In this document: piece by piece, positions 1 to 51,476 of the stretch
How positions within the stretch are numbered: position 1 is the stretch's first letter
How the letters are laid out: each line of letters starts with the position of its first letter
From: a virus
Virus record (IMG/VR): IMGVR_UViG_3300001199_000009
Coordinates: 1-51,476 of that record
Direction: 5' to 3' (one strand)
DNA length: 51,476 nucleotides
Translations under genes and position numbers: made by a program
Notes under the pieces: generated by a model
Seen by the model: only the letters and a program-made list of their open reading frames with translations
Told to the model about the DNA's origin: nothing
The model's database searches: none

Positions 1-51
1 GTAATAGGTAGCGTGTTAATGGTCATGGCAAGCGTGCCAGAGGTCGTAACA
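1..51. repeat. Terminal direct repeat (left copy). It is identical to nt 51426-51476, consistent with circular closure, an assembly overlap or terminal redundancy
   Basis: The string gtaataggtagcgtgttaatggtcatggcaagcgtgccagaggtcgtaaca is read at both ends of the window. Confidence 0.9.
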
Positions 52-809
52 GGCGAGCCACCTATAGTGATAAAGCCATCCGAAGATGAAAGACCAACTG
101 ATGTAACGGTTCCAGTGCCTGGTGCGAACGCCCACGATGCCGTGTTACCATCGGAAGTCCAAACCTGGTTGACGCTCCCAATGGCAACTGGCACATAAGA
201 ACCAGCGTCCCCCACGAGCATATCGCCTGTAACAACAGCGGAAGCAGCACCGGTGCCAGGTAAGTTAATCGTAATAGTCCCAGACCCCGTAACGGGGCCA
301 CCCGCTATAATAAGGCCTGTAGTTGAACTGTTGTTGATTCCTGTAACGGTTCCACCTTGCGAGTTGCCAACTGTTACAACAGCCTTAGCTCCTGATCCTT
401 CATCCGTCACCTCTACGGTAGTATTACTACCAGCCCTAAATTCTACATTGCTGTAACTACCAAGAACGGCGCCCCCATCCTCTAGGACATTAATACGTTG
501 AAGAACGGTTCCTGGTAATTGGTTGACTTGTGTGTTGCCTTCAACACCTGTATTGCGCAGGACCTGAATGCCTAATCCACCTGTTATAGAACGTGATGTG
601 TAAGTCTGAGTATCAGTGTTATAGCTTATATATCCGCTTGTTTGGTTCGCCACTAAAGAAGCTAGGTTTCCACTTGTCGATATAATAAAATTTGATTGGG
701 GCCCATTATCGGTTATGAATAAACCTTGACCTACATTCAATGTTCTTGCATTTGGAAAGTCCGAATAATTAGTTCCAGCAATAATAACAGACGTTGTGGA
801 CACCGACAT
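1..809 (-). CDS. Tail fibre, N-terminal 269 codons. The ORF starts at ATG 809 and runs off the left edge. It continues in frame into 50687..51425 across the circular junction, for 1548 nt / 515 aa in total
   Basis: I checked every minus-strand in-frame triplet from 809 to 1 and found no stop. ATG 809 and the MTINTLPIT ATG at nt 26 (=51451) share one frame. An in-frame stop lies just upstream at 822-824. The protein is Gly/Thr/Ser-rich with repeated modules. The ORF track misses it because it has no stop inside the window edge. Confidence 0.75.
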   Translation of the reverse strand, partial: MSVSTTSVIIAGTNYSDFPNARTLNVGQGLFITDNGPQSNFIISTSGNLASLVANQTSGYISYNTDTQTYTSRSITGGLGIQVLRNTGVEGNTQVNQLPGTVLQRINVLEDGGAVLGSYSNVEFRAGSNTTVEVTDEGSGAKAVVTVGNSQGGTVTGINNSSTTGLIIAGGPVTGSGTITINLPGTGAASAVVTGDMLVGDAGSYVPVAIGSVNQVWTSDGNTASWAFAPGTGTVTSVGLSSSDGFITIGGSPVTTSGTLAMTINTLPI

Positions 810-890
810 GAAACAAACTCTTTAAATATCTCCACACAAAAGAGATAACAACTTTCTTGGGAATGGTGTTTTTTCTGATTACATAAGAAG

Positions 891-1430
891 CTATCGAAAC
901 GAAGAATGTCTCGGTGTAGAATTCTGATCTGCATTAATTGCGTTAGCCGGAATCGGTGGTAAGTGTAAATCATTCAAAATGCTATTGGCTCTTGCCAAAC
1001 GCTTAGCACTTTCTTTGGTCGCATAAAGCGCAAGGCCTGCCAGAGCAAGAGACGACGTACCCATAACAGCGGAGGTGATCACCGCTGAATTGCCCTTTAT
1101 AAAACCCGAACAGCCAGCTGATATAGTTGCGCCTGCTTGCATCAGCTTCTCCAAGCAGTAAATAACATGTGCGGCTTGAAGCCACGTTTTATGGCTGCCT
1201 ACCGAGTCATGAAAAAGTTTTGTGATGGCTTCGTTGCGATCCCTTAAGATGTCGTTAGAAAACTGGGTCATGTCTATCTCGGTAGGACGCCTATCTGGCA
1301 AAGCCAAATGAGGAACTTGGTTAGTATCCTCTGATGAATCGAGCACCGCCCCAAAGGGTTGGGTGGTGGTAACTTGCGCAGCAACACCTAAATTAATGAT
1401 CAGAAAAACATGCACTAAAAGAGTTAGCAT
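891..1430 (-). CDS. Hypothetical secreted or membrane protein in the late operon (N-terminal signal-like segment and an internal hydrophobic hairpin)
   Basis: N-terminus MLTLLVHVFLIINLGVAAQV. Hydrophobic stretch AVITSAVMGTSSLALAGLALYA. SD-like AGGATGA upstream. Confidence 0.55.
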   Translation of the reverse strand: MLTLLVHVFLIINLGVAAQVTTTQPFGAVLDSSEDTNQVPHLALPDRRPTEIDMTQFSNDILRDRNEAITKLFHDSVGSHKTWLQAAHVIYCLEKLMQAGATISAGCSGFIKGNSAVITSAVMGTSSLALAGLALYATKESAKRLARANSILNDLHLPPIPANAINADQNSTPRHSSFR

Positions 1431-1438
1431 CTATCATC

Positions 1439-1732
1439 CTAAGCCTTAAAACCATTTGGGTTGTTAAAGGGACGAGGAAGTTTAACGGGGTAGGGGTCTG
1501 CCTTAATGGGCGGTACTTTTAACTGTGCATTCAAAGGATCCATAATTTCAGGCTTATTGAGAACAATAGCCCCTGACCAATAAACCGAATCGCCCGCCTG
1601 CCTCATTTGCCTTCCAAATTCCGTCATAGGGCCATATAACGAAGTTGTATCGCACTTCATCCAAGGTTGGATAAAATCATACCCGTGGCGTGATTTTGGA
1701 ACCCTGTAATTAAGATATCTTGCTCGTGCCAT
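1439..1732 (-). CDS. Hypothetical late protein (97 aa from ATG 1732)
   Basis: The track ORF starts at 1747, but ATG 1732 overlaps the TAA stop of the upstream gene (TAATG), which indicates translational coupling. Confidence 0.5.
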   Translation of the reverse strand: MARARYLNYRVPKSRHGYDFIQPWMKCDTTSLYGPMTEFGRQMRQAGDSVYWSGAIVLNKPEIMDPLNAQLKVPPIKADPYPVKLPRPFNNPNGFKA

Positions 1733-2811
1733 TATAAGTTCGCCCATGCGCTAGAGAGGTCAACAGATAGCTGCGTTGGACCAGTTTCACCGTCATCTTG
1801 AGCGACGTTAGCGTAAGATTGGTCGTACTCTTGTTTTATCCTGTCAAAATTAGGTGGGTTATGGATCAAAGCTAATTGATACGCAATGCCTGCTACGAGT
1901 GGCTTATACCACTTAGCATCCAAATCAACACTTTGAAACAACTGTGTTACGTCCTGGCAAAACACCTTGGCAGTATAAGTAAAACCACTAAAGCCTGTGT
2001 AGTTGTTGCCATAAACATAAATGCTTCGGCCCACTTTCTCATTGTAATAAACAGCCGTTGGCGTGGACTGTGGCAAATACTTCGTTGAAAAATTCATAAA
2101 GCTATCACGTATGATTGTGCCAATCGCCAAATCCTGCGTATCATCATTGAAATAAATTTGTTTTAACGATAACGTCGCACCACGTGTTTCCCGAATACGC
2201 CAGTAGACCGCACAGGGCGGCCATTCACATGCCCACCAACGTGTCATGCCTGGATAATAAGTTTCTTGGGGACAACTCTTTTGAATGAGCCAATTAACAC
2301 CATCCACACTATACTCAATATTAATTGAATATATTTGAGTTGATAATGTAAGTATCCCAACATACCACACTGTTTTGCTTGTAGGGTATTGGTAGGCAAT
2401 CCAACCGTTTGGCTCCAGCTGAGTAAAACCACCCACTGAGTCTGGTGTAAAAAGGGCTGAAGGATCTTCGCCATCACTTGATTCAGATGAGCCACCAAGA
2501 AGGCGTGTGGTCACAGTTCTAACCCATGTTAAGGGCCTATAAACATAATCAGGGACTTTATAAAACATTTGCCCTGGAACAAATTCAACAAACTCACGCT
2601 GAACAAGACAAAGAGTTGTTTGGCGCGCCTGCCACTCACGCAATTCTAAGTTGGCAGCTGATCGGGCAAATTCAACATCATCATCGGTGATTTTGTTGGG
2701 GCCTTTGCCAATTCTGGCGTAAGCCATATCAACGATTTTTTCAAAGGTAAAGTTAGTCTGGAAGTCATAGGTGCGACTAGTTTGAATAGATTGCGTTGCG
2801 CTTGTATACAT
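1732..2811 (-). CDS. Hypothetical virion protein (359 aa)
   Basis: Long ORF in the co-directional late operon. Helical N- and C-terminal parts flank a Trp/Tyr-rich beta-like central segment. No motif recognised. Confidence 0.6.
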   Translation of the reverse strand: MYTSATQSIQTSRTYDFQTNFTFEKIVDMAYARIGKGPNKITDDDVEFARSAANLELREWQARQTTLCLVQREFVEFVPGQMFYKVPDYVYRPLTWVRTVTTRLLGGSSESSDGEDPSALFTPDSVGGFTQLEPNGWIAYQYPTSKTVWYVGILTLSTQIYSINIEYSVDGVNWLIQKSCPQETYYPGMTRWWACEWPPCAVYWRIRETRGATLSLKQIYFNDDTQDLAIGTIIRDSFMNFSTKYLPQSTPTAVYYNEKVGRSIYVYGNNYTGFSGFTYTAKVFCQDVTQLFQSVDLDAKWYKPLVAGIAYQLALIHNPPNFDRIKQEYDQSYANVAQDDGETGPTQLSVDLSSAWANL

Positions 2812-2839
2812 ACAACCTGACCTATACTACACTAATAAT

Positions 2840-2884
2840 GTGAATGCCCGTTGCTTTATTTGGCCCGCGACCAGTGGCATTCAC
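2840..2884 (-). terminator. Hairpin GTGAATGCC-N27-GGCATTCAC downstream of the 121-aa gene; possible intra-operon attenuator or terminator
   Basis: 9-bp perfect inverted repeat read in the 2812-2897 intergenic gap. The loop is long and there is no clear T-run. Confidence 0.2.
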
Positions 2885-2897
2885 TATCGCATTCAAT

Positions 2898-3263
2898 CTA
2901 TCTTTTTCCGCCGTGACGCATAGCTTTAGCTGCGTCGGAAGCTGAAGGCATAGCGTCAACGTCGCTTACATCTGCATGACGTGAGCGCGCATGTACACGC
3001 TTGCCACGCTTGTGAGCTGCTTCTGCTGTATCGCCACCATCCGCACGGTGACGACGACCTACACCACAACCTTTCTTGTGAGGTTCTGGTGTGGATACAT
3101 CACCACCATCATCGCGGTGACAACGAACAGCCTTGCCGCGCTTGTGAGGCTCTGGTGCCTCAACCGCGCTTCCCTCAGCGTGATAAGCACGCACTTCATG
3201 GCCGTGACTCTTTTTTGAAGAACCAGCGTTTAAAAACTTATCTGCTTCTTTTGAGAAAAACAT
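2898..3263 (-). CDS. Basic His/Arg/Lys-rich protein with three ~22-aa repeats (PEPHKRGK...HR.DGGD); possible nucleic-acid-binding internal protein
   Basis: Repeats EAPEPHKRGKAVRCHRDDGGD / STPEPHKKGCGVGRRHRADGGD / AEAAHKRGKRVHARSRHAD. SD AAGGAA lies 9 nt upstream of the ATG. The stretch is visibly GC-rich relative to its neighbours. Confidence 0.5.
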   Translation of the reverse strand: MFFSKEADKFLNAGSSKKSHGHEVRAYHAEGSAVEAPEPHKRGKAVRCHRDDGGDVSTPEPHKKGCGVGRRHRADGGDTAEAAHKRGKRVHARSRHADVSDVDAMPSASDAAKAMRHGGKR

Positions 3264-3278
3264 AATAATATTCCTTTC

Positions 3279-4265
3279 TTAGGATGTTAAACCGTTTTGT
3301 ATAAGTGAAATCAACAAATTGGACTCATTAGCAACACCTGGCGCAATATCTGTCCAGCCAGCATTGCGTCTTTGATTGCCAATATCCACCAACACATTTA
3401 AAGGTCCACCCAATTGCGAAAGATCGGTGTAAGAGTTTTCCAATAAAACTGTTGTAATGGGGAAATTTTCAGTAGCACACCAAAATATTCCCCTGTTGAT
3501 TGTTGAGTTGAACTCAAAAGTATTATCCACAGAGCCGTATGGTATAAATACATCCGATAACACCAAGGGCCCACCTGGCATAGCACTCATTTGATTGTCA
3601 TAAACAAAACGTGGATAGTTAGAATTAAGAATACAATATTGTGTGGTTTTTACAGGGGTATTATTATCACCATCTGTTAGAACCTCTAATGTAAAGTTCT
3701 TAGAGCCATAATTAACCGATTCCTGAATGTTAAACTCGGCCATCCCTTGGGCGCCAAAATCTAAATAAAACGGTTGCGTAGGCGTAGTTGGCGCCCCACC
3801 ACTGGCCGTTATGATGATGTCAATTAATCTATTAGGGTAGAAAAATTTCTGACATGCGGCAAAAGTAGTGTCAGTTGTAACACCAATATTTTGAGACATT
3901 GTACCAAGCATGACATCAAGAGTGGTGGGGCCTGATCCATCCGGTAGAGTAATGAAGTCCGTCAAGAACACGCCCCAGTAGTTTTGATAAACCAATTTGA
4001 TCTGGTAATCGTCCCACCCGCTACCAGTCGTGCTGATGTACAACTGACGAGATGTGTTAAATGGAAGATTTGTTGGGAAATTCAAATATCTTTTAAGAGA
4101 AACAAAGTCATTTGTAACAAAACCATTAACAACAATTGGGTTGACCGTGCCAAGTTGACCTGGTGATGAGGGAACACCACTACCCGCCACATACCCAGCA
4201 TCCCAACCGACAAGCCAGTTGTTATAAGATGCTTGGTATGGATAAAGCGAGAATCTCTGACTCAT
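3279..4265 (-). CDS. Hypothetical virion protein (328 aa)
   Basis: SD AAGGAAG upstream. Lies in the late operon. No motif recognised. Confidence 0.65.
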   Translation of the reverse strand: MSQRFSLYPYQASYNNWLVGWDAGYVAGSGVPSSPGQLGTVNPIVVNGFVTNDFVSLKRYLNFPTNLPFNTSRQLYISTTGSGWDDYQIKLVYQNYWGVFLTDFITLPDGSGPTTLDVMLGTMSQNIGVTTDTTFAACQKFFYPNRLIDIIITASGGAPTTPTQPFYLDFGAQGMAEFNIQESVNYGSKNFTLEVLTDGDNNTPVKTTQYCILNSNYPRFVYDNQMSAMPGGPLVLSDVFIPYGSVDNTFEFNSTINRGIFWCATENFPITTVLLENSYTDLSQLGGPLNVLVDIGNQRRNAGWTDIAPGVANESNLLISLIQNGLTS

Positions 4266-4277
4266 ATACTCTCTTCC

Positions 4278-5513
4278 TTAAAAATCACTAAAGGGTACAG
4301 GACCAATAAGCAAATCTAAAGTTGGCTCACAACTATTGTTTGGATCGGACAAATAATTTCCGTAAAGATTAAAACCAAATCCATTCCAACCCGTAGCTGA
4401 AACAGCATTAGATGCAACAGCACTTTGCTGTAACTGATTCATCATTTGTGAGTATTTCCACGGGAACACATCGGCACCAGGCACATAGTAAGAAATAGTC
4501 ATGGGCCCTTGGTATGCGAAAGAGTTATCCGCACCTAATGCACCAGCTGAATCATAAGCAATGGTAATGTTTGGAGAGAATACGCCCCTTACATCCCCAG
4601 TTTCCGCGGTTAAATCCCAAGGTGTGGTTGGATTAATAAGTGTGTTGTGTTGATTAACACCAGTATTCAAAACCAATGGGTAAGATGTTTGCCATGGACT
4701 GATTGTTGCAGGAGGGCCTGCCGTAGAATCTGCTGCATATGGAACCAGATTATTCACTTCTGTCCAATATGTCGCAAGTTCACCAGCTTGACCCGCTGGA
4801 GGCACCCACCACTGAGAATAATTCTGCATGTGGCCAAGATCAGTCATTTTATAGGGTAGGCCAAAATTATTACCGCTACCTATTGAAAAAATAGGGGCGG
4901 CCCCAACATCTCCAATACTCACAAATACAACCTCAACTTCAGTAAGTCGAAACAGAGCACTTGGCGTATCAGCTGATGCCACGCCAGTGGCCGAAGCATC
5001 TGGTACCTCTACCCTTGCTTGTGTTGTGACCTTTCGACCCCAAACGTCGTATCCTCTAAACTTAAGCGTTAAAATACTTCCAGTCGCCGGAGCTGCTGTA
5101 TTCACATCTAAACTAATCTGAATTGATCGTGGGTAGTCAAGCTGAATCGACTTAGTCCCTGCTCGGTTGTATAGAATCTGAGTTGCACGAGGTGTAGCAA
5201 CTGTTCCTTGCAAAGGAATAATTGTTCCAACCACGAGAGACTGGGCAACAAATTCAGATGCACCCACAATGTCTAGCGGGTCAGGCGAAACAGGGTTAAT
5301 GCGGTAAGTACATTGCGGACCGATTAACATACCGCTGCCATAACCCCAGGACAGAGCATCTGCCAATGTTACTGGGGTGCTACCGCCTGGAAAACCCAGA
5401 CCACTGTTGGATGTGTCAGGCCCAATACAAAGACCCGATGGAAAATAATTCCCAATGTCTTGCGGGTCCTCTATCGTCTTGGCAGCATAGATATAGTCAG
5501 TGTCGTTTGCCAT
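4278..5513 (-). CDS. Hypothetical virion protein (411 aa)
   Basis: SD AAGGAG 8 nt upstream. Lies immediately downstream of the putative capsid gene. Confidence 0.65.
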   Translation of the reverse strand: MANDTDYIYAAKTIEDPQDIGNYFPSGLCIGPDTSNSGLGFPGGSTPVTLADALSWGYGSGMLIGPQCTYRINPVSPDPLDIVGASEFVAQSLVVGTIIPLQGTVATPRATQILYNRAGTKSIQLDYPRSIQISLDVNTAAPATGSILTLKFRGYDVWGRKVTTQARVEVPDASATGVASADTPSALFRLTEVEVVFVSIGDVGAAPIFSIGSGNNFGLPYKMTDLGHMQNYSQWWVPPAGQAGELATYWTEVNNLVPYAADSTAGPPATISPWQTSYPLVLNTGVNQHNTLINPTTPWDLTAETGDVRGVFSPNITIAYDSAGALGADNSFAYQGPMTISYYVPGADVFPWKYSQMMNQLQQSAVASNAVSATGWNGFGFNLYGNYLSDPNNSCEPTLDLLIGPVPFSDF

Positions 5514-5525
5514 TAGATGGTCTCC

Positions 5526-6455
5526 TTAGTTAAACGTAGTTGAACCAAATACTGCACGACCTGAACCACACCCTTGACCCCAACGTGCCGCGCTCACATA
5601 ACCAAAAACGAATGCTAAAGTAATCGGCAACGCTTCAATTGTAAGTGGCATTTTGGTGTATTGAACGAATCCTAGATCCTCGTTTGTACCAGCAAAGAAG
5701 CATGATGGATCATTCAAGTATGGGTTTCCAATAATGCCTTCTGAGAAATAGCCACCATGATAGATGGCGTTGATAGCACGGTTTGCAGTATTCGGGTCAT
5801 CAGGGCTGAACAAGATTGTTTGTGCGAGTGGTGTTAATTGCATTGGAACCATTAACCATTTTGCACGCAAGTTTTTTGGATACATTGAAAAGCTCTTGAA
5901 AAGCTGAATCGCTGTAACGGCCGTTTGAAGGTTTCCTTTACTTAGTCCAACGGGAATTGGATATGTGTTGGCATAAGTACCTTCGGCTAGAATGTGCGCT
6001 GTTGAAAGCAAAGGTAGACCGTCACCTAATGCAGATGCGTTATTTCGCGCGTTGTTAAATTGATTCCACAAAACAATGTTTTCCAAAACTTCATGAGCGT
6101 CAACGAATCCGTTACGTTGAGCCGACCACTGAGCCTTATAAAGGTTATCTTGTTGGGCTTGAAGGGTCACAAAGCACGCATTGGTATACGTGTTAATGGG
6201 GTAGCTTGTAACGATACCTTCACCAGATGTGGCGATGCTCGAATCGGCCCCTTCACTCGTTTGTGAACCCCAATTAACGTCCCTCATTTCCATGTCGAAC
6301 ATTGGGTTCATGTCAGCATGTGCCGTACGATAAACCTTTTGGTGGAACTTGGGTAAAAGCTGTTTGGAACCTGCAACAATATTAAGATCCTTCAAAAGGA
6401 GGTGTCTCAATTGTCCCGTTGTTAATGGACTAGAATATGATTGTACAACAGACAT
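5526..6455 (-). CDS. Putative major capsid protein (HK97-fold-like, 309 aa)
   Basis: Strong SD AAGGAG. Size and layout (N-arm, long helix YKAQWSAQRNGFVDAHEVLENIVLWNQF, A-domain-like C-terminal half) resemble HK97-type capsid proteins. Assigned by resemblance and position only. Confidence 0.5.
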   Translation of the reverse strand: MSVVQSYSSPLTTGQLRHLLLKDLNIVAGSKQLLPKFHQKVYRTAHADMNPMFDMEMRDVNWGSQTSEGADSSIATSGEGIVTSYPINTYTNACFVTLQAQQDNLYKAQWSAQRNGFVDAHEVLENIVLWNQFNNARNNASALGDGLPLLSTAHILAEGTYANTYPIPVGLSKGNLQTAVTAIQLFKSFSMYPKNLRAKWLMVPMQLTPLAQTILFSPDDPNTANRAINAIYHGGYFSEGIIGNPYLNDPSCFFAGTNEDLGFVQYTKMPLTIEALPITLAFVFGYVSAARWGQGCGSGRAVFGSTTFN

Positions 6456-6468
6456 TAGTTATATCTCC

Positions 6469-7191
6469 TTAAAAGTTCGATGGAGTTGAAAATGTTGGAA
6501 ATGGTGAGTCCGCAATGCGACCAATAACATTTCCGTATGGTAGCCCTGGATTGGAAACAGAACGACTTGGCGTGCCTAAAGTTTCATCAAAACCAATAAC
6601 TTGGAAAGAGGTTGCTAAAGAAGCGTCATACGGAATGCCCACACCACCCGTCATATTGCAATATACGGTTGATTGATCGCCACTAAGAATAACTTTGCCA
6701 CCTGCATCCAAACTAAATACGAGTTGTCCCATTTGGAAGAGTCCAGTGCGCAAGCAACCATCCACACCTGTTTGAACAGAAAAACCAGGTTGATATGTTG
6801 CCAAAATAACAAAAGCCACAGGATCAGAACCATCACTTGTGGTTGTTCCTGCTCTCCAAGAGAGTTTCATGGGCAAGTTCTGAAACATCTCTGAGTCAGT
6901 ACTGTACTGGCACCCAGCAAACACGCCAAGAATAGGCCTGTTAACAACATTTACTAAGTCGCCGGTTGGTGCTGTAGTGTCAGCTCCGGAACCGATATAG
7001 CCACCGCCAGTTGTGACTGGGGAGGTCGCGGACAGCCATACGACCGGATCGCCCAAACCAATGTTTTGCGCATATCCATTTTCAATATTAAGTGTTACAA
7101 GAGATTGGCTTGCTAACCCTGAGCTAGGTAGCGAACCTAACATAAACCCTTTTGGAACAAGACCATTTGGAGCATCTACGCCGTATGCCAT
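6469..7191 (-). CDS. Hypothetical head-associated protein (240 aa, beta-rich); decoration, cement or scaffold role possible
   Basis: GAGG SD. First gene after the inserted cassette and directly upstream of the putative capsid gene. Confidence 0.55.
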   Translation of the reverse strand: MAYGVDAPNGLVPKGFMLGSLPSSGLASQSLVTLNIENGYAQNIGLGDPVVWLSATSPVTTGGGYIGSGADTTAPTGDLVNVVNRPILGVFAGCQYSTDSEMFQNLPMKLSWRAGTTTSDGSDPVAFVILATYQPGFSVQTGVDGCLRTGLFQMGQLVFSLDAGGKVILSGDQSTVYCNMTGGVGIPYDASLATSFQVIGFDETLGTPSRSVSNPGLPYGNVIGRIADSPFPTFSTPSNF

Positions 7192-7365
7192 AATTTAAAA
7201 CCTCATTTTGTTTTTTCTACAAAGAAAAGATAACAAGGTGAAAATAGGGTCGGTTATGGGCAGCAAAAATGTATCTTATACCAAACAGATTCGCCTCACA
7301 TTGAAACAAGAAGAGGAATCAAGCATTTTAAAGAAGAATGCTCTAAGCAATAGGAAACTTCGTAA

Positions 7366-8934
7366 ATGGCAGACACTCAGAAAGAACAAGAGCGCGCAGC
7401 ACTTCACTCCACCATTTGGCGAATCGCCAATGATCTGCGAGGAAGTGTAGATGGGTGGGATTTCAAGAAATATGTATTGGGTATGCTGTTTTACCGTTTT
7501 ATTTCGGAAAACCTAGCCTTCTACATTAATGCGAAAGAAAGAAAAGCTGGAGAAAAAAATTTCAGCTATGCAAGTTTAACAGATGATGAAGCTGAACGTG
7601 GCCGTGCATCCATCCTGGAAGAAAAGGGTTTCTTCATTCATCCAAGTGAACTTTTTGATAATGTCCGTAAGCAAGCAAAGAATGACAATCTTAACGAGAC
7701 CCTTGAAAGGGTCTTTCAAAATATTGAGGCTTCTGCCAAAGGAACAGCCAGCGAAAGTAACATGAAAGGGCTATTTGATGATATCGACGTCAACAGCAAT
7801 AAATTAGGAACAACAGTCTCAAAGCGTAATGAGAGTCTTGTTAAGTTGATGAATGCCATTGGTGATCTAAATATTGGTAATTATGATAATAACTCGATTG
7901 ATCTTTTCGGGGATGCCTACGAATATCTGATGACCATGTATGCAACTAACGGAGGAAAATCAGGAGGTGAGTTTTTTACACCTCAAGAAGTTGCCGAACT
8001 ACTTGCACAAATAACAGTTGTTGGAAGAACAGAGGTGAACAAAGTTTATGATCCTGCCTGTGGTTCTGGCTCTCTCCTTCTTAAGTTCGCCAAAGTGCTA
8101 GGCAAAGAAAATATTCGCAACGGTTTTTACGGTCAAGAAATCAATCACACGACCTACAATCTTTGTCGGATTAACATGTTCTTGCATGATATTAACTATG
8201 CGCAGTTCGATATAGCGCACGGCAACACCCTGATTGATCCCAAACATTGGGATGATGAACCTTTTGAAGCGATTGTTTCCAATCCTCCCTATTCCATCAA
8301 ATGGGAGGGGGACGCAAGCCCACTGCTGATTAATGATGAACGTTTTACTCCTGCTGGAGTTCTTGCTCCAAAATCTAAGGCAGACCTGGCTTTCGTGATG
8401 CACGCGCTTTCATGGCTGGCGACAAATGGTACAGCAGCCATCGTTTCTTTCCCTGGCGTTCTGTATCGTAGTGGGGCAGAGCAAAAGATCAGGCAATATC
8501 TGATCGATAATAACTTTATCGATGCGGTGATCCAACTTTCGCCAGACCTGTTCTTTGGTACCACTATTCCCACCTGCATTCTCGTTTTGAAAAAGAAAAA
8601 AGCTGATAATAAGACGCTGTTCATTAATGCGAGCGCAGAGTTTGTGCGCGGTTCAGCCAAAAACAAACTGACTACGGCGAATTCAAAAACGATTCTAGAT
8701 TGTTACACGAACCGCAATAATCAAGAACACTTTTCGCGTCTTGTAGACAATACCCAAATCGCCGAACAAGGTTATAACCTTAGTATTAGTTCTTATGTTG
8801 AACAAAAAGACACACGCGAAATTGTTGATATTACCGAATTGAATGCACGTATTGCGGAGATCGTGAAACGTCAGTTTGAATTGAGGACGCAGATTGATGC
8901 TATCGTGGCCGATCTTGAAGGAAAAGCTGCATGA
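7366..8934 (+). CDS. hsdM: Type I restriction-modification N6-adenine DNA methyltransferase subunit
   Basis: AdoMet motif [11 protein letters not shown] and catalytic motif [10 protein letters not shown]. HsdM-type N-terminal domain ([10 protein letters not shown]...[13 protein letters not shown]). Stop overlaps the hsdS start (ATGA). Confidence 0.9.
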
Positions 8935-9998
8935 TCAAGATTGATGACATGATTGCCAAATATTGTCCGAATGGGGTCATGTTTAAGTCGCTCAAGGAAG
9001 TTGCGCGCATTCGGAATGGGAAAGATTACAAAGAGTTCGGAAGGGGTAAAATCCCTGTCTACGGGTCAGGCGGAGTCATGACGAGGATAGATACGGCAGC
9101 TTACACGAATCCATCCGTATTGATTCCTCGCAAGGGATCTTTGAGAAATCTTTATTTCGTTGATGAACCTTTCTGGACGGTGGATACGATTTTTTATACA
9201 GAAATTAATGAGAACCTCATTGCACCAAAGTTCTTTTATTACTTCTTAGCTGCCCAAAGTCTAGCAGAATTAAACCAAGCTGGGGGTGTTCCGAGTCTTA
9301 CCAAATCAGTTTTGAATGAAATAAAAATTCCTATCCCTTCACTGGAAATTCAGCATGAGATTGTGAAGGTTCTTGACAGCTTTCCTCCGCTAGAAGCAGA
9401 ACTAGAAGCAGAACTAGAAGCACGTCGTCGACAGTACGAATACTATCGTGAAAAGCTTCTTGCTTTTGGGGGGGAGTTTAAGGAGTTGAGGGAAGTTTTA
9501 AACTATACTCGACCAGATAAATATATTGTAAAATCAACAAAATATGATAACAACCATTTAACACCTGTTCTGACTGCAGGTGATACATTCATATTGGGAT
9601 ATACTAATGAAATTGATGGAATCTACGAATCATCCTCACTTAATCCTGTAATAATCTTTGATGACTTTACCACTTCCTTTCATTGGGTTGATTTCTCTTT
9701 TAAAGTCAAGAGCTCTGCCATGAAAATACTGAGACCTGAAGACAATGTACTCTTCAGATACGTCTATTATGCAATGAAGTGTATCCAATACATTCCCTCA
9801 AGTCATGCGCGTCAATGGATTTCAATATATTCTGCTTTTAGAATTCCCATTCCTCCTCTTGAAATTCAGCATGAGATTGTAAAGATTTTGGACACCTTTA
9901 CTGAACTTGAGACTGAACTTGAGACTGAACTTGAGAAGCGCCAACAGCAGTACGAATACTATCGTAACAAGCTACTCACCTTTCAGGAGTTAGTTTAA
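8931..9998 (+). CDS. hsdS: Type I restriction-modification specificity subunit with two target-recognition domains
   Basis: Duplicated conserved blocks [19 protein letters not shown]...[13 protein letters not shown] and [19 protein letters not shown]...[14 protein letters not shown] separate two variable halves. Confidence 0.85.
9390..9422 (+). repeat. 12-bp tandem repeat ctagaagcagaa x2.75 inside the hsdS central conserved region ([11 protein letters not shown])
   Basis: Read directly at 9390-9401, 9402-9413 and 9414-9422. Confidence 0.9.
9900..9935 (+). repeat. 12-bp tandem repeat actgaacttgag x3 inside the hsdS distal conserved region ([12 protein letters not shown])
   Basis: Three perfect copies at 9900-9911, 9912-9923 and 9924-9935. 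Confidence 0.9.
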
Positions 9999-10062
9999 TG
10001 GCTGGCTATAAACTATAGACACATGTATCCTTAACCACCAGAAGAATGAACAGGAAAAACAA

Positions 10063-10302
10063 ATGATTGATGAAGTGCAAAACGAAACCCCCTCTCAAGA
10101 AAAAGATATAATAGATGGACTTGGCCCGATCGAAACCCGAATTATTAATTTGCTCGGCCTTCAACCACATGTTCTCTATGCTTTAAATAAAATCCTCGAG
10201 GCTGAACGAGGCTTTAAGAACAGCCGTATTTCAACCATTAAAGATGTTATTGTTCAAGCGTGCGAACAACGAGCAGAAACATATAATAGATACAGACTCT
10301 AA
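10063..10302 (+). CDS. Hypothetical small protein (79 aa) downstream of hsdS
   Basis: AGGAAA SD-like sequence. Same strand as hsdMS. No motif recognised. Confidence 0.45.
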   Translation: MIDEVQNETPSQEKDIIDGLGPIETRIINLLGLQPHVLYALNKILEAERGFKNSRISTIKDVIVQACEQRAETYNRYRL

Positions 10303-10544
10303 AACAAAAGGGCATCTTGTTTCAATAATAAATCTGGAGAAGGCGCAATATCTTGCTGTATGCCATCTAAAAGTATTTTAAAAGATTTGCTTTCATTCAA
10401 AACTACTAAGCTAATCATAAAGCTTAGCAAACTAGAGTAATCTCTGAACTCCCATTTTTCTAGGGTTTCACGTAATTTATTCAATTCTCCATTATTAATT
10501 TCTAAAAGAAGGGAATCTCCTTTTTTTTCTGCTTTAATAGCCAT
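10299..10544 (-). CDS. Small hypothetical protein (81 aa), paralog of 10658..10888
   Basis: Shared block LLLEINNGELNKLRETLEKWEFRDYSSLLSFMISLVV versus LFLEIDNGDLSNMQEVIKKWNFKDEQALWRFCLSLLL. Confidence 0.6.
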   Translation of the reverse strand: MAIKAEKKGDSLLLEINNGELNKLRETLEKWEFRDYSSLLSFMISLVVLNESKSFKILLDGIQQDIAPSPDLLLKQDALLF

Positions 10545-10657
10545 ATACTAAACCTTTCTTTATCCCTCAACGTATAACTATTTTACGCTATGGCCGCTAA
10601 AGTAGTAAGCAGGTTGTGGAGCATAACCGACATAGTGAATTTAATGGAGTAAAGCAG

Positions 10658-10888
10658 ATGTCTGTTGTTACAAAATATGAAAATGATAATAAATTATTTT
10701 TAGAGATAGATAATGGTGACTTATCTAACATGCAAGAGGTCATTAAAAAATGGAACTTTAAAGATGAACAAGCATTATGGAGATTTTGTTTGAGCTTATT
10801 ACTATCCACTCAAGATAAAACATTATGGATCAAGGAAGAAGGTGAGCGTATAAGAGTGACGCCCGCTAATCATAATATCAGAGTATAG
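10658..10888 (+). CDS. Small hypothetical protein (76 aa from ATG 10658), paralog of 10299..10544, divergently transcribed
   Basis: GGAG SD 8 nt upstream of ATG 10658. The track start at 10616 is a GTG without an SD. Paralogy as described for 10299..10544. Confidence 0.6.
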   Translation: MSVVTKYENDNKLFLEIDNGDLSNMQEVIKKWNFKDEQALWRFCLSLLLSTQDKTLWIKEEGERIRVTPANHNIRV

Positions 10889-11044
10889 CACCAAGGGGAT
10901 TCCAACCCCTATTTACCCTTTCTAATTAAGGGCATCTTGTTTCAATGTCCACATGTAGACATCATGACGCAGCGAGAGGAATCTTCTCGCCATTCGGCGG
11001 CATCCCGCTATTAGATGATAGTGCTATGAAAAGATATTATCTTA

Positions 11045-11647
11045 TTACCTTTTCAAGTCCAATACGTTGCTTTGGTTCATTGCGTAAGGGTTCATACTAT
11101 TTTGACGTGCTTTTTGGACGATCGCGTTGTTCATACGTCGCTCACCATCAATGCGCGCTTTAATGCTATTGTGTGTTGCAATGTCAATTTTAAGCAATAT
11201 CTGATCAATACAAACAACAAATCTTTTATATATATCGCTGTGTTGGTTGACGCTTGGGATAGATGAAACCAACCACTCGGGCACTTCCTCTAACGTAACG
11301 CCAACCCATCCTAAATTCTCTTTTTCACGAATACTCATGTCATCCAAAGGACAGAACAACAAATAATAGCCTGCTTCCTCGAATCTCTCTTGAACCCCAG
11401 ATGGCAAACAAAAAGCGTTTTGGGCCCATGGCATTAAATCCTCGTTGCCCTTGTTGGCTTTAACGTTCCGCTCAATATCACGGTGAATCTTATTGTTTGT
11501 GCGATGTGTTTGACGAATAGGATCAGATGGACTGTGTGAAGGCCTACCACGCTTTCTATTTAAACGACCTTCAATAGGCACATCATCATGATCACTTGGA
11601 GCATTAAAGATTACAACTTGTTCCTCAAGATTCTTTTCATCTGTCAT
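11045..11647 (-). CDS. Hypothetical late protein (200 aa)
   Basis: AAGGA SD inside the end of the upstream gene. Last gene before the inserted cassette. Confidence 0.6.
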   Translation of the reverse strand: MTDEKNLEEQVVIFNAPSDHDDVPIEGRLNRKRGRPSHSPSDPIRQTHRTNNKIHRDIERNVKANKGNEDLMPWAQNAFCLPSGVQERFEEAGYYLLFCPLDDMSIREKENLGWVGVTLEEVPEWLVSSIPSVNQHSDIYKRFVVCIDQILLKIDIATHNSIKARIDGERRMNNAIVQKARQNSMNPYAMNQSNVLDLKR

Positions 11648-11649
11648 TA

Positions 11650-12705
11650 TTATTTTTCCTTAATGTTCTTGTTAACTTCCAAATAGTGTTGCATGTATTC
11701 CTCTTTGCTCATCCCCGCTGGAATTCTGTGTGTTTCCAAAAGAGAACGCGCAAACGGATGGATCTGACTTGAAGCTGACGTAGCCTGAGATGAACGAGCG
11801 CGAGATGAGTTAGGCGACGATGTGGCCGGTGCCGCACTTGGTTTAGTTGGCATCTGAGTTGTCAAAGGATGTTGATAAGCTTGTTGTGGCTGCTGAACCT
11901 GTTGTGGCGGAGCATATTGGTAATACTGCTGCTGCGGCTGCAGCTGCGCGTAAGAAGGGTGCTGGTGCTGTGAAAGGTATTGTGAAATGTGTTGTGGCTG
12001 CGGGTGTTGTGGCTGCACAGGCTGCCCAGTATAACCATAGTAAGGCGTTTGCATGGGCGCAGGATTAACGGCAGGTGTGTAAACCTGATGATTCTGAGGA
12101 ATATTCTTCTTGTCCTCCCGAAGCCTGTCAATCTTGGCCAATTCACGGATTAAAATTGCGTGCTTAGCTGTTTCGCCCAATGAAATTGCATCATTTAAAC
12201 CTTCCATAATGCGTGCTTCGTAAGCGTCTAACTCTCTTTCTTCCTGCGCAATTTGCTTGGTGCGAAGCTCCATAACCTCAGCCTCTAGCTGCTGTTGCTT
12301 CTGCAAAAGATAAGGGCGTTCTTGCTCAATCTCTTTTAAATAATTTTCGCGGTATTGCTGTTCGTACTGCTGCGCATTATCGGTAAATTGTTTCTCAACT
12401 GCTTCTAGGTTCTCTGGTGATTCTTCTTCCGTGTGACGGCTAGTCTGTTCTTCTTCTTTGGGTGCAAGCTCGTCCCTACCCTCAAAATCAACCTGCGAAG
12501 CGATAGAGTCCCCCACCTCATCAACATGCTCTGGGATGTTTTCTAAGCCGCTGCCATCCTCAACAATTTGGCTATCATTAAGAATGGCGTGTATTTTTTC
12601 ACTTTCTTCTAAAAGCTTTTTGTAGGCACCCTCGTTAGCTTCGGATGGACTAAATTGTTGTGATCCATCAAAAATGGGAATTACTTTTGGCTCTTGAGTT
12701 TCCAT
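11650..12705 (-). CDS. Putative scaffolding-like protein (acidic coiled-coil N-terminal half, Gln/Pro-rich C-terminal half)
   Basis: Composition and position between the portal and capsid genes. Track start 12711 is a GTG; the first ATG is at 12705. Confidence 0.35.
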   Translation of the reverse strand: METQEPKVIPIFDGSQQFSPSEANEGAYKKLLEESEKIHAILNDSQIVEDGSGLENIPEHVDEVGDSIASQVDFEGRDELAPKEEEQTSRHTEEESPENLEAVEKQFTDNAQQYEQQYRENYLKEIEQERPYLLQKQQQLEAEVMELRTKQIAQEERELDAYEARIMEGLNDAISLGETAKHAILIRELAKIDRLREDKKNIPQNHQVYTPAVNPAPMQTPYYGYTGQPVQPQHPQPQHISQYLSQHQHPSYAQLQPQQQYYQYAPPQQVQQPQQAYQHPLTTQMPTKPSAAPATSSPNSSRARSSQATSASSQIHPFARSLLETHRIPAGMSKEEYMQHYLEVNKNIKEK

Positions 12706-12723
12706 AATCACAACTTTCTATTT

Positions 12724-13236
12724 CTAATCATATGTAATGTCACTGCCAGCTAATCTGCGACGCTCTGCACGTGACGAATGAAGCCATGAAGAAGCATGTT
12801 CTCTAATTCTTTTGAGCTTGTCTTCAAACAACAAATAACAGTCCCACGTATCAAGCTCATCGTGCCGACCCATAATACGAGAATCGGCAATATAATAAAC
12901 CATCACACCATTTACCTTGCGTGACTGTGGGTGGAACTCCTCAAATGATATCCACTCGCCAGTTTTATACGGACATTCAGCGCGCGAACCGTCTTGGTTC
13001 TTTACTTCCTCAAAACAATGATCGCCAATCTTAAGAATCATGCCGTAGTTAGCTGATTGCTTCATTGAATCTGTTGAAAAAGAGGTTTGCACTAACCCCT
13101 GCATCATACTTATGCCAGGTGGGGCTAAAATAAGAAGCTCCCACAATGGAACACTTATTTTGGTTCCTAAATATATCTGGTCTAAATCGTCCCGACCAAG
13201 CGGGTTAAAAGTATCAAAATCGAGTAAATCATTCAT
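12724..13236 (-). CDS. Hypothetical head-module protein with a Cpn10/GroES-like sequence pattern
   Basis: PLWELLILAPPGISMMQGLVQTS...YGMILKIGDHCF...CPYKTGEWISFEEF...VMVYYIADSRIMG follows the GroES pattern P-L-x-D-R-V-hhh...GGI-hh...G-x-V-h-A-V-G...hhxGDxVhF...hhhhxxxDIhA. ATG 13236 has the SD GAGGGG. Confidence 0.3.
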   Translation of the reverse strand: MNDLLDFDTFNPLGRDDLDQIYLGTKISVPLWELLILAPPGISMMQGLVQTSFSTDSMKQSANYGMILKIGDHCFEEVKNQDGSRAECPYKTGEWISFEEFHPQSRKVNGVMVYYIADSRIMGRHDELDTWDCYLLFEDKLKRIREHASSWLHSSRAERRRLAGSDITYD

Positions 13237-13351
13237 TATCACCCCTCTAGATAACTTAACATATCAAAGTTTTGAAAAAATGTTTAGCTCTTTTGGAATA
13301 AAAGAAGCCAACCACCTTATTATCGGTCGTTGGCTGTTAGGTATGAATTTA

Positions 13352-13368
13352 CGCAACAGCTTGTTGCG
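13352..13368 (-). promoter_or_regulatory. Hairpin CGCAACA-gct-TGTTGCG in the 177-nt gap inside the late operon. A second one, AGCCAAC-N16-GTTGGCT, lies at 13306-13335
   Basis: Inverted repeats read directly. The function is unknown. Confidence 0.2.
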
Positions 13369-13419
13369 CAATTACCTTGGGGGCATATTACCCATATTTT
13401 GGATCGATAGAAAAATGAT

Positions 13420-13761
13420 CTAGTACGGTAAATTAGTTTGATTGCGTTGATTCAATTGTTGCTGCCCTGGCTGTGCCATTGGTTGCTGACCCATAGGCTG
13501 TGTTGGGGTGACAGGGGCTGGGGGAGCAGAGGGCGTAGCTGCCTGAGTAACAGTATTAACGGGTCCACCAACCGCACGTTTCGCGCGATCTGATGCATCT
13601 GGTGCCCCATGTTTTTTGAAATCAAAAGCGTTACGGCTTGGTGAGTAAACGCCACCACTCCCGCTTTTTCTGAAATCAAAACCGTTTTCGGTTGGGCGAT
13701 AAATTTTACTTGGGCCCGCTTTTTTGAAGCAGTAACCGCCGTCAGTTGGTGTGTAGGCCAT
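13420..13761 (-). CDS. Small repeat protein (three Y-x-P-x3-G-F/Y-x-F-K/R-K-x-G units, Gln/Pro-rich tail)
   Basis: YTPTDGGYCFKKAG / YRPTENGFDFRKSG / YSPSRNAFDFKKHG. Overlaps the portal stop. GGAG SD lies 9 nt before ATG 13761. Confidence 0.55.
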   Translation of the reverse strand: MAYTPTDGGYCFKKAGPSKIYRPTENGFDFRKSGSGGVYSPSRNAFDFKKHGAPDASDRAKRAVGGPVNTVTQAATPSAPPAPVTPTQPMGQQPMAQPGQQQLNQRNQTNLPY

Positions 13762-16414
13762 CGTCATGTACTCCTAGTTGTTCATTGTTAATTATATCAT
13801 TATTTCCATCGTCAGTCATCGGTGGATTTAATATACTTTGTTCTTGCTGATGTATGTTTAAAACCTTTTGTAGCCCCTCTAATTGAGCTGTTAAATGATC
13901 TAGTTGTTGGTTGTGCTGTTTAATTTCATTATCAAAATGATGAGATTGAAATTCTAACTCCAACCTTATGTTTTCTCTTACCTGCTCTTGTGCGTGGATA
14001 GCGGCTTTTAATGATTCCAATTCGGCATTGATATGCACCTTGGCGTCTTCAACACTTAGTTTCTTCATGGCTATCTCCGCATCGATCATAGCCGTTTCTT
14101 TTTTCATCTTAATCTCTTCAAGCTTAATTAAGCCTGGATCAATAGGTTTGTTTTGTTGCTCATGCTGTTTCATTTTTTCAGCACCTGCAGCTAAAGCTAA
14201 CGCTAATTGATTTTCTTGATCAGGCGGCAATTGCGACGGCCCACCTGGTTGTTGTGGTTGACCACCTTGTGCCCCCTGACCTGGTTGTGGAACTTGCACG
14301 CCTGACGCCATTTGGAGCTGTAAAAACATCAGGTCAGCCTCATGCTCTTTAATGTGAGCTTGGGTGGCCGCTATCACTTGAGGATCTGAATGGTTCAACA
14401 ACAGAGAGTGCACCGTAATATGAGCTTGGTGTTCCTGCTCGATGTAAGATTTCACGGGCTTAGACTGCAACAAGAAAGTGTTTTCAGTTAAAGGGTCCAT
14501 GGACGGAGGTGGAGGCGGTGGGGCGTTGTCGGGAATAACAACAATTTTTTTAATCTCATCATCTTTCAAACCCAAATCACTATATAAACGAATAAGCACT
14601 TGAGGTAGGTTATGGTTTTGAGGCATGGACTTGGCTTGATCCAAGATAAGCTGCGAACGCATCAGCTTATATGCCGTGCTCTCCCCAGAAAATTGACCGC
14701 ATGGAATAATCTCAAGGCCAGGTGAAAAGTCCTCTTTGCAAATATTAAGTAGTTCGCCACGCCATTGAATGCTAAACATTTGTTGGGCAGGCAACCATTC
14801 AAAGAATTTGCGCTTAAAGACACCTAATTCCTGCGAAAATGAATCATAAAAACCTTGCAGAATGGCGTTTGGTAATTGTTCCATACGCTGCAAAATGGCA
14901 AGCAGGTTAACGCCAGGGGCTTGTGTGGCCAAGTTCACCATGTCTTGGCTTACCACATGGGAAAACTGCCTAATCTCCCCCTCAAGCTGTTGCATGAGCT
15001 GCAAAATAACTGGGCTTGCCTCATTGTGCGGCATATAAGAAATTGATTTACTCAAATCACCTTCACTGTTAGGTGCCGTAAAGAATTTCCCGCTCTTAAA
15101 ATCAAATGTTCGATCAGTTACACGCCCACTTGGCGCAATAAAGCCTGTAGGTGTGTTGGCCAACAAAGCGTTATCAACTAAACCACGTTGAAGAACGGTA
15201 GCCGCTCGCGCTTTCTGTCCGCAAATATTCATCAGCCCATAGGAATGGTCATCATAAGATGGCATAAATGAATATCGAATATAGTCATTCAAAGGAAACT
15301 TTAAGGGGGCGGTTTCGTCGAAGTTATGACGAATGTTTGTTATAACTCCTTCTTCGCCCACTTGAATGGTGTAGGGAATTTCATGTGGGTCGCCTTCTTT
15401 GAGGTCCGGATCACTTGCGATATGAAGATCATTGTAATACTCATAGCCTTGGAATATTTTCGCGAAATCCTCGTCATATTCGTCATTGCCCGAATCAAGC
15501 GTACGTCCTGTTTGCTCTTTAAGTTTTGCTTTGAATCCTTCCTTTCTATCATCAGCTGAAATGGGTTTATCAAACATAGATGACCATTCACCGCTATCAA
15601 GCTTTCTTTCCATCTCAGATAAAGTAATGCGGTAAGCGTGAACAAAACCTCGGATGTGATAAAAGGATCTATCTTCCTCAGTAAAAAAGAAATCGCCAGG
15701 CTCAAGTAAGGCCGCATCAGGATAACCGCGATTAGGGCAATGATATATTTTGCGCATCGCGTCGCCATCTGTGATGGCATAGAGCAAAGATGTGGCAAGT
15801 TTGTGTCTGTATTCTGGCAACAATTCTTTTGTGAAATAAGCATCGCACCATTTAACAACACGCTCGGTAACAACGGCTATATCGGGGTTGCCCTCTAAAT
15901 GAGAACCAACAATAGTGTCAAATTTTTTATCTCTTAAAAAAAGAATTGTTAAAACGTTAAAACAAATGCTCATAGCTGTTTCAATAAGAGCTGTTGAAAA
16001 CAATTCCATAGAGCCACTGCCCTTAATGTAATTATCATCACCATTGCCAAGGGTTTGAGTAACCGAACCACTACCAGATTGGGAGGGTGCCTTCACCGAC
16101 ATCAGTTTGAGAAAACTCGCAAAGTTAGATGCAACATCCTGGTTGCTGTCCCTGCCCTTCTTAATTTTTGGCCATAACTTTTTTTGAAGAGCGGCCACAT
16201 CCTCGGGGTCTAACTCGGGAATAAGGTTACGAAAGAAGTCTTTTGGAGGTGCTTGATAAGCCTCAGCGTAATGTATTTGCGGTTGAACAGGCACAGGCAT
16301 TTGAGGCATAGGCGGCATGCCCCCCATATCCTGTGGCGGCATTCCCATGCCCCCATCAATCATATTGGGCGGGATCATACTCTGGGCTTGCTGGTTTAAT
16401 AAATCTTCGTTCAT
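13742..16414 (-). CDS. Putative portal protein (890 aa from ATG 16414) with a long C-terminal coiled-coil extension
   Basis: Large ORF immediately after and overlapping the terminase gene. GAGGAAG SD lies 5 nt before ATG 16414 (track start 16429 is a TTG). Assigned by size and synteny only. Confidence 0.65.
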   Translation of the reverse strand: MNEDLLNQQAQSMIPPNMIDGGMGMPPQDMGGMPPMPQMPVPVQPQIHYAEAYQAPPKDFFRNLIPELDPEDVAALQKKLWPKIKKGRDSNQDVASNFASFLKLMSVKAPSQSGSGSVTQTLGNGDDNYIKGSGSMELFSTALIETAMSICFNVLTILFLRDKKFDTIVGSHLEGNPDIAVVTERVVKWCDAYFTKELLPEYRHKLATSLLYAITDGDAMRKIYHCPNRGYPDAALLEPGDFFFTEEDRSFYHIRGFVHAYRITLSEMERKLDSGEWSSMFDKPISADDRKEGFKAKLKEQTGRTLDSGNDEYDEDFAKIFQGYEYYNDLHIASDPDLKEGDPHEIPYTIQVGEEGVITNIRHNFDETAPLKFPLNDYIRYSFMPSYDDHSYGLMNICGQKARAATVLQRGLVDNALLANTPTGFIAPSGRVTDRTFDFKSGKFFTAPNSEGDLSKSISYMPHNEASPVILQLMQQLEGEIRQFSHVVSQDMVNLATQAPGVNLLAILQRMEQLPNAILQGFYDSFSQELGVFKRKFFEWLPAQQMFSIQWRGELLNICKEDFSPGLEIIPCGQFSGESTAYKLMRSQLILDQAKSMPQNHNLPQVLIRLYSDLGLKDDEIKKIVVIPDNAPPPPPPSMDPLTENTFLLQSKPVKSYIEQEHQAHITVHSLLLNHSDPQVIAATQAHIKEHEADLMFLQLQMASGVQVPQPGQGAQGGQPQQPGGPSQLPPDQENQLALALAAGAEKMKQHEQQNKPIDPGLIKLEEIKMKKETAMIDAEIAMKKLSVEDAKVHINAELESLKAAIHAQEQVRENIRLELEFQSHHFDNEIKQHNQQLDHLTAQLEGLQKVLNIHQQEQSILNPPMTDDGNNDIINNEQLGVHDDGLHTN

Positions 16415-17978
16415 TATCTTCCTCAACAATCTTGTCCCTGTTCGTGATTAAACAGCGTTGAGCTAGTTTGGCTAGTGCCTGGCTCATACTATCAACAATA
16501 TCAAGGATGTCGGAGTTAGGGTCACCCTTAGGGAAATATTGAGAGCAGTACATAAGATGTTCGGCTGCTTTGTTGGGCTCTGTGTAGTCTGGCCCCTTAC
16601 AACCTAGCCAAACATATCCCGCTTCAATAAAGCCAGAAATGGACGCGCACCGTTCCTCTTTGCTGCCATACTTGGTGGGATTAAAACCAGTTATGGGCAA
16701 ACCATGTTGGCTTAAATCTTGTTTTACACAATAACCACTTACTTTGGACTCAATAACAATTTCATCGGGTTGCCATTTTCGATCAAGTTTAATAACCGTA
16801 TCCCTTAATTCTGGATACAACATCCTCTTGGAAAACAAATCAAGCAATAAAACATGTGCGGTATCGTAACGATCCCTAAAGATACCCCATGTAGTACAAG
16901 CATTAAAGGCACTTGTGTTAGACGAGGTCAACGCAGTATCCCAACTTTGTAGTACATATTCTATTTCGGGATACCATGATTCCTGCCAGAACTGGAACCA
17001 TGCGGGGTCAATCATATTGCCCTCACTCAACAAAGGGTTTTGTTGATATTGGGCTTGTATCATGTGCTTATCTAAACCAGCTTGGCTGATGTAAAGAAAT
17101 TCTTCTGTGCGCCATTTGTATTCCATGCGCTCGCCCTCTTTTGTTCGAGGGTCACGCCATGGTTCCTTTGAACCACGAAGGGGAACGGTTTCACAAGATC
17201 TATGCTCTTCATATGTTTCAGGAATCCATAAATGTACCCATCTGTTCTGTGAATCACTTCTTAAGATATTGCCTGTTGCATCATCAGGATCAACCCGTTG
17301 TTGCGTAATAATACGCCCTGGCACCTGACTACTTCGTGTGCGTGTGCCTGCAATATAATTTACTTTTCTATTTGATTCATCTCTAATTGACTTAGATGTT
17401 ATTGCGTCTATACTAGTGGGATCATCAAGCAAAATAAAGTGCCCTCCAAACCCCATATTAGCACTTTTAAGCGCGGTTGCGCGTCGACTGCCGCCGGATA
17501 GAAGCTTAAAGAAAGAACGCCTCCGTGTCTTACCTAAAGCAATACTCTTACCCCAAAACTTTCTGTAATCCTTGTGGTTAACAAGCTCTTTGCATTTCTC
17601 ATTATTTTCAAGTGACAATTCCTTAGAGTATGAAGTGCACAGCCACTGAGCTTTGTTATTATGAATCCACCCAAATGCTGGCAACATCACACAATAAATG
17701 TTTGTTTTACCCCCGCGGGGGGGAACATTAACAATCAAATCTTTAATGCGCCTAAAAAAGAATTCCTCACCATGATCGCATTGAGCTTTAATGTGCCAAT
17801 TATCAATGTATGGGTCGGTGTCTATCCTGTCCCAAAAGTATTTGCAGAACTCATAGAACGATCCCTCTAACTTCTTTTTTATAGCTTCTTCTTCGGGAGT
17901 TAGGGGAATATCAGAAGCGGTGTTTCGTTCTCTCAGTATTAACTCTTCGGAAACACGAGATAGAAAAGTCTTGCGCAT
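16356..17978 (-). CDS. terL: Terminase large subunit
   Basis: Walker A-like VPPRGGKT and Walker B-like HFILLDDP. C-terminal nuclease-like half with conserved acidic residues (IVIESK, DIVDSM). Lies upstream of the portal. Confidence 0.85.
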   Translation of the reverse strand: MRKTFLSRVSEELILRERNTASDIPLTPEEEAIKKKLEGSFYEFCKYFWDRIDTDPYIDNWHIKAQCDHGEEFFFRRIKDLIVNVPPRGGKTNIYCVMLPAFGWIHNNKAQWLCTSYSKELSLENNEKCKELVNHKDYRKFWGKSIALGKTRRRSFFKLLSGGSRRATALKSANMGFGGHFILLDDPTSIDAITSKSIRDESNRKVNYIAGTRTRSSQVPGRIITQQRVDPDDATGNILRSDSQNRWVHLWIPETYEEHRSCETVPLRGSKEPWRDPRTKEGERMEYKWRTEEFLYISQAGLDKHMIQAQYQQNPLLSEGNMIDPAWFQFWQESWYPEIEYVLQSWDTALTSSNTSAFNACTTWGIFRDRYDTAHVLLLDLFSKRMLYPELRDTVIKLDRKWQPDEIVIESKVSGYCVKQDLSQHGLPITGFNPTKYGSKEERCASISGFIEAGYVWLGCKGPDYTEPNKAAEHLMYCSQYFPKGDPNSDILDIVDSMSQALAKLAQRCLITNRDKIVEEDNERRFIKPASPEYDPAQYD

Positions 17979-18005
17979 TATTCCTCAATAACAACCTATT
18001 CACAG

Positions 18006-18344
18006 TCACACCCATACAATATCATTTTTCCTGAGACGATAACCCAACCCATGATAATTAAGTATGCAACACGGATCACCACCGAGCACACGAATTGCTT
18101 TTCTTATATTGCAAATAAATACATTAATAACCCTAACACCACAAGTGTATTCCTCATCTTTATATAGTTCATCTAATATCTCGGTAAAGCGAACAACTTT
18201 ATCTGCATTCCTCGCCAGAATCTCAAGAACTTGATACTCACGCGGCATCATGACCAACTCTACCCCATCAACATACGCATAGAATCCAACGCTCTTGTCC
18301 AGCTCCAACGATAATTTCTTATATGTAACTTCTTCGTTTTTCAT
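18006..18344 (-). CDS. Stand-alone OmpR/PhoB-type winged-helix DNA-binding protein (Trans_reg_C domain only, no receiver domain)
   Basis: LSLELDKSVGFYAYVDGVELVMMPREYQVLEILARNADKVVRFTEILDELY...VINVFICNIRKAIR...ILNYHGLGYRL aligns along its length with the PhoB/OmpR effector domain. Confidence 0.85.
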   Translation of the reverse strand: MKNEEVTYKKLSLELDKSVGFYAYVDGVELVMMPREYQVLEILARNADKVVRFTEILDELYKDEEYTCGVRVINVFICNIRKAIRVLGGDPCCILNYHGLGYRLRKNDIVWV

Positions 18345-18364
18345 AGTTTGTTACCCTCTTAAAA

Positions 18365-18883
18365 TTAAATGATCGAAACTAAGGCAAGAAATACAATCCA
18401 CTGAAATGTTTGTGGACAACAAACATAATCCCACCAACTGCTTGATTCCTGTGACCGTTTAACCAAGAACTTGTAGATAATGGGATATCGTAAACGGGTT
18501 ACTTGGTTATCGTCATAACTTCGCCAAATTTCCCAGTCTTGCCAGGTGGAAGAAATGAAGGCAAGTTGTTTGTCTAATATCTGGGTTTTAGATGTTCCAG
18601 CACCTTCAATAGTCTCTAAGCGATCAACAAAAAAAGGAATGCTTTCGTTTCCCATACAATTACTGTAGTGAGACGCCACTAAAGTAGTCTTCAAATCACT
18701 CCAATAGGCGGGTGTTACTGGAGAGGGTGTCGGTGAGGGTGTGGAGTGGAGCGAGTCACAATTCTTGTAAGGAACCATCTTGCCACTAAACACCTCTATC
18801 AATTCTTTTTCTTCTACATCTTGCATAGAAAGCACAGGTGCTGCACTCATCAGAGCCAATGCCATTAACGTAATTTTCTTCAT
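18365..18883 (-). CDS. Secreted or membrane-anchored hypothetical protein (172 aa)
   Basis: Sec-type signal MKKITLMALALMSAAPVLSM. C-terminal hydrophobic WIVFLALVSII. AGGAG SD. Confidence 0.6.
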   Translation of the reverse strand: MKKITLMALALMSAAPVLSMQDVEEKELIEVFSGKMVPYKNCDSLHSTPSPTPSPVTPAYWSDLKTTLVASHYSNCMGNESIPFFVDRLETIEGAGTSKTQILDKQLAFISSTWQDWEIWRSYDDNQVTRLRYPIIYKFLVKRSQESSSWWDYVCCPQTFQWIVFLALVSII

Positions 18884-18973
18884 AGTTTTTCTCCTAAGCT
18901 GTTGTTGTTAACACACATTAACACGATAGCATTAGATAATACAAACAACGCATTAATGGTCATTAAAATGATT

Positions 18974-19013
18974 ATAACTTATAACTTATAACTTCAATGC
19001 AATTGTAAGTTAT
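18974..19013. repeat. Heptamer ATAACTT x3 in tandem, plus an inverted copy AAGTTAT 12 nt downstream
   Basis: Copies at 18974-18980, 18981-18987 and 18988-18994. Inverted copy at 19007-19013. Confidence 0.8.
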
Positions 19014-19049
19014 CAGCATGCTATTGCATGGTTTCTGTCTGCCTATTTC

Positions 19050-19148
19050 TTACAATGTTCTGGATTTGTCAAACAACACAAGGACGGCCCACCAAACAAC
19101 CATAAGGGCTGCGCTTACACATAAGAACACAACAATATCCACATTCAT
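19050..19148 (-). CDS. Candidate 32-aa single-pass membrane peptide (MNVDIVVFLCVSAALMVVWWAVLVLFDKSRTL), below the ORF-track cutoff
   Basis: ATG at 19148 and TAA at 19050-19052. The hydrophobic core is followed by basic residues. The GAGGA lies too close to the ATG for a good SD. Confidence 0.2.
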   Translation of the reverse strand: MNVDIVVFLCVSAALMVVWWAVLVLFDKSRTL

Positions 19149-19207
19149 ATCCTCTAGAATAAAAACTAAAGCGTTCATCTAAACATCCACACCAGAAAGA
19201 ATCCACA
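19137..19207 (+). promoter_or_regulatory. Cluster of three same-orientation ATCCACA heptamers (DnaA-box-like, TTATCCACA core)
   Basis: atATCCACA at 19137-19143, acATCCACA at 19185-19191, aATCCACA at 19201-19207. Lies in an A-rich non-coding region. Confidence 0.35.
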
Positions 19208-19317
19208 CAAAAAAATAATCTGAAAAACAAAAAAAACTAGCGCATGCAGTCAATAGATACATCTTCCATGACAGATCAAATAGTTTCATCTTCAAGAGGA
19301 AACCAAACATCTAATGG

Positions 19318-19376
19318 AAATAATAAACACCTCTACACATCTAATGAAATTAATAAACACCTCTACTAATATACAC
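19318..19376. repeat. Two tandem 29-bp direct repeats (catctaatgGaaaTaataaacacctctac / catctaatgAaatTaataaacacctctac)
   Basis: Read at 19318-19346 and 19348-19376, about 27/29 identical. Confidence 0.85.
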
Positions 19377-19538
19377 ACCGACACAAGTCTAATTAATTTT
19401 TTGTTCTTTATATGTCTTTGAATCTTGTAATGGAATGTCTCTTTCAAGAGTTCGGGCTCACGTAGATGCAACCTATACCGATGAATATAAATAATCATCA
19501 AAACGAAAGCAAAGAAAGTATTTATGTTTGATATGGAA

Positions 19539-19724
19539 TCAATCATTCAAATGACAACCTTTTCTTAAAAATGCATCTAAAGCCGACATCTTGTACCTCA
19601 AACGCTTATCTTTGCCTATCTCATACAAGAGAACACCAGATACCGCCCAGCGCGCAAACATACTACGCGGTGCACCTATATAGTGAACTGCCTCATCTAA
19701 AACCAACATCTTTTCAATCGCCAT
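19539..19724 (-). CDS. Excisionase/MerR-type (HTH_17-like) small DNA-binding protein
   Basis: LDEAVHYIGAPRSMFARWAVSGVL...RLRYKMSALDAFL fits the excisionase-family HTH pattern. GAGGA SD lies 7 nt before ATG 19724 (track start 19730 is a TTG). Confidence 0.6.
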   Translation of the reverse strand: MAIEKMLVLDEAVHYIGAPRSMFARWAVSGVLLYEIGKDKRLRYKMSALDAFLRKGCHLND

Positions 19725-19801
19725 TACCAAATCCTCATGTATTCTTGCATCTTTATCATATCTCTTGATTCGTTATGATATCTTGTATCAACATACCAAA
19801 C

Positions 19802-19818
19802 TGTGACGTTTTGTCACA
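19802..19818. promoter_or_regulatory. Perfect palindrome TGTGAC-N5-GTCACA in a divergent intergenic region (candidate operator)
   Basis: Read at 19802-19807 and 19813-19818, between the HTH gene (minus strand) and the 20075 operon (plus strand). Confidence 0.3.
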
Positions 19819-20074
19819 ACTTGAAAATAACGCGCACGTGAAGCACTCAGTAAAAAACAAAAATATATAGGGATGTGTACGCATTTTTTATATGGGAGAA
19901 CATGTATAAATAATTAACATTTATTAATAACTCATAAGGGGAGCGATTCGGGAAATTCCACATGAAATTCAACTGGATAAAATAATCATCGTTACCTACT
20001 ATATAAATATAGGCAAGAGATAAACCCTATAAAGAGTTAATGGATTAACAACGAACTGACAACGGAGAAATACA

Positions 20075-20380
20075 ATGATACACCTAGAGACTCGCGCAGA
20101 TATGATAGAGATCGCCATGCAATGGATAGTCGACCAAGAACTTGAGGTGACAGAGCGTGCACTAAAGAAAGAAAATCCAGATCCTTTTGCGGAATTTATT
20201 ATAATACCATTCAAAAAAAAGAATAAAGAAAAGATTTACACACAACTTAAAAGAAAATGTTACGCAGAGTTTTTGTCTATTGTTCGTGATATAAGGGACA
20301 GAAAGAAACTTGCAATGGAAGAAGCTTTATCAGTAATTCGCGAACACAGAGCCAACCAGCAATCCAGTATGTGCAAATAA
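20075..20380 (+). CDS. Hypothetical early protein (101 aa)
   Basis: GGAGA SD 7 nt upstream. First gene of a plus-strand three-gene unit. Confidence 0.55.
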   Translation: MIHLETRADMIEIAMQWIVDQELEVTERALKKENPDPFAEFIIIPFKKKNKEKIYTQLKRKCYAEFLSIVRDIRDRKKLAMEEALSVIREHRANQQSSMCK

Positions 20381-20418
20381 TGCACATACTGAACCAACCA
20401 AAACGACAGGAGAATTAG

Positions 20419-20700
20419 ATGCCATGCAAAAAACCATCAGATATTAAAGAGGTGGCGCAATACCGATCAGCCGTAGGTTTAGCCATTCAAGAGTTTAGAT
20501 CACTTAAAAACGTGCCAGTTACCATCTTTGCGCGCTCCATTGGCATGAAATATTGCCGCGTGTGGCAATACGAGAAAGGCCAATCATTACCGTCGTTGCA
20601 TGTTCTTTTAAACATCATCCAGAAATTAGGGTGTGATGAGACTACATTTTTTGCACGGGTACGGCATTACATTGAGATAGAAAGGAACACCGAGAAATGA
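20419..20700 (+). CDS. XRE/Cro-CI family helix-turn-helix regulator
   Basis: VTIFARSIGMKYCRVWQYEKGQSLPSLHVLLNIIQKLG matches the HTH_3 pattern (...S.s.is.~E.G...Ps...l..ia..L). AGGAGA SD. Confidence 0.7.
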   Translation: MPCKKPSDIKEVAQYRSAVGLAIQEFRSLKNVPVTIFARSIGMKYCRVWQYEKGQSLPSLHVLLNIIQKLGCDETTFFARVRHYIEIERNTEK

Positions 20701-20909
20701 GCGAGAATCAAAGCCTGAAACTAATAAATAGTTTTTTTAGAGCATTAAAGAAAAACCCATCATCCAGAGCGTCATTAGACACCTATCATAGGATGATGAG
20801 CGGTTATTCTATGGCTTTTCTGCATGAACTAGACAAGAGGCCCGAAGTGGAAGGTGAGGCTTACAGGTCATTTTACCGCGAGTACGTATTAGTTTCAATT
20901 GTAGATTAG
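20697..20909 (+). CDS. Hypothetical protein (70 aa), start overlapping the XRE gene stop (ATGA)
   Basis: 4-nt overlap indicates translational coupling. No motif recognised. Confidence 0.45.
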   Translation: MSENQSLKLINSFFRALKKNPSSRASLDTYHRMMSGYSMAFLHELDKRPEVEGEAYRSFYREYVLVSIVD

Positions 20910-21016
20910 TAATGTTTGATTCTGCCGCATTTTTATTGTTAAAATAACAATGGGTAGACTCCGTGCCCCACAGACTAGATGTCCTAAGCCATCTTTTTGT
21001 GGGGTGCCTATCCTTC

Positions 21017-21292
21017 TTATTCCGCGATTCTATTTTTTGAAATAAAGTCCAAAATATCTTCTTCAAGGTATCGAATCATCTTACCGATGCGCACATACGG
21101 CAGTTTGGGGGTCTTACGCAGTGCCCACATAGCCAAGATAGCACTGGATGAAATACCCAGTATTTTAGCTGTTTCTGTGCGGGAATACAGGCGTTTAGGA
21201 AAATCAAGCGCGGTCATTGCCGTTGCACTTCTTTTTGTCTTTGGTTGAGTTTTATTTTGTTCCACCGATGCTTTAATTTTTTTAACAGCCAT
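21017..21292 (-). CDS. Excisionase/MerR-type (HTH_17-like) small DNA-binding protein downstream of the putative rep gene
   Basis: LYSRTETAKILGISSSAILAMW...LPYVRIGKMIRYLEEDILDFI fits the excisionase-family HTH pattern. Confidence 0.6.
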   Translation of the reverse strand: MAVKKIKASVEQNKTQPKTKRSATAMTALDFPKRLYSRTETAKILGISSSAILAMWALRKTPKLPYVRIGKMIRYLEEDILDFISKNRIAE

Positions 21293-21375
21293 ACGTATCT
21301 TTAACCCCTTTAGGCATATCTTAGGCTATTTTATGTTATTTCATCAACACAATCATTCAATTTTCCATCCAATTA

Positions 21376-22671
21376 TCACCGATATAACTGTAGAGTTTGC
21401 CGCGGTATATCGTACTGGAATTGATCGTAAGAATATTTGTTGTTCAAGTAGTCCTTGTGGAACTGCGAGTTTACATGAAAGCAATAATCTGATTCACCCT
21501 CAAATGGCAAATCCTTAATCCAGGTTGCGTAATGATCGGGCCCCATTTTTGCAAGTAGAGCGAGGCGGGCTTCTTTTTGGGGTAGCGATTCGGTGCTTTC
21601 AAATCCAATTGCGCGCTGCAGTTCTTCCATTTTTTCAGACATGCTTTTAACTGGTTGGGATATATTCATCATCTTTCTCGCCTCTTTCTTAGGTTTTATT
21701 AACGTTCTAGCAAACATGTATAGATTCTTAAATCTCAGGGCCTCTGTCAAGTTTCCAGCGAGGTTTTCTTTCGCCCACGCGGCAAGTTTTCTAAAGTTCT
21801 CCCGTGTCGGCCGGAATATTTCCCGTTCGAAGATAGCCCCAACAAACGTAAAATACTTCTTGTGTCGCTCAATATCGACCCATCGTTTAGATCGGCCCAC
21901 ATTGCCCCGAAACACGGGGGCGTAGCCCTTAGTTGTCCCTTTGTGTACTTCCTCCTCAAGAACGACTCCCATGGCGTAGATGAGCTCTCCAAGGCTGCTA
22001 ACTGCTTCTTGCTGACAAAGCGCAGCATAGCGGGCGCCTCCATAGCGCTGCCGCGCATGCAAGCGTGAGTTATCCACACCCTTATCATCACGTATATGAT
22101 ATAAATAACCCCGTAGGGGATTGGATACCGTTTGAAGATGGCGGATTTGTTCGGGTTCAGCCTTCAACAAGATAGATTGTGTGTTGCAATTTCCCTTAGG
22201 ATTCGTGACGCATTTACGGCCTTTGTACCTACCAACCTTTTGTTTAAAGCCTGGGACCTTACGGATAATATGCATGGGGTCGAACTGGCATATATCCGTG
22301 AGCGTCATTTTTTCGCTATGAGGTCTAATACCGCAGGGGACATAATTTTGTCCCTTAAGGAACGTTTCGAGCACTTTATAGTTAATAGCGTAGCAGTTAG
22401 TAGTTTTGCGTTTAACAAAATCGGGCTTTCTAACCACGATGATGCCGTTTTCCACCAAGAACTTAAGCGCTGTAAAAAAAGAATTTCTTTGATAGGTAAC
22501 TGCGCTAATTAATTCTTCCGCCGTGGCCCAAACAAAGGGCATAACCCCCCCACCCACATCACGAACGAACACGCGTTCTGGGTATTGTGCATAAAAATCG
22601 TGCAAAACAATGAGTAGCTCTTCACATTTCTTGGTGAAAGTATTATACTTAAAAGTACGAAGAAAGGTCAT
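21376..22671 (-). CDS. Putative replication initiator (N-terminal winged-helix-like region, C-terminal DnaA-N-terminal-domain-like segment)
   Basis: ELISAVTYQRNSFFTALKFLVENGIIVV resembles a wHTH. GPDHYATWIKDLPFEG...FHVNSQFHKDYL resembles the DnaA N-terminal pattern (f..Wi.pL......l.vpn.f..dwi). Iterons abut its start codon. No catalytic motif recognised. Confidence 0.4.
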   Translation of the reverse strand: MTFLRTFKYNTFTKKCEELLIVLHDFYAQYPERVFVRDVGGGVMPFVWATAEELISAVTYQRNSFFTALKFLVENGIIVVRKPDFVKRKTTNCYAINYKVLETFLKGQNYVPCGIRPHSEKMTLTDICQFDPMHIIRKVPGFKQKVGRYKGRKCVTNPKGNCNTQSILLKAEPEQIRHLQTVSNPLRGYLYHIRDDKGVDNSRLHARQRYGGARYAALCQQEAVSSLGELIYAMGVVLEEEVHKGTTKGYAPVFRGNVGRSKRWVDIERHKKYFTFVGAIFEREIFRPTRENFRKLAAWAKENLAGNLTEALRFKNLYMFARTLIKPKKEARKMMNISQPVKSMSEKMEELQRAIGFESTESLPQKEARLALLAKMGPDHYATWIKDLPFEGESDYCFHVNSQFHKDYLNNKYSYDQFQYDIPRQTLQLYR

Positions 22672-22780
22672 AAGATAGGTCCTTTTTAGTTAAGTGCGAA
22701 GAAGGGTCATGTGATGTGTCCTTTTTAGTTAAGTACGAAGAAGGGTTCATAAGATGGGTCCTTTTTAGTTAAGTGCGAAG
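22649..22780. repeat. Iteron-like array of about 3.5 direct repeats, 39-40 bp each (TTAGTTAAGTRCGAAGAAGGGTCATRWGATGKGTCCTTT). The first copy overlaps the rep start codon
   Basis: Copies at about 22649-22685, 22686-22724, 22725-22764 and partial 22765-22780. Each full copy carries a rep-start-like ATGACC/ATGAAC on the minus strand. Confidence 0.8.
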
Positions 22781-22939
22781 CTCGGTCGGGCAAAAATTGC
22801 CTTGTCCTTGTTAAAAAGAAAACTAACAAGTTTTTCGGCTTGTGGTTAAAGAAGAAGAAGAAGGGGCAGCTTGCTGCTTTTGAGAGATGGATGGCTTTTA
22901 CCTCGCTTTCTTTTCTTTCTTTCTTTTTTTTCTTGTTCA

Positions 22940-22990
22940 CGTTTGGGGCTTTTGTCGGTCTCGTACGTTTGGGGCTTTGGTCGGTCTCGA
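22940..22990. repeat. Two tandem 25-26 bp direct repeats CGTTTGGGGCTTT(T)GTCGGTCTCG next to long purine and pyrimidine tracts
   Basis: Copies at 22940-22965 and 22966-22990. The tracts aagaagaagaagaagg and ctttcttttctttctttctttttttt lie at about 22848-22932. Confidence 0.8.
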
Positions 22991-23400
22991 TTGTCTTTTT
23001 GTTTGTTTACTTACACAATAATGTGCATCTCATGTCTCCTTTTTCAAGGGCATGAGAGCCATTTTTGTATTTATATGACACACGATTGAATCGCAGTGAC
23101 AAACCGTTATTCTATAAAGAAACCAACCTTTAATAATCTATTAAAAGGCTGGACCAAACAATTACATGTAGAAAATATTTCTTCCCCCTTTCGAAGAAAG
23201 AACATCAATGGTAAGATTGTTATGATAAGACAGACAAAAAGATATTATTAGCTCGATCTATCCAAAGCAATAAAGAATCAGTAGATTAGAAATACGTGGG
23301 AGGGGGTTTAGGTGTTTAGGCATTCCTTACCTCACCTTTATGCCCAAGCATAGAACACCCAGATAGCCTCTTTCCCACGCTATTACAAGGAGACATTACT

Positions 23401-23733
23401 ATGCGCAATTTCATAGAGATGGACGTGGCGGGGCACACTCTTCGTTCACACCATAAGTATGATCGAAAAATCATGATTGGCCTGATTGAATCAGGCTTGC
23501 GCAAAGACTGGAATAGCGTGTTGAATAATTCATTATACGTTTGTATTGAGTTATTTATTATATATATTTCAATTAAATTGGACTTTCACCAAAATGAAAT
23601 ATTTTGCGCTGGCATTGGTACGAGTGCTTTGTATTTCCTCTACAAGGCTTGTCAAAGTCTAAGTAGCATATACTTTAAAAATAAATGCCTGCGCTCTATC
23701 CACAAAGATCAGAGTATCTTTGATTCGATGTAA
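23401..23733 (+). CDS. Hypothetical protein (110 aa) with a hydrophobic central segment
   Basis: AGGAGA SD 7 nt upstream. YVCIELFIIYISIKL and FCAGIGTSALYFLY segments. Confidence 0.45.
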   Translation: MRNFIEMDVAGHTLRSHHKYDRKIMIGLIESGLRKDWNSVLNNSLYVCIELFIIYISIKLDFHQNEIFCAGIGTSALYFLYKACQSLSSIYFKNKCLRSIHKDQSIFDSM

Positions 23734-23748
23734 GCGCAGACACCCGAT

Positions 23749-23841
23749 TTACCCGCCGTATTTAATATCGATTGATACAAGTAAAACACTTAATAAAAGG
23801 AAGAAAATGGCTTTAAACCATCTTTGTTCGCTGTATTTCAT
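23749..23841 (-). CDS. Candidate 30-aa membrane peptide (MKYSEQRWFKAIFFLLLSVLLVSIDIKYGG) at the distal end of the LRR operon, below the ORF-track cutoff
   Basis: GAGG SD 6 nt upstream of ATG 23841. TAA at 23749-23751. Single hydrophobic helix. Confidence 0.3.
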   Translation of the reverse strand: MKYSEQRWFKAIFFLLLSVLLVSIDIKYGG

Positions 23842-23920
23842 TTTAAACCTCGTTGTTATTAGTTAACAAAAAAATATCAAAACAGAATAATAAAAATATG
23901 TATCTCTTCGTTTCTATGGT

Positions 23921-24700
23921 TTATCTGTAGTCTCGTTTTCCCGCCATTATCAAGTTGTGACGACTAAGCGGGGTTAAATCTATCTGCTTCAATCCATCAC
24001 ACCTGAAAAGGAAATAATCACCAATTGTGGTGACATTGCAAAGTGGGCTCACATCCAACTGCTGCAAAGCTAGGCAATCGTAAAGAAAAGACTGCCCTAT
24101 CGTGGTGACATTGCTAAACGGGCTTAAATCTATCTGCTGCAATCCATTACACCAGGCAAGGAAATAATCACCAATGGTTGTTACGTTGCTAAGCGGGCTT
24201 AAATCCAACTGCTGCAAAGCTGTACAATAGGCAATGAAATAATCACCAATGGTTGTGACATTGCTAAACGGTGTTAAATCCAACTGCGTCAGTCCCTCAC
24301 AACAGTAAATAAAAAACTTCCCTATCGTTGTGACGTTGCAAAGTGGGCTTAAATCTATCTGCTTCAATTCGTCACATCCGTGAAGGAAATGACTACCAAT
24401 GGTTGTGACATTGCAAAGGGGGCTTAAATCTATCTGCGTCAATCTTCTACAACAGCCAAGAAACCAGTTTCCAATGGTTGTGACATTGCAAAGTGGGCTT
24501 AAATCTATCTCCTTCAATCCATAACAACAGGAAAGAAAATCATGCCCAATGGTTGTTACGTTCTCCGCATTGATGATCTCTATATTGATAATCTTTATTT
24601 CCTCAATTCTCTTGCGTGGGAAAGATATAGAGTCCATTTCCAGTACAGAATCACCCTCACAGTCAATTGTTAGCTTGCTGCCTTCAAAAGTAAATTTCAT
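23921..24700 (-). CDS. Leucine-rich-repeat protein, BspA/TpLRR type, 8 units of 25 aa (LRR paralog 4 of 4)
   Basis: Repeating L.QIDLSPLCNVTTIGDYFL..C.. units. Conserved N-terminal block MKFTFEGSKLTIDCEGDS. Start overlaps the upstream stop (ATGA). Confidence 0.85.
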   Translation of the reverse strand: MKFTFEGSKLTIDCEGDSVLEMDSISFPRKRIEEIKIINIEIINAENVTTIGHDFLSCCYGLKEIDLSPLCNVTTIGNWFLGCCRRLTQIDLSPLCNVTTIGSHFLHGCDELKQIDLSPLCNVTTIGKFFIYCCEGLTQLDLTPFSNVTTIGDYFIAYCTALQQLDLSPLSNVTTIGDYFLAWCNGLQQIDLSPFSNVTTIGQSFLYDCLALQQLDVSPLCNVTTIGDYFLFRCDGLKQIDLTPLSRHNLIMAGKRDYR

Positions 24701-25224
24701 CTATTTTCTCCTTCTTTAAGAGCCGCCATTACCGGGCTTAAATCTAACTCCCTCAATCTTCTACAATAGCCAAGAAAATTACTACCTATCCTGGTGACAT
24801 TGCAAAGGGGGCTTAAATCTAACTCCCTCAATCTTCTACAACAGGAAAGAAAATCATGCCCAATGGTTGTTACGTTGCTAAGCGGTGTTAAATCTATCTG
24901 CTCCAGTCCTCCACAACAGTAAAGGAAACGATCACCAATTGTGGTGACATTGCTAAGTGAGGTTAAATCCAACTGCGTCAGTTCATTACAATCGTAAAGG
25001 AAATCATCACCAATTGTGGTGACATTGCAAAGTGGGCTTAAATCTATCTGCGTCAATCCCCAAGAATCGTAAAAACACCAGTTACCAATGGTTGTGACGT
25101 TCTCCGCATTGATAATCTCTATTTCCTCAATTCTCTGGCAGTGGAAAGAATCTGAGTCCATTTCCAGTAAAGACTCACCCTCACAGTCAATTGTTAGCTT
25201 GCTTCCTTTAAAAGTAAATTTCAT
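24697..25224 (-). CDS. Leucine-rich-repeat protein, BspA/TpLRR type, 5 units (paralog 3 of 4)
   Basis: Same 25-aa unit and N-terminal block. C-terminal DLSPVMAALKEGENR. ATGA overlaps at both ends. Confidence 0.85.
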   Translation of the reverse strand: MKFTFKGSKLTIDCEGESLLEMDSDSFHCQRIEEIEIINAENVTTIGNWCFYDSWGLTQIDLSPLCNVTTIGDDFLYDCNELTQLDLTSLSNVTTIGDRFLYCCGGLEQIDLTPLSNVTTIGHDFLSCCRRLRELDLSPLCNVTRIGSNFLGYCRRLRELDLSPVMAALKEGENR

Positions 25225-25898
25225 CTACTTTTCCCTTCTTTAAGAGCCGCCATTACCGGGCTTAAATCTATCTGCTTCAAATCTTCACACCTGAAAAGGA
25301 AACCATGCCCAACTGTGGTGACATTGCCAAGCGGGCTTAAATCTAACTGCTTCAGCCCACCACAATGGGCAAGGAAATCATCTCCAATCGTGGTGACATT
25401 GCTAAACGGGCTCACATCCAACTGTGTCAGTCCATCACAAGCGTAAAGGAAATAATCACCAATGGTTGTGACATTGCAAAGCGGGCTTAAATCTATCTGC
25501 GTCAATTCATCACAACCGCAAAGGAAAGAATTACCAATCGTGGTGACATTGTTAAACGGGCTTAAATCTATCTGCGTCAATTCATTACACCAGGCAAGAA
25601 AACAATCACCAATGGTTGTGACATTGCAAAGCGGGCTTAAATCCAACTGCGTCAGTCCCTCACAATCGTAAAGAAAAGAATCACCAATCGTGGTGACGTT
25701 GCCAAGCGGGCTCAAATCAAGATGCTGCAAAGCTGTACAATCGAAAAGGAAATCATCTCCAATCGTGGTGACGTTCTCTGCATTGATAATCTCTATTTCC
25801 TCAGCACGCCTGCATGGGAAAGAATCTGAGTCCAGATCCAGTAAAGAATCACCTTCGCAGTCAATCGTTAGCTTGCTGCCTTCAAAATTAAATTTCAT
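25221..25898 (-). CDS. Leucine-rich-repeat protein, BspA/TpLRR type, 7 units (paralog 2 of 4)
   Basis: Same unit and N-terminal block. C-terminal DLSPVMAALKEGKSR. ATGA overlaps. Confidence 0.85.
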   Translation of the reverse strand: MKFNFEGSKLTIDCEGDSLLDLDSDSFPCRRAEEIEIINAENVTTIGDDFLFDCTALQHLDLSPLGNVTTIGDSFLYDCEGLTQLDLSPLCNVTTIGDCFLAWCNELTQIDLSPFNNVTTIGNSFLCGCDELTQIDLSPLCNVTTIGDYFLYACDGLTQLDVSPFSNVTTIGDDFLAHCGGLKQLDLSPLGNVTTVGHGFLFRCEDLKQIDLSPVMAALKEGKSR

Positions 25899-26497
25899 CT
25901 ACTTTTCCCTTCTTTAAGAGCCGCCATTACCGGGCTTAAATCTATCTTCTGCAAAGATGTACATCTGGAAAGGAAACGATCACCAATTGTGGTGACATTG
26001 CAAAGCGGGCTTAAATCTATCTGCTGCAAAGCTTCACATAAGGCAAGGAAACAATCCCCAATGGTTGTTACGTTGCTAAGTGGGCTTAAATCCAACTGCT
26101 TCAATCCATCACAACAGAAAAGGAAACGATCCCCAATTGTGGTGACATTGCAAAGTGGGCTTAAATCTATCTGCTGCAATCTTCTACAACCGTAAAGAAA
26201 ATCATTCCCAACTGTGGTGACGTTGCAAAGCGGTGTTAAATCTATCTGCCACAAAGCTCTACAATTGAAAAGGAAACAATCCCCAATGGTTGTGACGTTG
26301 CTCAGCGGTGTTATATCCAACTGCTGCAAAGCTGTACAACAGAAAAGGAAACGATCCCCAATTGTGGTGACGTTCTCTGCATTGATAATCTCTATTTCCT
26401 CAACGAGCCTGCGTGGGAAAGAATCTGAGCCCATTTCCAGTAAAGACTCACCCTCACAGTCAATCGTTAGCTTGCTGCCTTCAAAATTAAATTTCAT
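25895..26497 (-). CDS. Leucine-rich-repeat protein, BspA/TpLRR type, 6 units (paralog 1 of 4)
   Basis: Same unit and N-terminal block. C-terminal DLSPVMAALKEGKSR. Start abuts the stop of 26498..26992. Confidence 0.85.
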   Translation of the reverse strand: MKFNFEGSKLTIDCEGESLLEMGSDSFPRRLVEEIEIINAENVTTIGDRFLFCCTALQQLDITPLSNVTTIGDCFLFNCRALWQIDLTPLCNVTTVGNDFLYGCRRLQQIDLSPLCNVTTIGDRFLFCCDGLKQLDLSPLSNVTTIGDCFLALCEALQQIDLSPLCNVTTIGDRFLSRCTSLQKIDLSPVMAALKEGKSR

Positions 26498-26992
26498 CTA
26501 CTTTTCCTCGTCGTAGGGGGCCTTAAAAACAATAGAAATCAAGCTCTTTGGCACATTAAACTTACGTGCTAGCTCATGAATGGATTCTGTGTGGTTCTCG
26601 CTATTTAGAATGCGCCGTATCTCACCAGTCGGCATGATAAGATCAACCGCACACTTAAACGCCACATCATCCTTAGCCTTCCCAAGGTTTGTACTAAACA
26701 ATTCACTGACCGTAACCTTGTCCGCAATGGCGCCCTTGTGAATCATGTAGTGCGACAATAGAAAGCTCTTGATGAATCGAACTATAGGACTCTGTGGTGA
26801 AAACTCATCAGAAATTTTAATAAGCACCCCAATATCAGATACCAACATTTCGGCAATACAAGGCAAAGGCACGTCATACGAAACATTTATACCAACCTTT
26901 AGTAGCATCCCATCTATATTGATCGGTAAATCTTTTATAAAAGGCGACAACTTGTTGTAGAAATGACTTGGATATGGATAAATTTTATTCAT
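26498..26992 (-). CDS. ImmA/IrrE (DUF955)-like protein with a degenerate active site (HEXXH replaced by FLLSH)
   Basis: Aligns with 33152..33637: RFIKSFLLSHYMIH versus RFTIAHEIAHFVLH; AVDLIMP versus ATDILMP; ELARKFNVPKSLISIVF versus TLAEVFNVSNSAMSIRL. Confidence 0.55.
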   Translation of the reverse strand: MNKIYPYPSHFYNKLSPFIKDLPINIDGMLLKVGINVSYDVPLPCIAEMLVSDIGVLIKISDEFSPQSPIVRFIKSFLLSHYMIHKGAIADKVTVSELFSTNLGKAKDDVAFKCAVDLIMPTGEIRRILNSENHTESIHELARKFNVPKSLISIVFKAPYDEEK

Positions 26993-27019
26993 GATTTAAA
27001 ACCTTTCGTTTGGTTAATG

Positions 27020-27277
27020 CTATAACATCTCTTCTGCTTCTCCTGCTAGGACGTCGTTCAAAAAGGACTGCAACTCGTCCGCGTCTTCTTCTACACATAT
27101 AAAGGAGTATGTTTCATCATCTGAAAGAACAAAACTGTGCTCACGTTTATCATTCGTCTTACTCTCTTCTTTAATCACATACTGTGGATCAATATGCACC
27201 TTATCACTAGGGTGATACATTGCACCAACACCAATAATGGTGATGGCTATCGCTGATATTATCATAATTTTCTTCAT
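27020..27277 (-). CDS. Small signal-anchored or secreted acidic protein (85 aa)
   Basis: MKKIMIISAIAITIIGVGAM hydrophobic N-terminus and an acidic C-terminal half. Confidence 0.5.
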   Translation of the reverse strand: MKKIMIISAIAITIIGVGAMYHPSDKVHIDPQYVIKEESKTNDKREHSFVLSDDETYSFICVEEDADELQSFLNDVLAGEAEEML

Positions 27278-27293
27278 GGCTAGGTATCTTTCT

Positions 27294-27308
27294 ATGTCTT
27301 ATAGACAT
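27294..27308. promoter_or_regulatory. Perfect palindrome ATGTCT-TAT-AGACAT 17 nt upstream of the 85-aa gene (candidate operator)
   Basis: Read at 27294-27299 and 27303-27308. Confidence 0.25.
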
Positions 27309-27431
27309 TTTGCATAACATTCTTTATATACCTACACTAGAACTCTCCACATTAAATAACAACAACCTAGCCAGTTGAAATAATAAAAAATTTTCTAACA
27401 AAAGAAAGTCATGTACACAGAAATAGAAAAG

Positions 27432-27461
27432 TAGCTATCTAGAATTCTGTCCAGATAGCTA
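27432..27461 (-). terminator. Rho-independent-like terminator after the chaperonin gene (TAGCTATCT-N12-AGATAGCTA, then CTTTTCTATTT on the minus strand)
   Basis: 9-bp perfect stem read directly. A T-rich tract follows on the coding strand, 12 nt after the stop. Confidence 0.5.
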
Positions 27462-27472
27462 TCTATACGGGC

Positions 27473-29152
27473 CTACATGCCCATGCCAGGAAGGCCATTC
27501 ATTAAAGAAGAACGATCAGGCATTTTGCCCGTTCCTACAATCGCCTCTGTTGTCATAATCATGGATGAAACAGAAATAGCGTCTTTAAGAGCCGTTGTGA
27601 TCACAAAAGTAGGATCAATAATTCCCTCCAGCAAAAGGTTGACCTCATTGCCCGTTGAGCTATCAAAACCAAACGAAGAATAATTTACCTCTGCTTCACA
27701 CATGTAATAAGAGAAAAGTTTTTCGCTTGGATCAAAACCCGCATTGATCAGTATCTGAAAACACGGCTGCTCAATACCCGCAAGCACTATGTCAAATCCT
27801 GCTATCCAACCTGCACGGGAATGATCAAGGGGTGCCTCTTGCTTGAAGATACTCTCCCTATTAGCTTCAAGGGTTTGAGCTGCCTTCAATAAAGCAAATC
27901 CACCACCTGGGCTAATACCCTCTTTAAAAGCCGCCTTAACCGCATTAATAGCATCCTCAACGCGATCATACAGTTCAAGCCTTTCTACCTCTGTGGGAGC
28001 CCCCACGCGCAAGCTAGCAATACCTGTATCCAAACTTCCTAAACGCTTATCCAAATATTCTCGTGTTGAAGCGTCCTGGCACTTTTCAATGCTGTCGCGT
28101 ACTTGCTGGGCCCTCACCTGGCATTCTTCAGGATTGCCCTGGCCATTCACAATAAGAGTGGATATTTCATCAATAACACAACGATCAGCTTGGCCTAACA
28201 TATCAAGCGTGATTTTCTCGGGCTTAATACCTGATGCCATACTTAAATAGCGTGCACCCGTAATGGCCGCAATGTCCTTCAATAATTCCGTTCTCTTCTC
28301 GCCAGAATAGGGGGCATTCACCGGACATGTTTTTACTGCATGGCGATTGGCAATAAGCATAGCTAAGCCCTCGCCATCTATTTCATCACAGATGATAAGT
28401 AATGAACGTCCAGTATCTTTTACCGCAGACACAAGGTTGGCAAACGGTTTGAAAACAGGAATCTTTTCATTCCATATAAGAATATAAGGATTTTCCAACA
28501 AACATGTCTCGTTTGGCTGGTTCATAAAATAAACGCTACTCCAACCTTTGCTTATCTGACAGCCGCGGATAATCTCTAAATGTGATTTTGGAAAGTCTGA
28601 ATGAGCCAGCGTGATCACACCATCTTGGCCAACGTTTTGAACAGCCTCAACTAAAAGGGCGCCAATGTGCTTGTCTCCATTACACGCAAGGGTGCCAACT
28701 GATAAAATTTGTTCGTCGTTCTCAATGCTTAAAGAGCGGCTGCGCAATAAATCAACAACTCGACCCTCCGCCGCTTTCATGCCGCGCCCCAGGTCAATTG
28801 GGCTATAACCCGCTGTTAAAAGCTTGTAGCCCTCTTGAATAAATTTTTGCGCTAGAACAGTGGCTGTTGTGGTGCCATCACCCGCTAATTTGGCTGTCTT
28901 GGCCGCCGCCTCACGCACAATTTGAATGCCAATATTGATATCACTATCGTCTGTATCTTCAATATGATTAGCTACCGTTACACCGTCCTTCGTCATACGA
29001 GGGGGGCCTCCCCACGGATTCTTAATGGCCACATTGCGACCCCGTGGCCCAAGAGTGGTTTTAACAGCGTTAGCTAATAAATTAACCCCTTCCATCATTT
29101 TTGAGCGCGCTTGAATCCCAAGTAATACAGAGGAATTTTTATGTGTTGTCAT
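27473..29152 (-). CDS. groEL: GroEL/Cpn60 family chaperonin (559 aa), divergent phage-borne copy
   Basis: [20 protein letters not shown] (nucleotide-binding loop), [20 protein letters not shown] (GroEL [20 protein letters not shown]), apical GWSSVYF (GroEL GYLSPYF), C-terminal GLPGMGM tail. Confidence 0.92.
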
Positions 29153-29184
29153 ACCTACCTACAATGTTTGTGTTGATGCCTCCT

Positions 29185-29212
29185 ATCATTCCACAGCTTG
29201 AATGTAAGTCAA
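29185..29212 (-). promoter_or_regulatory. Candidate sigma-70-type promoter for the chaperonin gene: TTGACT-16 nt-(TGg)AATGAT
   Basis: Minus-strand -35 at 29207-29212 and an extended -10 at 29185-29190, about 30 nt upstream of the ATG. Pattern match only. Confidence 0.3.
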
Positions 29213-29514
29213 AGTGCGAACCCTCGCACCACGTCATGTCTAGCATCTATCATCAAGATCAAGAAGTATGCTTTTTCTAGCAAGAGCACATCTTTTCTGA
29301 ATTCTACTCCCAAATGGCCTAACTAATTTGGAGGGACATAACCAAATTGCCTATGAAAATCATGTATTTACACCTACACACAAATGATCTATACTTGTTA
29401 TTAACGATGTGAGAGTAATATAGCCAACCTAAGAAGAGTACCTAATGAATGGACGATATGTAGTATACTTATATCTGATAGTGCAAACACTCATTTTAGT
29501 AAAGTTCGGAATGA

Positions 29515-30597
29515 ATGGCAGCTAATCCTTCGTTTGTTAAGCATGATAGCTCTGAGAGAAACACCGAATCTGTTCGTATTTTTCAAGAAATCTTAAAACT
29601 CAAAAAACAAATCCACTTTGATGTCATAAAAAACAAATTTAACGGAACCATAAGAAATTTGTTTTGTAATTGGACATATCAATTGGGAATGGGAATACGC
29701 CGTGAACGCGACTTACATGCTCACTCCATCGGCAAACAATTTAGATTAACTCAATGGCACGCTGAGCTCTACTGTCTTTCAAAGAACTACGACGAATGCG
29801 CCGTTCAACTACTCGATAATTTTCACTTTCAACACAAATCACTCTTCCAAGTCGTTCAAAACGTCCCTGTGGGGACCTCTGCACTTGTATGGAAAGAAAT
29901 AGAGAAACACATAGAAAATCTCGTCAATATCCACAGGCCCTCTGTCTTCTATTGTGTTAGCATTTACAAAAGATACTATCGAATCCCTCTAAACGACCTC
30001 ATTCAAGTGGCATGGATGGTTTTAGTTGAATCTATCCAACACTATGACGTTGAGATGGGTGTGCCTTTTATCACCTACTATATGATACGCATCAAAGTGT
30101 ATCTCAGGCGCGCCTATACCAACTCGTGTGATATTATCTTGCGTGATGATGAATTCCTGCAATTTGCCAAACTTCAATACCTGCTTGAGAAAAACAATGA
30201 GGACCCAACCAACCCATCGTTTATCAAACGATGTAAAGCTCTCTTTAACGTGGATGATGTGGGGGCCCTTGTCGAAGATCATTTGATGAAATACAGCGCA
30301 ATGAATATGGCGGACATATCCAAGTTGCCTAACATTTCAATTCAAGATGAATCCAGAAACGGAACGTTTGAAGAGAAAAACGAAATTAAAAGCCGTGATA
30401 AAGCACTTATGACAGCAATTAACCAACTAGATGAAACAACACGTGAGATTCTTTTGATGAACTTTGGGTTTAAAGATGAACGCCACTATAATCGAGAGGA
30501 AATTGCCCTCAAGCTTAAAATACCCGTGTGTCGGGTGAGGGCTTTGAAAAATGCAGCCCTAGAAAAACTCAAGGAGTTAATGGAAAACCCATGGTAG
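29515..30597 (+). CDS. Sigma-70 family RNA polymerase sigma factor (360 aa)
   Basis: Region 2: DLIQVAWMVLVESIQHYDVEMGVPFITYYMIRIKVYLRRAY (cf. DLIQEGNIGLMKAVDKFD...F.TYA.WWIRQAI.R). Region 4: REILLMNFGF...REEIALKLKIPVCRVRALKNAALEKLK. Confidence 0.85.
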   Translation: MAANPSFVKHDSSERNTESVRIFQEILKLKKQIHFDVIKNKFNGTIRNLFCNWTYQLGMGIRRERDLHAHSIGKQFRLTQWHAELYCLSKNYDECAVQLLDNFHFQHKSLFQVVQNVPVGTSALVWKEIEKHIENLVNIHRPSVFYCVSIYKRYYRIPLNDLIQVAWMVLVESIQHYDVEMGVPFITYYMIRIKVYLRRAYTNSCDIILRDDEFLQFAKLQYLLEKNNEDPTNPSFIKRCKALFNVDDVGALVEDHLMKYSAMNMADISKLPNISIQDESRNGTFEEKNEIKSRDKALMTAINQLDETTREILLMNFGFKDERHYNREEIALKLKIPVCRVRALKNAALEKLKELMENPW

Positions 30598-31106
30598 ATT
30601 ATCAAATCGATCACCAAATCGAATCAATCATTTTAACACTTCAAAAGTTCCCCCCTATTAATATTATTGAGGTAGCACGCCTCGTTGGAATCGGGGTACA
30701 AGAAGACCCTAACCCACCTGAAATGATTAAAAGAAGTAGGGGGAAATCTTGGGGACGTATCGTAATGTACCCCTTCCCCATCATTTACTACAATAAAGAA
30801 GTATTACCACCCAATAAAATAAAGTTTGTTGTTGCAACACTTCTTAGCTACTGGGTCATTTTTAATGACAGACTTAAAAAAACAAATGGTTGTGAGTTCT
30901 ATCGCCTGTTTTGGTCGGAGCATTTCAAGAATGAAAAAGAAAGAAAAAAGGCTCTTAGGTATGCGGCAGACCTTCTTGTGCCCAAGCAAGCATTGAAAGA
31001 AATACTCCGTGTTAACACATTTGACGGCGACATAAATACTATGGCAAAGTATTTTGGAGTCCAACCTTCTTTAATATCTATAGTCTTAGGAATACCATAT
31101 GAATGA
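30591..31106 (+). CDS. ImmA/IrrE (DUF955)-like protein with a fully degenerate active site (HEXXH replaced by TLLSY), translationally coupled to the sigma factor gene
   Basis: ATG 30591 overlaps the sigma stop (ATGGTAG). KFVVATLLSYWVIF versus RFTIAHEIAHFVLH; AADLLVP versus ATDILMP; MAKYFGVQPSLISIVLGIPYE versus LAEVFNVSNSAMSIRLGVPFE. Confidence 0.55.
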   Translation: MVDYQIDHQIESIILTLQKFPPINIIEVARLVGIGVQEDPNPPEMIKRSRGKSWGRIVMYPFPIIYYNKEVLPPNKIKFVVATLLSYWVIFNDRLKKTNGCEFYRLFWSEHFKNEKERKKALRYAADLLVPKQALKEILRVNTFDGDINTMAKYFGVQPSLISIVLGIPYE

Positions 31107-31602
31107 AAATATTTGTCCCACCCCTTCGCTTGTCCGTAAGTTGACGCAAGAAGATTGCGGATTTGCTAAAACTGTATTTAACTCTAACTTTAGACGCATC
31201 ATTGATACGTCGTCCTGTCTGATGGCCGATACTTACTTTAATGCCAAAAGAGAAAACAATGTAAGCAACCTCACTGATACCTTTTGGTTTGATGCTCATA
31301 ATACATGTCATAGCACCTACAATAGGCTGCCTATGGTGTATGGCTTCATCAACATGGTCAACAAACACATAAGCGATGGAACCGAAGGAATTAATTTGCT
31401 TGATCGAGATAATCCCTACTACCTCAAAGAGGCTACAACATCATCTAAAAAAACAATCTGTGAATCCTTCAACCAATTGATTGATTTTTTTGAAGAAGTT
31501 AACGTACTGACGAAAAATGCTGAAACAAATTCGTTTGGTACCAACAGGAATTACATATCCTATACAATGGAAGGCTATGTAAGATTTAAGATAATTAAAT
31601 AA
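31099..31602 (+). CDS. Hypothetical protein (167 aa)
   Basis: Start overlaps the upstream gene end by 8 nt. No motif recognised. Confidence 0.5.
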   Translation: MNENICPTPSLVRKLTQEDCGFAKTVFNSNFRRIIDTSSCLMADTYFNAKRENNVSNLTDTFWFDAHNTCHSTYNRLPMVYGFINMVNKHISDGTEGINLLDRDNPYYLKEATTSSKKTICESFNQLIDFFEEVNVLTKNAETNSFGTNRNYISYTMEGYVRFKIIK

Positions 31603-31628
31603 CATAAACATAACGAAAGGATAACGAA

Positions 31629-32057
31629 ATGATTTCACCCTCAATATCACCACTGGAGATGAAAAAACGTATTGATGCAGGTCAAGTATGGGTGCCTATT
31701 AGAAAAGCTGAAATGATAGATCCTGGGGCCATTACAGGATACGAGGACGTGCAAAAAGTTTCTTGGTATCAAGGTGAGGAACCTTCACCATTTGACCTTG
31801 GCCTAGATGTTGGCGTTGTAAAATTGACATGCACTGTTAGAACAACAGTGGAAGGCGAAAAGACCATGACACACTTTGATCCATGCACGCCTATTTCAAC
31901 ATTCTATGGACTCATCACAGAAGATTGTGAGCGTTACGTGGGAACATGTGAATCATGTGAATCAACTGCGAATGTAACTGAGGAGGCTACTACGCCTTGT
32001 GAAGAAGCAGCCGTAGAAGAAACAGAGGCAACGGAACAAGTACCAGCGTCTGTATAA
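31629..32057 (+). CDS. Hypothetical protein (142 aa), Cys-containing with an acidic tail
   Basis: AAAGGA SD 7 nt upstream. No motif recognised. Confidence 0.5.
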   Translation: MISPSISPLEMKKRIDAGQVWVPIRKAEMIDPGAITGYEDVQKVSWYQGEEPSPFDLGLDVGVVKLTCTVRTTVEGEKTMTHFDPCTPISTFYGLITEDCERYVGTCESCESTANVTEEATTPCEEAAVEETEATEQVPASV

Positions 32058-32115
32058 ACGGGGGGGACGATTTGTCCCCTACCCTTCAACTAAACTTTAA
32101 ATAGGAGTCTACCCA

Positions 32116-33120
32116 ATGAAAAAACTTTTACTACTAGGAACAGCCGTTCTTGTAACAAACCATGCTTTTGCTTCATCCGATGAAGGAAGCGAACAAAAAA
32201 AACCAATAGGTTCGATTTCTCGCGCCCAGTCTTTCTATTCCCCTGCTCCGGAAGGAGATAGCGGTCGTATGCTCCCTCGTGGCCAAAGAATAGCAAACCC
32301 AATAGAATCGGGCTTCATTGCCCCTTTTAATTCGCCTGCGCCTGCTCGCGCCCCTTCTGAAACCCCTGATCCCAGCCACTCAGATGATGAAAGAAGAATC
32401 ATAATAGAAGTCAGTCGTCTTACCACTACGTTTCAAAATTTGGTGAATCAAGCTATCAGCATTCGGAGCGTATCTTGTATTGAGGCACTCCAAGATTGGA
32501 GCAGGAAACTTGCTCGCTTTCATCCTGATAATACTTTAAATGCTCTAACAGATGGACGTTATGCTAACTGGGGTTCTGTTTACGATGAAGCGGAACTGCT
32601 CAAAACCTGCGACAAATTCGTAACCCAAAAATATAACGAGCAAACATCAACAATCTTTAAGTTTATATCTCTTCTAGAAAGAGCTATAGATATAAAGAAT
32701 TTCTATGTTATTAGCAATCTTCGTCATTGGTGCGAAGGCCAAGAAGTAAAGAACAACATTATACAATTCACAAGAAGACAGTTTAAATCTTGGAATGATG
32801 TGTTGCATGAAGCAGGTTTTAACGACCGTGCGCTCAATGATGCCACGTACCGAACTGAAATATACGCGGGCCAAAACATTAGCCATCTCGTTAATGAATT
32901 TATAGAAAAGCCGTTTGGAAATGAACCTGAAACAGTCAATCTATTTATATCTCTCGTTCAAAGAGCTGTGATCACACACAATAAAGACATTCTATTTAAG
33001 CTTCGTGATTGGCTGGAAGTGACAGACCCAGAAACAGGCGATTCCATTCAAACCTTTACAAAAGGACTTTATAGGCGATGGAGTGACTTGTTTGATATGT
33101 GCAAATCCTCACATGAGTAG
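32116..33120 (+). CDS. Secreted protein (334 aa) with three ~70-aa internal repeats
   Basis: Sec signal MKKLLLLGTAVLVTNHAFA-SS. Repeats around FQNLVNQAISIRS...LQDWSRKL...YANWGSVYDEA / FKFISLLERAIDIKN...LRHWCEG...FKSWNDVLHEA / VNLFISLVQRAVITHN...LRDWLEV...YRRWSDLFDMC. Confidence 0.65.
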   Translation: MKKLLLLGTAVLVTNHAFASSDEGSEQKKPIGSISRAQSFYSPAPEGDSGRMLPRGQRIANPIESGFIAPFNSPAPARAPSETPDPSHSDDERRIIIEVSRLTTTFQNLVNQAISIRSVSCIEALQDWSRKLARFHPDNTLNALTDGRYANWGSVYDEAELLKTCDKFVTQKYNEQTSTIFKFISLLERAIDIKNFYVISNLRHWCEGQEVKNNIIQFTRRQFKSWNDVLHEAGFNDRALNDATYRTEIYAGQNISHLVNEFIEKPFGNEPETVNLFISLVQRAVITHNKDILFKLRDWLEVTDPETGDSIQTFTKGLYRRWSDLFDMCKSSHE

Positions 33121-33151
33121 GTGAGTATATATACCCTTGAGTCTTACAAGC

Positions 33152-33637
33152 TCAAGGGTACACCACCTTTGACTCAAATGGCACACCAAGCCTGATTGAC
33201 ATGGCACTGTTAGAAACATTGAACACCTCAGCAAGTGTTTCTATTGTTTCAATGTTCTGCCTTATAGCCTCATTAACCAAATCCCAAGGCATTAAAATGT
33301 CCGTAGCATAAGAATTAGCCTGTGTTTCAACTAAATTAGTTAAACCACTCCTATAAAGTGCGTCATCAATTATTTCATCCTTAATCAAATTACTATGAAG
33401 TACAAAATGGGCAATCTCGTGAGCAATTGTAAATCTTTGCCTGACTTTTGAATGATCAGCATTGATATAAATCACAAAACCATTCTCTTCTTTGGTGAGT
33501 TTGCCAGAAAGTTCTTTAGGCCAATCCTTTACAGTAAAAACCACTAGCCCCATATCACGAGCAATTTTCACAACAGGAACAGGCCATTTACTCTGATGTT
33601 TTGCAATGATTTCTTGCGCTTTGTCTAGCCTAATCAT
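33152..33637 (-). CDS. ImmA/IrrE family (DUF955) zinc metallopeptidase with an intact HEXXH
   Basis: FTIAHEIAHFVLH motif, downstream E..AN.YA.DILMP block and typical size of about 160 aa. Confidence 0.75.
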   Translation of the reverse strand: MIRLDKAQEIIAKHQSKWPVPVVKIARDMGLVVFTVKDWPKELSGKLTKEENGFVIYINADHSKVRQRFTIAHEIAHFVLHSNLIKDEIIDDALYRSGLTNLVETQANSYATDILMPWDLVNEAIRQNIETIETLAEVFNVSNSAMSIRLGVPFESKVVYP

Positions 33638-33646
33638 TTACCTGTC

Positions 33647-34450
33647 TTATGATTTCTGCGACTGAACCGACAACAATTTTCCATCATCGTCATGCGCTCG
33701 TGTAAGCCACCCGTGAAGGTATTTTCGCATCTTGGGATTCTTCTTTGTCACTGATAGATAATGACTCATCATGGCTATTCTTAGCTCAATCATCATATGA
33801 AGGGGATCAGCTTTGTTAGTAAGCTCAATCAACTTTTCAATCGGGGCGTTGTTAAGATCGATATTTTTTCCGGTGTCCTCCAGCTCTTCCTCAAGTGCTT
33901 TCCTCCAAATGCGCAACCCACCTTCCACACCAAACTGAACAACCATATCAAGAAGCTTGTGTTGCAGCTCTTCTTTAGCCACATCTTCAAGAGATGCTTT
34001 GTGCCAAAAATCCCTGTAATAGATGGCTGAAATATCATTTAACGTGAGGTTCTTTATGTCTAAATTGGGATAAGAACGTTTAGAAACTCCAAACTTTGTC
34101 TCACCGCCAGGGTCGTCCGGATCATTCACATAACCACCCTCATGCTTAAGAACTCTAACCAATGACCTTTGAAAATCAACGGACTTCTTAAAATCTAAAT
34201 CAATCTTATCTCGTACTTTATTGGCGTCGGTCAACACATCACTTGGACGAAGAGCTTCGTGTTCACATCCCTGTCGGCATAACCCTTGGTGAGACTGCAC
34301 GGAAGGTGGAGTATTAACCTCCGATCTATTTTGTAAGATCATAAATAATATCACAAAAAATGCAGCAAATATAGCTGTTATAGCTGTTAGAACAATGAAA
34401 ATCCTATAGCGATTAAAGAATCTTTTTGTTTTTTTAGACCAATTAAACAT
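33647..34450 (-). CDS. Membrane-anchored glycoside hydrolase family 108 muramidase (putative endolysin)
   Basis: VLKHEGGYVNDPDDPGGETKFGV matches the GH108 signature (EGGY.ndp.D.GG.T..Gi). N-terminal TM IFIVLTAITAIFAAFFVILFMIL. AAGGAG SD lies 6 nt before ATG 34450 (track start 34468 is a TTG). Confidence 0.8.
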   Translation of the reverse strand: MFNWSKKTKRFFNRYRIFIVLTAITAIFAAFFVILFMILQNRSEVNTPPSVQSHQGLCRQGCEHEALRPSDVLTDANKVRDKIDLDFKKSVDFQRSLVRVLKHEGGYVNDPDDPGGETKFGVSKRSYPNLDIKNLTLNDISAIYYRDFWHKASLEDVAKEELQHKLLDMVVQFGVEGGLRIWRKALEEELEDTGKNIDLNNAPIEKLIELTNKADPLHMMIELRIAMMSHYLSVTKKNPKMRKYLHGWLTRAHDDDGKLLSVQSQKS

Positions 34451-34464
34451 GAGGCTCTCCTTAA

Positions 34465-34929
34465 TCAAAAGGGTATATCATCATCTTCAGCTGTTGGCTT
34501 GGACGGATCAAAAGTCTTTTGCTCCAACTTTACTTCTACTGGCTTGTCCTCTAAAGCATCTGTTGATTCCGCAACGTCAGGTCGACTGTCCAACAAAAGA
34601 ATATCACCTCTAAAACGACCAATAATAATTTCCGTGGAATAACGATCTACACCCGAATTGTCTGTCCATTTACGTGTTTGTAACTGGCCCTCAACATAAA
34701 TACGAGAACCACTACGCACAAAACGATCAATGACATCCACAATACGGTCGTTCATCACCACTATACGGTGCCATTCTGTCTTAGATTTGCGTTCACCTGT
34801 GACCTTGTCTTTCCATAATTCACTGGTAGCTAGGGAGAAATTGGCGATCTGTGAGCCATCCTTCGTAAAGCTAATCTTGGGTGACTGCCCAACATTCCCT
34901 ATTAATGTAACCTTATTTAAACTTGACAT
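34465..34929 (-). CDS. ssb: Single-stranded DNA-binding protein
   Basis: NKVTLIGNVGQSPK...TEWHRIVVMNDRIVDVIDRFVRSGSRIYVEGQLQTRKWTD OB-fold pattern and a canonical acidic tail ending DDDIPF. Confidence 0.92.
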   Translation of the reverse strand: MSSLNKVTLIGNVGQSPKISFTKDGSQIANFSLATSELWKDKVTGERKSKTEWHRIVVMNDRIVDVIDRFVRSGSRIYVEGQLQTRKWTDNSGVDRYSTEIIIGRFRGDILLLDSRPDVAESTDALEDKPVEVKLEQKTFDPSKPTAEDDDIPF

Positions 34930-35014
34930 TATTATTAATCCTTTTCACTAAATAGAATCCGTTTAGAACCATATTATGGTTCATTGTATATCTTTAAAAT
35001 CAAATGTGTATATA

Positions 35015-35377
35015 TTACCAAGGCAAGCTTTCATCAAGCATGGGTTCTTTGTTCGGTGATTGGCTGGATCCCGTTATCTTTAAGACATGGTTTGGAACAA
35101 AGCTAACAAATATTTTGCCTGTCTTTTCATCTTTCTTTTGTGAAATAAAACCACACATCATTACCGTGTCGCCTTGTTTAAAGGACTCGCATATTGAAAC
35201 GATGTGGCTAGACATGCAAAACACCTGCCACTCGCCTGATATCTCTGGGCTATTCTCCGATAGCTTAAACTTATTCAATAAATTGAACTTGGCAAACTTC
35301 TTGCCACCCTTTTCAATGACATTAACGTCGCTTGTAACAATACCCGACAAATTGCCACTATTAATATCTCCAATCAC
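35015..35377 (-). CDS. Second SSB-like OB-fold protein (120 aa from GTG 35377) with a variant C-terminal tip DESLPW
   Basis: NSGNLSGIVTSDVNVIEKGGKKFAKFNL...GEWQVFCMSSHIVSICESFKQGDTVMMCGFISQKKDEKTGK follows the SSB OB-fold pattern. AAGGAG lies 6 nt before GTG 35377. The longer track ORF (to 35500) has no SD. Confidence 0.55.
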   Translation of the reverse strand: MIGDINSGNLSGIVTSDVNVIEKGGKKFAKFNLLNKFKLSENSPEISGEWQVFCMSSHIVSICESFKQGDTVMMCGFISQKKDEKTGKIFVSFVPNHVLKITGSSQSPNKEPMLDESLPW

Positions 35378-35513
35378 TTTCTGCTCCTTTAAAACATTTC
35401 TACATATCTTATGATAACAAGGGTGGTGCCAAACAGTCAAATAACAGATACACTTGCTAGCAATGGGCAAGTTTATTTGAGTGCCCATCAACTTAAACAA
35501 GAGGAACTAAGGA

Positions 35514-35744
35514 ATGAAAACATTTTTGAGAGAACCAGACTGTGCAAGAATTACTGGACTGAGCAAATCGACGCGTCGGAATTTGGAAAAATTAGGTAAA
35601 TTCCCCCTACGCCGAAAGCTCAGTGCCAACACTATAGGCTGGCTGTCTGATGAAATTGAAGAATGGATGGAGGAACGGCTTAAAGATTGTGGAGTTCTCC
35701 CCTCACGTTTTTCTAAAAATAAAGCAAATGGAACTAAGGAATGA
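35514..35744 (+). CDS. AlpA/excisionase-family HTH regulator (copy 1 of a tandem duplication)
   Basis: FLREPDCARITGLSKSTRRNLEKLGKFPLRRKLSANTIGWLSDEIEEWMEER matches the AlpA pattern (...G.s.sT.yr....G.FP.p..l....v.W...ev..W). Confidence 0.75.
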   Translation: MKTFLREPDCARITGLSKSTRRNLEKLGKFPLRRKLSANTIGWLSDEIEEWMEERLKDCGVLPSRFSKNKANGTKE

Positions 35745-35944
35745 AAACATTTTTGAGAGAACCAGACTGTGCAAGAATTACTGGACTTAGCAGAACGACG
35801 CGTTGGCGTTTGGAAAAATTAGGTGAATTCCCTCTGCGCCGGAAGCTCAGTGCCAACATTATTGGCTGGCCGTCTGATGAAATTGAAGAATGGATGGAGG
35901 AACGAAATAAAGCAAATGGAGATCAAATAAACGAAACAGAATAA
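35741..35944 (+). CDS. AlpA/excisionase-family HTH regulator (copy 2 of a tandem duplication)
   Basis: Near-identical to copy 1 at the DNA level. Start overlaps the copy 1 stop. Confidence 0.75.
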   Translation: MKTFLREPDCARITGLSRTTRWRLEKLGEFPLRRKLSANIIGWPSDEIEEWMEERNKANGDQINETE

Positions 35945-36011
35945 ATACAAAAAAGAAAAATCCGCTACTGGGGGTGGCGGATTCTCCCAATTATCTGGAA
36001 CGGACCTTTTA

Positions 36012-36734
36012 ATGAAACACAACATCAACTTAGATGAGTTCATACCCACCTTCATTAACAACTACTATGAACTTAGAAACTTAGATAGACAGATCGCAAA
36101 CTACTTCTTTCTTCCTCTATGTCGAGGGATGAAAAGACAAAAGATCAGAATAAATGTAAGAAACAGAATCATTGAGGAGGTAAAAGAAATTATGGGGAAA
36201 AACATAGCATTGAGAGACAAAGTACGGGAAACTCACTCTCCCTTAAAAAGCAAACCGCCTACATGGGGTCAACTCATTAACAAACTTAAAAATAGACTTT
36301 ATCACGAAGGAATAGACGAGAAAGAGCTTATAGAGGACTGCCAAGCAAGTATGGTGCATCGGATGTATCAAATAGGCATGGGCAACGTTCAACCAGGTTT
36401 CCATGAGTTGAGCGCCCTAACAACCCTACTCAATAACTCAGTCGCTGAAACAGAAAACATTATGGAACTCATCGAAGATGAGGGAGAAACATATAACCTG
36501 GATAGCGCGGATGGCATTAACCGTCTTGCCACACGCGTCGTAACCCTCTTCCTTGAAGGCTACCTCTCCCTTAGAACAGCAGAAAGAACATTTAACATTT
36601 TGCAGAAAAAGATCACCTTTTCTGAAACAGCCCATTTGCTCCCAACCTTTGAGGAACGAAAGACTGCCATTTCTGAAAACAACCAAACTAACTTGCTTGG
36701 TCAAGAAACGAGCGAAGAAGATGACCTGGAATGA
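36012..36734 (+). CDS. Hypothetical protein (240 aa) with an acidic C-terminus
   Basis: ORF only; weak SD. Its 3' end overlaps the convergent gene 36688..37482 by 47 nt. Confidence 0.45.
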   Translation: MKHNINLDEFIPTFINNYYELRNLDRQIANYFFLPLCRGMKRQKIRINVRNRIIEEVKEIMGKNIALRDKVRETHSPLKSKPPTWGQLINKLKNRLYHEGIDEKELIEDCQASMVHRMYQIGMGNVQPGFHELSALTTLLNNSVAETENIMELIEDEGETYNLDSADGINRLATRVVTLFLEGYLSLRTAERTFNILQKKITFSETAHLLPTFEERKTAISENNQTNLLGQETSEEDDLE

Positions 36735-37482
36735 TGCCCTCCTTCTCTTCTGTCGTTTCTTCTTTGTTTTGGGTGATGTAGTCTATTTTGTTAAAATATT
36801 CCTCGGTCATTTCCATCAAATTAAGGAAATGATCATAAACATTTCTGTACTTATAGAAAGTATTGAAAACATCCGCCCATACAACAAAAGGTATTTTATC
36901 CATCCGTCGAGCAAAAGATTGAAACTCCAATTGAAACTTTGAATAGAATGCAAACGCTTCGTTTTCACTATCATTCATATCTTTATTGCGCGGAAAAGAA
37001 AAAATGGGGGAAATGGATGTCCTGCACTCAATATCCCAGCCATCGCATGTCCAAAAAGAATCTTGGTACCCCATACCTTCGCAATCCTCACGACTCTTTT
37101 CATTTAAAAGACCAATGAGTGCTACAACAGAATGCCAAGTCTCAGGGAGATGTTCATATATTCTTGTGAATAAAACAACAACATCTTTTATGTAGGGCGC
37201 ATGACTGTCGGAGTTTCCATAATGAGACGAAGCATTCATTCTGTTAAAAAAACGGTAAAAATCTTCCCCGTGCGTATGCATAAGATTGCTGAATGTCACC
37301 GAATCAAGATCAAGAAAATAATAAAATAAACTTCTAAAAAAAGAATCGTTTACTTTTGCTATAGGATCTCTAAATTTATCAACAAAGTCCGTATATAATA
37401 CGTCGTAAATTGCTAGATTCGCATCGAGCGACTGAAATCTAAAAGAAATGTGTTGGTGAAGATCGTCTGATTTGATCGTCAT
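36688..37482 (-). CDS. Hypothetical protein (264 aa), last gene of the long late operon
   Basis: GAGGA SD-like sequence. Follows the 963-aa gene. Confidence 0.55.
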   Translation of the reverse strand: MTIKSDDLHQHISFRFQSLDANLAIYDVLYTDFVDKFRDPIAKVNDSFFRSLFYYFLDLDSVTFSNLMHTHGEDFYRFFNRMNASSHYGNSDSHAPYIKDVVVLFTRIYEHLPETWHSVVALIGLLNEKSREDCEGMGYQDSFWTCDGWDIECRTSISPIFSFPRNKDMNDSENEAFAFYSKFQLEFQSFARRMDKIPFVVWADVFNTFYKYRNVYDHFLNLMEMTEEYFNKIDYITQNKEETTEEKEGIIPGHLLRSFLDQAS

Positions 37483-37490
37483 AAAGATGC

Positions 37491-40382
37491 CTAATCCTCT
37501 GCAATAAGATAATTCAAAACGTTACGAGGAACGTTATGCCGAGTATAGGCAAATATGCTCTCTTTAGGAACTGTCTTGATGGCGTGCAAGTCCTTAAGCG
37601 CTTGTTCGGCATCCGTTAAAAAATCCTGTAACATCTCAGTTTTGAGAGTCTTGACGTCTTTTCCAATATTATCGCTAACAAGTTTAAATACTGTATCCAT
37701 TTTCTTAAAGTTAGTAGAGCCCATATGAAGAAGCTTGCGCAATAAACCTCTTCCTTCCTCTGTGAATATTTCGGCTTTCTTGGTGAGAGGTTGTGTTTGT
37801 GAATTTTTTAATCTTCCTGCACCCTCAACAAATTGATCTTGCCCCACAATCTTATTAATACCCTTCAACATTCTGAATTGATCGGGATCAAGAAGACCCT
37901 TAAGAAGATCGTGGTGCCGATTGAAATAACTCTTATAAGCTGTCGGAGTAATCGGTGCGGATTTACTTTTTCCACGGATAGAATCTTGCATGTGCTCTAG
38001 AACACCGTTAACAAGGCCATGACGGTCATCTGCATGACCAACCTTTTTAAGTCGCTCTAATACCTCGTTTAAGGCCTTCTGCTTATTGTTAGAACCCAAT
38101 ATCTCACGCACAACTTGCTTGTCGTTACCCTCTAACAGAATGTCTCGGGCACCCCCTTTTTCGCGCCCGAATTGGCTTTCTAAATTCTTTTGAGCCGCAG
38201 CTAATGCCTTCATATCCTTAACAAACTTAGGGTTTACTTTCTTTACACCCGTCATTTTGCTTTCAAATGAATTTAACTTACGCAGATCAACTAAACCATC
38301 TTTGTTTACCACCGTGTCAAACAAATCGTGGCTAGCATGGGATGTAATACCCTCTGTAACCGTCTCAATATGAGGCTGCCCAGCTTCACCACGTGTTTTG
38401 TAAGCCTCAAAAAGATTATCAATACGCTCTGGCGCATTCTTACCCTTCGTAAAGGCTTCGCCCACCTCTGTATCAAGTTTTTTGTATTCGTTGTTATATT
38501 TCTTAAAATATGGGGACAGTGAATCTACATCATTTATTTTATTGATCGGAGGTGAGAACTCAGCGTATTTTTGACGCGCCATGGTGGCATCTTTGCTAAC
38601 TGACTCTAAATCTTGTTCTATTCCCTCTTTTAAGACCCTCAAATGACGTGCGCGACCTGCCTTGCCCTCGTTTAAAGCGTCCTTGTAGGCCTCCTTTACG
38701 CGCTGCCTTTCTGCATCCAAAACGGAAATGCGCGGACCTTTACCCATCTCGGCTCCAACAGGTTCTGGCATATTTTTGGCTAGCTGCTCACGGATGTAAT
38801 CCGACATGTTGGGCAACTCTTGATCGTAAAAGCTTATATCAACATCTTTTTTGCCCTTCTTACCAAGAAGATTGTTTACTCGATTGTAATGCGAAAGGGC
38901 TTCAGAATCAGCAATTCCCACCTTCAATCCTTTATTAACAGCCTTTCCCGTCTCCGCTAGAGTGGCTAAACCCTCATCTTCTGCGACTGCGTCCCAGTGT
39001 TTCTGGGTTGCCGCCTTTCTTTCCTCCCATCCTTTGGTTAAATGCTTCTTCGTTTCAGAACGTAAGGTTTCCCCCACATCCCTAGATGAAGACACAGCAC
39101 CTCTTCTTGCCTCAAAATTTGATAAAATGTCTTCAACTGCTTTTCGATCACCACGATAGGCTTTATCTAGTCCAGACCTCACGCCCTCTATCGAAGCGTT
39201 GGGATGCTCGAGATCATTCAAAGTTTGATTGATGAATGATTGTGTGTTTTCTTTCGCCGCCGCAACCTTAGGCGTGCCTGCAAATGCACGTTCAAGAATG
39301 GGCACCTGAGGCAACGCGGCCTCACCTTTTTGTGTTGGAATCATCATCTCAGCAACAGTAGGGGAGTGACCCTCCATAACAGGCTCATAAGATTGTAACT
39401 TTTTAATAATTGGATCAACGTTTTCTGTGCCAACAGCTTCTTCTAAGTTTTTCAAGAAAGACTGGCGCACACCCTGTCCAACTTCACCATTGATAACACG
39501 CTTGGCAAAAAGAGGAACATTACCAGCATTTCTGGCCATCCCATAACCAAGACCACCCACAACAGAACCTAAAATATCTCCAATAATTGGATCAATTCCT
39601 GATTCCTCCTTGATCGTCTTAGCCGTCATACCCATAGGAATAGCGGAGGCGGCCATTTCAGCAAGGGGCTTAACGTTACCCTTCATCGCCGTATTGTAAG
39701 CACCACCACCTAGAAATTCGCCTATCTTTGAAATGCCTTTGCTGACATAAGGTGTTCCTAAAGCCTTTCCACCCTTAATAAGGGCACTTCCTAAACCCGC
39801 TCCAGGAACAACAGTTCCGGCCCATTCTAACCCTTGGTGAATAGCCGCTTTGCCAGGTTCTGTTTCCCAGTCAGGCTCTTTATATCCAATTGAAGAAAGC
39901 TCATGTAAGGTAGGCACCTTGTAACCCGTAACCTTCTCCACACCTTTTCGCACAGGCCATAAAGCAAGATCAGGAAGTGGGGCTACACCGCGCGCAATAG
40001 CCTGCGTTCCTTCTTTAATCTCACGACCGTATGTTTTAGCCCTCTCCTTAACCTCATTTAAAAGGCCATCTAGTCCCTCACGCTTTTTACTGTCAGCCTT
40101 CTTAACATGTCCTTCTTCGTCAAGCGAACGCTGAGAGGCTTTAGCTTTCTGCTCTTCAAAAGCCTCCCTACTTTCTTGTAGTTTATTTCGTTGTTCTTCA
40201 TAGTAGGCAAAGGGGCTTTTTCGCTGTTCTCTGGCATCCTTGGTTGACTCCTTTTCATGGGTTGGTTCAGCGTTAGTTGATTCGTTTTTCCGAGCAGAAC
40301 CTAACGCCTCTCTTCTCTTTTGAAGCTGCTCCCGCTGGCTATCAAAATAATCAAATGGGCTTTTTTTTCTTTGCTCGGTCAT
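37491..40382 (-). CDS. Large virion-internal/ejection-like protein (963 aa) with a Gly-rich hydrophobic segment and N-terminal duplicated motif
   Basis: Duplicated RK(K)SPF.Y(F/Y).(S/E)QR..LQ..REA motif at the N-terminus. GAGLGSALIKGGKALG...GSVVGGLGYGMARNAG segment. Start overlaps the upstream stop (ATGA). Confidence 0.5.
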   Translation of the reverse strand: MTEQRKKSPFDYFDSQREQLQKRREALGSARKNESTNAEPTHEKESTKDAREQRKSPFAYYEEQRNKLQESREAFEEQKAKASQRSLDEEGHVKKADSKKREGLDGLLNEVKERAKTYGREIKEGTQAIARGVAPLPDLALWPVRKGVEKVTGYKVPTLHELSSIGYKEPDWETEPGKAAIHQGLEWAGTVVPGAGLGSALIKGGKALGTPYVSKGISKIGEFLGGGAYNTAMKGNVKPLAEMAASAIPMGMTAKTIKEESGIDPIIGDILGSVVGGLGYGMARNAGNVPLFAKRVINGEVGQGVRQSFLKNLEEAVGTENVDPIIKKLQSYEPVMEGHSPTVAEMMIPTQKGEAALPQVPILERAFAGTPKVAAAKENTQSFINQTLNDLEHPNASIEGVRSGLDKAYRGDRKAVEDILSNFEARRGAVSSSRDVGETLRSETKKHLTKGWEERKAATQKHWDAVAEDEGLATLAETGKAVNKGLKVGIADSEALSHYNRVNNLLGKKGKKDVDISFYDQELPNMSDYIREQLAKNMPEPVGAEMGKGPRISVLDAERQRVKEAYKDALNEGKAGRARHLRVLKEGIEQDLESVSKDATMARQKYAEFSPPINKINDVDSLSPYFKKYNNEYKKLDTEVGEAFTKGKNAPERIDNLFEAYKTRGEAGQPHIETVTEGITSHASHDLFDTVVNKDGLVDLRKLNSFESKMTGVKKVNPKFVKDMKALAAAQKNLESQFGREKGGARDILLEGNDKQVVREILGSNNKQKALNEVLERLKKVGHADDRHGLVNGVLEHMQDSIRGKSKSAPITPTAYKSYFNRHHDLLKGLLDPDQFRMLKGINKIVGQDQFVEGAGRLKNSQTQPLTKKAEIFTEEGRGLLRKLLHMGSTNFKKMDTVFKLVSDNIGKDVKTLKTEMLQDFLTDAEQALKDLHAIKTVPKESIFAYTRHNVPRNVLNYLIAED

Positions 40383-43300
40383 TCCCCATCCCCTGTTAAT
40401 TCCTCATACATGACATCAATTTCTCTTTGCTCGTCGGGCCCTAACTTCTTGTATGCACTTTCCAATACAGATCTAATACGATCTGCTGATTTTTGCCATA
40501 CTTCATCTGAAACTAATTTAGCGTTTTCTATTTGTTCAGTCGTGGAGCCCTGAAGTTCTCCTTGCTTATCAATCGTTTTGTCTGAATTTTCTTTGCGAGC
40601 AATATTGTAATAATGAAAATCTTTCATAAGCTCACTAAGTGGTTGGCCTCTTCTTAGCATGCTTTTGAAGTTTTCAGCCGTAACTTCTCCTTTGGAAAGA
40701 GATGTTTTGGATGAGTTCTCAACGTTAGTTTCTGGAACAAGATCAGGTGACGTCTTAGACTCTTTCATTACCTTAATAGAATAGGCTGACCGCATACCCG
40801 TCAAATCAGCTGAACTTTTGCCAATAAATGCGTCCGTCTTGTTTTTAAAGAAATCTACGCCCTTAACTGTGTTCTCTGGGAAAAAAGCACCTTGGGCCCA
40901 CGGTCCAAACTCTGCTTGTACTCGCCCTGTATGAACAAGAGTCGAGAGGCCCGCTAACGTGGCGGCGTCCCCTGCAAGCTCAATAGCTTGTGATGCGCTT
41001 TTAGAATCCTTAGTAATCGCTGCCAAATCCTTTTCCGACAATTCTTCTGACTTTCGTTTCTTTTCGTTACCCAAAATATCGTGATAACGTTTTAATTCCT
41101 CCAACTCATCTCCGGAAAGATCCTCGGATACTAAATTATGCCGCGCTTGCTCGGCTAATTCTTTTCTCTTCAACTCTTCTGTTGAAAGGTTATGTTCTCT
41201 CTCACGATGGGTAACAGTTGCATCTTTTCTTAAATCAGCTAGTACCTGTTCAAGCTGTGCCTTGTTAAGGCTTTGCTTATATTGTTTTTCCAAATAGTCA
41301 TTGTGGTTTGCTGGAGCTGTGCCCATACCTTGAGCCCACGCACCCATCATGCTACCAGGACCCATAGCCTCACCCATCTTAATCGCCATGTTTCCCAAAG
41401 TCTGTGCATGGGGATTAACAGCCATGGTAGGTAGGTTTTGATGTCGGGCTTTCTCTTGCATGAACTGTTGTATGGCCGCTAATTGCTGCGCCATAAGCTC
41501 ATTGTATTGAGGGGCTGGAACCACACCACCTTCGGCAAATGAGGGGCGTTGTTGGCCGTTTACAACAAGATTAACTGGTTGCTGTTGCTGTGGCTGCTGA
41601 AATAGATTCGCCCCCAGACCGGCAATAGCCGTCCCCAAAGCCCCCGCTCCCGATGGTGGTATATGGGTGCTAGGGGGCAGAACTACTGGCTGATAAGGTA
41701 CACCACCAGGCACTTGGTTCGTCGCGTTATTAAGAATAACTTGCTGCGCCAACTCAGCTCCTGGACCTTTCGCGTTAAACTCATTAATCCTTGCAGTAAT
41801 TTTTCTTTGCTCTTCTGCTGTTTTGTCTGCTCCAACAATCTTGTGCAACTCACCTTGCGCAGCTTTATTTGCAGTGTCACTATGAGCCGCTTTCCGCGCC
41901 AACTCTTCTTCAAAGATTTGACGATCGCGTTGCGACTTCCACAACTCATTCTGCATAGCAGCTGATTGTTTGGATGCATCCGATTGAGCTAAATAACTAT
42001 CTTTTTGAGGGGTGTATAAATGGTTCATCTCTGAGAGGGCTTGATTGTGAGCTTGGTTTTCATATTTAAAACGCATATCACCCAAATATTCATTTCTGGC
42101 TTTATCAGCACGTGCTAGCGCTGCCTGATATGCTGGCCTGTTTGCAAAATTAATGCCCGCAATTTTCATAAAACGACCTCGAAGGTCAGGTATGGTTTCA
42201 TTAGCGAAACGCTCGTCATATTGCTTCTCGGCAAGTTTATACATACCCATGTTTCGCTCAAGCGCATCTTGATAAACAGGGCTGTCCTTTACTCTTCCAC
42301 TAAAAAACTTATCTCTTAAACTTTCTAAGTTATCTGCCGTTCTTCCAATAACGTCCGCTTCTTTTCCTACTACATCTTTTAACTTAGGATCGCCCTTAAG
42401 TGAAGCAATTAAATTGTCTAATCTCACAGCTTCTTTTGCGCGGTTGGCTTCAAGAGTATCCGCCACATTAAGAGATTTTTTCCAACTCTCTTCTGTTTCC
42501 TTAGCCGTAGGTGGAACCGTGCTACCTGGGAACACATAAGGATTTTCACGGATGGTATCAACAATCTTGGGAATAGACGTAAAAGCTTCTCCGGTGCGCT
42601 GTTCATGTAAATCACGTGCTTGCTTTAGAGCTGCTACAAACTCACTATCTCCCTCAGGGGTTTCGGTGGGCCCCCTTTTGATAATGTCGGCTATCTCGCG
42701 CGGAGTGTATTTCCCAGCGTAAGGTTTGTGAAATTCCTCAAATGACGGATTTATCCCCTGACTTATAAGCCTTTTCCTGGCCTCATTTTCTTTCTGAATT
42801 AAAGGATGGTCGGCTCCATTTATATATCCAAAATCATTGCTACTCTTATCTTGGCCCGGCCACATTACATCTCTAAATTCTTTTGAAAGATGACCTGGGG
42901 TCATCTCTGAAAGAGCTTTTAATGCTCCTGGTGTTCTTAGAATAGTTGCAGGCGTCTGCCCCACCCATGCATCCTCACTTGATGGATGATTATATATCTT
43001 CTTAAGAATTTGAAGTGACTTAGTCAGTTGTGGAATACTTGCGCCCTCATCAAATCCATACTTCTTACGAAGGGATTCGGCTAAATCTTTATGTGAAAAC
43101 TCTGGGCGCCAACCCATCGCCTGCTCATGATCTTCAATAATATCCGACTCTGCGATTCGTCGGGATTCTTGAGAATTCCTAAGCAAATGCCCTACCCTCG
43201 ATCTTTTCGAAAGTTTGTCAACAACTTTTCCGGGATCATCGGCAGAAATAAACTTCAAAAAGTCCTTGGCATCCGCCACAGAAAAGTCTTTGGCATCCGG

Positions 43301-43666
43301 GAGCTTGTCTAAAAAAGAACCATTAATCTGAGGCTTTTCTATATGCAAAACGTCTAAAAGACCCGCATCAATAGGGCCTTCTTTAGCCACATCCTGAAGA
43401 TAAGATTTAGCCGTGGCACTCAATTTAAGCTCTTTGGCTATCTCGTCCACTTGCTTGGGTGTCAACACCATAGAGCGGGGTAAATTTAAATCTTTTTGAA
43501 GAGAATACCTTATGGTTTGGTTAAGTTTCTCTTCCTCTGCAGTAGGCTCATAAAGAGTCCTTTGCTTCTGTACCCAATTTGATGGCTCAGCCGCTTTTTG
43601 AAGTTCACCAACTCGATTGGTAAAATCTTCATTAAGCTTAATGGTCGCTTGTGTTGGCTCTGGCAT
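40379..43666 (-). CDS. Large virion-internal/ejection-like protein (1095 aa)
   Basis: AGAGGA SD. Long helical, charged protein with a central Gly/Pro/Gln-rich segment. No enzymatic motif recognised. Confidence 0.5.
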   Translation of the reverse strand: MPEPTQATIKLNEDFTNRVGELQKAAEPSNWVQKQRTLYEPTAEEEKLNQTIRYSLQKDLNLPRSMVLTPKQVDEIAKELKLSATAKSYLQDVAKEGPIDAGLLDVLHIEKPQINGSFLDKLPDAKDFSVADAKDFLKFISADDPGKVVDKLSKRSRVGHLLRNSQESRRIAESDIIEDHEQAMGWRPEFSHKDLAESLRKKYGFDEGASIPQLTKSLQILKKIYNHPSSEDAWVGQTPATILRTPGALKALSEMTPGHLSKEFRDVMWPGQDKSSNDFGYINGADHPLIQKENEARKRLISQGINPSFEEFHKPYAGKYTPREIADIIKRGPTETPEGDSEFVAALKQARDLHEQRTGEAFTSIPKIVDTIRENPYVFPGSTVPPTAKETEESWKKSLNVADTLEANRAKEAVRLDNLIASLKGDPKLKDVVGKEADVIGRTADNLESLRDKFFSGRVKDSPVYQDALERNMGMYKLAEKQYDERFANETIPDLRGRFMKIAGINFANRPAYQAALARADKARNEYLGDMRFKYENQAHNQALSEMNHLYTPQKDSYLAQSDASKQSAAMQNELWKSQRDRQIFEEELARKAAHSDTANKAAQGELHKIVGADKTAEEQRKITARINEFNAKGPGAELAQQVILNNATNQVPGGVPYQPVVLPPSTHIPPSGAGALGTAIAGLGANLFQQPQQQQPVNLVVNGQQRPSFAEGGVVPAPQYNELMAQQLAAIQQFMQEKARHQNLPTMAVNPHAQTLGNMAIKMGEAMGPGSMMGAWAQGMGTAPANHNDYLEKQYKQSLNKAQLEQVLADLRKDATVTHREREHNLSTEELKRKELAEQARHNLVSEDLSGDELEELKRYHDILGNEKKRKSEELSEKDLAAITKDSKSASQAIELAGDAATLAGLSTLVHTGRVQAEFGPWAQGAFFPENTVKGVDFFKNKTDAFIGKSSADLTGMRSAYSIKVMKESKTSPDLVPETNVENSSKTSLSKGEVTAENFKSMLRRGQPLSELMKDFHYYNIARKENSDKTIDKQGELQGSTTEQIENAKLVSDEVWQKSADRIRSVLESAYKKLGPDEQREIDVMYEELTGDGE

Positions 43667-43676
43667 GCTATATCCT

Positions 43677-45482
43677 CTATTTCTTTAAATAAAAAGAAAG
43701 ATTCTTTGTGGGTGGTGGCAAGACACCACGATGTTGCGATTTATGCTTTTTAATATTCTTTTGGAAAAGATCAAGACTATTGTGTCCCTTTTCTAAACTG
43801 AGATTGCCAAGCATCATAACGTGGTAAGGCAAAATAGGTACCTCACCACTTGAAAACGCTACAGGAACACGTTGCTTTCCCTGGGTGAGCTTCTTTAAGT
43901 ATTCAATCACCTGAGCTCCATATTCCTTTTCCATAGTCTCGAGCCACTCTTGGATACGCTTAGCGCCTGCCGCCGAATCACCATTACCAACCATACTGAC
44001 TGTGTAAGCGTTCACCACAAATGTGTCCTCGGGTACATCCGTATAGATGGAATCAGAAACACCGTCACCTGGTCCTTTTAAAAGAGCGCCACTTTTAACA
44101 AAGTCTTGCTTTTGAATATCATCTTTAGGTGTTTTTCCCCAAATTTTAGGAATAGGAACAGTGCGTCCACCCTTGTTTTTAAACTGACGATCGTTTCCAG
44201 GCAGGCTTCGTTGATCATCTTCGTAAATGTAATAAGGTTCGCCAGGCTCATTGCGGTAGGGATTAACACGCCTTTTGTAATCGGCAGGATTGAGACGTGC
44301 GTTTAATCCTAATCTCTCGCGTGATCTTTCTTCTTTTTCTTCCTCTCGCCTTCTAAATTCTTCCTCTATCTTCATCCTTTCCTTGTAATTGTCTTTATCG
44401 GCTTTGTGAGCTAGCAAACCCGAAATACCTTGAAGAGCCATCGGTGCCATAGCTAGAAAGTTAGAACCACCACCTCCACCGAAACCAAGTGATCCAGGAA
44501 CCCCACCACCGCCTCCTGCGGCGCCAGGCAACGTGCCCATCAAGTTTTGACCAGTCTGTGAAGTGTAAGAAGTTATGCCTGGAGCAGAAACGGTATTACC
44601 ACCAGCACCACCCATGCCACCCATAAGTGCACCTGCACCAGCAGCTTGGGGAGCTGCCCAATTACTCATAGTCTGACCCAGAGCACCCATGCCTGGAATG
44701 CCGCTTTGACCTAAAGCAGCGCCCATTTGACCAAAACCTGGAATGTGCGGAGCTAACATTTGAGCACCCCATGTTAGAGCGCCCGCTTTTCCGGCCTGCC
44801 CTAGCCAATCTTGAGGCTTTCGACCCGTAAGAGCTGAGCCAAGCGCACTACCGCCTGCTGCGCCAAGGGGTCCACCCATAACAGCACCCGCTACGGTCGT
44901 TGCTACACGAACAACTTCACGAACAGGATTGGATTTAAAGGGGCGGGAAATTTCTTTAAAGACTTTGTTAAAAACATTTCCAAACTCGGGGAGCCCCGTA
45001 ATTTTGTTAATGTTTTCTCCACCACGTTGTGTATTTAAAAGATAAATCATGTTCTGAGGCATCAGAACAATCAAACTATCTCCACCATCCCCCGCTCTGG
45101 CCATCTCTTTAATCCCCCGCATGTCATCGCCAGGGGCTGGCATGAAAGGAATTTCCTTAGTAAGGCTTGATCCAATTTCATGAAAATGATCCATTTCGGG
45201 AGATTCTTGGCCAGACTCATCCTGTTGAATAGCATTAATGTATAGCTGCCTAAATTCAGGATCGTTTTTGAGCTTTTCGCCCAAAGGTGCATAACTTCTG
45301 ATGGGAATTTCATCATCAATGAAAGGCATTCCATGCCCTTCAGGGTTCTGCATCAAATCAAAAGATTTAGCCTCATCTCTGCGAAGATGAACCATTTTTA
45401 GTTCTGTGTTCTCAAATGTCTCCTCATCTTGTGGAAGAGAAGACATGTTAAGGGAAGGATCGTTTTCTGGCGATTTGTACAT
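43677..45482 (-). CDS. Gly-rich virion protein (601 aa), paralog of 45510..46565 in its N-terminal domain
   Basis: GDGGDSLIVLMPQNMIYLLN...NKITGLPEFGNVFNKVF parallels GRFGDTCLAIIGPRTRAAMD...NPTTGFPEYFSLGNIFSGI. A long Gly/Ala/Met low-complexity core follows. Confidence 0.55.
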   Translation of the reverse strand: MYKSPENDPSLNMSSLPQDEETFENTELKMVHLRRDEAKSFDLMQNPEGHGMPFIDDEIPIRSYAPLGEKLKNDPEFRQLYINAIQQDESGQESPEMDHFHEIGSSLTKEIPFMPAPGDDMRGIKEMARAGDGGDSLIVLMPQNMIYLLNTQRGGENINKITGLPEFGNVFNKVFKEISRPFKSNPVREVVRVATTVAGAVMGGPLGAAGGSALGSALTGRKPQDWLGQAGKAGALTWGAQMLAPHIPGFGQMGAALGQSGIPGMGALGQTMSNWAAPQAAGAGALMGGMGGAGGNTVSAPGITSYTSQTGQNLMGTLPGAAGGGGGVPGSLGFGGGGGSNFLAMAPMALQGISGLLAHKADKDNYKERMKIEEEFRRREEEKEERSRERLGLNARLNPADYKRRVNPYRNEPGEPYYIYEDDQRSLPGNDRQFKNKGGRTVPIPKIWGKTPKDDIQKQDFVKSGALLKGPGDGVSDSIYTDVPEDTFVVNAYTVSMVGNGDSAAGAKRIQEWLETMEKEYGAQVIEYLKKLTQGKQRVPVAFSSGEVPILPYHVMMLGNLSLEKGHNSLDLFQKNIKKHKSQHRGVLPPPTKNLSFYLKK

Positions 45483-45509
45483 CGTTATTAACCTCTCATC
45501 TTACCTGAC

Positions 45510-46565
45510 TTATTGCATTTGTGGGCCATACGACTGAGGCTGAGTGAGGTACGAAGCACCTTGTCTCATGGCACCCATCGGTGACGCACCTTGGCTATAA
45601 GCTTGGTAAGCGTTTTGCGCGGCTTGAGCTGCTGGGCCAAATCCACCTGTTTGCTGAAAAGCGTTCTGCATGGAAGGCATAAATCCTTGACCTTGGTGCA
45701 TGTTGTTCGCAAAGTTGCTTATACCTTGGCCCATAGGTGAGTTACCAAAAACGTGAGGCGCTGAATGCGCAAACATCTGAGATGCAGCCTGGTTCATAGG
45801 CATGCCTTGAGACATGTTATTAACCATGCTTCCAAGATTCTGCCCAAGAGCGGCAGCAGATGGGTGGTTTGCGCCTTGAGGTGATAAGTTTTGGCCGAAC
45901 TGATTGAAAACTTGCTGACCCATTCCACCTAAAGCGTTTCCAGCAGCACCACCCAATTGCTCACCTAATGCAGCACCAGCTGGACCGCCAACGCTAGCGC
46001 CGAGCGCACCACCAGCCAGAGGGCCAAGTGCCCCTAGAACGCCTGGTAGGGCTTGGCCTGCCGCACTGAAAAGACCGCCGCCTATGTTCTTAAGCATGCC
46101 ACCAAGACCGCCTGTGATGCCGCTTAATGCGTTTCCAATGCCACCTGTAAGACCGCTAAAGGCATTACCAATGCCACTAAAGATGTTACCCAAGCTAAAA
46201 TATTCAGGAAAACCAGTTGTAGGGTTGGATGATCCGGCCGTTGGGCACAACATATCCATGGCAGCACGCGTGCGAGGACCAATAATGGCTAGGCATGTGT
46301 CACCAAAACGACCCGATTCCCTGGCAGATTCAATCTCTTCTGTAGACATACGATCAATACCGACACGGCCGCCTTTAGAAAAATGCTGACGTGAGTAGCT
46401 CAAAAACGAGCGCAAAAAATCCGGATTTTCAAAGGCCTTCTCTAATCCGTTTGTGTAGATACGAACACCAGGGTTCCCGTCCCACAACTGAGAAAAGCTT
46501 TGTAGTTTATCCAAAACATCACATTCTTGTGATGAGGCGTGAACGATATGATATGACTGCGACAT
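45510..46565 (-). CDS. Gly-rich virion protein (351 aa), paralog of 43677..45482 in its N-terminal domain
   Basis: AGAGGAA SD. GIGNAFSGLTGGIGNALSGITGGLGG repeats. Gln/Met/Gly-rich tail. Confidence 0.55.
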   Translation of the reverse strand: MSQSYHIVHASSQECDVLDKLQSFSQLWDGNPGVRIYTNGLEKAFENPDFLRSFLSYSRQHFSKGGRVGIDRMSTEEIESARESGRFGDTCLAIIGPRTRAAMDMLCPTAGSSNPTTGFPEYFSLGNIFSGIGNAFSGLTGGIGNALSGITGGLGGMLKNIGGGLFSAAGQALPGVLGALGPLAGGALGASVGGPAGAALGEQLGGAAGNALGGMGQQVFNQFGQNLSPQGANHPSAAALGQNLGSMVNNMSQGMPMNQAASQMFAHSAPHVFGNSPMGQGISNFANNMHQGQGFMPSMQNAFQQTGGFGPAAQAAQNAYQAYSQGASPMGAMRQGASYLTQPQSYGPQMQ

Positions 46566-46598
46566 GTAAGTGTTCCTCTGCTAAGTTATTTTTCTAAC

Positions 46599-46853
46599 TT
46601 AGATAGATAACAATTGATAAATTGTTTCGGATGCCCACCGACGCCAATCTTTGTTGTGAGGATAAATTTTACGACTTGGATACGGAATAAAGGGATACTG
46701 ATTGCTTGAATTGAAGTACACAAGATTTGCCCATTCTTGCCAGTTTTCCTCAGTTTCAGAGGCAACAGGCCAGTTCAATTCAGGACGCAGAAAAGATTGT
46801 TGATTAGCCCACTTATTAAAAGAAATCCCATAAGGAACAACAACAGTGCTCAC
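46599..46853 (-). CDS. Hypothetical Trp-rich small protein (84 aa)
   Basis: Start overlaps the upstream stop by 4 nt. Confidence 0.5.
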   Translation of the reverse strand: MSTVVVPYGISFNKWANQQSFLRPELNWPVASETEENWQEWANLVYFNSSNQYPFIPYPSRKIYPHNKDWRRWASETIYQLLSI

Positions 46854-48403
46854 GCGGCGGCCGCTCCCCTTTGAATGCCATGTAACGTTTTGCCACCCTC
46901 AAAATAACCGCCTACAACATTGCTTCGAATTTGAACAGAAACAAGTCGCCCTTGTGTGGGTGAAATATCAATGTATTCCGTCGATTGATCAAATGTGTAT
47001 GTGTCAGAAAAAATGTCAGAACTCTGTGCATACATTTTATTTATAATGTTTAGCTCCATTGTTCCTTTTAAAACAAAATCCGGCTCAACACGAAACGTTT
47101 GCATGCAAATGTTGTTTTCTGCCGACGGCTGCGCTGAAAAAAAGTTCTTATAAGGATAGATAACAAAAGCATCAATAGCCTCGGAGTAGTTATTAAACAC
47201 ATCATCATACCCATACTCATGCTGAAATATCGGATACGTAGAAATGATTGTGTTGGATGTTAAAATTGTTTTGTATATCTTTGTGGATGGCATAATACGG
47301 TAATCATAGGTGGACAGAGACAAAGCCACTGACCTTTCCATGGGTGAGTCGGCCCAAGCTCTTGATTGTGGGTAATACATAATCATGTAATTGTTTTCTG
47401 ATGCGCTCACGCCCTTTGGAAACAAAAAGCATATTTCGTCATTCAGTTCATCAACAAAACCTGCAATCTTAGCCTTGTAATCACGGTTAACACCTGTTGT
47501 TGTGTCAAAAAACCAATTGTTGTTCATGATGTTATCAAGTCGACCAACAGAACCGTTATAAACGTAAAATTGTCCTTTTCCTACCCAATAAACAATGTTT
47601 TGATAAACAACAATGCTTTTTGATGACCAAATGGAAATGTTGGGGGAAATTTCACTAATGTCAAATATTCCAAGTTCTGCATCTCCTGGGACATATTGAG
47701 CGCGATACAAGCCATCCAGCGTCCACAAAAGAAGCGAGCCTTGATAGTTAATGACAGCACAACACTTTGTTCTACCAAATGTTTCCCAGGCACTCCAGTG
47801 TGTAACATCGGATGTTAAACAAAATCTAATGCCTTCGTTCCCATAAACAACAATAAGGTTGTTGGAAGTTGCAATAACACCACCGCTACAAGTTATAGGG
47901 CCAACTGGTCCATCCCCCGTTAAGGACTCAAATTGTACAAAGGGTGCATTTGAGTTTTTGGAACCGTAAAAGACTGGCCCGTCTGTCTCAGTCGTGATGT
48001 CATTTAAATTGGGCGAAACCTGTGCAATAACAACAGGTACAGCACCGCCGCTTGTTAGAGTCGTTGCTGTAAAAGACCAGAGGTTCTCACCATTCGGCGT
48101 AAAGCCGACAACAGGCGTGCGTGTTATTTCGCCTGTTACTGCTCCATTGTTGGTGATATTAAAATAATTGAGAGACGAAGGCCTGCCTAAATAAACGTCA
48201 TAGGATTGCGAATTTGGGTTGCCGAAAATACTTCCTACAACTTCCTCTGTTCCTTGAAGAATATCAGCCCATCCAAGCATCTTTTGGGGCCATCCGTGAT
48301 AAAAACGGCAATATTGTCCTGCAATAAAATTGTCACTGTGAAATGATGTTCCATCCCTTTGAATGCCAGGTTTTGCCCCTAATACTATGGGTATAATGTT
48401 CAT
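46850..48403 (-). CDS. Virion structural protein (517 aa), possibly a tail tube/nozzle-type beta-rich protein
   Basis: Beta-rich composition. Its N-terminal GIQRDGTSF...GQYCRFYHGWPQKMLGW block recalls podovirus tail proteins from memory only. Lies in the tail gene block. Confidence 0.35.
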   Translation of the reverse strand: MNIIPIVLGAKPGIQRDGTSFHSDNFIAGQYCRFYHGWPQKMLGWADILQGTEEVVGSIFGNPNSQSYDVYLGRPSSLNYFNITNNGAVTGEITRTPVVGFTPNGENLWSFTATTLTSGGAVPVVIAQVSPNLNDITTETDGPVFYGSKNSNAPFVQFESLTGDGPVGPITCSGGVIATSNNLIVVYGNEGIRFCLTSDVTHWSAWETFGRTKCCAVINYQGSLLLWTLDGLYRAQYVPGDAELGIFDISEISPNISIWSSKSIVVYQNIVYWVGKGQFYVYNGSVGRLDNIMNNNWFFDTTTGVNRDYKAKIAGFVDELNDEICFLFPKGVSASENNYMIMYYPQSRAWADSPMERSVALSLSTYDYRIMPSTKIYKTILTSNTIISTYPIFQHEYGYDDVFNNYSEAIDAFVIYPYKNFFSAQPSAENNICMQTFRVEPDFVLKGTMELNIINKMYAQSSDIFSDTYTFDQSTEYIDISPTQGRLVSVQIRSNVVGGYFEGGKTLHGIQRGAAAA

Positions 48404-50001
48404 GAGAAAGTTGCCCCGTACAATTCAACATTTAAATAAGAAACACCAGTAGCAGACGCAAGGTCACTTGAAATGTTCATCTGACCCGTACCGCCGCCGA
48501 CGATCCCTATTATTCGGTAATTAACTGTGCTGTAGGGGCCTCCTCCACCAATATCATCCACAATGTATATGGGAACGGGTATTAAGTCCTGATCTGTATA
48601 CGCCCCCGCGCGAGCTGAATAAACATTCACAGCTCCTTGCGCAGAAAGATTCCCAAATGCTCCACCATCAAATGAACGTTGTGCTTGTAATACGAGCGTA
48701 TTAGCAGCAGGTGGTCCAATTTGAAGAACGCCTTGAATCACCGCGAACCCAGATATGTTCCCCATGCTCAATTGCAAATCAAATAATGTTGTTGGAACTA
48801 CGTCTATAGCCGTGGCCGTACTGTCGAAGTCCACTATGTTTTCTAAAATAGCCACGCCTCCCCATGTGGAAGTGCCCGCCCTAGAAATGGGAAATTGACC
48901 GTCACCTGTTGGAATAGGGTACAAAATATCAACAGGGTACATTGAAGCTTCGGCTGCGTTAACGTAAAAATTTGTGGCCAATTCATTTCCTAAAACGAAT
49001 GTATTGCCAATAGGGGCAGCATTGGTACCTGCGCTTAAGATAATGTCAAAAGCAGAGTTTGTTAGATTGTGCACCGTCCATTGGTTGTTCGCTATGCCAA
49101 AATAAACCGTAACTGGCGCAGCAATCGCACCCGACGCGCTCAAAACAATAATTTCATAACTTAAATTTTGGGTAGACAAATCATAAAACGTTACATCTAC
49201 GGGGATGTCGACCGTTACAAGCGATGTAACTGAGCCTGTGTTAAAGGGAAGGCCGACGGTTGTGTAATCTGAGGCCCCATCAAATTGCACCATGCATGAA
49301 GCACCTGGCAACAAATCCAATGCAGCACTAGAGTTAATAAAAAGAGTTGGATTACATTGAAGATTAACAATAACTGAATTGTTATTGTAAATATAGAAAA
49401 AGAAACCGTTAGTTGTTGTGACGGGCGGAAGATTAACAAGCGTACAACCAGTCTCTGGGATCAAAAGCTTGCCCCAATGATCTATTACAATATCAAAATC
49501 CGTTGAGAAAGTTACACTTGCAAAATCAACGTTTAGGGTTTCAGGATTAGGTGGATTAGGTAATGCAATAAGACCGTAACCAGCTAATGTTTCAGCGTTT
49601 GTACCAGACACTGCCGCACCGAACAAAAGAAATAGCCATATACCAGCCGATGTTGAGCTATCGGCCAATGTGACAGCGTACGTCAACCCCGCTTCCATTG
49701 TAAAAACTGGGATGCCATCAAAGTCCAAAACGTCAATATTGGTTGCCCCAAGGTTCCACATGATAAAGGCTTGACCTGTTGCTGCTTCTGTTGCGTTTGG
49801 CAGCTGAACTGTTCCTGGATCATCGAGACACAAAAAGGTCATTGTTGTTCGAACAGGGTTACCTGTGCTGGTAAAGCTAAACGGCCAGAACAAAGACAAA
49901 GTTGTGCCTAGCGTCCAGTTAATGTCGCTTATATAGGATATGTAGGTAGCATCACCAGGTTGTATAGGGTTACCCCCAAAAGTAAAATTTGGACCGCTCA
50001 T
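48400..50001 (-). CDS. Virion structural protein (533 aa)
   Basis: Translationally coupled (4-nt overlaps at both ends). Beta-rich. Function unknown. Confidence 0.55.
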   Translation of the reverse strand: MSGPNFTFGGNPIQPGDATYISYISDINWTLGTTLSLFWPFSFTSTGNPVRTTMTFLCLDDPGTVQLPNATEAATGQAFIMWNLGATNIDVLDFDGIPVFTMEAGLTYAVTLADSSTSAGIWLFLLFGAAVSGTNAETLAGYGLIALPNPPNPETLNVDFASVTFSTDFDIVIDHWGKLLIPETGCTLVNLPPVTTTNGFFFYIYNNNSVIVNLQCNPTLFINSSAALDLLPGASCMVQFDGASDYTTVGLPFNTGSVTSLVTVDIPVDVTFYDLSTQNLSYEIIVLSASGAIAAPVTVYFGIANNQWTVHNLTNSAFDIILSAGTNAAPIGNTFVLGNELATNFYVNAAEASMYPVDILYPIPTGDGQFPISRAGTSTWGGVAILENIVDFDSTATAIDVVPTTLFDLQLSMGNISGFAVIQGVLQIGPPAANTLVLQAQRSFDGGAFGNLSAQGAVNVYSARAGAYTDQDLIPVPIYIVDDIGGGGPYSTVNYRIIGIVGGGTGQMNISSDLASATGVSYLNVELYGATFS

Positions 50002-50666
50002 TTCTCCACCTCATTTCTTATAAGGAAATAATCACCAATATCACCAACAAGGCGATTGTCTTGTTTCTTCATTGAATCCATTGATTCTTTAAATCTATTT
50101 TTCCAAATGTCTGCTTCGTTGTAGTTTTGTAAAAAGAAATTGGCTTCCATGACTGCGGCATTCATAACAGCATCGGGATTATAGCGAGTTAGAAAGTTCT
50201 GCTGGTTACTGTCGGATAACAAGTCCGGTATCTGGTAGTATCCTATCGTATAGGGGTATGCCTGATCTGGTGTTGGAACAAAACGCCACTGGGAATACTC
50301 CATATCAGAGTATTGCTGGGGCACCCCTTCGCTTGTGTTGTCTTGGTCAAACTGAGAACAATACGTCCATATTCTTTTCTTTAAACGCTGGTAGTTGTTG
50401 AACTCAGTTTGGTAAGGATTGTTGAAATACGTCCCAAAAGAAAACGTTACCAACCAATCAAAAGGCTTCTCAATGAACTGTTGTCCAGGAATAAAAAACC
50501 CATCCATAAACTTTTGAAACCCAACAATGTTAAGCTCGCGGCAAATGGTTCGTTGTCCCAACATGATAAATGTATTGATGTTTGTATCAACACGAGGGTC
50601 CGTTCTGTTCAGCGCCCCTATAACGTAATTTTTAACGTCATCGTAATTTATTTGATTAGCAGACAT
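49998..50666 (-). CDS. Virion structural protein (222 aa), possibly an adaptor/connector-like protein
   Basis: Helical N- and C-terminal parts. Lies immediately downstream of the tail fibre gene. Confidence 0.4.
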   Translation of the reverse strand: MSANQINYDDVKNYVIGALNRTDPRVDTNINTFIMLGQRTICRELNIVGFQKFMDGFFIPGQQFIEKPFDWLVTFSFGTYFNNPYQTEFNNYQRLKKRIWTYCSQFDQDNTSEGVPQQYSDMEYSQWRFVPTPDQAYPYTIGYYQIPDLLSDSNQQNFLTRYNPDAVMNAAVMEANFFLQNYNEADIWKNRFKESMDSMKKQDNRLVGDIGDYFLIRNEVEK

Positions 50667-50686
50667 TAAAATAAATCTAATCCTTT

Positions 50687-51476
50687 CTAGTTTGGATTAA
50701 CTATTTGCCAGTAAACATCAACCGAGGTGGCTTGGCCCGCTCCGCCCACCAAGAAAACAGTTATATTAAACGAAGTAGCGTTTACACGCCCTGCGGCGGG
50801 AGCAGTAATAATAGGAGCCGTTACAATACCTCCGCCTGCCATATCCGCGATTGTGAGATTAATAATGGAAGAAGTCGTAACGGCTGTGGAGTTAATTGTT
50901 GTTGTGCCTGAAATTCCAGTAGCCAGACCAACAGTTGCTGCCGCTCCAGAATTCTTATTCGTTGATGTCCATGCAGGTATACCGGAGGCAACTGTATATA
51001 CTTGGCCAGTCGTACCAATAGCTAAACGTGCGTTTGTAGAACCAGCCGTTCTGTAAATCGTATCGCCTGTGGTCGTCGTTGGCGCGAGAGCATTAAAACC
51101 AGCTGAGGCCGTTGTTTGGCCTGTGCCGCCCTTTGCTACAGATAAAGTATTTATAGTTAATGTAATGGTCCCTGAATTGTTAATAGGTGATCCACTAACA
51201 GTAATAAACGAATTTGACGAGGAGACGCCCACGGAGGCATTCACCCAACGTGGCAAAACACTTGGCCCAACTACTTGGCATGATAAAACTTTGCCAGGAA
51301 AATCATTGAGTAGAGCCACCCAAGATGAGGTGGAAGCTTGGTAATAAAGCATGTCCCCGTCCAACCCCGCAGGGGCGAGAGCATCAAATGCATCTGAGGC
51401 CGTTATTTGACCTGTTCCGCCAAGAGTAATAGGTAGCGTGTTAATGGTCATGGCAAGCGTGCCAGAGGTCGTAACA
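50687..51476 (-). CDS. Tail fibre, C-terminal part (continuation of the ORF that starts at nt 809; nt 51426-51476 duplicate nt 1-51)
   Basis: Repeated module ...ITxxGSPxxxSGTxxxTINTLxxxxGGTGQxTASxxFxALAP... occurs at the junction and again internally. Stop at 50687. Confidence 0.75.
   Translation of the reverse strand, partial: VTTSGTLAMTINTLPITLGGTGQITASDAFDALAPAGLDGDMLYYQASTSSWVALLNDFPGKVLSCQVVGPSVLPRWVNASVGVSSSNSFITVSGSPINNSGTITLTINTLSVAKGGTGQTTASAGFNALAPTTTTGDTIYRTAGSTNARLAIGTTGQVYTVASGIPAWTSTNKNSGAAATVGLATGISGTTTINSTAVTTSSIINLTIADMAGGGIVTAPIITAPAAGRVNATSFNITVFLVGGAGQATSVDVYWQIVNPN
51426..51476. repeat. Terminal direct repeat (right copy), identical to nt 1-51
   Basis: Direct comparison of both ends of the window. 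Confidence 0.9.

What the first reader, a model, noticed from the sequence alone, without database searches (positions are those of the whole stretch)
23921..26497. Four tandem, translationally coupled LRR genes that differ only by whole 25-aa repeat units (6, 7, 5, 8)
The four consecutive minus-strand genes share a conserved ~45-aa N-terminal block (MKF.FEGSKLTIDCEG.S). This is followed by 6, 7, 5 and 8 copies, in transcription order, of a 25-aa unit L.QIDLSPLCNVTTIGDYFL..C.. of the BspA/TpLRR class. Protein lengths are 200, 225, 175 and 259 aa, so the first three equal 50 + n x 25. Every junction is an ATGA start/stop overlap, and three genes end with DLSPVMAALKEG(K/E)(S/N)R. None has a signal peptide. 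At the DNA level this is about 2.5 kb of 75-bp periodic repeat, which is an obvious substrate for unequal recombination that would change unit and gene number. A multi-copy LRR family like this is not normal phage cargo. BspA-type LRR expansions are better known from host-associated and intracellular bacteria and protists. Possible roles are a lysogenic-conversion or effector cassette delivered by a host secretion system, a variable binding-protein repertoire, or decoys. I cannot tell which.
Basis: partly seen in the sequence, partly recalled or inferred. Interest (0 to 1): 0.8.

Follow-up and report, generated by a model that had tools for sequence, protein, structure and literature searches.

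The report
Phage-borne tandem array of mini-LRR genes
A roughly 51-kb bacteriophage genome carries four back-to-back genes for small leucine-rich-repeat binding proteins whose closest relatives come from protist endosymbionts and giant viruses, which suggests, without proving it, a fast-evolving phage cargo aimed at a eukaryotic host.

Summary
Four minus-strand ORFs (200, 225, 175 and 259 aa) each consist of a ~41-aa N-cap, then 6, 7, 5 and 8 units of exactly 25 aa, then a short C-cap. They are joined by ATGA overlaps. All four match Pfam LRR_5 (E 1e-19 to 1e-31), and AlphaFold gives a confident LRR solenoid (pLDDT 93.8).

"Differ only by repeat number" is wrong. The paralogs are 66-75% identical, the units share on average 74% nucleotide identity, and no collinear unit orthology exists between genes.

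The window is a circularly closed podovirus-like phage genome. Its TerL resembles those of alphaproteobacterial phages. The array sits in a cargo slot downstream of a phage GroEL and an IrrE-like gene.

- A sister phage (TerL 78%) fills the same slot with two ankyrin genes, an LRR-ankyrin fusion and an LRR gene.
- A 97%-TerL relative's sample holds an ATGA-coupled array fragment that includes a 3-unit gene. That fragment is at most 80% identical to the window's array, while core DNA is 96-98% identical.
- The 25-aa unit type otherwise occurs in Holosporales-like and other alphaproteobacterial MAGs, a giant-virus MAG and protist transcriptomes. There it is often fused to F-box or ubiquitin-like domains.

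Best reading: a rapidly evolving accessory cassette of cytoplasmic protein-binding modules, analogous to the phage WO eukaryotic association module. Host and target remain unproven.

The parts
25895..26497 (-). LRR gene A: N-cap, 6 x 25-aa units, C-cap helix tail (200 aa)
   Evidence: ORF. Unit segmentation. Pfam LRR_5 E 1.9e-19.
25221..25898 (-). LRR gene B: N-cap, 7 units, C-cap (225 aa). This is the protein modelled with AlphaFold.
   Evidence: LRR_5 E 2.1e-31. AlphaFold2 pLDDT 93.8, pTM 0.89. Foldseek matches to TpLRR/BspA-like structures and to InlJ.
24697..25224 (-). LRR gene C: N-cap, 5 units, C-cap (175 aa)
   Evidence: LRR_5 E 8.5e-21.
23921..24700 (-). LRR gene D: N-cap with a 5-aa duplication, 8 units, divergent tail (259 aa). 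It is the last gene of the array.
   Evidence: LRR_5 E 1.3e-26. The tail lacks the SD-bearing KEGKSR motif, and no coupled gene follows.
25889..25947 (-). A/B junction element: C-tail codons with an embedded Shine-Dalgarno sequence (GAAGGG), the ATGA overlap, and the start of the next gene's N-cap. It is a 59-bp exact repeat of 25215-25273.
   Evidence: Longest exact direct repeat in the array. Upstream sequences.
25215..25273 (-). B/C junction element, the second copy of the 59-bp exact repeat
26498..26992 (-). 164-aa IrrE/M78-like protein with a degenerate HEXXH motif. Its stop codon abuts the ATG of A. It is the conserved upstream neighbour of the cargo slot.
   Evidence: Weak Peptidase_M78 match, E 1e-3. 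Paralog of 33152-33637, E 2e-10. A 39%-identical homolog sits at the same position in the sister phage, L050 6454-6942.
27020..27277 (-). 85-aa protein with a hydrophobic N-terminus, lying between GroEL and the IrrE-like gene
   Evidence: ORF. Hydropathy. A positional counterpart of 75 aa exists in the sister phage, but no sequence similarity was detected.
27473..29152 (-). Phage GroEL-like chaperonin that anchors the syntenic slot. A terminator-like hairpin follows at 27432-27461.
   Evidence: Cpn60_TCP1 187 bits. phrog_5725 E 6e-115. 77% and 67% orthologs in sister phages. Hairpin.

Best explanation
**What it is.** The array is a real accessory ('cargo') cassette of a ~51.4-kb podovirus-like phage. 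Its core genes resemble those of alphaproteobacterial phages. Each gene encodes a minimal cap-LRR(n)-cap solenoid of the BspA/TpLRR class. There is no signal peptide and no other domain, so each protein is a free, cytoplasmic, acidic, cysteine-rich protein-binding module.

**How it is probably expressed (inferred).** The four genes are probably read as one message together with the upstream IrrE-like gene. Translation would be coupled through ATGA overlaps. The Shine-Dalgarno sequence of each downstream gene is written into the conserved C-tail codons of the gene before it.

**How it arose and evolves (sequence divergence shown, process inferred).** The family grew by gene duplication and by in-register gain and loss of 75-bp units. 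It turns over much faster than the phage core. Amino-acid variation is concentrated at about 8 of 25 positions per unit (7, 8, 11, 12, 14, 15, 17, 25). The remaining positions form a conserved scaffold.

**Most likely role (inferred).** The proteins form a diversifying repertoire of binding proteins that act on proteins of a eukaryotic (protist) cell harbouring the phage's bacterial host. They would be released when the phage lyses the bacterium inside or next to that cell, or exported by an unidentified route. This would parallel the ankyrin-rich 'eukaryotic association module' of Wolbachia phage WO and the ankyrin proteins of sponge-symbiont 'Ankyphages'.
For: **Shown: the genes are real and encode LRR solenoids.**
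- Intact ORFs with a strict 25-aa register across 26 units.
- LRR_5 matches.
- A confident solenoid model, pLDDT 93.8. It superposes best on BspA/TpLRR-class structures 4fs7, 4h09 and 6mlx (TM 0.55-0.61). The best E-value is to the Cys-ladder LRR protein InlJ.
- Scaffold codons carry many synonymous but few non-synonymous differences (pS 0.435, pN 0.075), so the units are old and under purifying selection.

**Shown: phage context.**
- TerL, portal, SU10-like adaptor, capsid, GH108 lysozyme and SSB are present.
- An exact 51-bp terminal overlap indicates a circularly closed genome.
- The nearest characterised TerL sequences are from Roseobacter and Pelagibacter phages, at about 31%.

**Shown: this is a clade-level cargo slot.**
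- The sister phage (TerL 78%, GroEL 77%) has GroEL, a 75-aa gene and the IrrE-like homolog. These are followed by a 161-aa gene, Ank, Ank, an N-cap+LRR+Ank fusion of 338 aa, and an ATGA-coupled N-cap+LRR gene of 178 aa.
- The same phage has a second cassette elsewhere: LRR135-LRR206-HTH-Ank.
- A third relative (TerL 76%) has a 3-unit LRR gene immediately downstream of the GH108 lysozyme and a 69-aa ORF, with 4-nt coordinate overlaps, plus Ank and DnaJ genes.

**Shown: fast turnover.** Core DNA is 96-98% identical to contig L011 from sample ERZ27247774. The ATGA-coupled array fragment from that same sample (L005, which includes a 3-unit gene) is at most 80% identical to any part of the window's array.

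**Shown: the family is lineage-specific.** Among 1.84 billion representative proteins, only one matches the full N-block.

**Supporting a eukaryote-directed role.** The same 25-aa NVTTIG unit type occurs in:
- Holosporales MAG proteins, 56-61% identical including the degenerate first unit;
- other alphaproteobacterial and Rickettsiales MAGs, and a 'CAED1' MAG with an F-box+LRR_5 protein;
- ubiquitin-like+LRR proteins on Mb-scale contigs;
- protist transcriptomes;
- in all of IMG/VR, only a giant-virus MAG.

In the sister phage the LRR domain is physically fused to ankyrin repeats.
Against: - The bacterial host is not identified, and nothing shows that it lives inside a eukaryote. The TerL relatives infect free-living marine Alphaproteobacteria.
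- No secretion or translocation signal was found, so proteins without a signal peptide could equally act inside the bacterium.
- LRR identity values are inflated by scaffold residues. The 56-61% identity to Holosporales proteins is therefore weak evidence for host identity.
- The dN/dS of 2.4 at the 'variable' positions is circular, because those positions were picked for their variability.
- The link between L005 and L011 rests only on their coming from the same sample.
- Assignment of the variable positions to a face of the solenoid is inferred from the LRR register and DSSP, not from coordinates.
- Unlike WO EAM genes, these genes are small.
Confidence: 0.5

Rival explanations
1. The proteins act inside the bacterium. 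They would be a phage host-takeover or anti-defence repertoire: cytoplasmic LRR proteins that bind or decoy bacterial proteins, for example immune sensors or proteases. They would diversify in an arms race with the bacterial host, not with a eukaryote.
For: - No signal peptide.
- The array lies in a non-structural accessory region, next to a chaperonin and an IrrE-like gene.
- Very fast divergence relative to the core genes.
- Acidic pI of 4.0-4.6.
- No evidence that the host is intracellular.
Against: - No match to any PADLOC defence family. Only weak local PHROG matches to families of unknown function.
- Relatives with the same unit type are fused to F-box, ubiquitin-like and ankyrin modules. 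They also occur in giant viruses and protist transcriptomes. These contexts make sense only in a eukaryotic cytosol.
Confidence: 0.25
2. The proteins are virion-associated or receptor-binding. They would be a set of interchangeable LRR adaptors on the tail that broaden or switch host range.
For: - Some phage LRR proteins in BFVD are large, surface or tail-like proteins.
- Repeat-number variation is typical of adhesins.
Against: - The proteins are small and have no anchoring domain.
- The array lies more than 10 kb from the tail module (37.5-51.4 kb) and is embedded among regulatory and cargo genes.
- In sister phages the slot holds ankyrin genes and an LRR-ankyrin fusion, and in one relative the LRR gene follows the lysozyme gene.
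Confidence: 0.07
3. The array is an assembly artefact. The gene or unit number would result from mis-joining or from collapse or expansion of repeats in a short-read assembly.
For: - A 59-bp exact repeat flanks gene B and is longer than the 51-bp terminal overlap of the contig. If the assembler used k=51, the copy number of gene B would depend on read-pair resolution.
- The sister-phage scaffold L049 does break, with an N gap, inside identical LRR units.
Against: - All 26 units are distinct (57-91% nt identity), in frame, and free of stops or frameshifts.
- Independent assemblies from other samples show the same architecture: ATGA-coupled N-cap LRR genes with different unit counts.
Confidence: 0.04

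Closest known systems
BspA / TpLRR-class LRR proteins (Pfam LRR_5, PF13306; e.g. T. pallidum TpLRR 6mlx, Bacteroides BACOVA_04585 4fs7)
   Same: - HMM match well above threshold.
- Unit consensus LxxIDLxxLxNVTxIGxxFLxxCxx.
- Predicted solenoid superposes with TM about 0.55-0.61.
   Different: - Strict 25-aa unit.
- No signal peptide, anchor or extra domain.
- Only 175-259 aa long.
- Phage-encoded, in a translationally coupled tandem array.
- An invariant Cys ladder (C13 in 25 of 26 units), reminiscent of InlJ.
Eukaryotic association module (EAM) of Wolbachia phage WO (PMC5062602)
   Same: - A phage cargo region enriched in eukaryote-like protein-interaction repeats.
- Homologs are shared with eukaryote-associated genomes.
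- Highly variable between related phages.
- Sister phages of the window carry ankyrin genes in the same slot.
   Different: - Built from LRR_5, not ankyrin, TPR or latrotoxin domains.
- The genes are small, whereas EAM genes are among the largest in phages.
- The host is unknown and not shown to be intracellular.
- The phage type is unrelated (podovirus-like, no integrase found).
Ankyphage ANKp proteins of sponge-symbiont phages (bioRxiv 10.1101/608950)
   Same: Small phage-encoded eukaryote-like repeat proteins, proposed to modulate a eukaryotic host on behalf of a symbiont.
   Different: - LRR instead of ankyrin in the window.
- No signal peptide by hydropathy.
- Multi-copy tandem array.
Tandem LRR_5 paralog clusters of protist endosymbionts and giant viruses (Holosporales MAG L002, CAED1 MAG L020, GVMAG L030)
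   Same: - The same 25-aa NVTTIG unit type.
- Clusters of neighbouring paralogs that share an N-terminal module but differ in unit number, e.g. 6/10/4, 7/9/6 and 11/7/28.
   Different: - The cellular and giant-virus versions are larger (290-1250 aa).
- They carry signal peptides, F-box, ubiquitin-like or other extensions.
- They are not ATGA-coupled.

Membership tests
Pfam LRR_5 / BspA-type (TpLRR) LRR domain | Profile match above the curated gathering score | tested here: met
   70.2, 108.9, 74.6 and 93.4 bits against a cut-off of 27.7.
Pfam LRR_5 / BspA-type (TpLRR) LRR domain | Repeat consensus LxxIxLxxxLxxIGxxAFxxCxxL of about 23-25 residues | tested here: met
   26 units of exactly 25 aa. 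N1, V2, T3, G6, L16 and D20 are invariant. F9 and C13 are present in 25 of 26 units.
Pfam LRR_5 / BspA-type (TpLRR) LRR domain | Solenoid fold like the solved TpLRR/BspA-like structures | tested here: met
   AlphaFold2 pLDDT 93.8. Foldseek prob 1.00 and TM 0.55-0.61 to 6mlx, 4fs7 and 4h09.
BspA-like surface adhesins (Tannerella BspA, Treponema LrrA, Trichomonas BspA-like) | Export or surface anchoring (signal peptide, TM or C-terminal sorting domain) | tested here: not met
   No hydrophobic N-terminal segment (KD12 at most 0.32 in the first 36 aa) and no TM-grade segment. No domain other than LRR. SignalP was not available.
Phage WO eukaryotic association module | Domains central to eukaryotic functions that occur in both the phage and eukaryote-associated genomes (criteria i and ii of PMC5062602) | tested here: inconclusive
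   The unit type is shared with protist transcriptomes, a giant-virus MAG, and F-box or Ubl fusions. LRR itself is not eukaryote-specific.
Phage WO eukaryotic association module | Genes among the largest in the phage genome (criterion iii) | tested here: not met
   175-259 aa, against 895-1095 aa for the largest ORFs in the window.
Phage WO eukaryotic association module | The phage infects an obligate intracellular bacterium, and the module is absent from phage-free symbiont genomes (criterion iv) | not testable with these tools
   Host unknown. There are only indirect alphaproteobacterial and Holosporales-like affinities.
Internalin family (InlA/InlJ) | Signal peptide, helical N-cap, 21-22-aa LRR, Ig-like inter-repeat domain, and cell-wall anchor | tested here: not met
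   The unit is 25 aa. The N-cap is a beta-hairpin (DSSP). There are no extra domains. InlJ is the best Foldseek E-value but with TM 0.40. Only the Cys-ladder idea is shared.
F-box-LRR / ubiquitin-like-LRR effector mimics | An F-box or ubiquitin-like domain N-terminal to the LRR | tested here: not met
   Absent from A-D. Present in relatives L020 (F-box, E 9e-8) and P0003/P0029 (PF00240, precomputed).
Diversity-generating retroelement targets | A reverse transcriptase and a template repeat near the variable gene | tested here: not met
   No RT domain in any ORF scanned. Variation is not restricted to one template-like copy.

The most novel reading that the evidence does not exclude
A clade of phages infecting protist-associated Alphaproteobacteria carries its own 'eukaryotic association' cargo slot downstream of a phage GroEL. 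Across related phages the slot is filled interchangeably with mini-LRR arrays, ankyrin genes and LRR-ankyrin fusions. These genes are drawn from a pool shared by endosymbionts, giant viruses and protists. The proteins would be released at lysis to manipulate the protist. This would extend the phage WO EAM principle from insect Wolbachia to freshwater protist symbioses, with LRR_5 as a new and rapidly diversifying effector scaffold.
Probability: 0.4. Interest if true: 0.8.

Novelty: new variant of a known kind. Interest (0 to 1): 0.6.

Why it matters
If the eukaryote-directed reading is right, phage-borne 'eukaryotic association' cargo is not peculiar to Wolbachia phage WO or to sponge Ankyphages. 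It would be a recurring solution in phages of eukaryote-associated bacteria. LRR_5 mini-proteins would be a new effector scaffold. There would also be visible gene flow among phages, endosymbionts, giant viruses and protists.

The cassette is also a compact natural example of repeat-protein diversification: a fixed cap-scaffold-cap design, 3-8 units, and a hypervariable surface. It would be easy to test by expression and pull-down.

If the proteins act inside the bacterium instead, they would be a new class of phage host-takeover or anti-defence proteins.

Tried and rejected
**Searches that found nothing**
- Megablast of 20-30 kb against INPHARED phages: no match.
- Single-protein scans of IMG/VR with LRR-B and with TerL: nothing.
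- N-block pattern scans of GTDB genomes, IMG/VR and JGI metagenomes: no relatives.
- Exact-sequence look-ups of LRR-B and of the window's GroEL: not on record, although P0160 is 100% identical.
- Sample accessions searched in the literature: no hits.
- The 31-sequence alignment A2 was too divergent for a pattern scan.
- tblastn of non-LRR window proteins against the LRR loci fetched: no hits, so none is syntenic or phage-like.

**Ideas rejected**
- I first read L049 versus L050 as real structural variation in the LRR-Ank gene. I withdrew this because L049 has a scaffold N-gap inside identical units.
- TRF suggested a higher-order 225-bp (3-unit) period. Lag analysis does not support it: lag 3 gives 0.758 against 0.753 and 0.746 for lags 1 and 2.
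- A hairpin encoded by the VTTIGD codons is fully paired in only 5 of 26 units. It is probably a by-product of codon choice.
- PADLOC has no family for these proteins, and PHROGs gives only weak local hits to families of unknown function.
- No tRNA, integrase or reverse transcriptase was found.
Full report

Yes. Four consecutive minus-strand ORFs occupy 23921-26497: A 25895-26497 (200 aa), B 25221-25898 (225 aa), C 24697-25224 (175 aa) and D 23921-24700 (259 aa). All three junctions are 4-nt ATGA overlaps. The TAG stop of the upstream 164-aa ORF abuts the ATG of A.

Anchoring on the NVTT motif gives 6, 7, 5 and 8 units, every one exactly 25 aa. A, B and C therefore equal 50 + 25n. D has a 5-aa duplication in its N-block and a different tail. 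TRF detects the 75-bp period. Pfam LRR_5 (BspA type) matches all four at 70-109 bits, against a cut-off of 27.7.

**2. What each protein looks like**

Each protein is a bare cap-LRR(n)-cap module.

- AlphaFold2 on gene B, using a 31-sequence alignment, gives pLDDT 93.8 and pTM 0.89.
- DSSP shows an N-terminal beta-hairpin (residues 2-12), a less confident loop, and a degenerate first LRR strand (33-37). Regular units follow, then a C-terminal helix (212-220, the VMAALKEGK tail).
- Foldseek places the model with BspA/TpLRR-class structures (4fs7, 4h09, 6mlx; TM 0.55-0.61). The best E-value is to InlJ, the 'cysteine ladder' LRR protein. Here Cys13 is present in 25 of 26 units.
- There is no hydrophobic N-terminal segment, so no Sec-type signal peptide by hydropathy.
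- The proteins are acidic (pI 4.0-4.6) and carry 11-16 cysteines. Such cysteine-rich proteins fit a reducing compartment (my inference).

**3. How the paralogs relate to each other**

'Differ only by whole units' is not correct.

- Paralogs are 66-75% identical at the amino-acid level.
- The 26 units share on average 74% nucleotide identity (range 57-91%). The value is the same within genes and between genes (0.748 against 0.742).
- No collinear block of units links any two genes: the best is 0.77-0.80 against a background of 0.74. There is no real 3-unit super-period.
- Variation is concentrated at positions 7, 8, 11, 12, 14, 15, 17 and 25.
- Scaffold codons carry many synonymous but few non-synonymous differences (pS 0.435, pN 0.075). 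The units are therefore old and under purifying selection, which is not what an assembly artefact would produce.
- From the LRR register, the classical concave-strand positions are conserved (Q18, D20, S/T22). The variable pairs flank F9/L10, C13 and L16. This means the variable surface is not the canonical concave face. It is an inference from register and DSSP, not from coordinates.
- The dN/dS of 2.4 at the variable positions is circular, because the positions were chosen for their variability.

The flanks are more alike than the units. The N-block is 84-90% identical at the nucleotide level. The C-tail plus junction includes a 59-bp exact repeat at 25215 and 25889. Part of the reason is visible in the sequence. 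The codons for KEG(K/E)(S/N)R contain the Shine-Dalgarno sequence of the next gene (GAAGGG or AAGGAG, 7-8 nt before the ATG). Gene D has no coupled successor and lacks this tail. Functional coupling is inferred.

Exact repeats of 59, 42 and 39 bp could support unequal recombination, although average identity is modest.

**4. What the window is**

- An exact 51-bp terminal overlap indicates a circularly closed genome of about 51.4 kb.
- It encodes TerL (phrog_38, E 4e-63) and a portal-like protein, and a weak capsid-fold match.
- It also encodes an SU10-type adaptor, a GH108 lysozyme, SSB and a sigma factor, and an HsdM/HsdS pair.
- A GroEL lies at 27473-29152.
- No tRNA, integrase or reverse transcriptase was found.
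- There is no nucleotide match in INPHARED. The nearest characterised TerL sequences are from Roseobacter phages CRP-901/902 and Pelagibacter phages, at about 31% or less.
- The nearest cellular GroELs are 42-45% identical. The few that carry a name are mostly alphaproteobacterial.

**5. Related phages**

TerL and GroEL searches recovered a clade.

*(a) The 97%-TerL relative.* It occurs in samples ERZ27247774, ERZ27247837 and ERR3094279. Its 8.7-kb contig L011 is 96.3-97.7% identical to the window in DNA. The same sample, ERZ27247774, holds an 882-bp contig (L005). It carries three ATGA-coupled LRR genes with the same N-block and C-tail. The complete middle gene has only 3 units. L005 is at most 80% identical to any part of the window's array and has no single ortholog there. 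If L005 belongs to that phage, which is inferred only from the shared sample, the array diverges or turns over several-fold faster than the core.

*(b) The 78%-TerL sister phage (50.1 kb).* It has the same GroEL, small-protein and IrrE-like gene order. The slot behind it holds a 161-aa gene, two ankyrin genes, a 338-aa N-cap+LRR(~7)+ankyrin fusion and an ATGA-coupled 178-aa N-cap+LRR gene. A second cassette elsewhere holds LRR (3 units), LRR (6 units), HTH and Ank. An apparent difference between two samples turned out to be a scaffold gap inside identical units.

*(c) The 76%-TerL relative.* It has a 3-unit N-cap+LRR gene immediately downstream of the GH108 lysozyme and a 69-aa ORF, with 4-nt coordinate overlaps. 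It also has ankyrin and DnaJ genes.

So multi-copy mini-LRR genes with variable unit number (3 to 8) are a trait of this clade. They sit in variable cargo slots together with ankyrin genes. The window itself has no ankyrin gene.

**6. Where else the family occurs**

- The full N-block matches only one other protein (P0012, from L005) among 1.84 billion representatives. Pattern scans of GTDB genomes, IMG/VR and JGI metagenomes found no further copy.
- The 25-aa NVTTIG unit type is wider. It occurs in Holosporales MAG proteins, 56-61% identical including the degenerate first unit. That is closer than the sister phage's LRR, at 47%.
- It also occurs in a Lake Tanganyika alphaproteobacterial MAG in ordinary chromosomal context, and in Rickettsiales, 'CAED1' and other MAGs.
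- It occurs in protist transcriptomes and in ubiquitin-like+LRR proteins on contigs up to 2.16 Mb.
- It occurs on low-GC contigs with F-box-like N-termini. In all of IMG/VR it occurs only in a giant-virus MAG.
- The CAED1 protein has a bona fide F-box.
- These cellular loci also show clusters of paralogs that share an N-terminal module but differ in unit number. They are larger, and several begin with hydrophobic, signal-peptide-like N-termini (by eye).
- Among 50,697 phage records only 8 show weak LRR_5-like matches. PHROGs has only weak local hits to families of unknown function, and PADLOC has none.

**7. Interpretation**

*Shown:* the array is a real, lineage-specific, rapidly diverging accessory cassette of minimal LRR binding modules in a phage. 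It occupies a slot that sister phages fill with ankyrin and LRR-ankyrin genes.

*Inferred (confidence about 0.5):* the proteins target proteins of a eukaryotic cell that harbours the bacterial host. They would reach it through phage lysis or an unidentified export route. The closest analogs are the phage WO eukaryotic association module (PMC5062602) and Ankyphage ANKp (bioRxiv 10.1101/608950).

*Rivals:*
- An intrabacterial host-takeover or anti-defence role (about 0.25). It is favoured by the lack of any export signal and by the unknown host.
- A virion or receptor-binding role (about 0.07).
- An assembly artefact (about 0.04).

**8. Novelty**

Phage cargo made of eukaryote-like repeat proteins is known. 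A translationally coupled tandem array of mini LRR_5 genes in a phage is not something I found described. Neither is the clade-level GroEL-linked slot that swaps LRR, ankyrin and LRR-ankyrin genes. Two literature searches turned up no precedent. I therefore classify it as a new variant of a known kind, with interest 0.6.

Noticed in passing
window 27473-29152 (-): Phage-encoded GroEL-like chaperonin (phrog_5725, E 6e-115). It is conserved at 77% and 67% in the two sister phages and is only 42-45% identical to the nearest cellular GroELs; the few of those that carry a name are mostly alphaproteobacterial. No GroES-like gene was noticed next to it.
   Followed up: partly
window 22668-22787 and 21376-22671 (-): Three iteron-like direct repeats of about 40 bp (85-90% identical, spaced 39-40 bp) sit at the start of a 431-aa gene with a weak DnaA_N-like C-terminal region. 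A 1.2-kb AT-rich, ORF-poor stretch follows, up to the array. This is probably the replication origin plus its initiator. The initiator is conserved in the sister phages (47-50%).
   Followed up: partly
window 1-51 and 51426-51476: An exact 51-bp terminal direct repeat, so the contig is a circularly closed or terminally redundant genome of about 51,425 bp.
   Followed up: yes
window 7366-9998 (+): A type I R-M methylase (HsdM, N6_Mtase E 1.5e-111) and a specificity subunit (HsdS, E 8e-33) are inserted on the opposite strand within the structural gene block. No HsdR was seen. This may be an orphan self-protection methylase. It is absent from the fetched parts of the sister phages.
   Followed up: no
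window 26498-26992 (-) and 33152-33637 (-): Two IrrE/ImmA (Peptidase_M78)-like paralogs. The one just upstream of the LRR array has SHYMIH where the other has HEIAH, so it has lost the catalytic Glu and is probably inactive.
   Followed up: partly
L050 8391-9407 (+); L049 14042-15158: The sister phage encodes a single 338-aa protein that fuses the N-cap, about 7 LRR_5 units and a C-terminal ankyrin domain. In scaffold L049 the same gene is broken by an N-gap inside two identical LRR units. This shows how short-read assemblies fail in such arrays.
   Followed up: yes
L006 (ERZ25333236 ctg708, 2.16 Mb) and L001 (ERZ25333188 ctg295, 48.6 kb): Clusters of ubiquitin-like+LRR_5 paralogs (5/5/7 and 11/7/28 units) sit on contigs whose other genes have almost no Pfam hits. 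They could be giant-virus or eukaryote-like genomes. Their identity is unknown.
   Followed up: no
L020 7125-8315 (+), MAG 'Proteobacteria bacterium CAED1': An F-box (PF12937 E 9e-8, PF00646 E 8e-6) is fused to LRR_5 units of the same 25-aa type. It lies next to two LRR paralogs whose N-termini look like signal peptides. This looks like a bacterial mimic of eukaryotic SCF substrate adaptors.
   Followed up: partly
window, each LRR unit (e.g. 24017-24034, 24931-24948, 25005-25024, 25680-25697, 25979-25996): The codons for the conserved VTTIGD peptide form an inverted repeat (GTCACCA-CAAT-TGGTGAT). The terminator scan flags it in 5 units. Only 5 of 26 units keep all 7 pairs, so it is probably a by-product of codon choice.
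   Followed up: yes
L051 17504-18211 (-), 15897-16166 (+), 14847-15296 (+): The 76%-TerL relative carries a DnaJ-domain protein, a fragment resembling an NMN transporter, and an ankyrin gene in its cargo region. Together with GroEL these make a notable chaperone complement.
   Followed up: no
window 29515-30597 (+): A phage-encoded sigma-70-family protein (region 4 E 6.5e-8; region 2 weak, below the Pfam cut-off) is divergently transcribed from GroEL. The sister phages have counterparts in the same position.
   Followed up: no
P0289 (not fetched): A GroEL at least 90% identical to the window's lies on a 56,060-bp contig (Logan/ENA). That is 4.6 kb longer than the window and is probably a close relative with different cargo.
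   Followed up: no

Follow-up and report, generated by a model that had tools for sequence, protein, structure and literature searches.

Active peptidases of the M78 (ImmA/IrrE) family recognize XRE repressors by their C-terminal dimerization region rather than recognizing a sigma region, and anti-sigma genes classically sit downstream of a sigma gene, overlapping it. [quoted passage not shown] Here we analyze a window of 51,476 nucleotides, the whole stretch of DNA under study, which derives from a novel tailed phage of a novel tailed-phage group, and find that it encodes one intact and two catalytically dead M78 homologs, as an earlier note on this DNA had proposed and as BLAST, hhalign and fold comparison now establish. 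Only about five lineages are available, all from one phage group, and searches of INPHARED and IMG/VR found none of them in either; the related contigs include a phage of 97% identity (L001/L002), a closely related one of 95% (L006) and divergent relatives such as L016 and L025, with the sigma factors of lineages that carry dead-copy orthologs only 37–47% identical. Our confidence in the descriptive parts of the analysis, as distinct from the inferred function, is high.

Degenerate copies of the ImmA/IrrE fold

All three reading frames lie where the earlier note placed them. The intact copy (33152..33637, minus strand, 161 aa) is a short CapP/ImmA-like M78 peptidase that carries RFTIAHEIAHFVLH, in which HExxH reads HEIAH; H73, E74, H77 and E104 are all present, and E104, the third zinc ligand, is invariant across its subfamily. 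It scores 73.6 bits against Pfam PF06114 (cut-off 22) and 107 bits against the PADLOC capP model, in which the match to the phage proteins covers positions 8–150 of 242. The two other proteins lack HExxH at the aligned position. The first, dead1 (26498..26992, minus strand, 164 aa), reads FIKSFLLSHYMIH where HExxH aligns (FLLSH, F77-L78-x-x-H81), with D108 at the third-ligand position, while the second, dead2 (30591..31106, plus strand, 171 aa), reads FVVATLLSYWVIF (TLLSY, T83-L84-x-x-Y87). The homology of both is clear from profile comparison: hhalign against the short-M78 subfamily profile of the intact copy assigns dead2 99.1% (E 4.5e-19) and dead1 98.7% (E 4e-16), dead1 against dead2 gives 98.2%, pairwise BLASTP E-values among the three proteins are 7e-11, 2e-10 and 3e-9, and a PDB profile search matches CapP and IrrE. 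Dead2 also matches phrog_87, annotated 'metallo-protease' (E 9e-7). Of the sequence blocks that the earlier note had described as common to the three proteins, A.DL(I/L)(M/V)P and the F(N/G)V...SI tail hold up; in the N-terminal block, the intact copy reads PVPV where PxNx had been described.

AF2 models of dead1 (pLDDT 89.1) and dead2 (pLDDT 82.8) show a peptidase-like core followed by a C-terminal HTH-like subdomain; the input alignments contained canonical M78 sequences, and the models therefore lean to the M78 fold. Their only significant fold matches in the PDB are CapP (7t5t), IrrE (3dti/3dte), PprI (8sln) and MtPrpR (6cz6/6d2s/6cyy). Foldseek places CapP against dead1 with an E-value of 9.9e-5 and a TMq of 0.61, along with IrrE, PprI and MtPrpR, and ranks CapP, MtPrpR and IrrE at the top for dead2, which in BFVD matches viral IrrE-like proteins; TM-scores normalized to the targets are only 0.35–0.42, because the targets are longer.

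Orthologs of dead1 (P0002, P0122, P0124) and of dead2 (P0121, P0123, L016:6017-6541) are full-length and 37–51% identical, and HExxH is absent from every one of them. The helix that once carried the active site shows an invariant motif particular to each lineage: FLLSHY for dead1, F..A..L.Y for dead2. With the HExxH zinc-binding and catalytic residues lost, neither protein can act as a gluzincin protease, and since the loss extends to all orthologs, they are M78 homologs and not functional members of the family. Dead1 and dead2 are thus pseudo-peptidases with the ImmA/IrrE (M78) fold, ancient and each specific to its lineage, that this phage group has retained. That they are functionless, decaying duplicates in neighborhoods that reflect compact gene packing is hardly credible: their Pfam PF06114 scores do fall below the cut-off of 22 (19.4 bits, E 1e-3, for dead1; 15.1 bits for dead2), and dead1 has a dN/dS of ~1.2 between close variants, a comparison that is uninformative with so few changes (2 synonymous, 9 non-synonymous), yet the reading frames remain full-length even where core genes are down to 37–47% identity, each lineage has invariant motifs of its own, and the models are compact and confident. 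Useless DNA is quickly purged from phage genomes, and conservation largely refutes this explanation.

One or both proteins might instead be enzymes or metal binders that rely on an alternative set of residues. H81 and H85 are still present in dead1, H81 invariantly across its lineage, and the position of its third ligand is acidic; the third-ligand Glu of dead2, E117, is kept in three of four lineages and is Gln in the fourth (E/E/Q/E); and in many stand-alone M78 relatives the Glu alone has been lost, with both His in place (HLxxH, HIxxH and the like). We nonetheless regard this as very improbable, as dead1 and dead2 each have Leu where the general-base Glu should be, no dead2 ortholog has any of the three HExxH residues, and within the dead1 lineage neither H85 (Asn in P0124) nor the acidic residue (D/D/H) is conserved.

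Gene neighborhoods of the two dead copies

Gene adjacency alone is weak evidence for function in a compact phage genome. Upstream of dead2 lies the gene of a phage sigma-70-family factor (29515..30597, plus strand, 360 aa; Pfam Sigma70_r4 and r2), which scores 49.6 bits against TIGR02937, above the cut-off, and matches RpoS/SigA in the PDB; its regions 2–4 occupy approximately residues 140–355, behind a conserved His-rich N-terminal extension. The sigma stop overlaps the dead2 start in CCATGGTAG (junction ATGGTAG), and the dead2 stop is in turn overlapped by p167 (31099..31602, plus strand), a conserved protein that has no match in Pfam, PHROG, NCBIfam or the PDB. The fourth gene, p142 (31629..32057, plus strand), encodes a very acidic (pI 4.2) conserved protein. 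Sigma directly precedes dead2 in the window, L001–L003, L014/L015, L016 and L025–L027, that is, in five of five lineages with a visible upstream gene, at spacings that run from overlaps of 11, 7 or 4 nt to a 5-nt gap. Orthologs of p167, 48–55% identical, stand directly behind dead2 in L014, L016 and L025, which also carry p142 orthologs, and both genes follow dead2 in every contig that reaches far enough. Sigma, dead2, p167 and p142 form, in this order, a conserved overlapping cassette, and the linkage of dead2 to sigma that had been noticed in the window alone extends across the group.

These data lead us to favor, at somewhat less than even odds (roughly 45%), the reading that the dead copies are non-catalytic binding modules and that dead2 is a sigma-associated regulator. 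Made by translational coupling from the sigma, dead2, p167, p142 cassette, dead2 would bind the phage sigma factor and modulate it, acting either in an anti-sigma role or as a co-factor in the timing of middle or late transcription, and would contact sigma through the substrate-docking surface that active M78 members use for their transcription-factor substrates. Dead1, which belongs to a separate lineage and is encoded behind GroEL and a small membrane protein, would act on another partner. A bolder version is doubtful, if possible: dead2 may found a new class of phage sigma regulators on a dead ImmA fold, its ancestor a protease that recognized and cut an HTH transcription factor and was converted to a stoichiometric binder of the phage sigma, which together with p167 and p142 would gate middle and late transcription, with dead1 a second 'substrate-trap' module for a different partner. 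In Pfam, NCBIfam and PHROG, dead2 has only M78 matches and no homology to anti-sigma families. A sigma-M78 fusion is absent from the 150 top-ranking relatives of dead1 and dead2, the fusions found there being of M78 with an XRE or another small HTH domain.

Dead1 belongs to a leftward gene string headed by a phage GroEL (27473..29152, minus strand; NCBIfam GroEL, 511 bits; phrog_5725) that is followed by a terminator-like hairpin (27461-27432). Between GroEL and dead1 lies a small acidic single-TM protein (27020..27277, minus strand, 85 aa, pI 4.4), a slot filled in L005 by a 94%-identical protein and in L016 by a 75-aa analogue with a TM segment and an acidic tail and without detectable sequence similarity. 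Downstream, the dead1 stop TAG runs straight into the ATG of the first of four tandem BspA-type LRR_5 genes (23921..26497, minus strand; Pfam LRR_5). This gapless junction is as originally described, as is the sigma/dead2 overlap, but the idea that dead1 is wired to the LRR array fails on comparison: the two abut only in the window phage and L006, whereas in L016 a 324-bp gap, a 161-aa gene and ankyrin genes come before any LRR gene, and in L028 the next called gene after dead1 is on the opposite strand. The conserved neighbors of dead1 are GroEL and the small membrane protein upstream, and the direct junction with the LRR array of the window phage probably reflects no more than compact gene packing.

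The position of the dead genes in the early/regulatory part of the genome, beside SSB, GroEL and sigma, also bears on an unlikely explanation in which they serve counter-defense as decoys. Here the dead proteins would bind XRE-type repressors of the host or of co-resident elements (CapH-, ImmR- or DdrO-like) and leave them uncleaved, or would compete with host CapP/ImmA-type peptidases, such that host defense operons or competing prophages and ICEs stay repressed during infection. Both dead copies match the capP model, weakly but specifically, CapP-CapH governs immune operons, and a protease that binds without cleaving is the classical design of a trap. Decoys would, however, leave the invariant coupling of dead2 to sigma, p167 and p142 unexplained; no target can be named, and literature searches found no precedent.

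The intact copy and the XRE protein

The intact copy is 50–74% identical to hundreds of foreign proteins and ~25% identical to the dead copies, which marks it as a separately acquired homolog and not a recent duplicate; the three are therefore not the set of paralogs they were first taken for. Between the window phage and L001/L002 its gene is a cleanly bounded indel of gene size, one edge of which is an inverted repeat, ACCCTTGAGTCTTACAAGCTCAAGGGT (33133..33159), that lies between convergent operons and includes the M78 stop codon. Directly upstream is the gene of a GH108 lysozyme with an N-terminal TM segment at residues 20–49 (33647..34468, minus strand; Pfam Glyco_hydro_108). The intact gene is missing from L001, L002, L016 and L025; three related lineages without it retain dead2, and one of these also shows dead1. 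As the dead copies persist where the intact copy is absent, they are independent of it, contrary to the suggestion that an active copy serves them in trans. The intact copy is an accessory gene, recently gained, dispensable for the phage group and outside the arrangement of the dead copies.

At 560 genomic loci there is a match to the intact copy, and 80 of these loci were retained (36–66% identical over the best segment). In bacterial genomes, the upstream partner of this subfamily is a two-TM protein at 56–58 of 63 loci and an XRE repressor at only two of 63, so the expectation that such proteases normally act on an adjacent XRE repressor does not describe this subfamily. The two-TM gene overlaps the downstream short M78 gene in a bacterial two-gene module, with whose peptidases the intact copy belongs (40–57% identical). 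Neither the window nor the related phage contigs encode a homolog detected by an HMM built from 56 of these partners. The intact copy is thus a solo member of a widespread bacterial subfamily of short CapP-like peptidases that is normally encoded behind a two-TM protein.

No HTH_3/XRE gene adjoins any of the three M78 genes, in agreement with the earlier note; the nearest, and the only one nearby, encodes a 93-aa XRE-type HTH protein (20419..20700, plus strand), a candidate substrate. This protein matches positions 9–73 of phrog_2439 and the intact copy positions 151–277, the two corresponding to the two halves of the HTH+M78 fusion families phrog_2439 and NF052239, and an XRE ortholog is kept in L016, where the intact copy is absent and both dead copies are present. 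Such a pattern would suit dead copies that are non-proteolytic anti-repressors or partners of the phage XRE protein, sequestering it in a lysis/lysogeny or early/late switch, with the intact copy, where present, doing the same job by cleavage. We judge this decidedly unlikely: the XRE gene lies 6–10 kb from all three M78 genes, lysogeny is unproven because the ORFs scanned include no integrase, and the partner habitually found with the intact-copy subfamily is the two-TM protein and not an XRE repressor.

Comparison with described systems

The phage proteins resemble ImmA of ICEBs1 and of phage ImmA/ImmR pairs in size (~160–170 aa), in having a peptidase core and a C-terminal HTH-like subdomain without a GAF domain, in being borne on a mobile element or phage and, for the intact copy, in the full H-E-H-E site. 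They differ in that no ImmR-type substrate gene stands next to any of the three, two copies lack HExxH, and the subfamily of the third habitually pairs with a two-TM protein. CapP (CBASS-associated; 7t5t) and IrrE/PprI (3dti, 8sln) are the best profile and structural matches of all three phage proteins and share the peptidase and HTH domains, but their C-terminal GAF domain forms an ssDNA-sensing groove, whereas the phage proteins, at 161–171 aa, stop after the HTH subdomain and so cannot sense ssDNA in the manner of CapP or IrrE; CapH- or DdrO-type partners are likewise absent from the phage.

The classical anti-sigma factors RseA, RsiW and ChrR resemble dead2 in gene position and in translational coupling to the sigma gene, although dead2 matches no anti-sigma family in sequence or fold, and the phage sigma itself, unlike ECF sigma factors, has a region 2–4 architecture and a unique N-terminal domain. 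MtPrpR/RamB (XRE-HTH, DUF955 and GAF-like domains; 6cz6, 6d2s, 6cyy) offers a documented precedent, an HEXXH-less M78/DUF955 domain that serves in transcription regulation rather than proteolysis (PMC6765138), and both dead copies match its structure over the DUF955-like part only (TMq 0.51–0.59). HTH-fused M78 proteins that lack HExxH are likewise present in the databases, P0126 being one. PrpR is, in contrast, one large polypeptide whose GAF-like domain binds CoA and a 4Fe4S cluster, while the dead copies stand alone without an N-terminal HTH or a GAF domain, and dead2 is coupled to a sigma gene and not fused to an XRE HTH. An M78 fold without HExxH is thus already known in transcription regulation from MtPrpR; the stand-alone, sigma-coupled variant is new.

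Homology and active-site loss in the phage M78 proteins

We find that the three ORFs described in an earlier note as ImmA/IrrE-type genes (Peptidase_M78/DUF955, here M78) exist as described, and that the 161-residue product of one of them, 33152-33637(-), the intact copy, carries the zinc site RFTIAHEIAHFVLH. The Pfam Peptidase_M78 model gives this protein 73.6 bits (cut-off 22) and PADLOC's capP model 107 bits; across its subfamily three residues never vary (E74, H77 and the third ligand E104), and H73 is almost invariant. The other two, dead1 (26498-26992(-), 164 residues) and dead2 (30591-31106(+), 171 residues), reach 19.4 and 15.1 bits on the same Pfam model, yet despite these sub-cut-off scores both are clearly M78 homologs: pairwise BLASTP among the three proteins gives E-values of 7e-11, 2e-10 and 3e-9; dead2 matches phrog_87, annotated 'metallo-protease' (E 9e-7); a profile of the three sequences retrieves CapP (7t5t) and IrrE (3dte) from the PDB; and in hhalign against the intact-copy subfamily profile, the dead2 lineage reaches 99.1% (E 4.5e-19) and the dead1 lineage 98.7% (E 4e-16).

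AF2 models of dead1 (pLDDT 89.1, pTM 0.87) and dead2 (pLDDT 82.8, pTM 0.81) were built from alignments that combine the dead lineages with canonical M78 homologs, and these canonical sequences bias the models towards the M78 fold; the homology of the dead copies is independent of them. Foldseek searches of the PDB with the models return M78-fold proteins as the only high-probability matches (probability 0.94 or higher), namely CapP 7t5t, IrrE 3dti/3dte, PprI 8sln and MtPrpR 6cz6/6d2s/6cyy, with query TM-scores of 0.51-0.61, and in BFVD the dead2 model matches viral 'IrrE' proteins best. Similarity to M78 is thus found by both profile (hhalign) and structure (Foldseek) comparison. In a neighbor-joining tree bearing on whether the motif was lost once for both, the dead1 and dead2 lineages each form a clade, and the union of the two receives only 17-33% bootstrap on saturated distances.

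The HExxH positions read F-L-x-x-H in dead1 and T-L-x-x-Y in dead2, and the motif is missing from both and from every ortholog, in keeping with the pseudo-protease status first proposed for them. An unlikely rival reading, in which the dead copies would keep residual metal-dependent activity, has to be set beside these losses and beside the third-ligand position, where Glu is kept in dead2 (E117) and a non-conserved Asp is found in dead1.

Each dead copy has only one near-identical cluster among 5.8 billion proteins (97% and 95% identity), and profiles run exhaustively against 1.84 billion representatives recover more distant orthologs of both, at 51% and 42% identity in the dead2 lineage (P0121 and P0123) and 39-40% in the dead1 lineage (P0122 and P0124), all lacking HExxH. 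The comparison comprises the ortholog contigs and a 50-kb contig from a divergent relative, L016, in all some five lineages from a single phage group. Between the window and L016, GroEL (27473-29152(-)) is the most conserved gene, at 77% identity; sigma is at 47%, dead2 at 42% and dead1 at 37%, and the dead-copy ORFs are kept intact across this deep divergence. On this conservation we reject decaying pseudogenes, and the reading of the dead copies as functionless remnants is largely excluded; dN/dS among close variants draws on too few substitutions to interpret.

Gene neighborhoods of the dead copies in a tailed phage

The 51.5-kb window belongs to a tailed phage, and the phage collections contain no close relative of it. 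It encodes a large terminase (16356-17978), a capsid protein (5526-6455), an SU10-type adaptor (49998-50666), a GH108 lysozyme, SSB, the sigma-70-family gene, four tandem BspA-type LRR genes and a full-length GroEL (511 bits on NCBIfam GroEL), with a weak GroES-like protein (12724-13242(-); phrog_3188, E 2e-4) 14 kb from the GroEL gene; no integrase is found among the scanned window ORFs. The closest INPHARED terminases, ~31% identical, belong to Roseobacter and Pelagibacter podophages. Searches of IMG/VR (TerL, dead1 and dead2 alignments, sigma alignment), INPHARED (dead2 and sigma) and GTDB genomes (phage GroEL alignment) return no relatives of the phage group, and JGI metagenome contigs queried with the GroEL alignment yield distant GroELs only, at 27-59% identity and outside the group. 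Type I restriction-modification is represented at 7366-9998(+) by genes for HsdM (373 bits on N6_Mtase) and HsdS, with no HsdR recognized among the scanned ORFs. At 35514-35744 and 35741-35944 (+), two small HTH genes overlap in tandem; their products are paralogs, AlpA-like by eye, with near-identical N-termini (MKTFLREPDCARITGLS...). Between a replication-initiator-like gene (21376-22671; weak DnaA_N match) and the LRR array, ~1.2 kb (22700-23900) has no convincing ORF and could serve as an origin or in regulation.

The sigma gene (29515-30597(+)) lies directly upstream of dead2 wherever upstream sequence exists among the related phage contigs (window/L004, L001-L003, L014/L015, L016 and L025-L027). 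In the window its stop overlaps the dead2 start in ATGGTAG, as previously noted, and across the group the junction is a 7-, 4- or 11-nt overlap or a 5-nt gap. Orthologs of p167 (31099-31602(+) in the window), 48-55% identical and overlapping, follow dead2, and p142 (31629-32057(+)) comes next. Since sigma always precedes dead2, and p167 and p142 follow it, sigma-dead2-p167-p142 is a conserved cassette, and the claimed sigma linkage of dead2 holds in every lineage with upstream sequence. Sigma regions 2-4 are recognized by TIGR02937 above cut-off and by PDB matches to RpoS and SigA. The first ~140 residues form an N-terminal extension that is also conserved; it has no match among sigma structures or Pfam models and could be a metal-binding regulatory domain. 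Its invariant Asp/His cluster, within residues 1-140, consists of D66, H68, H70, H82, H104 and H107. Among the relatives searched there are no sigma-M78 fusion proteins, only HTH-M78 fusions.

The dead1 TAG runs straight into the start codon (ATG) of the first LRR gene, again as noted before. This adjacency is confined to the window and the 95%-identical L006: in L016 dead1 is followed by a 324-bp gap, a 161-aa gene and two ankyrin genes, with LRR genes only beyond, and in another related contig, L028, dead1 is followed by a called gene on the opposite strand. With adjacency not conserved, we reject functional coupling to the LRR array, to which dead1 had been said to be wired; the abutment looks incidental. 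Upstream of dead1 in the window, L005 and L016 are GroEL and a small single-TM acidic protein (27020-27277(-)), and dead1 probably works with this membrane protein or another partner. A strong terminator-like hairpin (27432-27461(-); 12-bp stem and T-tract) directly follows GroEL, so that the genes beyond it (small TM protein, dead1, LRR) need read-through or a promoter of their own; no minus-strand match to a sigma-70-type promoter is listed in that gap. BspA-type LRR_5 genes stand in tandem arrays at 23921-26497(-); in related phages ankyrin-repeat genes occur as well, their positions varying (repeat-gene sites at L016 3644-4489, 11241-13533 and 17065-18340, and L013 665-1471). These repeat genes suggest a host that lives with a eukaryote, for example a sponge or protist symbiont. 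The related contigs come from sponge and aquatic samples.

The intact copy and a bacterial two-TM module

The earlier note further suggested that the active copy possibly acts in trans. The intact gene is missing from L001 and L002, whose dead2 is 97% identical, and from L016 and L025; an LRR gene occupies its exact slot in L016, and alignment of the window with L001 reveals a clean gene-sized indel between the GH108 stop and a hairpin at 33133-33159. We reject the intact copy as a trans-acting partner on the grounds that it is an accessory indel, and the dead copies are independent of it. Nor is it a recent paralog of theirs: hundreds of stand-alone ~160-aa proteins are 50-74% identical to it, the dead copies only ~25%, which makes it a separately acquired homolog. 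Its closest outside homolog, P0004 (L013 2667-3137; 74% identical), reads YEIAH, with the first zinc-binding His lost, and active-site erosion seems to recur in the family. P0004 is encoded on another ankyrin-carrying phage-like contig, beside a homolog (by eye) of window 18365-18883.

A GTDB genome scan for relatives of the intact copy gives 560 loci, many from Alphaproteobacteria, Acidobacteriota and apparent sponge-symbiont MAGs. Partner counts cover the 63 loci with a same-strand upstream ORF, which belongs to one family in 56 and has predicted TM segments in 57; typically two TM helices precede a charged tail, and overlap with the start of the peptidase is the usual arrangement. At 56-58 of the 63, in the bacterial loci L029-L108, a two-TM protein of ~120-220 aa overlaps the start of a ~160-aa CapP-like M78 peptidase. 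An XRE HTH match lies upstream in only 2 of the 63, and an XRE-free neighborhood is for this reason normal for the subfamily; for the intact copy, the lack of an adjacent XRE gene stands as an observation, but not as the abnormality it had been taken for, the usual subfamily partner being a two-TM protein. Going by gene order, what is unusual about the phage intact copy is that it is solo, and an HMM of the two-TM family finds no homolog in the phage contigs. The module is absent from PADLOC as a system; it is widespread and apparently undescribed. Short CapP-like peptidases paired with a two-TM protein, not XRE, point to an uncharacterized bacterial module.

Proposed function and comparison with known systems

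ImmA/IrrE/CapP peptidases switch on prophages, conjugative elements, DNA-repair regulons and anti-phage immune operons. Their dead relatives are, to our knowledge, barely studied, the PrpR DUF955 domain being the one clear case. In a survey of HExxH, H-E-H is kept in 240 of 272 aligned relatives and lost in about 30, many of the latter stand-alone H[LIAMSQ]xxH proteins and others HTH-fused, such as P0126 (SLxxH). MtPrpR has a solved DUF955 domain without the HEXXH residues that works within a transcription factor (PMC6765138), and with the ~30 motif-less relatives it marks dead M78 domains as recurrent yet almost unstudied. A review of metallopeptidase pseudoenzymes leaves M78 unmentioned, searches on pseudo-ImmA, M78 pseudopeptidases and an M78-sigma link gave nothing relevant, and no paper in the literature searched connects phage sigma factors with dead M78 domains.

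The dead copies are homologous to M78, their catalytic residues are gone in every ortholog, and the sigma cassette is conserved. We infer that dead2 would bind and modulate the phage sigma, as an anti-sigma factor or co-factor. Active M78 members hold transcription-factor substrates on a hydrophobic docking surface (bioRxiv 10.64898/2026.05.16.725639), which dead2 might reuse; p167 and the very acidic p142 possibly act with it on sigma, whose N-terminal extension could be the regulated part. Two less likely rivals look to repressors: the dead copies could be decoys for host XRE/CapH-type repressors, or non-proteolytic anti-repressors of the 93-aa phage XRE protein (20419-20700). The non-catalytic regulator first suggested thus keeps its pseudo-protease status and sigma linkage, and loses the LRR wiring and the active copy in trans. 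If the sigma-binding reading is true, a stand-alone dead ImmA fold co-inherited with a phage sigma would show how a protease-substrate pair can turn into a non-destructive regulator-target pair, and phage transcription control would gain, in dead2, a novel type of sigma partner. In CapP and IrrE, a GAF domain and the peptidase domain bind ssDNA, whereas all three phage M78 proteins stop after the HTH-like subdomain, without a GAF domain, and their architecture is ImmA-like rather than IrrE-like.

Follow-up and report, generated by a model that had tools for sequence, protein, structure and literature searches.

A gene for an apparently complete GroEL chaperonin lies in a phage-like genome of about 51 kb, which raises the question of whether it is an old possession of the phage or a fragment of a bacterial host and, if the protein functions, with which partner and on which clients. 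We addressed this question in the window (the whole 51,476-nucleotide stretch of DNA analysed), in which the following features are discussed:

27473..29152, minus strand: groEL-like gene, ATG-initiated, for a 559-residue group I chaperonin (Cpn60), assigned by Pfam, PDB and NCBIfam comparisons
27432..27461, minus strand: intrinsic-terminator-like hairpin with a 12-bp stem, 11 nt past the groEL stop codon
29185..29212, minus strand: sigma-70-like candidate promoter with an extended -10 element (TTGACT-16-TG-AATGAT), from a consensus scan, 33 nt before the groEL ATG
29515..30597, plus strand: gene for a phage sigma-70-family factor (Pfam Sigma70_r4/r2, PHROG 351, NCBIfam sigma70-ECF superfamily)
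12724..13242, minus strand: gene for a divergent 172-residue protein of predicted Cpn10/GroES fold with N- and C-terminal extensions (profile bridge, hhalign, AlphaFold2, Foldseek)
5526..6455, minus strand: gene for the 309-residue major capsid protein (26% identity, E 4e-13, to CRP-902 gp57, annotated "major head subunit")

The groEL-like gene and its surroundings

By its predicted product, the ORF at 27473..29152 is a full-length group I chaperonin. The translation contains all of the protein strings quoted in the preliminary description, including the C-terminal GLPGMGM. The product matches the Pfam family Cpn60_TCP1 (PF00118; E 6.9e-55, 187 bits) from residue 26 to 541, spanning positions 1-488 of the 490 in the profile. 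Solved GroELs in the PDB are matched at about 40% identity (E 1.7e-119), query residues 14-540 corresponding to chain residues 10-523; the alignment is full-length, with equatorial, intermediate and apical segments collinear with those of GroEL and without a built-in lid insertion. In NCBIfam, the protein passes four GroEL subfamily models (e.g., 510.8 against a cut-off of 352) and scores below the threshold of the equivalog model TIGR02348 (475.8; cut-off 582.1), while the exception models for the chlamydial variants GroEL2 and GroEL3 give 178.7 and 141.8 bits, the cut-off being 600 for both. A look-up of the exact protein in a contig index returned no match.

The first 51 bases of the window are identical to positions 51426-51476 (100% identity; family D6 of the repeat search), indicating that the contig is circularly closed and represents a complete genome with 51,425 bp of unique sequence. 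The closed ends, a large terminase gene (16356-17978), a portal/adaptor-like gene (13742-16429) and genes for virion proteins bear out the earlier designation of the genome as phage-like. The same description held that the genome has no replication machinery of its own. This stands insofar as polymerase, primase and helicase are absent among the ORFs scanned, and needs amendment insofar as the window encodes a single-stranded DNA-binding protein (SSB) and, adjoining tandem repeats, a product that weakly matches DnaA_N. The window yielded no tRNA genes, no CIRCE element and no second copy of groEL, and a megablast comparison of 20 kb of it with 50,697 phage records produced no match.

The sigma factor gene is divergent from groEL, as originally described, and this arrangement is kept in loci L001, L002, L003 and L004. 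Transcription of groEL probably involves this gene alone, starting at a sigma-70-like promoter of its own and ending at a strong hairpin. The hairpin (27461-27432 on the minus strand) is real: it is followed by the T-rich run CTTTTCTATT, and its predicted RNA fold (-18.4 kcal/mol, z = -4.7) is more stable than that of any of 200 shuffled sequences; its sequence is not conserved in the orthologous groEL loci. Promoter-type matches are no more numerous in the region than in shuffled sequences. A similar pattern (TTGA..-spacer-TGnAAnnAT) occurs at the equivalent upstream position in the L001/L002 and L004 orthologs, and the promoter proposed earlier is kept as a candidate, with a consensus match whose position is roughly conserved.

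Descent and remodelling of the phage GroEL

Syntenic orthologs of the GroEL protein (77% and 67% identity) are present on independent contigs of 50 and 54 kb, and two further phage contigs, whose terminase is related, carry a GroEL of lower identity (45% and 42-43%). Over these four contigs the identities of GroEL and the large terminase to their counterparts in the window run parallel (77/78, 67/76, 45/46 and 42-43/44, respectively). In the two sister genomes the capsid is the most conserved protein of all (85% and 83%), compared with 78% and 76% for the terminase, 77% and 67% for GroEL and 72% and 65% for the portal. Such co-divergence with the terminase across a family of phages of about 50 kb implies that small phages, and not jumbo phages alone, can carry a chaperonin as an old and stable trait. 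In their head and packaging genes, the phages of this lineage are distantly related to roseophages CRP-901/902 and pelagiphages HTVC023P and HTVC027P.

The preliminary description had suggested a phylogeny as the means of separating an old phage lineage from a recent host capture. The four-member phage clade is monophyletic in all 50 bootstraps, on a stem of 0.52 substitutions per site, and lies at distances of 0.95-1.24 from bacterial GroELs, the mean among the bacterial sequences being 0.29. The nearest cellular GroELs are 43-45% identical to the window protein, which is far from the near-identical host copy that would have indicated chimeric assembly; high in the match list, the cellular homologs that bear a name come mostly from Alphaproteobacteria. 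A search of 185,579 GTDB genomes revealed no clade member, and scans of IMG/VR for further members, either with the single protein or with a GroES-like alignment, yielded none; a scan of JGI metagenomes gave one distant partial match (38%). The gene is under purifying selection: pN is 0.167-0.230 against a saturated pS of about 0.75 (pN/pS about 0.2-0.3), and dN/dS between the 50-kb and 54-kb orthologs is 0.15.

The syntenic orthologs on independent contigs, the parallel with the terminase, the saturated synonymous sites and the distance from cellular GroELs show the gene to be neither an assembly chimera nor a recent acquisition from a host, and we regard its vertical inheritance within the phage lineage as shown by these comparisons. 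The contrary view, which takes the gene for a host groEL joined to phage DNA in assembly, for a capture of very recent date or for a functionless copy in decay, could draw on the metagenomic origin of the assembly and on the score below the NCBIfam equivalog threshold. We hold it to be extremely improbable and in effect refuted, given that the same gene and neighbourhood recur on independent contigs from different projects (the groEL/sigma synteny is found in ENA, Logan and JGI assemblies), that the contig closes on itself, that the best cellular homolog reaches only 45% and no copy occurs in the GTDB genomes, and that the 559-codon frame is intact, with invariant catalytic residues and the low pN/pS ratio at saturated synonymous sites. 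A bacterial groEL would rather have been captured long ago by an ancestor of the lineage and then passed down vertically, and would long have belonged to the core genes of these tailed phages, a small lineage with genomes of about 50-54 kb.

Residue numbering was verified against Salmonella GroL. The two aspartates whose loss would have spoken against the preliminary description, D87 and D398, are kept in all four clade members, as are T30, L31, G32, P33, K51, D52, the G86-D87-G88-T89-T90-T91 segment, G414-G416, I454, I493 and D495. The nucleotide-binding and hydrolysis residues are identical also in the L020 and L102 homologs (T30-P33, D52, GDGTTT at 86-91, D398, GGG at 414-416 and D495). The D83-K327 pair is replaced by K83 and E/D327 in every one of the four clade members, and also in L102, a more distant homolog; this is a charge swap by which the salt bridge would be preserved. 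The full-length matches and the retained ATP-site residues uphold the earlier view of a full-length, phage-borne and strongly diverged GroEL homolog with an intact ATPase site; although diverged, the protein is apparently a working one.

The divergence is concentrated in the apical domain, as judged from sites with an invariance of 97% or more across 115 bacterial GroELs: 15% of the equatorial, 28% of the intermediate and 51% of the apical sites are changed in all four clade members. The equatorial ATPase core would thus have been preserved while about half of the invariant apical positions were replaced. Within the hydrophobic groove of the apical domain that receives substrate and GroES (Y199, Y203, F204, L234, L237, L259, V263 and V264), Y203, F204 and L259 are kept and Y199W, L237V and V263I are conservative changes; L234 is replaced across the clade by A, S, E and E, and V264 by A. 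Because the changes at L234, L237 and V264 affect GroES and substrate contacts of the E. coli protein, canonical binding of a lid cannot be assumed. Positions 452 and 464, at inter-ring contacts, vary within the clade. The C-terminal tail of the window protein has a single GMGM in place of (GGM)n repeats, and its orthologs end in PGM, PGL or QNL.

A Cpn10-fold protein in the head module and the possible clients

The preliminary description had named a candidate co-chaperonin. According to profile comparisons and structural modelling, this ORF (12724..13242), which lies about 14 kb from groEL in the head-morphogenesis module, encodes a very divergent Cpn10-fold protein. It has no Pfam match at E 0.01 or better and no NCBIfam match, and is matched weakly by the PHROG GroES family (2e-4). 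Its assignment comes from a bridge of intermediates: BLASTP relates it to CRP-902 gp61 (3e-5), which itself scores 2e-16 against Pfam Cpn10, and the profile of its family, searched against 1.84 billion proteins, retrieves three proteins (P0139, P0140 and P0143; E 1e-5 to 4e-4), all of which lie above the Pfam Cpn10 gathering score. In hhalign comparisons with a GroES alignment, the probability is 83% (E 8.8e-6, over GroES residues 3-95) when these three are left out and 96.7% (4e-10) when they are included. The hhalign and AlphaFold scores rose only once distant homologs were added, a shallow alignment of 8 close sequences giving a pLDDT of 37 and an hhalign probability of 4% (P 0.01). The AlphaFold2 model (pLDDT 91.8, pTM 0.87), whose input alignment included the three true Cpn10 proteins, finds GroES/Cpn10 structures as all of its top 30 Foldseek matches in the PDB (E down to 1e-5, target-normalised TM 0.60-0.74). 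The fold of the earlier candidate is therefore corroborated by profile and model alike.

The protein departs from GroES in several respects. The model contains an extra C-terminal helical segment (residues 134-164), and the mobile-loop region is modelled as a helix and not as a free loop. In its loop the window protein has G-L-V-Q and its orthologs have G-L-[T/E/I/V/K]-Q, compared with G-I-V-L in GroES, which leaves the classical tripeptide of hydrophobic residues incomplete. Among viral co-chaperonins, 23% were reported to have a polar residue at position two or three (Marine et al., PMC5649160).

The order of genes in this region, i.e., portal, small ORF, Cpn10-like gene, three genes and capsid, mirrors that from gp61 to gp57 in CRP-902, and the Cpn10-like gene adjoins that of a coiled-coil, scaffold-like protein. 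The ORF that follows the Cpn10-like gene (11650-12711) was considered as the capsid gene and rejected, its product being charged, coiled-coil-like and rich in Q, P and Y, without a phage match. The Cpn10-like gene and groEL co-occur in the three complete genomes of the clade, including those of 50 and 54 kb, and on a more distant 51.8-kb contig.

Taken together, we consider it probable that the phage encodes a functional ATPase chaperonin, an old core gene, paired with its own Cpn10-fold protein for the folding of head proteins. GroEL would work with this protein, which is encoded where CRP-902 has a bona fide GroES, and the pair would fold those morphogenetic proteins that fit the cage, above all the 309-residue capsid protein. 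The model for this is T4, in which gp31 and GroEL fold gp23; by this analogy, the major capsid protein may be the principal client. The giant internal proteins of 963 and 1095 residues, proposed earlier as clients, would exceed the GroEL cage. Our statements on an interaction of the two proteins, on oligomerisation, on clients and on when the genes are expressed are what we infer.

The two chaperonin genes might instead be uncoupled, with a GroEL that acts lidless (as reported for EL gp146) or with the GroES of the host, and a Cpn10-like protein that assists the GroEL of the host in the manner of T4 gp31 or has taken on a structural or scaffolding role. CRP-902 has a GroES and no GroEL; the Cpn10-like protein may therefore be selected for the host GroEL, and its gene is plausibly older than groEL in this group of phages. 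The distance of some 14 kb between the genes, with no operon, also favours uncoupling, as do the additional C-terminal helices and the neighbouring scaffold-like gene. In the small phages known to carry both genes, these are neighbours. The degenerate loop and the altered residues of GroEL helices H and I (L234, L237 and V264) can be read either way: they may signify loss of contact, yet a joint change of loop and docking groove is also what the co-evolution of a private pair would give. Against uncoupling stand the presence of both genes in all complete clade genomes and on the 51.8-kb contig, the GroEL-like length of the chaperonin without a built-in lid, and its mere 22-26% identity to the AR9-like (Internexus) and RisingSun chaperonins. 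On balance, we regard this alternative as unlikely.

A further alternative assigns the chaperonin to manipulation of the host, either as a substitute for or supplement to host GroEL that is in short supply, the host being an alphaproteobacterium with an intracellular or symbiotic life, or for folding phage-encoded repeat proteins, those of the LRR_5 family in the window and those with ankyrin repeats in the sister genomes. Four LRR_5 genes lie in tandem 1-3.5 kb from groEL in the window, ankyrin and LRR genes adjoin it in the 50-kb sister genome, and the 54-kb sister encodes a J-domain protein with an HPD motif, suggestive of a wider interference with host chaperones; groEL itself is located in a regulatory region beside the sigma gene, outside the structural module. 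A weak hint of the host, towards Alphaproteobacteria and the Paramecium symbiont Caedibacter, comes from the HsdM methylase, for which an alphaproteobacterial MAG and Caedibacter varicaedens head the matches; however, this methylase is 72-80% identical to bacterial proteins across many phyla. The LRR and ankyrin content also varies between the genomes, whereas GroEL is conserved like capsid and terminase, and the position of the Cpn10-fold gene within the head module points to morphogenesis. A role in host manipulation is consequently rather improbable in our estimation.

The preferred reading, of a chaperonin that folds head proteins with its own lid, could be carried further. The two proteins may form a private, co-evolved pair dedicated to capsid assembly, with an apical domain rebuilt for one or a few phage clients and a lid whose C-terminal helices would physically couple folding to procapsid assembly, in a host that is perhaps an alphaproteobacterial intracellular symbiont with its chaperonin capacity committed elsewhere. 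The adjoining scaffold-like gene suggests that the lid helices may be tied to head assembly, and the LRR and ankyrin genes give a hint of such a host. We offer this extended version as speculation with a small chance of being correct.

Relation to known chaperonin systems

Phage chaperonins are natural experiments in the re-specialisation of the GroEL machine. The present lineage appears to have retained the ATPase core along with the allosteric salt bridges, of which one survives by a charge swap that is compensated, while half of the "untouchable" apical residues were replaced and the lid diverged to the extent that family profiles miss it. It thereby provides a compact system for asking which features of GroEL and GroES are needed for encapsulation and which set client specificity. 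Virome contigs scored as "GroEL only" may likewise hide an unlinked and unrecognisable co-chaperonin among their head genes.

With the bacterial GroEL/GroES system (GroL-GroS of E. coli and Salmonella), the window shares a collinear chaperonin of about 40% identity, identical ATP-site residues and a Cpn10-fold partner in the same genome. It differs in the replacement of about half of the universal apical positions, the alterations at L234, L237 and V264, tryptophan for Y199, the charge-swapped D83/K327 pair, the variable positions 452 and 464, the GMGM tail and the lack of CIRCE; in contrast to bacterial GroES, the partner is encoded by an unlinked gene and is a protein of 172 residues with terminal extensions and a G-L-V-Q loop.

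The preliminary description held that phage GroELs had been described mainly in jumbo phages and that a copy in a small genome is unusual, which overstates their rarity. A tblastn search of 50,697 phage records detected GroEL-like genes in 248, and the annotation of phage genomes that come from isolates or are complete lists GroEL at sizes of 43, 60 and 73 kb. Among the carriers are podophages of Flavobacterium (about 60 kb), in which the two genes form a GroEL>GroES operon, as well as Cellulophaga phage phi38:1 (72.5 kb) and a circular, complete genome of 42.9 kb. Viral GroEL and GroES are also common in virioplankton (Marine et al. 2017, PMC5649160). The GroEL of the window is thus a new lineage among phage GroELs already known from small genomes. 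Like Flavobacterium phage vB_FspP_elemo (about 60 kb), phi38:1 and the virome clades of Marine et al., it combines a modest genome with a phage-encoded GroEL and co-chaperonin. The GroELs of these small and medium phages are, however, 28-33% identical to the window protein and apart from it in the neighbour-joining tree, and their groEL and groES genes are adjacent or nearly so, as opposed to the distance of some 14 kb in the window, where the Cpn10-like gene belongs to the head module.

The chaperonins of jumbo phages (EL gp146, OBP gp246 and AR9 gp228) are likewise phage-encoded ATPases of the Cpn60 family. This group was represented in the comparison by Bacillus phage Internexus (AR9-like) and Erwinia phage RisingSun, whose proteins show 22-26% identity to that of the window and neighbour-joining distances of 2.37-2.45, compared with about 1.07 to bacterial GroELs; from these two representatives, affiliation with the EL/OBP/AR9 type is not indicated. 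The jumbo-phage chaperonins are reported to need no co-chaperonin, and that of AR9 to function as a single ring (PMC7185714, PMC9598537). Unlike them, the GroEL of the window stands much nearer to cellular GroEL, and a candidate lid is encoded in its genome.

The remaining counterparts, T4 gp31, RB49 CocO and CRP-902 gp61, are co-chaperonins that work with the GroEL of the host. They resemble the window in that a Cpn10-fold protein is encoded with the head genes, although in phages without a GroEL of their own (for CRP-902, as seen in the present analysis). The Cpn10-like protein of the window is longer than these co-chaperonins, with its extra C-terminal helices, and T4 gp31 ranks 34th among its fold matches. 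CRP-902 gp61 aligns with it and is encoded at the corresponding place, with the capsid gene following four genes later.

The groEL gene and its genome

The GroEL gene reported in the preliminary description was found in its position (27473-29152), and every motif quoted for it is present in the translation. The main features of the window are as follows:

5526-6455, major capsid protein
7366-9998 (+), type I restriction-modification M+S cassette (HsdM-like protein, 522 aa; specificity subunit, 355 aa)
12724-13242 (-), Cpn10-like protein, 172 aa
13742-16429, portal/adaptor-like protein
16356-17978, large terminase
23921-26497 (-), four tandem, paralogous LRR_5 genes (259, 175, 225 and 200 aa)
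26498-26992 (-), 33152-33637 (-) and 30528-31106 (+), two IrrE/M78-type peptidase-like genes and a PHROG 87 metalloprotease-like gene
27461-27432 (-), terminator-like hairpin with a 12-bp stem, 11 nt past the groEL stop and followed by a T-rich run
27473-29152 (-), groEL, ATG start, 559 aa
33 nt upstream of the groEL ATG, promoter candidate matching the consensus, TTGACT-16-(TG)AATGAT
29515-30597, sigma-70-family factor
33647-34468, GH108 lysozyme
34465-34929, SSB
several further ORFs, virion proteins

The Pfam model Cpn60_TCP1 covers the 559-aa protein across the entire profile (E 6.9e-55), and the alignment with solved GroEL structures (E 1.7e-119) pairs residues 14-540 with 10-523 of the 528-residue GroEL, with few and small indels. 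Four NCBIfam GroEL "subfamily" models are passed; the score against the stricter equivalog TIGR02348 (475.8) is below its cut-off of 582.1, and the protein is far from the chlamydial GroEL2/GroEL3 and thermosome models.

The hairpin previously described downstream of the gene is confirmed, with a predicted RNA fold of -18.4 kcal/mol (z = -4.7). The proposed promoter fares less clearly: a similar pattern occurs at the equivalent spot upstream of the groEL orthologs, but sigma-70-type consensus matches are no more frequent in the region than in shuffles, and the promoter is therefore still a candidate. Together with the adjoining sigma-factor gene, it suggests transcription by the unmodified host RNA polymerase, by which groEL would be expressed early, ahead of the structural proteins.

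Bases 1-51 recur at 51426-51476, and the window is thus a closed genome, of which 51,425 bp are unique. Megablast against 50,697 phage records gave no match. Terminase identity is 31% with roseophages CRP-901/902 and 25-28% with pelagiphages HTVC023P and HTVC027P, and the portal is 25% identical to that of CRP-902; the capsid gene was assigned by its match to the CRP-902 major head subunit (26% identity, E 4e-13). The earlier statement that the phage lacks replication machinery of its own holds for polymerase, primase and helicase among the ORFs scanned, but not for the SSB gene.

Several other loci were observed. A 431-aa gene (21376-22671, -) with a weak DnaA_N-like match is a possible initiator gene; three tandem 40-nt repeats (22668-22787, 85-90% alike) abut its start, the first overlapping its first codons, and they may be the iterons of an origin at which the gene product would act. 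A 208-nt sequence occurs twice in direct orientation (35490-35924, 88% identity, 227 nt start to start); the region overlaps the end of ORF 35015-35500 and has no strongly supported coding ORF. The two IrrE/M78-type genes (one match strong, one weak) and the PHROG 87 gene, all around groEL and the sigma-factor gene, may encode antirepressor- or switch-type regulators. Directly upstream of the terminase gene, a 112-aa protein (18006-18344, -) consists of an OmpR-type winged-helix DNA-binding domain (Trans_reg_C, 2e-14) without a receiver domain.

Inheritance of groEL in the phage group

A search of 5.8 billion proteins recovered the window's own GroEL on a JGI contig of 51,476 bp, together with orthologs of 77% (50,141-bp contig), 67% (54,355-bp contig) and 67% identity (4.8-kb contig) and two fragments. 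Cellular GroELs follow after a gap, at 45% at best; the few named top matches are mostly from Alphaproteobacteria. On the 50-kb and 54-kb sister contigs, groEL is likewise divergent from the adjoining sigma-factor gene, with the GH108 and SSB genes close by. No member of the clade (the window GroEL and its three orthologs) was found in the GTDB genome collection. A near-identical host copy or a chimeric assembly, considered in the preliminary description, is thereby contradicted.

In a neighbor-joining tree with Kimura correction (the four clade members, 115 bacterial and 9 phage GroELs), the four group together in all 50 bootstraps, and the stem leading to them measures 0.52 substitutions per site. 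Their distances to bacterial GroELs are 0.95-1.24, compared with a mean of 0.29 among the bacterial proteins, and none of the 9 sampled phage GroELs is sister to the clade. Since the tree is simple and the bacterial sample biased to best hits, a bacterial donor cannot be named.

Two distant relatives extend the group: the IMG/VR contig UViG_3300045391_007044 (UViG; 51,829 bp) and the 24-kb Logan contig L102, whose Cpn60 gene (8217-9890, -) is directly divergent from the terminase gene (10001-11632, +) and has no sigma-factor neighbor, indicating that groEL moved within the genome, yet was retained. The clade, L102 and UViG GroELs are monophyletic in 40 of 60 bootstraps. Of the substitutions fixed in the clade at 45 bacterially invariant sites, L102 shares 14, UViG 12 (13 in an earlier alignment) and elemoB 9.

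Amino acid identity to the window proteins
Genome; GroEL; TerL
50-kb contig; 77%; 78%
54-kb contig; 67%; 76%
L102 (24 kb); 45%; 46%
UViG (51.8 kb); 42-43%; 44%

The two identities fall in parallel, as predicted by vertical inheritance in an old phage lineage. Neither artefact nor recent capture accounts for the groEL gene.

Constraint and remodelling of the chaperonin

Comparison of the window groEL with the 77% and 67% orthologs gives a saturated pS (about 0.75) and a pN of 0.167 and 0.230; dN/dS between the 50-kb and 54-kb genomes is 0.15. GroEL is among the best conserved proteins of the three genomes, along with the capsid (85 and 83% identity in the 50-kb and 54-kb sisters), the terminase and the portal (72 and 65%), most others being 35-60% identical.

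Residues were numbered by Salmonella GroL (548 aa, annotated record), with roles as established in the GroEL literature. All four clade members keep the nucleotide-site residues T30, L31, G32, P33, K51, D52, G86-T91, D398, G414-416, I454, I493 and D495, so that the ATPase motifs, including the D87 and D398 equivalents, are intact as first described. The R197-E386 pair survives in conservative form (K and E). In place of D83-K327, the four members and also the L102 homolog have K83 with E/D327, by alignment a compensated charge reversal. In the substrate/GroES groove, the changes Y199W, L237V and V263I are conservative, V264 is replaced by A, and L234 is A, S, E and E across the four. Inter-ring contact positions vary (452, F/Y/R/R; 464, E/E/A/Q), and the GGM tail is shortened to GMGM in the window protein.

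Sites at least 97% invariant in 115 bacterial GroELs and replaced in all four clade members
Domain; changed/invariant; share
Equatorial; 14/94; 15%
Intermediate; 8/29; 28%
Apical; 43/85; 51%

The strong divergence noted earlier is thus concentrated in the apical domain. At 45 of the bacterially invariant sites a single new residue is fixed throughout the clade, which argues for new constraints rather than decay. These substitutions suggest that the ATP-driven machinery was preserved, whereas the surface for clients and lid was rebuilt.

A candidate Cpn10-like partner and possible clients

The candidate co-chaperonin of the preliminary description, the 172-aa protein, has no direct match in Pfam or NCBIfam and a weak one to the PHROG GroES family (2e-4). 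It matches gp61 of CRP-902 (E 3e-5), a roseophage with distantly related head and packaging genes, and gp61 is a clear Cpn10 (Pfam 2e-16). A profile of seven close homologs retrieved 18 proteins from 1.84 billion representatives, among them P0139, P0140 and P0143 (library-wide E 1e-5 to 4e-4), which pass the Pfam gathering score for Cpn10. With these three left out, hhalign of the family against a small GroES alignment gave a probability of 83% (E 8.8e-6, GroES residues 3-95); with them, 96.7% (4e-10). AlphaFold confidence rose from pLDDT 37 with 8 sequences to 91.8 (pTM 0.87) with 20; the top 30 PDB matches of the model are all GroES/Cpn10 chains, and T4 gp31 is the 34th. The modelled barrel carries extra N-terminal residues and C-terminal helices (134-164), and the loop expected to dock on GroEL reads G-L-V-Q versus G-I-V-L. 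This indirect but consistent evidence from profiles and modelling points to a Cpn10 fold, in favor of the original proposal.

The Cpn10-like gene and groEL occur together on the 50-kb, 54-kb and 51.8-kb contigs. The head order (terminase, portal, small ORF, Cpn10-like, coiled-coil protein, 200-aa and 240-aa proteins, capsid), broken in the window by the restriction-modification cassette, is mirrored in CRP-902 from gp61 (GroES) to gp57 (capsid), in a genome that has no GroEL. The most probable course is that an ancestral phage group carried a head-module GroES serving the host GroEL, the strategy of T4 gp31, and that a sublineage captured a bacterial groEL, the two proteins becoming a private pair whose docking surfaces would have drifted in concert. 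The main alternative is that the genes are uncoupled: GroEL would be lidless or use the host GroES, and the Cpn10-like protein would serve the host GroEL or act as an assembly factor. For a private pair, the main client would be the 34-kDa capsid protein.

Just downstream of the Cpn10-like gene, a highly charged, coiled-coil-like 353-aa protein (11650-12711, -) with a Q/P/Y-rich low-complexity stretch has no match in the phage records. It resembles a scaffolding protein; these same properties, and the capsid assignment to 5526-6455, rule it out as the capsid protein.

A second alternative places GroEL in an intracellular host, with a role in host proteostasis or in folding the phage LRR and ankyrin proteins. 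The LRR_5 genes encode BspA-type repeats, seen in the DNA as a 75-nt period; in the 50-kb sister, the genes downstream of groEL instead include several of ankyrin-repeat or Ank+LRR type (L001 13399-15691). Repeat families of this kind typify bacteria inside eukaryotic cells. The host hints are weak: the terminase relatives infect Alphaproteobacteria, the 54-kb genome codes for a Ros/MucR-type regulator, and Caedibacter varicaedens is among the best HsdM and HsdS matches.

The M+S cassette lacks an R subunit, lies on the strand opposite to the head module and is absent from both sister genomes. HsdM is 72-80% identical to bacterial proteins of many phyla (top matches: an Alphaproteobacteria MAG, 80%, and C. 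varicaedens, 77%), and the S subunit likewise comes closest to Caedibacter in its second target-recognition domain (74%). A second chaperone-related gene of the phage group, on the 54-kb sister (L004 17504-18211, -), encodes a 235-aa protein having a DnaJ domain with an intact HPD motif; no counterpart was found in the window or in those portions of the 50-kb and 51.8-kb genomes that were retrieved.

The preliminary description took phage GroELs to occur mainly in jumbo phages, which would make a copy in a small genome unusual. This is overstated: tblastn detected GroEL in 248 of 50,697 phage records, including Flavobacterium podophages of about 60 kb (GroEL>GroES operon), Cellulophaga phi38:1 (72.5 kb, Cpn10 two genes off) and a complete circular 42.9-kb genome in which the terminase and portal genes flank groEL. 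Viral GroEL and GroES have been described as abundant in marine viromes, where some contigs are "GroEL-only" and some co-chaperonins have polar residues in the loop (Marine et al. 2017, PMC5649160). The window GroEL is at most 33% identical to these small-phage proteins and 22-26% to the sampled jumbo-phage chaperonins (AR9-like Internexus, RisingSun), and thus represents a separate lineage of a known kind. New in comparison are the unlinked Cpn10-like partner, invisible to profiles and encoded among the head genes; remodelling with a strong bias to the apical domain and a compensated salt-bridge swap; and the evidence that groEL and the terminase diverged together in a family of approximately 50-kb phages.
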